Assembly: GCA_048939015.1 (NCBI GenBank)
Contig: JBHLPW010000055.1
Location: 1-31,300 of the forward strand
Direction of reading: 5' to 3'
DNA from: Promethearchaeota archaeon
GTDB lineage: Archaea > Asgardarchaeota > Lokiarchaeia > Sigyniarchaeales > SOKP01
Length of the DNA: 31,300 nt
Below, in pieces: positions 1-31,300 of this stretch. Both the position numbers and the translations under genes were made by a program. Position 1 is the first letter of the stretch; each line of letters begins with the position of its first letter. The notes under the pieces are model-generated. The model was not told the DNA's origin. It searched no databases and worked only from the letters and a program-made list of their open reading frames with translations.

Positions 1-161
1 TTTTATGAATTGTATATATTTAATCCGTGAGGAAACCAAATGTTTTTATATAATAAATAATGGAAATCCATTTTTTCCTGTGAATAAATAGAGTAATATA
101 TTCTTTTGACTTTTGTGTTAAAAAAAAAGGGATTAAATTTTAGTTTAACTTCTTAATATAT

Positions 162-1025
162 CTATGCTACTGTTTTTTGAACTTCTTTCTTAATGAATTG
201 TTTTTCAAAAAATTCAGCATTTTCTCTGAGGTTCTTCTTGGGGCAGATCTTTCCATGTCCTGGAACATATATATCAATGTCCTTTTCCATATATTCAATG
301 AGAATATCACAGAGTCGTTGAGGGTTAGCAGGAGGAGGTACAGGATTAGGGCCACTATACCAATTAGGATCCGTTTCTTCAAATAATAGATCTCCCATAA
401 AACATATTTTTTCTTTTTCAAAATATGCAACAATATCTCCTGGTGTGTGAGCATCTCCAATATATACAATCTGAACTTGGTTTTCTGTTCCTTGAATTGT
501 AAAAGAACCGTCTATAATGAAATCTGGAGGTCTCAATGCAAAATTATCTTCAAGAATTTCAGAATATGTTTTAATATCATTATTGTATTCAAGAATTTTG
601 TTAGGTTCAGTCTCTTCTTTTATTAGTTCTTTTGTTCTTTTCAATTCTTGTTCAGCGATTCCTTTCCAACGTTTAAGAGTATCATCTAAATTTTTATGGA
701 ACTCTGATGATGTTTCAGAACAGCATATGATGGGTGTTTCTAAAGAAAATCTACAGTTTCCAAATAAATGGTCTATATGATAATGACTATTTATTACGAA
801 TGACGGATCTTTTTTAGTAAATTGCTTAGATGCCTTAATTAGATCAACTGTGGAAAAAGGGTCCATAAGTGTATCAAAGATAATTGAATAATTACCAAGA
901 TCAAAAAAACCTGCATTTGAGGATGGAAATTTTTCAGCAGTTATTGCAGCATAAATTCCTGGGCTTATTTCGTATAAGTCAAAATAAATTGTGTCAAAAT
1001 CTAACTTTTTGATTTGTATTTTCAT
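162..1025 (-). CDS. Metallo-beta-lactamase-fold hydrolase (cyclase-like MBL family)
   Basis: Motifs are DT (IIFDT), HYHIDH (HxHxDH), AHTPGD, FMGDL and VPGHG. The ORF track starts at TTG 1031, but the ATG at 1025 is the more likely start. Confidence 0.88.
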   Translation of the reverse strand: MKIQIKKLDFDTIYFDLYEISPGIYAAITAEKFPSSNAGFFDLGNYSIIFDTLMDPFSTVDLIKASKQFTKKDPSFVINSHYHIDHLFGNCRFSLETPIICCSETSSEFHKNLDDTLKRWKGIAEQELKRTKELIKEETEPNKILEYNNDIKTYSEILEDNFALRPPDFIIDGSFTIQGTENQVQIVYIGDAHTPGDIVAYFEKEKICFMGDLLFEETDPNWYSGPNPVPPPANPQRLCDILIEYMEKDIDIYVPGHGKICPKKNLRENAEFFEKQFIKKEVQKTVA

Positions 1026-1051
1026 CACCAAATTATCAATTTCTTTTATTT

Positions 1052-1363
1052 TTATTCAGATATTCTTTCTAACTTAAAACAAACGGGACGAAGACCATCT
1101 GGACATGCAGTATATATCATATTCTCTCCAGTCCAAGTAGGAAATCCACCTCCGTATTGTAAAATTTGAACATTCTTATATAATCCAAACCAAGCATGGT
1201 GGCAAAAACCTTCTGGCATATTACCTGTTTCATCCACAATGAATTCAAGACCTTCTTTCAAACCACATTTAGTAATTAGTTCTCCATTAGGTTTTCTAAA
1301 TTCATGTCCAAGAACATCTTCGGGACCAAATTGTTTTACAACAGAAATTTTTACTTTACTCAT
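1052..1363 (-). CDS. TIGR04076-family small Cys protein (paralog 3)
   Basis: MSKVKISV...C...G.EF...MPEGFCHHAW...L.YGG...CPDGLRPVCFKLERI pattern; AGGAGA RBS upstream. Confidence 0.82.
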   Translation of the reverse strand: MSKVKISVVKQFGPEDVLGHEFRKPNGELITKCGLKEGLEFIVDETGNMPEGFCHHAWFGLYKNVQILQYGGGFPTWTGENMIYTACPDGLRPVCFKLERISE

Positions 1364-1419
1364 TATTAAATCTCCTATATTTTAATCTTTTTCTCAGTTT
1401 TTTTCAAATTAAAATGAAT

Positions 1420-1731
1420 TTAGTCGGAAATGCGCTCTAATTTAAAACAAACAGGTTTACGGCCGTCTGAACAAGATACATGTTGAACTCCTTCCTCATG
1501 TCCATAAAAATTTCCGTCGAAATAAAGTACAGATAAATCTTTATAAATATCGCGCCATGCCCATCCGCAAAATCCGTCTGGCATCCTTTCGATATGTTCT
1601 ACCACGAATTCTTGACCTTCTTCGAAAGCACTGCATGTTGTTATTTTAATACCTGATGTAGAATAAACCTCGTGCCCGAATACATCCATAGGACTAAATT
1701 TCTTAACTATGGTAATTTTAACTTTTGACAA
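1420..1731 (-). CDS. TIGR04076-family small Cys protein (paralog 2), TTG start
   Basis: MPDGFCGWAW and CSDGRKPVCFKLERI motifs. The N-terminus SKVKITIV aligns with both neighbouring paralogs, supporting the TTG start. Confidence 0.82.
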   Translation of the reverse strand: MSKVKITIVKKFSPMDVFGHEVYSTSGIKITTCSAFEEGQEFVVEHIERMPDGFCGWAWRDIYKDLSVLYFDGNFYGHEEGVQHVSCSDGRKPVCFKLERISD

Positions 1732-1741
1732 AATTAACCCG

Positions 1742-2050
1742 TTATTCTTCTATTCTTTCTAATTTAAAACAAACAGGTCTTATTCCATCAGAACAAGCAT
1801 TATAGCTTACTCCTTCTTCCCAAAAATCCTTAAATGAACCACCAAAACGTAAAACAGATAAACTACGTGATATATCTAACCAAGCTCCTGTACAAAAATC
1901 ATCTGGCATTGCTCCACTATCTATTATCCATTCTTGTCCTTCTTTTAAGACACATTTTTTAACTTTTTTTCCAGCGGGATTTTTATACTCATGTCCTAAA
2001 ACTTCTTCAGGACTAAATCGTTTAATAACAGTAATTTTTACTTTTGACAT
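1742..2050 (-). CDS. TIGR04076-family small Cys protein (paralog 1)
   Basis: MPDDFCTGAW and CSDGIRPVCFKLERI motifs. Confidence 0.82.
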   Translation of the reverse strand: MSKVKITVIKRFSPEEVLGHEYKNPAGKKVKKCVLKEGQEWIIDSGAMPDDFCTGAWLDISRSLSVLRFGGSFKDFWEEGVSYNACSDGIRPVCFKLERIEE

Positions 2051-2251
2051 TTTTAATCATTTCTAACTTTATTGATGTTGTATATTAATGGTTAAAATTA
2101 AAACTAAGGATAATTTCCATTAATTCAAATAAAATAATGAAATTTGATAATTTATAGTTTAAATCATTGAAGTTCAATGGAAGTTAGAATAGGATTTGAA
2201 CTTTAAAAAATAAAATAAAAAAAGAAAATATTAATAATTTTTTACTTAATA

Positions 2252-3655
2252 CTACTCGTTTTTTACAAATGATATAATCAAAATTCCAAAACCCATTACG
2301 ATACCAACAGCTATCATCGCCCACCCAAATGCATTATTACCTATTATATCATAAGATAACATTACAGTGCCCCAAATAAAAGGTCCTAATGCGGAAGAAA
2401 GTTTACCACTTAATTTAGAAAATCCAAAAAATTGACCGAATTTTTCTTTAGGGGCAAGTTCCACAACCATAATTCTTTGGGCGGTCCATGTTCCTCCTAA
2501 AGCGGGGCCGGCTACCACTCCCATAATAATACTAAGTATGAAGGGGAGATTTGCTCCAAGTTCGATACCATCTGTTGAAAATATTAGTATTATACCTATG
2601 GTTAACGAAATTCCCCATAAAGCGCCTACAAGGTAAAATGTTTTTTTTGCTCCATGTTTTTCACCAAACTTTCCAACAAAGTACGTGAAGGCAACAGCAG
2701 AAAACGTAGCAATAATAATAAAAAGGATGGCAAATAAAGTTCCCCCTGCAATAAGTAAACCATCGGTAACTATTGGTGTCATATAGAGAACAATCACATT
2801 AGCAATGTCAGCTACAAAAAAATAACCTATAATAAAAATAAACATTGATTTATGTTTTCTAATATCCTTGAACGTACTTCCTAAATGCTTAAAAGTATTA
2901 CTGATTAACTTTCCTATAGGTGGTCTTTTTCCTTTTTTCTGTTTTTCACGTACATAGAGAAATGGAATAGCACAGACTAAAAATAATATCATTGGTATAA
3001 CAAATGTAAACCAATAACCTGTATAACCATATGCTAATGGGTCAGGTGAAGTAGGATCAGAATTCATATCATGCAATAAGATAATTAATGGATACATGAT
3101 AAAAAGAGAAAGAATCGTACCAAAGTATCCCCAAGCAACTCCAAACCCAGCAACCTTTCCAATATCTTCTCTCTTCGCAATAAATGGAAGCATAGCATCA
3201 TAGAAGGTAAGACTAAATTGATAAGCAACATTTGCAATTACATAAAATAATATGACGGTGGTAAGATTATGGAAAAATCCAAGTAAACTCGCAAAAAGAA
3301 GAATTATACCTGTTAAACTAATAACAAAAGGTTTTCGTTTCCCCACATTATCACTAAGCGCGCCTAAAATAGGTACACAAACAGCGACTCCTATTTGCAT
3401 AATAAAACTAACTAAACCATAAAGAAAACTAACACTGCCATAGGACATCCCATATTCTAATTGACCTATTACCAATATATAACGATTAATAATTAAACTC
3501 ACAATTACCATAGAATAAATCGTGTTTGCGAGATCATACATAGCCCAGAAGAATATATTTCGTCTTGAAGTTGTGGTTTCATATTCTATATCGTTATCAC
3601 CGAGTATCTCAGAAGGAGTTTTTACATCGTTTTCTTTTTTTGACATAAAAATCAC
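2252..3655 (-). CDS. MFS transporter, UMF1/BtlA/ATG22-like family
   Basis: About 12 hydrophobic segments; WAMYDLAN family N-terminal motif, MFS motif A GALSDNVGKRK, and GQFFGF..LSGKLSSALGP. The likely start is the ATG at 3646. Confidence 0.88.
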   Translation of the reverse strand: MIFMSKKENDVKTPSEILGDNDIEYETTTSRRNIFFWAMYDLANTIYSMVIVSLIINRYILVIGQLEYGMSYGSVSFLYGLVSFIMQIGVAVCVPILGALSDNVGKRKPFVISLTGIILLFASLLGFFHNLTTVILFYVIANVAYQFSLTFYDAMLPFIAKREDIGKVAGFGVAWGYFGTILSLFIMYPLIILLHDMNSDPTSPDPLAYGYTGYWFTFVIPMILFLVCAIPFLYVREKQKKGKRPPIGKLISNTFKHLGSTFKDIRKHKSMFIFIIGYFFVADIANVIVLYMTPIVTDGLLIAGGTLFAILFIIIATFSAVAFTYFVGKFGEKHGAKKTFYLVGALWGISLTIGIILIFSTDGIELGANLPFILSIIMGVVAGPALGGTWTAQRIMVVELAPKEKFGQFFGFSKLSGKLSSALGPFIWGTVMLSYDIIGNNAFGWAMIAVGIVMGFGILIISFVKNE

Positions 3656-3787
3656 TTTAATTTAGATTTAAATTATGAATATAAGTGAGATTTCATTGTT
3701 ATAAAAGTTTTATGTAAAGTTATCGTATAAAAATTGCTTCCTTCTTGAAAATCTTAAAAAATTACATAAAAAAAAGGTATAATTTAG

Positions 3788-4291
3788 TTATTTTAATCTT
3801 AATTTTTTATTTAGGATTATTGCTGCAATCACACCTGTTATTCCAATTATTAATCCAGTCACTAATATAGGATATCCAGGAATAGGAATATTAATAGTAA
3901 TATCTTCTATCGGATATACAACTTGTATTTTAGAATCATTTATATTATGATTACTGGCGTCGCAAACTACTAAGGAATAGTTTCCATCGAGAGTATGAGA
4001 TTCAGGCATATTCCATTCATATGTACCATTATTAGGAGTATTCTCAATAATAGTATACTTAATAGTTGTCATTGACACATCATAGTAATATATTGATACA
4101 CTTGTAATATTGCCTGTATAAGTCCAATCTACCGAATAACTATTTTGCTCCATACTACAAGAAGTACATCCCCAACTCATAATTGTTATACTTTCACTAT
4201 TTGCTACAGATTCAGTCAAAATTGAACAGGAATACAAAAATACAACAGCAGTTATCAATAAAATCGATTTTACTTTTATTTTCTTCCTCAT
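3788..4291 (-). CDS. Secreted, C-terminally anchored surface glycoprotein with an Ig-like (Kre9/KNH-like) domain and a Loki-CTERM-type sorting signal
   Basis: Basic-hydrophobic signal peptide; W(T)Y.G...V.I...NNGTYEW..P....G.YSL.V.D beta-sandwich pattern; sequons NIT/NGT/NYS/NDS; C-terminal IPGY + TM helix + KKLRLK. Confidence 0.75.
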   Translation of the reverse strand: MRKKIKVKSILLITAVVFLYSCSILTESVANSESITIMSWGCTSCSMEQNSYSVDWTYTGNITSVSIYYYDVSMTTIKYTIIENTPNNGTYEWNMPESHTLDGNYSLVVCDASNHNINDSKIQVVYPIEDITINIPIPGYPILVTGLIIGITGVIAAIILNKKLRLK

Positions 4292-4584
4292 TTTTTAGCA
4301 CTTTTCTATATATTTTTACTAAAAATTGGATACTCTAGTCTATATTATTTAATTAAGTTTTTAACATTTTTGTAGATCTTATGGGCTTTTTTATTTTTTT
4401 GTCTGAACCTATTTTTTCGTGAGAAAATAAAATTTAATGTACATCTAAAAAGATTTTCAATATCTTGTCTCAGACAACCTTAAAAGCACACTTTCGTTTA
4501 TATTCAAGATTTTTTGTCTTATTAAAATATTTAAAATTATCTTAGTATTAACGCGTATTCTTTTTTGTATAAGAACCTATATAT

Positions 4585-5529
4585 GTGCTAATTTGCTTAA
4601 AAAGTATGGCTAAAATGACTTATACAGAAACTATTCGTGAAAAATCATCCAAAAATGAGATAATTATTAGTCCAACTAAAGAATTAGAACCCTCAGATGG
4701 TAGTTTTCTTCAATTTGTGTTGATTACCTTTGCATTTTCATGGTTAATATGGCTACCAGGTTCATTTTTCTCACTAAATTTGGGAGAAACTCTATATTCA
4801 ATTAATGCATTCATAATAATAGGATCCTTCGGACCATTCATAGCTAGTTTTTACTTAACTTATAAGCAGAGTGGTCAGTATGGAGTTATAGCCTTATGGA
4901 AATCAGGATGGCATTGTGAGAAAAAAATATTTTTAATAATTTCTATAGTTTTAATCCCTGTAATTTGTGGCTTAGCTCTTTATATATCAAGTTTTAATGA
5001 AAGAATTAGTATAAGTACCTATTTAACAGGATATCGATCACAATATGGTTATTTGGCTTTAGAGATTGTAGCAATCTACTTTTTTGGTGGTCCTTTTCAA
5101 GAAGAATTTGGCTGGAGGGGTTTTGCACTAAAAAAGCTCCAAACAAGATGGAACGCCCTAGAATCTAGTATAATCCTCGGAGGTATATGGAGTGTTTGGC
5201 ATTTTCCATTGTTTTTTATACCTGGAACATTATATTATAACCAATCTTTCTTTAGCTTTACTACTTCTGTACTTGGTCTATCTATAATTTTCACTTGGAT
5301 ATATAACAACTCGAATGGAAGTATTTTAGCATCAATGCTATTCCATACATCCGTAAATACGACGCAAGTATTGTTTCTACAAAAATTCTCGTTCTGGAGC
5401 ACCTTTTATTTTGTAATTATTTTAGATATTGTTATGCTTCTTATTTTAGGAATATATGGCAAAGAAGAGTTAAGATGGTCTAAGAATAGAGTAAAAATCT
5501 ATACAAACCTCTTTAGACATAAATATTAA
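4585..5529 (+). CDS. CPBP-family intramembrane glutamic endopeptidase (type II CAAX protease/Abi)
   Basis: EEFGWRG, WSVWH and LFHTSVN motifs; multiple TM helices. The likely start is the ATG at 4606 or 4615. Confidence 0.9.
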   Translation: MLICLKSMAKMTYTETIREKSSKNEIIISPTKELEPSDGSFLQFVLITFAFSWLIWLPGSFFSLNLGETLYSINAFIIIGSFGPFIASFYLTYKQSGQYGVIALWKSGWHCEKKIFLIISIVLIPVICGLALYISSFNERISISTYLTGYRSQYGYLALEIVAIYFFGGPFQEEFGWRGFALKKLQTRWNALESSIILGGIWSVWHFPLFFIPGTLYYNQSFFSFTTSVLGLSIIFTWIYNNSNGSILASMLFHTSVNTTQVLFLQKFSFWSTFYFVIILDIVMLLILGIYGKEELRWSKNRVKIYTNLFRHKY

Positions 5530-5671
5530 ATCTCATCTTGATAGTGATTATAATAAAGGTAATTTTACTTTATTGGAAAAAATTTATTAATTAAAACAGA
5601 CACTTATCCTTTAGTTTTTTATTTTAATTCCTGAATTATAATTAAATAAAATTTGAGCGGCGAAGTATTTA

Positions 5672-6616
5672 ATGACCATAAAATTAGATAACGATTTCTA
5701 TATCAAAAAAAAAGCAAAATTAATGAAAGACTTCAATAAATACATATCTTACATACCTAAATTACTTAAAGGGCAGTATGATGCTGATAAAATAAATAGT
5801 ATTATCGAGCAAATGAGTGAGGAATTTGAATCCCTAATTCCCAAAATACCGTATATTGGAGGATATTTAAATTACTATACTCGTGTTCTAATCCAAATCA
5901 TATCTAATCTCGCAATTTTTCGAACCTTAGAAAAAGAAGGTTGGATATATCGAGAAATCGGGGAATTATTTTACGAATTCGTTGATATCCACCAAAGAAT
6001 CAGAAAGGAAAAATATGAAAAAAGTGGTACGGATCCATCTAATATTATGTTTGAACCTCATGTTGTTAATCAAGCGAAATTCATAGCAGAAACTTCCCAA
6101 AAAAGGGCTTTTCCTTATGATTGGGTATTAGAATTTGTTGAAGGTGATGGTAGATCATTTGAATACGGTATTGACATTACTGAATGTGGAGTCTATAAAA
6201 TATTCAAAGAATTTGGTGCTGAAAAATACGTACCTCTCCAGTGCGTGAATAGAATCCGTGAAGCACAGATTTTTGGATATGGAGTATTCCGCACTCAAAC
6301 TCTTGCGACCGGAGCTCCTTCATGTGACTATAGGTATACAAAAACATTGAAAACGCCTCATAAAATTACTGAAGAAGAAGTGACTCACTATAAAGAAAAA
6401 AAGATCTGTTTGGTATGCAAAGGTCATATTGAAGGTTTTAATAACTATATATGTCCAAAATGTGAGGTCTTGTATTGTGGACATTGTGCTCAATCTTTAA
6501 TTGATTTAGAAAATACATGTTGGGTATGTAACGCTCCATTGGATGTCTCAATGCCTTCAAAACCTTATAAAAAAGAGGAAGATGAAACTTTAATCAAAAA
6601 GGGCTTTAAAAAATGA
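5672..6616 (+). CDS. L-2-amino-thiazoline-4-carboxylate hydrolase-like (V4R/H-NOX clan) domain fused to a C-terminal C4C4 RING-like zinc finger
   Basis: IPYIGG, YGIDITECG, C, RTQTLATGAPSCDYRY motifs. The C-terminus carries CxxC-x11-CxxC-x4-CxxC-x10-CxxC (6407-6529). Confidence 0.8.
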   Translation: MTIKLDNDFYIKKKAKLMKDFNKYISYIPKLLKGQYDADKINSIIEQMSEEFESLIPKIPYIGGYLNYYTRVLIQIISNLAIFRTLEKEGWIYREIGELFYEFVDIHQRIRKEKYEKSGTDPSNIMFEPHVVNQAKFIAETSQKRAFPYDWVLEFVEGDGRSFEYGIDITECGVYKIFKEFGAEKYVPLQCVNRIREAQIFGYGVFRTQTLATGAPSCDYRYTKTLKTPHKITEEEVTHYKEKKICLVCKGHIEGFNNYICPKCEVLYCGHCAQSLIDLENTCWVCNAPLDVSMPSKPYKKEEDETLIKKGFKK

Positions 6617-6793
6617 ACTAAAATAAAATATATTTTTGAATTAGTAGAATTGAAATTTAAAAAAAAAAATTACAGCTAACACTTACTTTAAGAATATTTC
6701 TTCTGTTATTTTAAAATTTTTAAATTAAATAGATTAAGATTCTCTATAAAACTCAAAAATTTTTTTTATATTTTTAAACTAATAACTTCATAG

Positions 6794-7285
6794 GTGCAAA
6801 TAATCTTGACTAATTCGAGAAAAAAATATTTAAAGCAATCCTGTAAATCAAAATATGAAGAATTCTTTGTAGATTCTGCACCTAATAAATTATTAGATTT
6901 ATATGAAGCACAGGTACATATAGATCAATATACCGTTGATTTCGGAATTGAAAAATATAAAATTGCTATTGAATGTGATAATATCCCATTAGATTATAAA
7001 ACACCTGATCAAAAGAAAAGTGATTTAAGAAAAACCAAGTTCTTAATCGATAATGGCTGGACAGTATTTCGGTTTACAGCTCAAGTGATATATTCTGGTG
7101 CAATTGTATGCCATAAAATGGTTGCCGACGAAATTGTTAAATATCAGCCGAAAGTAATGGATGTAAGGAAATTTTTATCTAATGAAGAAACAAATTTCGT
7201 AAATGAGAGACTTTCCAATGTTGATATCATAACTTCACCTACTTTTAGAAATGAAATAAGAAAATTTGATAGAAGAAAGCAATAA
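6794..7285 (+). CDS. DUF559/Vsr-like PD-(D/E)XK nuclease-fold protein
   Basis: Pattern S..E...Q..I..Y.VDF...KIAIECD...Q...D..K..FL...GWTVFRF. The real start may be TTG 6806, behind an AGGTG RBS. Confidence 0.72.
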   Translation: MQIILTNSRKKYLKQSCKSKYEEFFVDSAPNKLLDLYEAQVHIDQYTVDFGIEKYKIAIECDNIPLDYKTPDQKKSDLRKTKFLIDNGWTVFRFTAQVIYSGAIVCHKMVADEIVKYQPKVMDVRKFLSNEETNFVNERLSNVDIITSPTFRNEIRKFDRRKQ

Positions 7286-7291
7286 TAATTT

Positions 7292-7567
7292 TTAAAAAGA
7301 AGGAAATTTAATAACAGGTCTATAGATTTTAAATTCAGTCATGAAATTTTTGTCAAATTCTTGCTTTAAAATCCTTTTATAGTCAGGATCTCTGTCATCA
7401 AATGGAATTTTTTCTTTCCCTGAATAAATGTCAGGAGATTTATAAGTTCTGCAGAGTTTTGAGAAAGGAATCACAAGATTTGAAATATCTGTATCTTGCT
7501 CTAGGATGTTTTGAGAAGACTTTTCACCAATTTCATGAAATAATTTTTCCAATTTTCTTGTACTCAT
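7292..7567 (-). CDS. Hypothetical protein, 91 aa, co-transcribed with the RHH gene
   Basis: AGGTGA RBS just upstream; 15 nt gap from the upstream stop; protein-like composition. Confidence 0.65.
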   Translation of the reverse strand: MSTRKLEKLFHEIGEKSSQNILEQDTDISNLVIPFSKLCRTYKSPDIYSGKEKIPFDDRDPDYKRILKQEFDKNFMTEFKIYRPVIKFPSF

Positions 7568-7582
7568 TAAATTTTCACCTTT

Positions 7583-8008
7583 TTACTCTTTTACAATTAA
7601 TTTACCTCTAAACCGGAGTTGAACTCCAAGTTTTTCTAATTTATTCTTATAATCAAATATTATTTCTCTAAGAAGTTTTCGACTTATTCCGAGTTGTTCT
7701 GCTAAGATATCCTCTTCGATCTCATTAAATAACTCAGAATAACGTATTAATTTTTGGATTGAATCTTGAATTACTTGGTTGTAATCCGTTATTTCAATTT
7801 CTCTTGTAATATCAGTTAGATCAATGTCATAATTACTTTTTAATAATTCTGGATTTCCTTCAATCCAATTGTGGACAATATTACGAACAGTTTCAGAACG
7901 AGATTGTTTCCTTTTATCAGCCATCAAGTTGATTACTTTATCATCAAATGCATCTATGCTGAATGTAATCCTAGATAAATCAGATGATTTTTTTGGTTCT
8001 GATGGCAT
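7583..8008 (-). CDS. Ribbon-helix-helix (CopG-like) DNA-binding protein with a probable C-terminal (winged) HTH
   Basis: RITFSID strand, helix A, then SRSETVRNIV is a classic RHH. The C-terminal ILAEQLGISRKLLREII followed by a beta-hairpin looks like a wHTH. Confidence 0.72.
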   Translation of the reverse strand: MPSEPKKSSDLSRITFSIDAFDDKVINLMADKRKQSRSETVRNIVHNWIEGNPELLKSNYDIDLTDITREIEITDYNQVIQDSIQKLIRYSELFNEIEEDILAEQLGISRKLLREIIFDYKNKLEKLGVQLRFRGKLIVKE

Positions 8009-8046
8009 TTTTTTATCCTACCGACAAAAATTTCTTGCTTATTATG

Positions 8047-8176
8047 ATCATTTTTTGCGCATATTTAAATATTTGCACAAATGATGGATTAATGCATCAC
8101 TGAAGATGCATAGATTTATAAAGGAATAGGATCATATAATATTCATATACCATATGTGTATCATATGAATATTATA
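8047..8176. promoter_or_regulatory. Divergent promoter region with three inverted repeats
   Basis: Imperfect IR at 8047-8085 centred on atatttaaatat; perfect atgcatc-N6-gatgcat at 8092-8111; perfect 14-bp arms tataatattcatat-N14-atatgaatattata at 8135-8176. Confidence 0.6.
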
Positions 8177-8183
8177 CCCTCAT

Positions 8184-8834
8184 GTGTGTGAAATGTTAGA
8201 ACTTTATACCCCTCAATATGAACAAATCAACACGAAAGAACGTATCACCATTGATTTAATAAAAGATGGTCAAGATTTTTTACAACAGTTTGATATTAGA
8301 GAAGAATTTTTGCTTGATACAATTTCATTAGTCTATAAATATCTAAGAAATAATGGAAAAATACCTCATAATCTGTATAAATTTTTTGTAGCCGCATATT
8401 ATATTATTTCAAGACATCCATTTTCGTTTCCTGCTCATGAAACTAAGAAAGAATTTTGTTACAAATTTAGTCTTCCTATAAGTTCCTTAGATTATTGTGT
8501 AGAAAAAATTACAAATTCACTAAATTATATCAAAATCTTGGATGATATGAATTTCCCCTATTTTATTGATCCTAAAAGAGATATTAGCTTAAAATTCATA
8601 AAAAATATGATTAAAGCCAAAGTAGAGAAGGCAATGATGAGTTTTCTAGTATGGAATCAGCCGATAAATTCGCAAATATTAACAGAAGAACTTGTAAATG
8701 AGGCAATTTTTGACCAAAACGCTTTTCCTGAAGAATTATTAAGACAATTATTTGAGATTGCCTATGGATATGTCGAAAACGAGTTTTTGGATTACAATCA
8801 GTATGTAAAAATGCAAAAAAAATATTTCATATAA
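8184..8834 (+). CDS. Conserved hypothetical protein with a TFIIB/cyclin-box-like helical repeat
   Basis: FL.QFDI.EE....ISLVYKYL...FFVAAYYIISR...ETKKEFC..F.L..SSL resembles a TFB core repeat (AAalYiacR...rT..Eia). No Zn-ribbon. The likely start is the ATG at 8193. Confidence 0.55.
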   Translation: MCEMLELYTPQYEQINTKERITIDLIKDGQDFLQQFDIREEFLLDTISLVYKYLRNNGKIPHNLYKFFVAAYYIISRHPFSFPAHETKKEFCYKFSLPISSLDYCVEKITNSLNYIKILDDMNFPYFIDPKRDISLKFIKNMIKAKVEKAMMSFLVWNQPINSQILTEELVNEAIFDQNAFPEELLRQLFEIAYGYVENEFLDYNQYVKMQKKYFI

Positions 8835-9041
8835 AAAATATAAGTTCTAATGTACTTTCTGTAAATTAATCAACTCGTCTATATGCTTTTTTTATTTAAA
8901 TCTTCTCTTTTATATTATTAGAGTAAAGTGAAAAATTCTTTTAAATGAAAGAATCTTCTTTCTTTTAATTAAGAATTTTCAATTGAAAAGAAATTCACCC
9001 TATAACATAGGTTTCAAACATCATATAAGAGATAAGGAACT

Positions 9042-11162
9042 ATGCTAAATTCAAGATCTGAAGAATTAACGTATGTGGATCACCTTATAGATGAAGTGAA
9101 ATTTGAAGAGGCACTAGCGATACTCAAAGATTTGGGAAATAAAGGTGAATTTTCACTCAAAGATCAGTTGTCAACGCTTCTTTTGAAAGGAAAGATATGT
9201 TTGTATAAACAACAATATCAAGATGCCCTAAAAATCGGTGAACAAGCATATCAGATGAGTCAAGAATTAGGATTAGTACCTGAATCAGTCAAAGCTCTTA
9301 TAGGAAATGCCTTTATAGGATTTATAGGGAATCTTGATAAGGCATTTATATATATTAACGATGCTGAAAAAAGATTGAATTCTATTTCAGAAGATCCTTC
9401 GACACGAAAGCTAAGAAGAGATTTGCTATTTATTAAATCCTGGCTCTTATACTTGAAAGGTAATATTGATGATGCGGAAGAATCAGCACGAGAATGTCTA
9501 AGATTAACTGAAAAAGAAAAGTTAGGTAACAAACTTGACTTAGCAAACAACTATATTTTAATTAGTTATATTTATTTAAACCAAAGCGACTTTAATTTTG
9601 TTAGAATCCTTGATTTTGCCAAGAAAAGTATGGCGATTATGGAAGAATTAGAATTTGATATAGGCATCTCAACAAGTTCCAATTTAGTTGCTCAAGTCTA
9701 TTATGCTCTATTAGTATTAAGAGTTTATAGATCTAAGGGAGGTAAACGGGTCTTCATATCTGAAGAAGACCTCAATCAGGGTTTAATATTCATTAAAAAA
9801 TGGGTATCATCTAAGCAGATTAGTAATCGAGACAAAATGGTAAATTTTAATGCTTTAGGATGGATATATTATCATAAGGGTGAAATAGACAGTAGTATAA
9901 AAAACCTCAAGCAAGCAATGGTACTAGCAAAGGAAGAAAAACGAGATGGATTTTTGGCTATCATCTTTTTTGGTTTGGGATATGCATATAGAATGAAAGG
10001 AAAATATGATCAATCTATTGAAACTACTAAATCAAGTTTGGTACTTGCTGAAAAGGTCGGAAATAATAATATAATAGTTAACTCACTAATACTACTTGTT
10101 TTTTTACACCTTGATAAAAATTCTCGCGAACAAGCTCAATCATATTTAATGCAAGCAGAAAGATACTATGAACAACTTCAAACAAAATCTATAAAATTAA
10201 ACTATTTAGCAGGAAAAGCATTGATGTTAAAAACTAGTGGTAGATCGAGAAACCGTGCAGAAGCAGAATCATTACTAAGAAAAATCCTGGAGGATCATGA
10301 AGTTGTTCCGGAGATGTTTACTATGGCTCTTATTAGCCTCTGTGAATTATATCTAGAAGATCTAAATTTATTCAATAATCTGGAACTATTAGAAGATATA
10401 AACCCACTGATTATACAAATGCTTGAATATGCAGAGGCAAGACAAACTTATCTATATTTTGCAGAAGCCAAATTATTACAAGCTAAACTTGCATTAGTAC
10501 AAATGAATACAAAGGAAGCAGAAAAAATATTGGTTGAGGCTCAACACATTGCTGAAGCTCATAACTATAAATTACTAAGCATGAAAATCTCAAGTGAACA
10601 TGATACATTGTTGGCGCAATTAGATGTTTGGAATGAACTTAAAAGAACAAATGCCCCAATTTCGGAACGTGTGAAATTGGCTTCCATTGATGGTGTTATT
10701 GATCGATTAAAGAGAAAGCGTACTGTAGAAGCCCCTAAGTTGGTTGATGAAAAACCTACTTTACTACTGATAATTACGGAGGGCGGGGTTTTAATTTTCT
10801 CTTATGCATTTACAGATGAATGGAAATTCGATGAACAGCTTTTTGGAGGATTTTTAACGGCTTTTAATTCTATTAGTGATGAGGTATTTTCTGAGGGACT
10901 TGATCGTGTTAAGTTCGGTCAACATACAGTCCTTATAGAACCCGTAGGGGATTTTTCAGTTTGTTATTTATACAAAGGACAGACCTATCTAGCGAAGCAA
11001 AAACTAGGCAAATTTTCAGAAAGGATTCAAAAAATAACTTCCATCTGGCAAACTCTCGAGAAATATTCCCAGACTAATCAAGTTCTTGAGATTAATGATA
11101 ATGCTTCACTTGAATCTCTCATAACAGAAATTTTTGTTAGCAAAAAGTATTATTCCACATAA
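9042..11162 (+). CDS. TPR-repeat protein with a C-terminal longin-like domain
   Basis: Repeated LG.IY...G..D.A...L..A..LA TPR motifs. The C-terminal LLLIITEGGVLIFSY...LFGGFLTAFNSISDEVFSEGLDRVKFGQHTVLI fits a longin-type bb-a-bbb-aa pattern. Confidence 0.8.
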   Translation: MLNSRSEELTYVDHLIDEVKFEEALAILKDLGNKGEFSLKDQLSTLLLKGKICLYKQQYQDALKIGEQAYQMSQELGLVPESVKALIGNAFIGFIGNLDKAFIYINDAEKRLNSISEDPSTRKLRRDLLFIKSWLLYLKGNIDDAEESARECLRLTEKEKLGNKLDLANNYILISYIYLNQSDFNFVRILDFAKKSMAIMEELEFDIGISTSSNLVAQVYYALLVLRVYRSKGGKRVFISEEDLNQGLIFIKKWVSSKQISNRDKMVNFNALGWIYYHKGEIDSSIKNLKQAMVLAKEEKRDGFLAIIFFGLGYAYRMKGKYDQSIETTKSSLVLAEKVGNNNIIVNSLILLVFLHLDKNSREQAQSYLMQAERYYEQLQTKSIKLNYLAGKALMLKTSGRSRNRAEAESLLRKILEDHEVVPEMFTMALISLCELYLEDLNLFNNLELLEDINPLIIQMLEYAEARQTYLYFAEAKLLQAKLALVQMNTKEAEKILVEAQHIAEAHNYKLLSMKISSEHDTLLAQLDVWNELKRTNAPISERVKLASIDGVIDRLKRKRTVEAPKLVDEKPTLLLIITEGGVLIFSYAFTDEWKFDEQLFGGFLTAFNSISDEVFSEGLDRVKFGQHTVLIEPVGDFSVCYLYKGQTYLAKQKLGKFSERIQKITSIWQTLEKYSQTNQVLEINDNASLESLITEIFVSKKYYST

Positions 11163-11224
11163 ATGTTAAATTTCTAAGATCATTCATAATTTGATAATTA
11201 TGTTAAGTATGATGTGAGAAAAGA

Positions 11225-11476
11225 ATGAAAATATCCAAATCTAACCTATTTATTATCGTAGTAATTGTCGGAACTTATATTGTCTGGTTTGTATTTTTTC
11301 AAGATGTTATAAAATTTATATTGAATAATGCAATAGAGTCAGAAACTGGAGAAATAGATATAGTAACTGGTTGGTTGGGAGTCATTATCTTGCCTGCACT
11401 TATCGCATTTTGTTTAATGGGAATAATCGCAGGAATTTACGCCTTAATACAAAGAGCAAAGAAAAATGACATTTGA
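11225..11476 (+). CDS. Small membrane protein with two TM helices
   Basis: Two hydrophobic stretches flanked by basic ends. Confidence 0.65.
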   Translation: MKISKSNLFIIVVIVGTYIVWFVFFQDVIKFILNNAIESETGEIDIVTGWLGVIILPALIAFCLMGIIAGIYALIQRAKKNDI

Positions 11477-11490
11477 ACACTACTTCTTAT

Positions 11491-12330
11491 TCATTTATAA
11501 AGATCCATCCCTCCTAATAATGTATTAATCTTTGAGAAGACACCTAAGGTTAGACTTAATTCTTTTTTAGATATTAAACTACGTCCAAGAATATTTCTAA
11601 ATGCAAAAAACACGTTTTCTTTCTTATGAGCCCGTATTTTTAATTTTTCTATTATTTCTTCTATGATTTTCAATAATATTGAACGATCTTCTTTATCAGC
11701 GATTAAGACGGGACTTTCACCTCTCCCAATTTCTAAAATATTTACTTTTTTAAATATTGCATATAAAATGATTCCACAAGCATGAGATAAATTTAAGCTG
11801 GAATAAGTATTACTCGTAGGAATTCGTAATAGTATATCAGCGATACTAATCTCTTTATTGGTCAATCCGTGTGATTCTTTCCCAAATAAGATCGCAATTT
11901 TCAAGGATTTTTCTGAAATTGGTAAGTTTAAATCTTCAGGAAAAATTGCTAATCTCTTAATATTTGAATATGTTTTTCCTTGAGCAGTAGTTGCAATAAT
12001 ATAATCAAAATTTTTCATAAAAAGTTGAAATTCAGAAAAATGATTTTCTTGATTTTTTACATCAATGATTTTTGCATTAAAAAGGATATCTTTTCCATGC
12101 ATGGCAAAACCCTGTGTTTCATAACTCAAGATATTCTCTACTTTCTCAATTGGATTAAAAATTACTAGCTTTTTGAAATTAAAATTTTCCATGACACGAG
12201 CAATAGCGCCAATATTCCCAGCATGTTCTGGTTGCACCAGGATAATCGTAAAAGATAAATTCTTATATATTTCAGCTCTATGAGTTTCTTGAAAAGACAT
12301 AATATCTCTCTTCTTTTTATTTTTATACAA
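11491..12330 (-). CDS. trmJ: tRNA (cytidine/uridine-32 2'-O)-methyltransferase, SPOUT TrmH group 1
   Basis: ILVQPEHAGNIGAIARVMENF, IATTA, ILFGKESHGLTN.E and IPT...YSSLNLSHA motifs. The likely start is the ATG at 12300. Confidence 0.85.
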   Translation of the reverse strand: MYKNKKKRDIMSFQETHRAEIYKNLSFTIILVQPEHAGNIGAIARVMENFNFKKLVIFNPIEKVENILSYETQGFAMHGKDILFNAKIIDVKNQENHFSEFQLFMKNFDYIIATTAQGKTYSNIKRLAIFPEDLNLPISEKSLKIAILFGKESHGLTNKEISIADILLRIPTSNTYSSLNLSHACGIILYAIFKKVNILEIGRGESPVLIADKEDRSILLKIIEEIIEKLKIRAHKKENVFFAFRNILGRSLISKKELSLTLGVFSKINTLLGGMDLYK

Positions 12331-12378
12331 ATTACTCCCTCCCGGATATAATTGAAAATGAGTCTCAGAAAAAATATA

Positions 12379-13209
12379 TTAACTTTCTAAAAAATCTAAA
12401 ATAATTTTATTAACTTCAGGAGCCCTTGAAAGTGTCATAAAGTGACCCGCTTTTTCTATAATTTTTAGTGTGCTATTAGGTATTTTTTCATTTATTTCCA
12501 TCATTACTGATTTAGGTGTTAATCTATCGTGTGAAGCAGCAATCAACAATGTTTCATTTCTAATTTGGTTTAACTTTTCTAATGTATAATGAGATTTCAT
12601 GGCTTCAGCTTGATTAATGATATCCTGAGGTCTTGAAGGATTAATAGCACTTTCCTTAATCAAGCTTTCTGCAGAAAACTGGTTGAAGAATAACTTATTT
12701 GGATTATTTTTCAATTCTTTTTGGAAATTCTGATGAAATCTCCATCTTAAACCCTCCCAAAAAGCATTCTCAGGATTTAATTTAAGTAAGTCTATCTCAT
12801 GAAGTCTATTATTTTTAATAATCTCAACCCATTCAGTATCAGGTCTACCATAATTAGTTGAGATTAATATTAGTTTATCTAAAAACTCAGGGTAAGACAA
12901 GGCGAAATGTTGGGCAATCATTCCTCCAAAACTTCGACCTATTAAGTGAATTTTACTAATCTGAAGAAAATCCATTAAGCCCTTTATATCATCTACAAAC
13001 ATTTTCATAGAGTAGGGATAATTAGGTCTATCAGATTTTCCAGTTCCTCTTAGGTCAATAGTAATAGTTTTGAATTTTTTGCTTAACTCTTTTGTCTGAG
13101 GTTTCCAAACTTCCTTTTTTGCGCCAAAACCGTGAATAAATATTATTGGAAACCCAGTTCCTCTAATCTCATAAGATATATTTATACCATTAACATATGC
13201 AGAGCTCAT
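12379..13209 (-). CDS. Alpha/beta-fold hydrolase
   Basis: HGF oxyanion motif, DLRGTGKS, nucleophile elbow GRSFGG, HD and AGH triad residues. Confidence 0.9.
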   Translation of the reverse strand: MSSAYVNGINISYEIRGTGFPIIFIHGFGAKKEVWKPQTKELSKKFKTITIDLRGTGKSDRPNYPYSMKMFVDDIKGLMDFLQISKIHLIGRSFGGMIAQHFALSYPEFLDKLILISTNYGRPDTEWVEIIKNNRLHEIDLLKLNPENAFWEGLRWRFHQNFQKELKNNPNKLFFNQFSAESLIKESAINPSRPQDIINQAEAMKSHYTLEKLNQIRNETLLIAASHDRLTPKSVMMEINEKIPNSTLKIIEKAGHFMTLSRAPEVNKIILDFLES

Positions 13210-13386
13210 AATACATAAAAATTATCAATAAATAATTATATTTTCTATATTGTTACTAAAAATTAATTAAATTCTGTTTAAACAATATTTTTCACTATTT
13301 TTTAAATCGAACACTATTCTAAATGATAGATATAAATATTTATAGTCTCATTAGTAAGTTATAAAAACATTTTTACAAACTTATGG

Positions 13387-13989
13387 ATGGAATTAATGCC
13401 TGTTTATAAAAATATTGGGGAATTCCTTGAATTTATTAATATTAGCAACGAAAAATTCACTCTCTTTGAGTGGAAACCACTAAGATCTATGAGACGATTC
13501 GATTTAGACTTAAATATTGTGAAAGAAAATCCTATTTCTGACATATTTTTCCATAAAGATAAGGGAAATATGAAAATTGTGTACATAAGACTACATAATC
13601 TCTTATACACAGTAGGAGCAAGTCCAAAAGTTCAATATCAGCTACTTGAAGCATTGCTAGAATATGTAGATTTGAAGTTTAATGAAATGTATGATGTAGA
13701 AGTAATATTATCATATGGGGATTTCTCTCCAGGTCTTTTTAATGAATTTAATGGTCAGATTGAGAATATCATAAAGAATTTCGCAGATTTAGATTTAGTT
13801 AAAAGAATTCAGGTAGAATGCAGAGCTTGTAAAACAGTTCTCCCTCTGTTTATAAAAAGGAGCGTTATTGAGCACGCAGAGAGTCATCCAGTCCCAATTG
13901 TATATTCTCATAAGGGACACGCTATACTTTGCTTTATTGACCGAAATTATCAACATAGAGGAGTCGAACTAGTAAATATTACAGGCTAG
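13387..13989 (+). CDS. Hypothetical protein: longin-like domain plus C-terminal CxxC...HxxH zinc-binding module
   Basis: MKIVYIR..NLLYTVGA...LLEALLE.V...F.EMY matches the longin C-terminal half. The tail reads CRAC...YSHKGH..LCFIDRNY..RGVE. Confidence 0.55.
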   Translation: MELMPVYKNIGEFLEFINISNEKFTLFEWKPLRSMRRFDLDLNIVKENPISDIFFHKDKGNMKIVYIRLHNLLYTVGASPKVQYQLLEALLEYVDLKFNEMYDVEVILSYGDFSPGLFNEFNGQIENIIKNFADLDLVKRIQVECRACKTVLPLFIKRSVIEHAESHPVPIVYSHKGHAILCFIDRNYQHRGVELVNITG

Positions 13990-14049
13990 TTAAAACGTAA
14001 ATCCTACTTAATTAGTAACTCCTTATAAATCCTCAATAATATATTTTAA

Positions 14050-15192
14050 ATGTATAATAAAAATATTATATATATGGAAGAAAATCAGAATTCCGATGAT
14101 AAATTCTATATCTTCGAGGATATAGTAAAGAAGACAAAAACAGGAATTACTTTTCCAAAAAGTTTAAGGGAGTTGTTATTCGAAGAAGATACTGAAGTCT
14201 TTTTCAGATTAGTCGTTCCTAATGAAAAAGATAAAATTATATTAGAATTTTTATCTGAAGAACAAGTAAAAGAACTATCAGAGAAATTAAAAGCAAAAAA
14301 ACCTAAAACAGAGAGAGCTCAAAAAGTTCCAGGGGAAGCAAAACCCTCAAAAGTTAAGAAATCAGCCGGTCCAAGCCCTGCTTGGGGAGAATATTTTGTT
14401 TATGATTTTGAAGCCAAGGATAAAGTAATGCCAATTCTTGAATCAGCATTTTATAAATTTGCGGAAAAACCTCTTAATTTAGAGGATGCTATGGGACGTG
14501 TAAAATATGCGCTCGTATCATTTCTTTCCTCAACGAAAACAGAAAATGCAAAACTGTATTTTGCTATTGAAAAATTCTTAATCGATATAATTGACCATTT
14601 TAACCAACCTAATTTACTCGACTGGATTTTTGAAAAGATTATACCTAATATAGAGAGCAAATTTCTTTATGAGCAGGCTCTTTTAGAATTAGTCGAAGCA
14701 AGTTTAAAATTTAAAAGATGGGAGAAAGCTGAAATATACATTTTTTATGTTTTAAAGAATATTGATAGTTATTCTAAATCTGAAATGTATAACATTATGA
14801 ACAGCTTTAAACAGTTGGTTAAAAAAGTCAAATATGTTGAAAGATCAGATAAAATTGACATTTTACTTAAAGAAAAACTAATGGAATACGGCCAAGATCT
14901 TGATGTAGATTATAAAATCCAAATAATTGAGTTCTTAGAGGATTTAAAGTATATCGAATTAGCTTATGATTTAGCTAAAGATGTTCAAGTAAATTTACCT
15001 CCAGATAGTTTGAAAATTGAGGATATAAGGAAATTAGTCCGAAGATTACATATTACTCCTATTGCTGAAAACAAACCTGAGTCTAGTATGGATTTTGAAG
15101 AAGATGATTCATCAGAAGAAGATGATTCATCAGAAGAAGATAATACATCAGAAGAAGATGATATATCAGAAGAAGATGATAATACAGATTAA
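14050..15192 (+). CDS. Protein with AbrB/SpoVT-like N-terminal domain, Lys-rich linker, helical-repeat domain and acidic tail
   Basis: KKTKTGITFPKSLRELL...EVFFRL....KIILE resembles an AbrB swapped hairpin; amphipathic helical C-half; tail of 5 EEDxxS-type units. The start may be the ATG at 14074. Confidence 0.55.
   Translation: MYNKNIIYMEENQNSDDKFYIFEDIVKKTKTGITFPKSLRELLFEEDTEVFFRLVVPNEKDKIILEFLSEEQVKELSEKLKAKKPKTERAQKVPGEAKPSKVKKSAGPSPAWGEYFVYDFEAKDKVMPILESAFYKFAEKPLNLEDAMGRVKYALVSFLSSTKTENAKLYFAIEKFLIDIIDHFNQPNLLDWIFEKIIPNIESKFLYEQALLELVEASLKFKRWEKAEIYIFYVLKNIDSYSKSEMYNIMNSFKQLVKKVKYVERSDKIDILLKEKLMEYGQDLDVDYKIQIIEFLEDLKYIELAYDLAKDVQVNLPPDSLKIEDIRKLVRRLHITPIAENKPESSMDFEEDDSSEEDDSSEEDNTSEEDDISEEDDNTD
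15097..15186 (+). repeat. 5 x 18-bp coding tandem repeat (gaagaagatgattcatca consensus)
   Basis: Units start at 15097, 15115, 15133, 15151 and 15169. The first two are identical and the later units diverge. Confidence 0.92.
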
Positions 15193-16466
15193 TCTTCTTT
15201 ATTTTTTTTCTCTTCTTCTTGAGACTTTCTGAGTTCTTCTTCAACTCTTTTCATTTCTTCTTCCTGAATCTTCTGCTGTTTTTGTTCAATTGATTTCTGT
15301 TTTAGTTCTAATTCAACTTGAGATAACTCTTTTTCACGCTCAATTAATTCTTCTTTTAACTTAAGTGCTTTTTCTCTCTCTAAAATTTCTTTCTCTTCTA
15401 ATTCTTTTTCTTTTTTCTCTATTTCAATTTTTTTCTTTTTGATTTCTAAGTCTTTCTTTTTTAATTCAATTTCTTTATCAATAATTTCTTCCTCTTTCTT
15501 CTTAAGCTTTTTTGGAAGTTTTTTTTCTGCAACTTCTCCAATTCCACTTTCTTTTTCCAAAATCTCTTCCTTAAGTTTGAGAACTTCTTCTTTCTTTTGA
15601 ATTACTTTTTCTTCAATCTCCTTTTCTTTTTCCTCTAATTCTAGTTTTCTTTTCTTTATCTCTAATTCTTTTTTCTTTAACTCAAATTCTTTATCCAGAA
15701 TTTTTGATTCTTCTTTTTCTAGAATTTCTTCTTTTTCTTCTCCAATAGTAGATTCAGAGATTTCAGTTTCTTTTTTTAAGGATTCTGTTTTAATACTATC
15801 TTCCTCCACAATTTCTCCAATTTTATCAACAGAAACAATAGATTTTAAGATTTGATCTATTAGCTTCTTTAGTTCTTCATTTTCTGGAATTTCTGCAACT
15901 TCTTTTGCATATTCAGTTAGAATTTTTGTCATTATTTTTGGACATCCCTCACCAATGGATTTTAAGGCTTGAACTGCTTTTTCTACAATGAACTCTTTTT
16001 CATCATTTAACTTTTCGAGTATTGTTCTAATTAGAGACTCATCATCGATGCATGCATCTCCACCAGCCATATAGATTAACATTTGTAATGCAGCTTCTCG
16101 AACATTAGGATCTTCTGATTTTATTAATTCTTCACTATATGGAAGAAAAAGATCACTTTCCTCCTCACAAATTGTTTTTAATAATAAAAGAAAAGTATAT
16201 CGTAATACAGAATCTTTTTTTGATAAATTTTCTAATAAAGAGGGAATATCAATCACAAGATTTTCAATTAAAAATCTTAATACAGTCCGACCACCGTGGA
16301 GAGTCATTAATGTTTCTATAATATCTTCTAGTCTATTTAAATAATCAACTTGTGAAGAATCTCCAAGATGTAGGGCAATAATGTTTACAGCATCATCAAA
16401 TCTTCCGTCTTTCACAAAATCTTTAATTTGATTGATTTCTACACTTATTTTTTCGTCATCACTCAT
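15189..16466 (-). CDS. HEAT/ARM-repeat head plus long Lys/Glu coiled-coil protein
   Basis: HEAT motifs LENLSKKDSVLR, SEDPNVREAALQML and LNDEKEFIVEKAVQAL. The C-terminal ~190 aa is a K/E coiled coil containing a duplicated ~55-aa module. Confidence 0.78.
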   Translation of the reverse strand: MSDDEKISVEINQIKDFVKDGRFDDAVNIIALHLGDSSQVDYLNRLEDIIETLMTLHGGRTVLRFLIENLVIDIPSLLENLSKKDSVLRYTFLLLLKTICEEESDLFLPYSEELIKSEDPNVREAALQMLIYMAGGDACIDDESLIRTILEKLNDEKEFIVEKAVQALKSIGEGCPKIMTKILTEYAKEVAEIPENEELKKLIDQILKSIVSVDKIGEIVEEDSIKTESLKKETEISESTIGEEKEEILEKEESKILDKEFELKKKELEIKKRKLELEEKEKEIEEKVIQKKEEVLKLKEEILEKESGIGEVAEKKLPKKLKKKEEEIIDKEIELKKKDLEIKKKKIEIEKKEKELEEKEILEREKALKLKEELIEREKELSQVELELKQKSIEQKQQKIQEEEMKRVEEELRKSQEEEKKNKED

Positions 16467-16487
16467 TTAAATCCCCTTTTTAAACAT

Positions 16488-17441
16488 TTATTCAACCCAT
16501 ATTATATAAAATTCGTTATAAATTCGAGTTATAAAATTAAGAATTAATCGTAAATCCCTATATCTTAATACTGATTTTTCTCCTTCTTCAGTGTAAGTAT
16601 TTGTTAAGAGATTTACAAATAAAACTATTTCTAAATTTTGATTTTCATCTTCATTTAAATTTATTTGTTTACAATATTGTGTTAAAGCGTTAAGATCTTC
16701 CCAGAATGTATTCCAAAAATACTTATCTGCTTTAGAATCATTAGAAGATGGTACTTTTGAAATTTGAGTAAGTACATCATAGGGCACTTTAAGTGTTATT
16801 TCTACTTGCTTTGAAGGGATGTAATTTAATTTAACCTCAGGAAAATAAATCCCCGCATAGAGTTTACAAACCCCATTCAATAACTCAAGACTTACCATAC
16901 TTTCTCTACTAGCATTACAGAGGACATATTTTTCTTTAAAAAAAACAATATGAATTCGATCTTCAAATTTGAATAATAAATAATTATTGGTTTTTAGATA
17001 TTCAAATTTTTCATCCCTATTATATATCCTGTCGTCGAATATTTTAAACGCATCTTCCCATTTATTAAGAGAAATAAATTTATTCAATTTGCGATAATCT
17101 CCATGAAAGAAGACATCTAAAAAATCAATCAAATACAAATAGCTATCATATGGACGATAAATTACTGTTTTGTTTCTGAAAAATCTTTCAACAACACCTT
17201 TATGGACACTGTAACAAAATTTTGGTAAATCATCTAGGGTAAGACCACTTTTAATTCGAAGCTTTAATAAATGTCTTCTCGAACATTTTGGTTGTAAGGT
17301 GCACGCTATTCTGTCTACTTGACACTCCTCAAAACATAACTTATCTATAGTATCCCTTAATAATTCAATTAACTCTGATTTATTTTTTGTGTCCGATTCT
17401 TTGTTTAAATACTTTATAATATGATCTGGTTGGAGTGGCAT
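16488..17441 (-). CDS. Hypothetical protein with an N-terminal Cys cluster
   Basis: Long ORF with C-x3-C-x6-C-x5-C plus FCYSVH; lies 21 nt upstream of the HEAT/coiled-coil gene. Confidence 0.7.
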   Translation of the reverse strand: MPLQPDHIIKYLNKESDTKNKSELIELLRDTIDKLCFEECQVDRIACTLQPKCSRRHLLKLRIKSGLTLDDLPKFCYSVHKGVVERFFRNKTVIYRPYDSYLYLIDFLDVFFHGDYRKLNKFISLNKWEDAFKIFDDRIYNRDEKFEYLKTNNYLLFKFEDRIHIVFFKEKYVLCNASRESMVSLELLNGVCKLYAGIYFPEVKLNYIPSKQVEITLKVPYDVLTQISKVPSSNDSKADKYFWNTFWEDLNALTQYCKQINLNEDENQNLEIVLFVNLLTNTYTEEGEKSVLRYRDLRLILNFITRIYNEFYIIWVE

Positions 17442-17647
17442 TTCGATTGATTTTAAATTATAATTCTATCTATCTTATTCTATGTAATAGAAATAATTAA
17501 GTCTATTATTTTTTTTTATTTAACTCAAATATTTTATAAGATGAGTAGAATAGAGATATATTAAATTATAAAAAATTATTAATTAACATTTCTTCTATTG
17601 TTATAATAATAAACATGTCCAATCATTTCAATTCGGTATAATAGAAT

Positions 17648-19234
17648 ATGTTAAGACAAATACATATTTTCTTTAATGGAAATCTCATATACGTAAAAGA
17701 TTATGCTACGGCTCTTGGAAGTGAAGAATTAAATAATGTAAAAACAATAATACAAAAATATATAGATATGCCCATGCCGGGGAAGACTTTTCAACGTAAT
17801 TTAACAGATTTTCAAATTTTCCATAGGGCATCTGATAATTTGTATTTTTTATTCATAACAGATATTATTGACTCACACCAATATATTGATACTATATTGA
17901 TAAAAACAATTAATGAATTTAAAGACCTATTTCCTAATCCTGAAAGACTGAAAGAAAATATACCCGAAAAAGAAGATTTTAATAACTTCTTGAATCAAAT
18001 TCAAAGAGATCTTCACTCCAAAATAGTATTAGTAGGACCATCTAATTCAGGGAAAACAACTTTATTTAATATGTTAAAAAGTGGCGAAGAAAAAACAATT
18101 ATGGAAGTCGCAAAATCAGCTAGTTTTGAAATCGATGGTATAAGTTTTGATTTATGGGATTTCCAATTAAAAGATAATTTTTCATTACTATGGTCAAAAT
18201 TCATTAAAGGCTCAGATTTAGTCATTCTTCTTTTCAATCTTGCTAATTATAATTTAAAAATGATAAACCATTTCTTAAATCTACAGAAAAGAGAAAGTGC
18301 TTATTCTAAATTATTAATAATTGGAAATAAAAGAGATTTAGTTGAGGATACAGATCTAAAAAGAATAAAAAATGAATTAAACATTCCCGATTTTAAGGAA
18401 ATCTCTTTAAATAGTATTGAAGCAAGAGCTCAAATTCATGATTTAATTGTAGAAACTCTTTGTTTAAAAGAAAAAAAGCCTACTAATTTTGAAAATTTAA
18501 TAAAAGATGCAGATAATTTGGTTTTGGAAGGAAAAAATGTTCAAGCTTTAGCCAAGTATAAAGAACTAATAACTTTATCCGAATCTTATCACGATATCAT
18601 GGCTACAAAATCGATAGAACAAAAAATATCAGAACTCAATAATAAAATCCAAAAACAATATGAAAGAAGGAAGGAAACAGAAAAAAAGATGGATTTTGAG
18701 ATTTCAAAACCTTTATTGTTTTCAAGAAAAATTACCGTAAAGCCTCTTCCTCAAGAAGGAATCGAAGTTGAAACTCTACTACCCGAACAAGAAATGACGG
18801 AGGAAGAATTGCCACGTGCGCCATCAAAACCTAGTGCATTAGTTTCTTTTCAAAAATTGGATAAAGAAATAGATATGAAGCCCCTTAAAATTCCAAAACC
18901 TCCTCTAAAGGTAATAAAGAAAGCTTCTATTCCTCAGGAAATTGAAAAGGAAATTCCTCCCCCAAAAATTGAGAGTATAGAAAAACCCAAAGCGAAGATG
19001 CCATTAGAGATATTTGGAGAACATGAAGATATAAAAAAGGAAATAGAGAAACCACTTGTTATCGATTTTACAAAAGAATTACAAAAAATGATAATTAGTA
19101 AAGGAAGTTCTCTTAGTATTGGTTTGTGTGAAAATTTAATATTAGAATTAGAAAAATCTTTAGGAAGACCTATAACACTCGAGGATGTAGAAATGGCCGC
19201 CAATTTCTTTGTTAAACAAGAAAAATTAACTTAA
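17648..19234 (+). CDS. Longin domain - Ras-superfamily small GTPase - helical bundle - Pro-rich linker - C-terminal helical domain
   Basis: N-terminal MLRQIHIFFNGNLIYVKDY...LYFLFITD longin pattern; G1 GPSNSGKT, degenerate G3 (WDFQL), G4 NKRD, G5-like ISL; a MIT/TPR-like helix bundle; PxxP-rich segment. Confidence 0.82.
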   Translation: MLRQIHIFFNGNLIYVKDYATALGSEELNNVKTIIQKYIDMPMPGKTFQRNLTDFQIFHRASDNLYFLFITDIIDSHQYIDTILIKTINEFKDLFPNPERLKENIPEKEDFNNFLNQIQRDLHSKIVLVGPSNSGKTTLFNMLKSGEEKTIMEVAKSASFEIDGISFDLWDFQLKDNFSLLWSKFIKGSDLVILLFNLANYNLKMINHFLNLQKRESAYSKLLIIGNKRDLVEDTDLKRIKNELNIPDFKEISLNSIEARAQIHDLIVETLCLKEKKPTNFENLIKDADNLVLEGKNVQALAKYKELITLSESYHDIMATKSIEQKISELNNKIQKQYERRKETEKKMDFEISKPLLFSRKITVKPLPQEGIEVETLLPEQEMTEEELPRAPSKPSALVSFQKLDKEIDMKPLKIPKPPLKVIKKASIPQEIEKEIPPPKIESIEKPKAKMPLEIFGEHEDIKKEIEKPLVIDFTKELQKMIISKGSSLSIGLCENLILELEKSLGRPITLEDVEMAANFFVKQEKLT

Positions 19235-19409
19235 CTTGCTATAATTCTTATTTTGATTTTTAAACTTTTTTTATAAAGTTCAATCAAAGTTCAGAATATA
19301 CTTCTTTTAAAATTATTCTATATTCACTAAAGTATTAACAAACTTTTTTGTTAAATTTAATTTAAATTTGAAATATTCAATTAAAAATAAAAATTCTATG
19401 GTCTAAAAT

Positions 19410-20906
19410 ATGAGTGCTATAAAAGAACTTCGCGATCATTTTGATGAAATAATGAGTTTGAACTATGCTCGCGCTGCTTTGAATTGGGATCAGGAAGTAA
19501 ATATGCGTAATTATAAATCTTTAGATGGTAAGGCAAAACAAATATCACTATTATCAAAATTAATTCATCAGAGAGAAACCTCGGAAAAAGTCGGAAAATT
19601 AATAAAAGAAGCAGAAAAAATTTCTGACCTTAATGAGATCGACAGTGCCTTATTGCGAGAGACTAAAAGGGAATATGATCTTGCGACTAAGTTACCAGAG
19701 AAATTAGTTGCTGAAATCGCGGAAACAAGTATAAAAGCTTCTGGTATTTGGAGAGAAGCTTATACTAAAAGCGATTTTTCACTCTTTAAAGAAATACTGG
19801 AAAAGACAGTTGAATTACAAAGAGAACAAGCAGAAAAATTAGCGACACACCCAGATATGTATTCCACATTAATAGATTTATATGAACCAAGTGCAACCTA
19901 TGATTGGATTGCTAATATATTTAATCCAATAAAATCAAAAATAGTAGATGTTGTAAAGAAGTTGAATTCATCCTCAGATAAGCCTGACGATTCAATTTTA
20001 CATAAAAATTATGATGTAGATAAACAATTCGAACTTAGTTTTGAGATAATTAAAAAATTCAATTATGATCTCGGATATGGTCGACAAGACAGATCTACGC
20101 ATCCATTTACAACAGCACTTGCTTCCGAAGATACACGTATAACTACAAGAACGAAGGAAGACTTTCTAAATGAATGTATTTTTGGAACTATTCATGAGTG
20201 TGGTCATGCTCTTTATGAAATGGGGATTAAAAAAGAACTTCATGATACAATATTATGTACTGGTACTTCAATGGGGATTCATGAGTCTCAATCAAGATTG
20301 CTGGAAAATATTGTTGGTAGAAGTAAAGAATTCTGGTCCTATTGGTATCCTACGTTCCAAAAATATTTCCCGGAGAACTTAAAGAATTATCCAATGGAGG
20401 AATTTCATCGAGCAGTGAACTGTGTCCAACCTTCGTTTATTAGAGTTAATGCTGATGAAGTCACTTATGGTTTACATGTTATTCTAAGATTTGAGATCGA
20501 AAAAGACATGATTGAAGGGAAAGTTCAAATAAATGAATTACCTGAATTATGGAATTCTAAAATGGAAGAATACCTTGGAATCACACCCCCTACAGACAAG
20601 GAGGGAGTATTACAAGATATGCATTGGGGCGGTGGAGCTATTGGATACTTCCCTACTTACTTTTTAGGGAGTCTTTATTCTGCTCAAATTTATTCAAAAG
20701 CTTTAGAAGCACATCCAAACTTACACGAGGATTACAAAAAAGGTGAGTTTTCTAACTTATTGAGCTACTTAAGAGAAAATATTCATCAGCATGGAAGCGT
20801 ATATAGAGCCAATGATTTGATAAAAAGGGTAACTGGAGAAGATTTAAATCCAAATTACTTTTTCGAATATGTAAAGAATAAATTCTATCCTATTTATAAA
20901 CTCTAA
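19410..20906 (+). CDS. M32 family carboxypeptidase (carboxypeptidase Taq-like)
   Basis: HPF, DTRITTR, HECGH, HESQS, IRVNADE and GYFPTY motifs. Confidence 0.95.
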   Translation: MSAIKELRDHFDEIMSLNYARAALNWDQEVNMRNYKSLDGKAKQISLLSKLIHQRETSEKVGKLIKEAEKISDLNEIDSALLRETKREYDLATKLPEKLVAEIAETSIKASGIWREAYTKSDFSLFKEILEKTVELQREQAEKLATHPDMYSTLIDLYEPSATYDWIANIFNPIKSKIVDVVKKLNSSSDKPDDSILHKNYDVDKQFELSFEIIKKFNYDLGYGRQDRSTHPFTTALASEDTRITTRTKEDFLNECIFGTIHECGHALYEMGIKKELHDTILCTGTSMGIHESQSRLLENIVGRSKEFWSYWYPTFQKYFPENLKNYPMEEFHRAVNCVQPSFIRVNADEVTYGLHVILRFEIEKDMIEGKVQINELPELWNSKMEEYLGITPPTDKEGVLQDMHWGGGAIGYFPTYFLGSLYSAQIYSKALEAHPNLHEDYKKGEFSNLLSYLRENIHQHGSVYRANDLIKRVTGEDLNPNYFFEYVKNKFYPIYKL

Positions 20907-20920
20907 TTCTTTTTTTTTTT
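20907..20920 (+). terminator. Archaeal oligo-T terminator
   Basis: A run of 11 T begins 3 nt after the stop codon. Confidence 0.55.
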
Positions 20921-21036
20921 AATGCAAACACATCCATACACCATTTTAAAAAATTTAGGAAGGATGGAAAAAAAGAAATATATTTCATATTTATATTGCT
21001 TCTTTCTAAATCCTATTATATTATACAATCTTAAAG

Positions 21037-22038
21037 TTGAAATTGTTGAAGACATATCAAGGAAATAAATTAAATCCGGTTGATTATACTTATATTAAAA
21101 ATTTGAGTGAAATTATTGGAAAACCAATACCTTCTCTGAAATATGTAAAACATGAATCATTTGGATTTATTTCAGAAAATGGATACATAACTGCCTTGAG
21201 TTTATTTGGAAAAGAATTAATTGAGCTTCCTGATGGTTTGGATAAATTAAAAATGTTAACTACTCTAAATCTTTGTAAAAATAATTTTACTTCTCTAAAT
21301 TTATCTATACTACATCTTAAAAATCTGCATACTCTAATTGTAAGAAATAATAATTTGAAAGTATTACCGGAATCAATAGGTAAAATAAATCAAATAGCCT
21401 ATTTAGATCTGCAGTCAAATCTTTTAGAGGATCTGCCAAATTCAATCGGAGAATTAAAGAAATGTGAGTTATTAAATTTAAATTATAATGCCTTGATTAC
21501 ATTACCCCCTCAAATAGGAAATTTGATTAATTTAAAGACTTTAGAGATTCAACATAATAAGTTGAAGGACATTCCAAAAGAGATTGGTTCTCTAATAAAG
21601 CTTGAGCATCTTTGGTTAAGTGATAATAAACTAAAAAACTTACCTTTAGAGATAGGTAATTTAAAAAATTTGAAAGAACTTTGGTTAAGATCTAATCTTC
21701 TTAGCTCAATACCTACAAGTATTTGTTTACTAGAAAATTTAACAGATCTTAGGGTATTCGAGAATAAAATTAGTTTAATTCCTGAATGCATAGATAAACT
21801 CTCTCATTTGACCAAATTAAACTTAAATTCAAATGATCTTAAATTTTTACCATGTAATATTGGATCTCTTAGAAATTTAGAAGAACTTATACTTTATGAG
21901 AATAATATTGCAGAGCTTCCTGAATCTATCATTAAGTTAAAAACATTAAAAAAAATTAATATTCGAAATAATCCAATAAACAGGAATTCATTGGTTCTCA
22001 AAGAATTAGAAAAGAAAGAGTGTCAAATTATTTTTTAA
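21037..22038 (+). CDS. Leucine-rich repeat protein
   Basis: About 11 tandem 23-aa repeats LxxLxLxxNxLxxLPxxIGxL; TTG start. Confidence 0.92.
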   Translation: MKLLKTYQGNKLNPVDYTYIKNLSEIIGKPIPSLKYVKHESFGFISENGYITALSLFGKELIELPDGLDKLKMLTTLNLCKNNFTSLNLSILHLKNLHTLIVRNNNLKVLPESIGKINQIAYLDLQSNLLEDLPNSIGELKKCELLNLNYNALITLPPQIGNLINLKTLEIQHNKLKDIPKEIGSLIKLEHLWLSDNKLKNLPLEIGNLKNLKELWLRSNLLSSIPTSICLLENLTDLRVFENKISLIPECIDKLSHLTKLNLNSNDLKFLPCNIGSLRNLEELILYENNIAELPESIIKLKTLKKINIRNNPINRNSLVLKELEKKECQIIF

Positions 22039-22216
22039 ATTCAATCTAGTTATTTCTGTTCAAAATAAATCAAATATATTAAAGAAAAATGTTATCCTAT
22101 TTTTGACTTTTAGACTTCATATCATTATTTTGTATATTTTTTAGAGAAAACTTTATTTTTATATAATCCTAATTTAAAGAAAAGATTGATCATAAAGAAG
22201 TAAGAAAGATTATAAC

Positions 22217-22810
22217 ATGTTATTACAAATAAAAAAATTTTCTGAAAAACTATTACTTCCCTTAGGTAAGAAATTAAAAAAGATACCAGCGAATTATTTT
22301 ACTTTATTTGGATTAATCAGTGCAATAATAACCTTTTTAGGTTCTATTTTTAATTATTTAATAATAATTATTGTTTTTCTATTTATAACTGAATTTTTCG
22401 ATCAATTGGATGGAGTTGTAGCCCGTCTTCAAGGTCCAACCGTATTGGGAGGGTTCTTAGATTCCACATTAGATAGAATTGGAGATTTCTTTTTATTTAT
22501 AGGTATGATTCTCGGAGGATATACAACATTATGGATTGGATTAATTGTTCTTATTGGAGCATTCCTGACTTCTTATACAAGAGCAAAAATAGAAGCATTA
22601 GGTGTAGATAATTTGTATGGGGTAGGGTTATTAGAAAGGACTGATCGCGTGCCAATATTGTTAATTGGGGCGATTTTTCAAATTTGGTTTCCATCTGCTT
22701 TATGGTGGACAATGATAATATTAGCAATTGGGACAAATATTACTGTGCTTCAAAGAATAATATATGCATTTCGAAAGTTTGGAAAAAAAAAAAGTGCTCT
22801 CAAAAATTAA
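22217..22810 (+). CDS. pgsA: CDP-alcohol phosphatidyltransferase (probable archaetidylinositol phosphate synthase)
   Basis: DQLDGVVAR...GGFLDSTLDRIGD signature; SYTRAKIEALG and GLLERTDR motifs. Confidence 0.85.
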   Translation: MLLQIKKFSEKLLLPLGKKLKKIPANYFTLFGLISAIITFLGSIFNYLIIIIVFLFITEFFDQLDGVVARLQGPTVLGGFLDSTLDRIGDFFLFIGMILGGYTTLWIGLIVLIGAFLTSYTRAKIEALGVDNLYGVGLLERTDRVPILLIGAIFQIWFPSALWWTMIILAIGTNITVLQRIIYAFRKFGKKKSALKN

Positions 22811-22860
22811 ATTAGATCTATCTTCTCAACAAGAATCTGTTTTTATAGTAATAATTTAAT

Positions 22861-23523
22861 CTAAAATTGCATCCGGTTAAATTTAATTATGTTTATACTC
22901 ATAATAACAATTGTAAGTGATATTCCCAAGGTTAATGCTAACATTTCTGTATTTAAATTTGGTATAAAGATAGAAGGTAATATTATAAGAGAAGAGAGTT
23001 GACTACCCAAATAAACTGAAAGAATTGCTGCTACGGGTACAGATGAAACCAATACACCAAAAAATATCCCTATCGAGCATGTAATTGCCATTGAAGAAAT
23101 ACTGGTAATTAAAGAGTTTATTGTGAGTTCCAAGAATCTACCAGATAAATCACCAGTAAATCCATCAATTATAACGCCAATAATAAACGAAATTGATACT
23201 GCTACAACTAAACATAAATATACTGCGAAAAATTTTGCTAAAAGTAAACTACTTCGCCTTACAGGTCTAATTAGGAATAACTCATAAACATGACGATTTT
23301 TTTCGTTAACAATTGAAGTACTCAACATTATTACGGAAAGTGTGCCTCCAATACTCGAAACAACAATAGCCACTAAAAATGAAATAGGTATACCTTCTAA
23401 TTCATTGGGATTAATGAATTGGATTAGAAATGATAATAGAGGCAAACCAAACCAGAGTACGATCATAACTTTTGATTTTGCATATCCTTTTAATTCATCA
23501 TAGAAAAGTAATAATAAACTCAA
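22861..23523 (-). CDS. ABC-2 type transporter permease
   Basis: About 6 TM helices; EK....YELFLIRPVRRSSLLLAKF motif; ATGA overlap with the ATPase gene. Confidence 0.85.
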   Translation of the reverse strand: MSLLLLFYDELKGYAKSKVMIVLWFGLPLLSFLIQFINPNELEGIPISFLVAIVVSSIGGTLSVIMLSTSIVNEKNRHVYELFLIRPVRRSSLLLAKFFAVYLCLVVAVSISFIIGVIIDGFTGDLSGRFLELTINSLITSISSMAITCSIGIFFGVLVSSVPVAAILSVYLGSQLSSLIILPSIFIPNLNTEMLALTLGISLTIVIMSINIIKFNRMQF

Positions 23524-24548
23524 TTATTTTCACCTCCAACATACTTTAAATATATCTCTTCTAAACTAGGCCTTAATAGATTAAAGTTGCGCATTTTACA
23601 CTTTTGCTCTTTTAAAATGTTAATTATTTGATAAATTGCTAAATCTATATCAATACTAGATCTCAAATGAATTAATTGTTTGTTTGACTTTATTTTTTTA
23701 ACGTATTCCACTTCAGATAAATCTTCTAATCCCTCACATAAACTAGTATTTTCAGCTACTTCAACTTCAATTACATTTCCAATATTGAATTTCTTTTGGA
23801 GTTCTTCAGGAGATCCAATATCTTTAATTTGACCTTGATTTAAAATTCCAATTTTATCAGCAATGTCTTGAACATCACTTAAAATATGGGAAGAAAATAT
23901 GACTGTATTGCCATCTTTCGATAAATTATTTATTATCTTCTTGAATTGATACCTCATTTGCGGATCTAATCCTGTTAATGGCTCATCCAAAACCAGGATT
24001 TGAGGTTTATGTAGAAGTGCTTGACCTAGTCTTAATTTTTGAACCATTCCTCCAGAGAGATAAGTTATTTTTTTATATCTTACTTCTGAAAGATTTATTA
24101 ACTCTAAAATTTCTTGAGTTCTTTGAGCAATCTGTTCTGAATTTAATCCAGATAAACGTCCAAATGTTTTAAACGCATGGTCAACTGTACGCCATTCTTG
24201 GAAACCTGCTTCCTGAGGATGATAACCTATTAGCTTATGCATTTCCTTCCAGTTATCCTTGATATTCATTCGATTAATATAAACTTCTCCTTCATAATCT
24301 TTAATTAAACCAACTAAAATTTTAATTGTAGTAGTTTTACCTGCTCCATTTGGTCCAATATATCCAAATATTTCGCCCTTTTGGATTTTAAAAGAGATGT
24401 TATCTAAAGCTAATAATTCTTTATAATTTTTGGAGATATTTCGGAATTCTATTAATCCTTCCTCATTTGAACTATTATCCCCCATTGTTTCAATACTTTT
24501 TTTTCTATTTAAATCCGAATTTATCATAGATCTCACGAAAATTTGCAT
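23520..24548 (-). CDS. ABC transporter ATP-binding protein (DrrA/CcmA-like)
   Basis: Walker A GPNGAGKTT, LSGG signature, Walker B LVLDEP and SSH motif. The true start is probably further downstream. Confidence 0.93.
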   Translation of the reverse strand: MQIFVRSMINSDLNRKKSIETMGDNSSNEEGLIEFRNISKNYKELLALDNISFKIQKGEIFGYIGPNGAGKTTTIKILVGLIKDYEGEVYINRMNIKDNWKEMHKLIGYHPQEAGFQEWRTVDHAFKTFGRLSGLNSEQIAQRTQEILELINLSEVRYKKITYLSGGMVQKLRLGQALLHKPQILVLDEPLTGLDPQMRYQFKKIINNLSKDGNTVIFSSHILSDVQDIADKIGILNQGQIKDIGSPEELQKKFNIGNVIEVEVAENTSLCEGLEDLSEVEYVKKIKSNKQLIHLRSSIDIDLAIYQIINILKEQKCKMRNFNLLRPSLEEIYLKYVGGENN

Positions 24549-24716
24549 TAAAATTAATTATCGATTATTCACATTAAATCTTTTTTAAATTAAACTGATA
24601 ATTAAATATTTAAAACAATGCTTAGAAAATTATAAAAAATTGTAAAATAATTTAAGTTAAAAGATTAAGGACGATATATAAATTTCTTTTTTAGATTTCT
24701 TCAGAAACATTATTGC

Positions 24717-25859
24717 CTAATTTCTTAATCTCGGAACAGGTACAAACACTTTTCGCATTCCTTCTAATAAAGATATAGCATTTTCAGGACAAAAATGAGC
24801 ACAAACACCACAACCTATACACCATTCTTCGTTACAATCAGCTTTATTATTATCATCGCCTTGAATTGCATCAACTGGACATTTTTCCATGCATGTTCCG
24901 CATCCAATACATTTATCTTTATCAATTTGACATAAGTAATTAGTTGAGTTTATCAGAGCAGTTACTCCCATTCTCCACCATTCAAGGGTTCCGCAACAGC
25001 ATTTACAACAATTACAAATTGAAGTTTCATCTCTAGTAATTTTTGAACCGGGATGAAAAGCTTTATGGACTAAACCATCTCTCTCTGAATCCTTTAAAAT
25101 TTTTAAAGCTTCTTCTTTTGAAATGGTTCTTGCGAAACCTTGCGCTACGCAATAACGAGCTGATTTCCCAAATGTAAAACAATTTTCTCTCAATTTAGTC
25201 GTTTTACATGGCTTTCCTAATAAATCTTTATGATGCCTACAAAAGCAATGACCAACAGCAATATCATCAAATTTGTTTATAATTTCTTCTACTTTTTGAG
25301 TGGGGATTATTTGCTCCTCGGGAACATCTATTTCCTGATTTATAGATATTTGTATTTCCTCATTAGAAACACTCTTATCCAAGATAGGGACTGTGCGATC
25401 ATAAGGAGGCAGATTTTTAAAGAAGGGGGCTATTGTATCATAATTGGCTTGAATAAAAACACTTAAATCTTCAAATAATTGAGTAAAAAGTTTTGCAAGT
25501 TTCTTTTCTTTTTCATTAAATTCTAATTTATTCATAAAGGTATATTCAAATACTCCAACCATTACAAAAGGTAATAATCTATAAACCATGACCCCGCCTG
25601 AGTTTGGTTGATTAAATATTAAACCTGCCTTGGCAAGAGAAGTTATTAGGCTCTCAATTTTTTTTTCTGGCATTTTACTGCTCTGCTTAAGTTGATCCAT
25701 AGTTTGAGATGATGTTCGTTTGAAAGCCATTATTAATTCTAATTCTTCTTCATTAATTAACAACTTTAATATTTTAATCATTGTATCTGTTATAGGAAAG
25801 GGGAACATTCCTGCTTTAACAATAACTCTTGCAGCTTGTTTATAATTTTGTTCAGACAT
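24717..25859 (-). CDS. Fe-S protein: N-terminal wHTH-like region, Cys-rich core and C-terminal 2x[4Fe-4S] ferredoxin domain
   Basis: HCFCR, C..C, CNCCKCCCG and two CxxCxxCxxxCP motifs. Confidence 0.85.
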   Translation of the reverse strand: MSEQNYKQAARVIVKAGMFPFPITDTMIKILKLLINEEELELIMAFKRTSSQTMDQLKQSSKMPEKKIESLITSLAKAGLIFNQPNSGGVMVYRLLPFVMVGVFEYTFMNKLEFNEKEKKLAKLFTQLFEDLSVFIQANYDTIAPFFKNLPPYDRTVPILDKSVSNEEIQISINQEIDVPEEQIIPTQKVEEIINKFDDIAVGHCFCRHHKDLLGKPCKTTKLRENCFTFGKSARYCVAQGFARTISKEEALKILKDSERDGLVHKAFHPGSKITRDETSICNCCKCCCGTLEWWRMGVTALINSTNYLCQIDKDKCIGCGTCMEKCPVDAIQGDDNNKADCNEEWCIGCGVCAHFCPENAISLLEGMRKVFVPVPRLRN

Positions 25860-25993
25860 AATCTCTCAAAATTAGTATTAACTTATGAGATTTAACAATT
25901 TAGTATCTTAATGTGCTAAGGAAAATTGTAAAATTTATTTATAATTTACTCAATTAGAAATTGAGATACCAAAATTTTACATTCAGTTAAGAT

Positions 25994-26027
25994 GAGGAAA
26001 TCTTTTTATACTTAATAGATTCTATTA
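25994..26027 (+). promoter_or_regulatory. Putative BRE/TATA promoter with an adjacent palindromic operator
   Basis: Purine-rich gaggaaa, then tttttata (26003-26010), then taataga-t-tctatta (26013-26027). Confidence 0.45.
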
Positions 26028-26058
26028 TGAAATAATAAAATTATAGGAGAAAATAATT

Positions 26059-26208
26059 ATGGAAGAATTTATGAAGAAACCAGATTATTCTAATGAAGAA
26101 GAAATTAATAAAGCTATTGGACATATACTCTGGGGTGATAGAGCTAAACCATTTTCAATGCGTCGCTTGATTTTTGGATTTATGAAAAAAAAAATAGGAG
26201 GGAAGTAA
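26059..26208 (+). CDS. Small 49-aa protein absent from the ORF track (MEEFMKKPDYSNEEEINKAIGHILWGDRAKPFSMRRLIFGFMKKKIGGK)
   Basis: AGGAGA RBS at 26045-26050; open frame to TAA 26206-26208; its 3' end contains the GGAGG RBS of the next gene, which starts 4 nt after the stop. Confidence 0.65.
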   Translation: MEEFMKKPDYSNEEEINKAIGHILWGDRAKPFSMRRLIFGFMKKKIGGK

Positions 26209-26212
26209 TAAA

Positions 26213-26857
26213 ATGGGAAGTAAAGAGGAATTAATGGAAGCAATGATAGATTTAAATGAAGATGAAGCTTATAAACAAGTTCGAGAATTAATTGAAGAAG
26301 GTGTAAATCCAGAAGATATTATTGAAATTCTTAGGAATGGTATAGAAGTAGTGGGAGATAAATTTAATAAGAAGGAGTATTTCTTAACCGAATTAGTAAT
26401 GGCTGGAGAAATTTTTTCTCAATCAGCTGAAATTCTTGGTCCTCACATGAAAAAAGTTACTGAAGGCAGGCGTAATTTAGAATCAATAGTAATTGGGACG
26501 GTAAAGGGAGATGTTCATGACATTGGGAAAAATATATTTGTTACTCTTTTAAAATCAGCTGGTTATAACGTTATAGATTTAGGAGTAGATATTCCTCCTG
26601 ATAAATTTGTTGAAAAAGTTAAAGAAACTGGAGCTAAAGTTGTTGCGTATTCAGGGTTACTAACTATCGCTTTAGAATCTATGAATGCAACGACCAAAGC
26701 TTTAGAAGCAGCAGGTCTTAGGCAAAATTTGAAAATTATTATTGGAGGACTTCCTGTTGATGAACTTTGGCTAAAAGAAGCAGGAGCAGACGCATTCACA
26801 GATAACGCTTTTGAAGGAGTAAAGATTGTAAATAAATGGTTAAGAGGTGTGGCATAA
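26213..26857 (+). CDS. Corrinoid (B12-binding) methyl-carrier protein, MtaC/MttC-like
   Basis: N-terminal cap domain (VG..F...EYFL.EL..AGE), GTVKGDVHDIGKN (DxHxxG), SGL and IIGG motifs. Confidence 0.93.
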   Translation: MGSKEELMEAMIDLNEDEAYKQVRELIEEGVNPEDIIEILRNGIEVVGDKFNKKEYFLTELVMAGEIFSQSAEILGPHMKKVTEGRRNLESIVIGTVKGDVHDIGKNIFVTLLKSAGYNVIDLGVDIPPDKFVEKVKETGAKVVAYSGLLTIALESMNATTKALEAAGLRQNLKIIIGGLPVDELWLKEAGADAFTDNAFEGVKIVNKWLRGVA

Positions 26858-26858
26858 G

Positions 26859-28013
26859 ATGGAACCAATAAAGGAGGAAGCAATGACTAGTGTCGAAAGA
26901 ATGCTTACTGCTATGGATTTAAAGGAGCCAGATAGAGTTCCAGTTTGGCCCTTAATTGACTTTATGCAAACTAAATACCTTGATCATATCACAGCCCAAG
27001 ATATGCTTAATGATCCTGAAAAAGCTCAAGAAGCGATGGAATGGATTTACCATAAAATGGGAGGTTTTGATATTGCAATGGCAGGAGGAGGGATGTACAT
27101 GCAATATGTAAATCCTTTTCCAGATATGTTTTCTGTATATTATTTAGATTGGCAAATGCCTGGTCGTCAATTAGATCCGAATGTTCCGCCCCAATTATCA
27201 GAACGAGCTTTATCTAACCCATTTCTAAGAGCAGAAGATTATGATAGAATTCTTAAAGAGGGATTCTTTTGGCTTGCTAACTTTAATACTTATAAAATGA
27301 GTGATATGATGAAACTAGGAAAGATAGCGCCCAAGGTGGTTGAATATACAATTAAATGGTGGGAACATTTTCAAGTTCCGACTTTTAATGATGGAGCAGG
27401 CAGTACCGTGTTTGATTTATTATCGACATTTAGAGGTTCAACAAATTTCATGAAAGATATTTATCGTCATAAAGATAAAATTATTGAAATATGTGAGAAA
27501 TATACAGATGATTTTATTCGTATGGGCGAATATGGGATCACTCAATGTCAAGGTAAAACTTTGCTAGTTGGAGCAGTAAGGGCAAGTGCTGATTTTATCT
27601 CAATAAAGCATTTTGAAGAATTATTTTGGCCCTATTTTAAAAAAACTGTTAGTACTTATGTAAAAAAAGGATATATTGTGCAGTTACATATGGATACTGA
27701 TTGGACAGATCGTCTACATTACTTACTCGAATTACCAAAAGGAAAGCTTTATATGCATATGGATGAGAGAACAGATATATTTAAAGCAAAAGAAATCCTT
27801 GGAGGCCACGTCTGTATTGAAGGAAATCTTAAACCATCATTATTTACCATTGGAACACCTAATATGGTTGAAAAACAAGTAAAGAAAATTATCGATGAAT
27901 GTGCAGATGGTGGTGGTCTTATTGTTGGTTCTGAAATTCCAGACAATGCAAAATTAGAAAATCTTAAAGCTATGTGTGATACATGCAAAACTTATGGATT
28001 GTATAGAAAATAA
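26859..28013 (+). CDS. Uroporphyrinogen decarboxylase-superfamily corrinoid-dependent methyltransferase (MtaA/CmuA-like)
   Basis: MTS.ERML.AM...EPDRVPV, FRG..NFMKD, F.ELFWPY, GN..P..L..GT and GGGLIVG..IP motifs; adjacent to the corrinoid gene. The ATG at 26859, after a GAGGTG RBS, is preferred over GTG 26847. Confidence 0.82.
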   Translation: MEPIKEEAMTSVERMLTAMDLKEPDRVPVWPLIDFMQTKYLDHITAQDMLNDPEKAQEAMEWIYHKMGGFDIAMAGGGMYMQYVNPFPDMFSVYYLDWQMPGRQLDPNVPPQLSERALSNPFLRAEDYDRILKEGFFWLANFNTYKMSDMMKLGKIAPKVVEYTIKWWEHFQVPTFNDGAGSTVFDLLSTFRGSTNFMKDIYRHKDKIIEICEKYTDDFIRMGEYGITQCQGKTLLVGAVRASADFISIKHFEELFWPYFKKTVSTYVKKGYIVQLHMDTDWTDRLHYLLELPKGKLYMHMDERTDIFKAKEILGGHVCIEGNLKPSLFTIGTPNMVEKQVKKIIDECADGGGLIVGSEIPDNAKLENLKAMCDTCKTYGLYRK

Positions 28014-28132
28014 TTCATTTTTTTTTTAATTTTAATTATAGGTTAATAAGTATGTTAAAATTAAGCTCTATACAATTTTAAAAGTAAATAAAATTTGAAT
28101 CTGTTATATATTATAAAAATTGAGGGATTTCC

Positions 28133-29452
28133 ATGATAAATGTGTTAATAATTGGACATGGAGCGAGAGAACATGTTATAGGTGAAAGTCTTGTTAAAGG
28201 TGGAGCGGATTTATATTCTTTTATGAGTTTTAAAAATGCTGGATTAGAAGATTTAAGTAAAAAGATTAGAATACACTCTGAAACTGATTTTAAAGAAATC
28301 ATTAACTTTTGTAAAGATACCAAAATTGATTTTGCAGTAATTGGTCCAGAAGCTCCATTAGTTGTAGGAATTGTCGATGCACTTGAAAAAGGTGGTATTC
28401 CATGTATTGGCCCTAAAATAGAAGCCGCTCAATTAGAGGGTTCAAAAGTATTCACCAGAAATTTATTAGAAAAATATAATATAAAGTCGAATGTAAAAAG
28501 TAAGATTTTTGATTCAATGGATGGAATTGAGAGTTATATTAAGGATGTGGGACAGGAAAATCTTGTAGTAAAGCCAGAGGGATTAACAGGAGGTAAAGGA
28601 GTGAAAGTTTATGGGGATCACCTCTTGTCAAAATCAGATATTTTAGATTATTGTATAGAATTAGTGAATAAGAATAGTAGATTTCTTTTGGAAGAGAAAT
28701 GTATAGGTGAAGAATTTACTCTCCAGACTTTTGTTGATGGAAAGAATGTTATTGGTTCTCCCTTAGTTCAAGATCACAAAAGAGCATATGAGGACGATAA
28801 GGGCCCAAATACAGGAGGGATGGGATCCTATTCGATGGCAGATCATTTAATGCCCTTTATTACAAAAGAAGATGTTCTTGAAGCACTTAACGATATGAAA
28901 AAGACAATAGCTGCGGTGAAAGCAGAAACTGGTGTTGAATATAAAGGATTCCTATATGGACAATTCATGAAAACTGCTAATGGGTTAAAATTAATCGAAT
29001 ATAATTCTCGATTTGGTGATCCCGAGGCTATGAATGTTTTACCTTTATTAAAGGGAAATCTCGTTGATATCTGTTGGTCAATTATAAATGGGAACTTAGC
29101 TTCAAATTTTGAATTTGAAAATAAAGCAACAGTGTGCAAATATCTAGCTCCTGAAGGTTATCCAGATAATCCTAAAAGTAATGAACAAGTCAACATAAAT
29201 CAAGAGAAAATTAAAAAATCTGGAGCAAAATATTATTATGCTTCAATATATCGAGAGAAAGGTAAAATTTTCACTACTACTTCAAGAGCAATGGGAGTAT
29301 TAGGGATTGCTGACTCTCTTGAAGAAGCAGAGAGTATTGCAGAAATGGGAGTAAATTGTATTGACGGAAAATTGTTTCACAGAAAAGATGTAGGTACAAG
29401 AAAACTTTTACAGAAACGTATTGATCACATGAATTCACTTCTTAACAAATAA
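28133..29452 (+). CDS. purD: Phosphoribosylamine--glycine ligase
   Basis: GHGAREH, IGPEAPL..G, AAQLEGSK, GLTGGKGV, QDHKRAYEDDKGPNTGGMG and EYNSRFGDPE motifs. Confidence 0.97.
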   Translation: MINVLIIGHGAREHVIGESLVKGGADLYSFMSFKNAGLEDLSKKIRIHSETDFKEIINFCKDTKIDFAVIGPEAPLVVGIVDALEKGGIPCIGPKIEAAQLEGSKVFTRNLLEKYNIKSNVKSKIFDSMDGIESYIKDVGQENLVVKPEGLTGGKGVKVYGDHLLSKSDILDYCIELVNKNSRFLLEEKCIGEEFTLQTFVDGKNVIGSPLVQDHKRAYEDDKGPNTGGMGSYSMADHLMPFITKEDVLEALNDMKKTIAAVKAETGVEYKGFLYGQFMKTANGLKLIEYNSRFGDPEAMNVLPLLKGNLVDICWSIINGNLASNFEFENKATVCKYLAPEGYPDNPKSNEQVNINQEKIKKSGAKYYYASIYREKGKIFTTTSRAMGVLGIADSLEEAESIAEMGVNCIDGKLFHRKDVGTRKLLQKRIDHMNSLLNK

Positions 29453-29546
29453 AAACGGTTTACTTTTTGACAATTTAGCTAACATGTAGTTTATATTCTA
29501 TAATCATCAAATTCTAATAATATCTTAATTAGTTAAATCTTAGACC

Positions 29547-30029
29547 ATGACTTGGCATGAAAAGAACGCTGAATTTAACGCTTTAATAAAACAACTCTTT
29601 CATGATGATGATTGGCAGAAAAGAGCTGAAGCTGCTAGACAATTAGGATTATTAAAGGATGGAAGAGCAACTAATTTATTGTGTACTGCTCTTAGATCTG
29701 AACAAGATCATACTGTAGTTAATAAAATAATAGAAGCATTAGGACGGATTAAAGATGGAAGAGCAACCTTAAGGATTATTGAACAGCTTAAAAATGAACA
29801 AGAAAACGATAATCCTGATAAATTTAGAATTATATATATCATAGAAAGTCTCACAAGAATTAAAGATAAAAGAGCATTAACATACTTAGCACCATTATTA
29901 GATTCATCTGATAAGGAAATTAAAAACCTAACTTTAAATGCTTTTGATATTATTGAACCAAATTGGCAAGAAATAATTGAAAGAGAAAGAAATAAATCAA
30001 TTCAGGAAATTTTTAAAGTAAAAGAATAA
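29547..30029 (+). CDS. HEAT (PBS lyase-like) repeat protein
   Basis: Three to four repeats: RAEAARQLGLLKDGRA, IIEALGRIKDGRA, IIESLTRIKDKRA. Confidence 0.85.
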   Translation: MTWHEKNAEFNALIKQLFHDDDWQKRAEAARQLGLLKDGRATNLLCTALRSEQDHTVVNKIIEALGRIKDGRATLRIIEQLKNEQENDNPDKFRIIYIIESLTRIKDKRALTYLAPLLDSSDKEIKNLTLNAFDIIEPNWQEIIERERNKSIQEIFKVKE

Positions 30030-30128
30030 TGGATTCTTAAATAATAGCTCTTTAATAAGTGAATTTTTAATTTTTTAACTTCTTATATCATAAATTAGTT
30101 TAAAATACTTTTTTTAAGGAAAGATTTT

Positions 30129-31241
30129 TTGAATACAAAGAAATTAGTTTGTTGTTGGGATTTAGAAGGGCCAATTAGCATTATCGATTTTGCAGCTGAA
30201 TTAGGAAAAAACTTGAACAAAAAATTGGGTCTAAATTTACTTGAATATGATATGGCTGAATTTTTTACTATGATATCTAATTATGACGATTATATTATTG
30301 ATGTAACTGGAGTTAAAGAACAACTGAATATTCCCGAATATCAACCAGGAGATACATTGCGTTTAATGGCCCCTTTGTATGCATCTTGCTATACAGACGA
30401 AGAATTAATCAATAAAGCTAGAAGTAACATGGGACTATTGCCAGGATGTAAAGAATTAATGAAAATTTTACATAAAGACTGGGATATATTTGTAATTTCT
30501 ACAAGTTATACTCATTTTGCTCATAATGTCACAAAAGCATTGGAGATTCCAAGAGATCATGTATATTGTACAGATTTTAATATTAAAAACCTGAAGAAAG
30601 GGATAACTAATATTGAAGAGGCAATAAATGTATTGATAAAGAAGATATTTAAGAAATATCTTACTAACGGAAAAGATCTTAATAGTATTATTGAAGATTT
30701 AAATGAATTTTTCTGGTTAGGTTCAGAATCAGATTATATAAAGATTATGAATAAAGTAATAGTTCGTGGGGGCAGAAGAAAGGAATTAGCCGTTGAAGAA
30801 ATATCTAAAAGAACTGGAATATCAATTTCAGAAATGATTGCTTTAGGAGATTCGATTACAGATATTAATATGCTCCATAGATTAAATGATGAAGGAAGTA
30901 CTGCAATTTCATTTAATGGAAATAAGTTTAGTGTTAAACAAGCTAATGTAGCTCTTACTACACCAAATTCTTTAGGGGCTTTACCTATTTTTCAAGAATT
31001 TAAAGACCTGGATAATTTCTTAGAGGTCTGGGAATTAAATTTTCTGAAATTTGAGAATGATCCTAATAACATTCCTAATGATTTGATTTCTAACCAGTGT
31101 AAAGAATTATTCCTAAAATACAATTTTATACCTGAGATTATTAATCTAAAAAATAAATCAAATGAACAAATAAAAGCTATAATTTTGAGACAGGAAAAGA
31201 TGAGGAAATTTATGAGGGGATGGGCAAGCGATTTGGGTTAA
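30129..31241 (+). CDS. HAD-superfamily protein, COG4030/EhaR-like
   Basis: WDLEGPIS (DxxG), ISNYDD, YQPGDTLRL, ISTSY, GGRRK, GDSITD and SFNGN motifs; TTG start. Confidence 0.78.
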   Translation: MNTKKLVCCWDLEGPISIIDFAAELGKNLNKKLGLNLLEYDMAEFFTMISNYDDYIIDVTGVKEQLNIPEYQPGDTLRLMAPLYASCYTDEELINKARSNMGLLPGCKELMKILHKDWDIFVISTSYTHFAHNVTKALEIPRDHVYCTDFNIKNLKKGITNIEEAINVLIKKIFKKYLTNGKDLNSIIEDLNEFFWLGSESDYIKIMNKVIVRGGRRKELAVEEISKRTGISISEMIALGDSITDINMLHRLNDEGSTAISFNGNKFSVKQANVALTTPNSLGALPIFQEFKDLDNFLEVWELNFLKFENDPNNIPNDLISNQCKELFLKYNFIPEIINLKNKSNEQIKAIILRQEKMRKFMRGWASDLG

Positions 31242-31300
31242 GCTAAAAATAATTGATTTTTTTTTTATCATTCTATTGTTGTACAAATTAACTTTAATGA

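Follow-up and report, generated by a model that had tools for sequence, protein, structure and literature searches.

Small GTPases and longin or roadblock proteins occur by the dozen in Asgard genomes, and almost none of them can be paired with partners; the passages covered of Tran et al. (2024, PMC10933270) describe genome layout as rarely helpful in pairing the GTPases. The window analyzed here, a stretch of 31,300 nucleotides from the genome of a Promethearchaeota archaeon (Lokiarchaeia), contains five adjacent genes that had been taken in a preliminary description for a candidate trafficking or adaptor module. The locus raises the question of whether these genes belong together and, if so, whether their products are related to membrane coats or serve another purpose.

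Organization of the five-gene block

The block is located between an alpha/beta hydrolase gene (12379-13209, minus strand) and an M32 carboxypeptidase gene (19410-20906, plus strand). P0001 (200 aa; 13387..13989, plus strand) comprises a longin-like domain and a CxxC...HxxH domain, and P0002 (380 aa; 14050..15192, plus strand) comprises an AbrB/MazE-like N-terminus, a Lys-rich linker, an alpha-solenoid and an acidic tail. Both genes on the minus strand encode multidomain proteins, a HEAT-repeat head with a coiled coil in P0003 (425 aa; 15189..16466) and a five-Cys helical N-domain with two alpha/beta domains in P0004 (317 aa; 16488..17441). The largest protein, P0005 (528 aa; 17648..19234, plus strand), carries a longin domain, an Arf-like G domain, a hairpin, a linker and a C-domain. 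The proteins are shortened to P1 to P5 where gene order is described, and f1 denotes the family to which the window belongs.

P0002 and P0003 are convergent with overlapping stop codons, while P0004 and P0003 lie on the same strand with a gap of 21 nt and a GGGG purine run 5' of the P0003 ATG. The AT-rich spacer of 206 bp between the divergent P0004 and P0005 genes (17442..17647), the sequence of which was read, presumably holds the promoters of both. No membrane anchor or transmembrane segment was detected in the five proteins (maximum Kyte-Doolittle mean over 19 residues, 1.35). The five open reading frames and the two flanking enzymes of the preliminary description were found again, and its main fold calls were largely upheld: a longin in each of two proteins, a coiled-coil protein with a HEAT head, a GTPase of Arf-like type and a cluster of cysteines.

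P0005 is a longin-Arf-like fusion with a degenerate G domain

In P0005, the longin domain occupies residues 1-115 and the Arf-like G domain residues 117-270; they are followed by a helical hairpin (~280-345), a linker rich in Pro and Lys (346-470) and, at the C-terminus, a small conserved helical domain (471-528). By sequence similarity the G domain is assigned to the Arf family: P0005 matched the Arf model PF00025 with E 1e-13 and 51.5 bits (cut-off 22.3) and the SRPRB model with E 1.2e-6 and 28.4 bits (cut-off 25), and its closest PDB matches were Arf3, Arl8 and Arf6 chains (E 3e-10 to 2e-9). The family profile of the longin domain aligned with AP-2 sigma in the PDB in register (19-101 on 19-101, E 2.3e-4), and the values for VAMP7 and AP-3 sigma were 0.2-0.4. 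The Pfam model Clat_adaptor_s (PF01217) was matched by 6 of 16 family members, the best at 7e-4 and all below the cut-off of 22.5 bits, with P0005 itself at 13.9 bits. Two independent libraries thus support sigma-adaptin as the nearest relative of this longin, as an assignment of fold and subfamily and not of formal membership. A weak lead was given by a language-model look-up of residues 1-116, which returned SRP-alpha_N clusters at 0.76, and SRP-alpha_N was matched by one family member at 0.089.

The G1 (GPSNSGKT) and G4 (NKRD) motifs are intact in the window protein and across f1. G3 reads DFQL (W-D-F-Q-L) instead of DxxGQ, and the G3 glycine is absent in 17 of 17 orthologues. The P-loop of G1 has become D-R-Q in genus g2, with the Walker lysine replaced in three g2 genomes; outside f1 most orthologues have lost G4, which one f3 locus (L024) retains as NKQD. 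Residues W170, S179, L181, W182 and G188-S189-D190 of the interswitch/switch II region are conserved; together with the degraded G motifs, this is consistent with retention of an interface but not of the catalytic cycle. The amphipathic or myristoylated N-terminal helix of the Arf type is absent from P0005, in which the 115-residue longin, free of any hydrophobic segment, forms the N-terminus.

Four longin-ArfL fusions are encoded in the genome of the window. Such fusions are known from Lokiarchaeia (Klinger et al. 2016, cited in PMC4917890; Liu et al. 2020, 10.1101/2020.10.19.343400; Tran et al. 2024, PMC10933270), with five in Lokiarchaeum and several in MK-D1 according to the passages covered. 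They have the same architecture as P0005, with the longin N-terminal to the Arf-like G domain, whereas the group of P0005 is distinguished by its degenerate G3, the variable loss of G1 and G4, and the long tail of hairpin, linker and C-domain. A neighborhood with solenoid proteins and P0004 is not described in the covered passages of these reports.

A probable second longin domain in P0001

The longin-like domain of P0001 (residues ~1-135) is followed by the CxxC...HxxH metal-binding domain (~138-200), in which C145, C148, H175 and H178 vary little or not at all across the family. The Pfam Longin model PF13774 was matched by 9 of 19 family members at E values up to 1 (best 2.3e-4), and no match to it was obtained with P0001 itself. 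Comparison of P0001 with the P0005 longin profile by hhalign gave P 0.001 and a probability of 21%. P0001 adjoins P0002 solely in f1, and its homologues outside f1 are encoded elsewhere, those of genera g2 and g11 next to topoisomerase VI genes. In family f4, the P0001-type Zn domain is N-terminal in the product of the gene that precedes P2.

P0003 and P0002 carry short alpha-solenoids

The HEAT-repeat head of P0003 (residues ~1-215) was recognized by the HEAT_2 model (E 2.2e-8, 34.7 bits, cut-off 27.7), the HEAT model (E 7e-7, 29.3 bits, cut-off 23.5) and the HEAT model of condensin Cnd1 (E 5e-6). When its profile was compared with the PDB, the matches included alphaRep (6e-13), the PH entry 2db0 (2e-12), INTS4 (2e-8) and CAND1 (2e-7), and AP-2 alpha appeared at 1.3e-3 and about rank 40, behind alphaRep, INTS4, CAND1 and transportin. 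Judged from these profiles, the head is generic and not adaptin-specific. The coiled coil of ~200 residues has a conserved C-terminal segment, and E380, L381, E387 and K391 of the coiled coil are invariant.

P0002 has an AbrB/MazE-like N-terminus (residues ~25-70) that is weakly supported, a basic Lys-rich linker (78-108, pI 10.4), an alpha-solenoid of 12 helices (112-335, AF2 pLDDT above 90) and an acidic tail (340-380, 23 D/E in 41 residues). In the AF2 model the N-terminus forms strands 27-29 and 32-34, helix 37-43, and strands 51-55 and 64-68, with a monomer pLDDT of 54-70. The AbrB model PF04014 (MazE_antitoxin) was matched by 1 of 18 family members (E 0.017), PDB sequences gave no match to this region, and K30, T34, P36 and R40 are invariant in the family. 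The best shape match of the solenoid was the C-terminal half of retromer VPS35 (Z 14.9, rmsd 3.0 over 212 residues); the VPS35 matches (Z 14.9, 14.4 and 13.0; rmsd ~3 over ~210 residues) fall within the Z range expected for helical repeats. Identity to VPS35 is only 6-8%, and no VPS29 or VPS26 partner is encoded within the block. Neither P0003 nor P0002 had Adaptin_N among its Pfam matches. As candidates for adaptin or COPI large subunits both proteins were rejected, as adaptin-specific similarity was absent and the trunk length was not reached.

P0004 represents an Asgard-only family

The conserved cysteines of P0004 are C36, C40, C47, C53 and C76, all in the helical N-domain. The AF2 model was of good quality (pLDDT 84, pTM 0.82), and no significant family assignment was obtained in Pfam, NCBIfam or PDB sequences. 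The whole-chain fold search also gave no convincing match (Foldseek best E 0.012, Atlas TM <=0.28), and the best VIA match (Z 6.2) covered residues 181-317 only. Of 301 genomes of the phylum, 215 contained a match to P0004, and the family comprised 111 clusters among 1.84 billion representatives, every named cluster being Asgard. In most loci sampled from other Asgard classes, the gene for the P0004 homologue is immediately followed by one for a protein of 830-1308 aa, which combines a winged helix of the TrmB type with a giant coiled coil and a TrmB-like C-domain.

The gene neighborhood is conserved in rearranged forms

Open reading frames of other genomes, start codons included, were called by a simple script. 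The five-gene block was found in 9 of 9 sampled genera of f1, and among 15 loci of eight additional genera of this family, 13 contained all five genes; the compared genomes are related, so these counts overstate independence. Synteny within f1 extends to the flanking M32 peptidase and SpoU genes, and the five-gene order there may thus be simple inheritance. In f2 and f3 loci, homologues of the flanking genes of the window were not found. Since the linkage is kept where these flanks were not found, the arrangement is more than chance.

In all 37 loci examined, from families f1 to f4, P3 comes directly after P4 on the same strand. Four distinct placements of P5 beside P4 were seen: the two are divergent in f1, divergent through P2 in G035 and G038, co-directional in the order P5-P4-P3 in G030 and G034, and divergent in G026. 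The P5-P4-P3 frames of G030 are 15 nt apart or overlap. P2 precedes P5 on the same strand in five genomes (G035, G038, G025, G032 and G028). In genus g2, the P2-P5 pair and the P4-P3 pair are separated by 10 kb (G025) to 88 kb (G032), and P2 is encoded elsewhere in G030, G034, G026 and G037. The preliminary description had regarded co-location in a single genome as the only visible link and had called for a synteny check across Loki-, Hel-, Thor- and Heimdallarchaeia; the neighborhood proved to be kept across the order, as an invariable P4-P3 pair to which P5 and P2 are joined in various arrangements. Orthologues of the five genes are all missing from four genomes of 81-99% completeness, save for a C-terminal P5 fragment in G280, and G006 lacks P3, P4 and P5 together; joint loss of adjacent genes can be a single deletion and is no independent evidence.

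Discussion

The conserved linkage of the five genes and most domain identities of their proteins were established, and the five gene products probably work together. We hold with moderate confidence that the block is a functionally linked module of this Lokiarchaeia-type order, most likely a soluble scaffold that several proteins would assemble. The core kept across the order would consist of P0005, P0004, P0003 and P0002. Given the degenerate switch II, P0005 is probably not a cycling switch but a platform, either nucleotide-loaded or nucleotide-free. P0004 would bring a putative metal or Fe-S site formed by its five cysteines, and P0003, encoded directly after P0004 and probably co-translated with it, would contribute a HEAT head borne by a long, probably dimerizing coiled coil. 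P0002 would supply an alpha-solenoid with its AbrB-like N-terminus and acidic tail. In the family of the window, P0001 with its longin and Zn domains would join the module. To our knowledge, all known longin and roadblock proteins act as dimers, and P0001 is for this reason the obvious candidate partner of the P0005 longin.

Two solenoids, two longins and an Arf-like domain match the parts list of AP/COPI plus Arf in number and kind, and the block could be a homologue of the AP/COPI heterotetramer with its Arf, acting on membranes, which we consider quite unlikely. The Arf-family G domain and the in-register similarity of the P0005 longin to sigma-adaptin in two libraries speak for such a homologue, although all sigma-adaptin scores stay below the Pfam cut-off and the G domain is degenerate, with its P-loop lost in g2. 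The eukaryotic signature proteins catalogued for Asgard archaea already include sigma/zeta-like longins and adaptin-like HEAT proteins (10.64898/2026.10.28.762692). AP-2 alpha, AP-4 epsilon and AP-1 gamma do occur among the HEAT matches of P0003 (1e-3 to 1e-2), and beta-COP (Z 10.5) and AP-2 alpha (Z 9.0) among the shape matches of P0002, but the HEAT matches are generic, with adaptins only at rank ~40. Adaptin trunks are ~600 residues long, and the solenoids of P0003 and P0002 (~215 and 230 residues, about 200-230) reach one third of this length. The five proteins also have no appendage, membrane anchor or amphipathic N-helix, and no mu-homology domain was found in them by Pfam search. Moreover, linkage of P0001 is restricted to f1, apart from that of its Zn domain in f4; the longin and G domain, separate in AP/COPI and Arf1, are fused here; and neither the five-Cys protein P0004 nor the AbrB-like domain has an adaptor counterpart. 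Homology to AP/COPI thus does not extend beyond the longin and Arf-like parts. The adaptor or trafficking machine initially proposed was not supported in view of the generic HEAT repeats, short solenoids, missing transmembrane segment, degenerate G domain and DNA-binding-type domains. A more elaborate arrangement, in which the longins of P0001 and P0005 heterodimerize, are cradled by the two short solenoids, carry a fused, permanently engaged Arf-like domain, and are tied through P0004 to a coiled-coil tether, would make the block a living relative of the ancestor of the AP/COPI/TSET core; this appears very unlikely.

DNA-binding-type domains, in P0002 and in the neighbor of P0004 in other Asgard classes, point to a possible target other than the membrane. 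A nucleoid- or transcription-associated scaffold that tethers or organizes DNA, with P0002 binding through its AbrB-like domain and basic linker, is nonetheless unlikely in our judgement. The conserved K..T.P..R signature and the linker of pI 10.4 agree with it, but the AbrB call is weak in family matches and model confidence alike, and AbrB-like domains bind proteins as well. The TrmB-type coiled-coil gene after P0004 homologues ties the P0004 family to DNA-binding coiled-coil proteins, and P0001 homologues adjoin topoisomerase VI genes in g2 and g11, yet no recognized DNA-binding domain is present in P0003, P0004 or P0005, and the Cnd1 match of P0003 is a generic HEAT match. It is likewise improbable that the five are independent proteins of eukaryotic-signature type with no common function, adjacent by inheritance or through a shared promoter region. 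The housekeeping flanks are indeed syntenic within f1, the P2-P5 and P4-P3 pairs are apart in g2, and in several genomes P2 or P1 is encoded away from the others; small-GTPase genes of MK-D1, in the passages covered of Tran et al. (2024, PMC10933270), generally lie outside operons with longin, roadblock and TRAPPC3 genes. Against this, the adjacency outlives at least four different rearrangements and persists in f2 and f3 loci where the flanks of the window were not found, P4-P3 is without exception in the 37 loci, and the three genes of G030 are co-directional and tightly spaced.

For the linked scaffold module favored here, two known systems offer further comparison. In the eukaryotic SRP receptor, a longin-like domain (SRalpha SRX) is also paired with an Arf-family GTPase (SRbeta); however, P0005 lacks the SRalpha NG domain and the SRbeta transmembrane anchor, its Arf-model score is far above its SRPRB score, and its gene neighbors are unrelated to protein targeting. 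A conserved operon of most Asgard archaea, encoding a LAMTOR1-like roadblock protein, a Rab-like GTPase and a DENN protein, is described in the covered part of Liu et al. (2020, 10.1101/2020.10.19.343400). As far as that part goes, it is a precedent for a conserved Asgard neighborhood joining a small GTPase to longin/roadblock-type partners, whereas its proteins and GTPase family are different and the present block is confined to one order.

The cluster provides a concrete, order-wide pairing of a longin/Arf-like protein with two solenoid proteins and an Asgard-only cysteine-cluster protein. If the products assemble, they would show what longin/solenoid/Arf-like combinations did before eukaryotic coats, or a role of such combinations away from membranes. 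The products of P0001 to P0005 are soluble and moderate in size, and thus directly testable by co-expression. The P0004 family, widespread in Asgard archaea, unannotated and regularly encoded before a long coiled-coil gene, is a worthwhile target in itself.

Conservation of the gene neighbourhood

Each of the five proteins was searched in 40 relatives, and ORF maps were then made of the fetched loci. The order of P0001 and P0002 on one strand, P0003 and P0004 on the other and P0005 again on the first was kept in the window's genus (8 fetched loci), and the block was complete in 13 of 15 loci from eight further genera of the same family (f1). An M32 peptidase and SpoU were often retained beside it as well, so the conservation inside f1 may be plain synteny. 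At the loci of the three other families of the order (f2, f3 and f4), no homologue of the genes flanking the block in the window was found, and P0004 followed by P0003 was adjacent at every one of them, giving 37 loci overall. Around this pair, P0002 and P0005 were attached in several arrangements: divergent from it as P0002-P0005 in genomes G035 and G038, P0005 alone ahead of it and co-directional in G030 and G034, and P0005 alone divergent from it in G026, while in genus g2 the pairs P0002-P0005 and P0004-P0003 were separated by 10 to 88 kb. Homologues of P0001 beyond f1 lay elsewhere in the genome, and in f4 the gene just upstream of P0002 started with a P0001-type Zn domain. The link that the preliminary description had drawn from a single genome was thereby extended to relatives. 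A common function was indicated mainly by the adjacency network P0001-P0002-P0005-P0004-P0003, which survived several rearrangements. Four genomes were without orthologues of all five genes, except for a C-terminal P0005 fragment in G280, and G006 was without P0003, P0004 and P0005; such joint absence could be explained by a single deletion.

The P0004 family and its neighbours

P0004 (16488-17441, minus strand, 317 aa) had been described as a Cys-cluster protein, and its family bore this out with C36, C40, C53 and C76 invariant and C47 nearly so. The confident model (pLDDT 84) comprised a helical Cys-bearing N-domain and two alpha/beta domains. Foldseek against PDB, VIA wide and the Atlas shape search returned generic alpha/beta matches only, for instance C-domains of aminotransferases and chaperones of type III secretion (Z about 5-6), with no longin among them, and nothing significant was obtained against PDB sequence profiles. 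Of 301 genomes of the phylum, 215 had a match to the family, which formed 111 clusters among 1.84 billion representatives, every named one of them Asgard.

Beyond the window's order, the P0004 homologue was followed at most sampled loci by a same-strand gene whose product (830-1308 aa) has a TrmB winged helix at its N-terminus, then a giant coiled coil and a TrmB-like C-domain that is conserved (loci L053-L068; for example L058:4143-4970 with 4995-8915, and L053:6846-7835 with 7943-11029). This gene pair is undescribed and widespread in Asgard archaea. Homology of P0003 to the giant TrmB coiled-coil proteins was rejected; the P0003 profile did not match them, and they were thus regarded as non-homologous neighbours. 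Since the P0004 family is widespread in the phylum and a long coiled-coil neighbour is also found beyond the order, the arrangement in which a long coiled-coil gene follows that of the Cys5 protein is the older one. It is only in the window's order that the HEAT coiled-coil protein, the longin-GTPase and the AbrB-solenoid protein join the Cys5 protein. Shorter TrmB coiled-coil proteins were encoded at other positions of the window's genome. One family outside the order carried an extra coiled-coil gene (340-360 aa) ahead of the P0004-TrmB pair, and directly upstream of P0004-P0003 in genus g2 the same strand carried a gene for a 341-389-aa protein resembling a beta-propeller, with LVIVD/WD40-type repeats (L025:2557-3726, L027:3300-4388 and L029:2455-3480).

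The longin-Arf-like protein P0005

The longin-small GTPase fusion reported for P0005 (17648-19234, plus strand, 528 aa) was recovered in both halves. Orthologues and three paralogues were used to build a profile of residues 1-116, which matched AP-2 sigma in PDB with an E-value of 2.3e-4 (19-101 aligned on 19-101), followed by VAMP7 and AP-3 sigma. Clat_adaptor_s was the commonest Pfam family among members of the N-domain (6/16, best 7e-4, all under the cut-off; P0005 itself 0.054, also under the cut-off). Based on the AP-2 sigma match and these independent Pfam matches, the N-domain is, as judged from sequence profiles, a longin with the sigma-adaptin type nearest. Residues 117-265 matched Arf (1e-13), Roc, Ras and SRPRB in Pfam, and Arf3, Arl8 and Arf6 chains among solved structures; the NCBIfam search of the block proteins yielded generic GTPase models only. 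A Rag relationship was set aside, with Gtr1/RagA not among the Pfam matches.

In the window protein G1 (GPSNSGKT) and G4 (NKRD) were intact, and G3 was DFQL, as in every orthologue. Three genomes from genus g2 had D-R-Q in the P-loop, and G4 was absent from most orthologues beyond f1, with NKQD retained in the f3 locus L024. W170, S179, L181, W182 and GSD188-190 of the interswitch and switch II were invariant. Read with knowledge of P-loop GTPases, this motif loss together with the invariant switch-region residues points to a conserved interaction surface, probably without a conserved GTPase cycle. The LLWSKF segment after switch II looks Arf-like in comparison with Arf1, a second reason for setting the Rag relationship aside. 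After the G domain came a hairpin of helices, a linker rich in Pro and Lys, and a C-domain of some 55 residues that was conserved; a histone-like nature of this end was unsupported, the C-domain profile giving nothing significant against PDB sequences. Three more longin-GTPase paralogues were encoded in the same genome (C70:28560-29537, C17:11302-12141 and C76:9408-10319), with 28-30% identity to P0005 across the longin and G domains.

P0001, P0002 and P0003

P0001 (13387-13989, plus strand, 200 aa) had been proposed as a longin-like protein with a Zn site. The metal-site part stood, with CxxC...HxxH invariant in the family; for the longin part, 9/19 members matched Pfam Longin (best 2.3e-4), and P0001 itself was unmatched. 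Compared with the P0005 longin profile, the family gave P 0.001 in hhalign. Nothing significant was found against PDB sequence profiles, and the language-model Atlas look-up returned only unnamed clusters of P0001 itself. At two f4 loci (L094:1661-2473 and L095:5657-6466), a 270-aa protein directly upstream of the P0002 homologue carried the P0001-type metal domain (CxxC...GH...D-NF-RG) at its N-terminus, the same domain in a different architecture. In genera g2 and g11 (L041, L042, L044 and L045), the P0001 homologue stood at the end of a row comprising the genes for topoisomerase VI B and A and an unknown gene of about 192 aa, adjoining leucyl-tRNA synthetase (e.g. L045:3986-4579, 4661-5239, 5236-6501 and 6517-8325). 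Two P0001 paralogues stood in tandem in G028. In G006, a single-contig genome of the window's own genus, P0001 was accompanied by a remodelled 434-aa P0002 whose homology was confined to residues 16-233 (L052, C1:3240000-3250000).

For P0002 (14050-15192, plus strand, 380 aa), the helical part of the earlier AbrB-like/helical assignment was clear, the model showing a 12-helix solenoid with pLDDT >90. The AbrB part was represented by an N-terminus modelled with moderate confidence as beta-beta-alpha-beta-beta, and by one family member matching MazE/AbrB (0.017). The solenoid's best shape match was the VPS35 C-terminal solenoid (Z 14.9, a value usual for helical repeats), and PDB sequence profiles gave nothing significant. 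P0003 (15189-16466, minus strand, 425 aa) agreed with its description as a HEAT-head coiled-coil protein: the head was bona fide but generic in its Pfam and PDB profile matches, the coiled coil spanned about 200 residues, and the C-terminal segment was conserved.

Possible role of the block

The block may well encode a functionally linked soluble scaffold module, a reading that we hold with modest assurance; mere synteny is an improbable account of it. The adaptor complex suggested in the preliminary description has an attractive parts list and a sigma-adaptin-like longin in P0005. However, the HEAT similarity is not adaptin-specific, the solenoids are below adaptor size, and neither a mu-homology domain nor a membrane anchor nor a working switch is present; we consider this role quite unlikely. 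A DNA- or nucleoid-related role, suggested by the AbrB-like domain of P0002 and the TrmB coiled-coil neighbours of the P0004 family elsewhere, is as improbable as mere synteny. Complex prediction with P0005 (1-275), P0003 (1-215) and P0004 scored 0.40, 0.37 and 0.50, compared to 0.28 for a control with chain 1 replaced; the set margin was not reached, and the result is neutral as to binding.

Asgard eukaryotic signature proteins include sigma/zeta-like longins and adaptin-like HEAT proteins (10.64898/2026.10.28.762692). Longin-ArfL fusions have been on record since 2016 (Klinger et al. 2016, cited in PMC4917890; PMC10933270; 10.1101/2020.10.19.343400), and Tran et al. describe such GTPase/partner pairings as generally invisible in genome layout (PMC10933270). 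No description of the block neighbourhood was found in a non-exhaustive literature search.

Layout and setting of the block

ORF calling placed the five genes exactly where they had first been read, between an alpha/beta hydrolase on one side and an M32 carboxypeptidase on the other. On the minus strand, 21 nt lay between P0004 and P0003, and the P0003 ATG was preceded by a purine run; P0002 and P0003 were convergent with overlapping stop codons, and P0005 and P0004 were divergent across a 206-bp AT-rich spacer. A transmembrane-like segment was absent from all five proteins. The window (29% G+C) was contig C44; the assembly, 4.86 Mb in size, had 37 small-GTPase matches. Homologues bore the source names Promethearchaeota and Lokiarchaeia. 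The sequencing runs containing the stretch were sediment metagenome DNA, with 0 RNA runs among those listed. A 706-aa TPR protein (MalT-like TPR region, 9042-11162) and a 333-aa leucine-rich-repeat protein (21037-22038) were encoded a few kb from either side of the block, and one weak LRR match was seen at locus L082.
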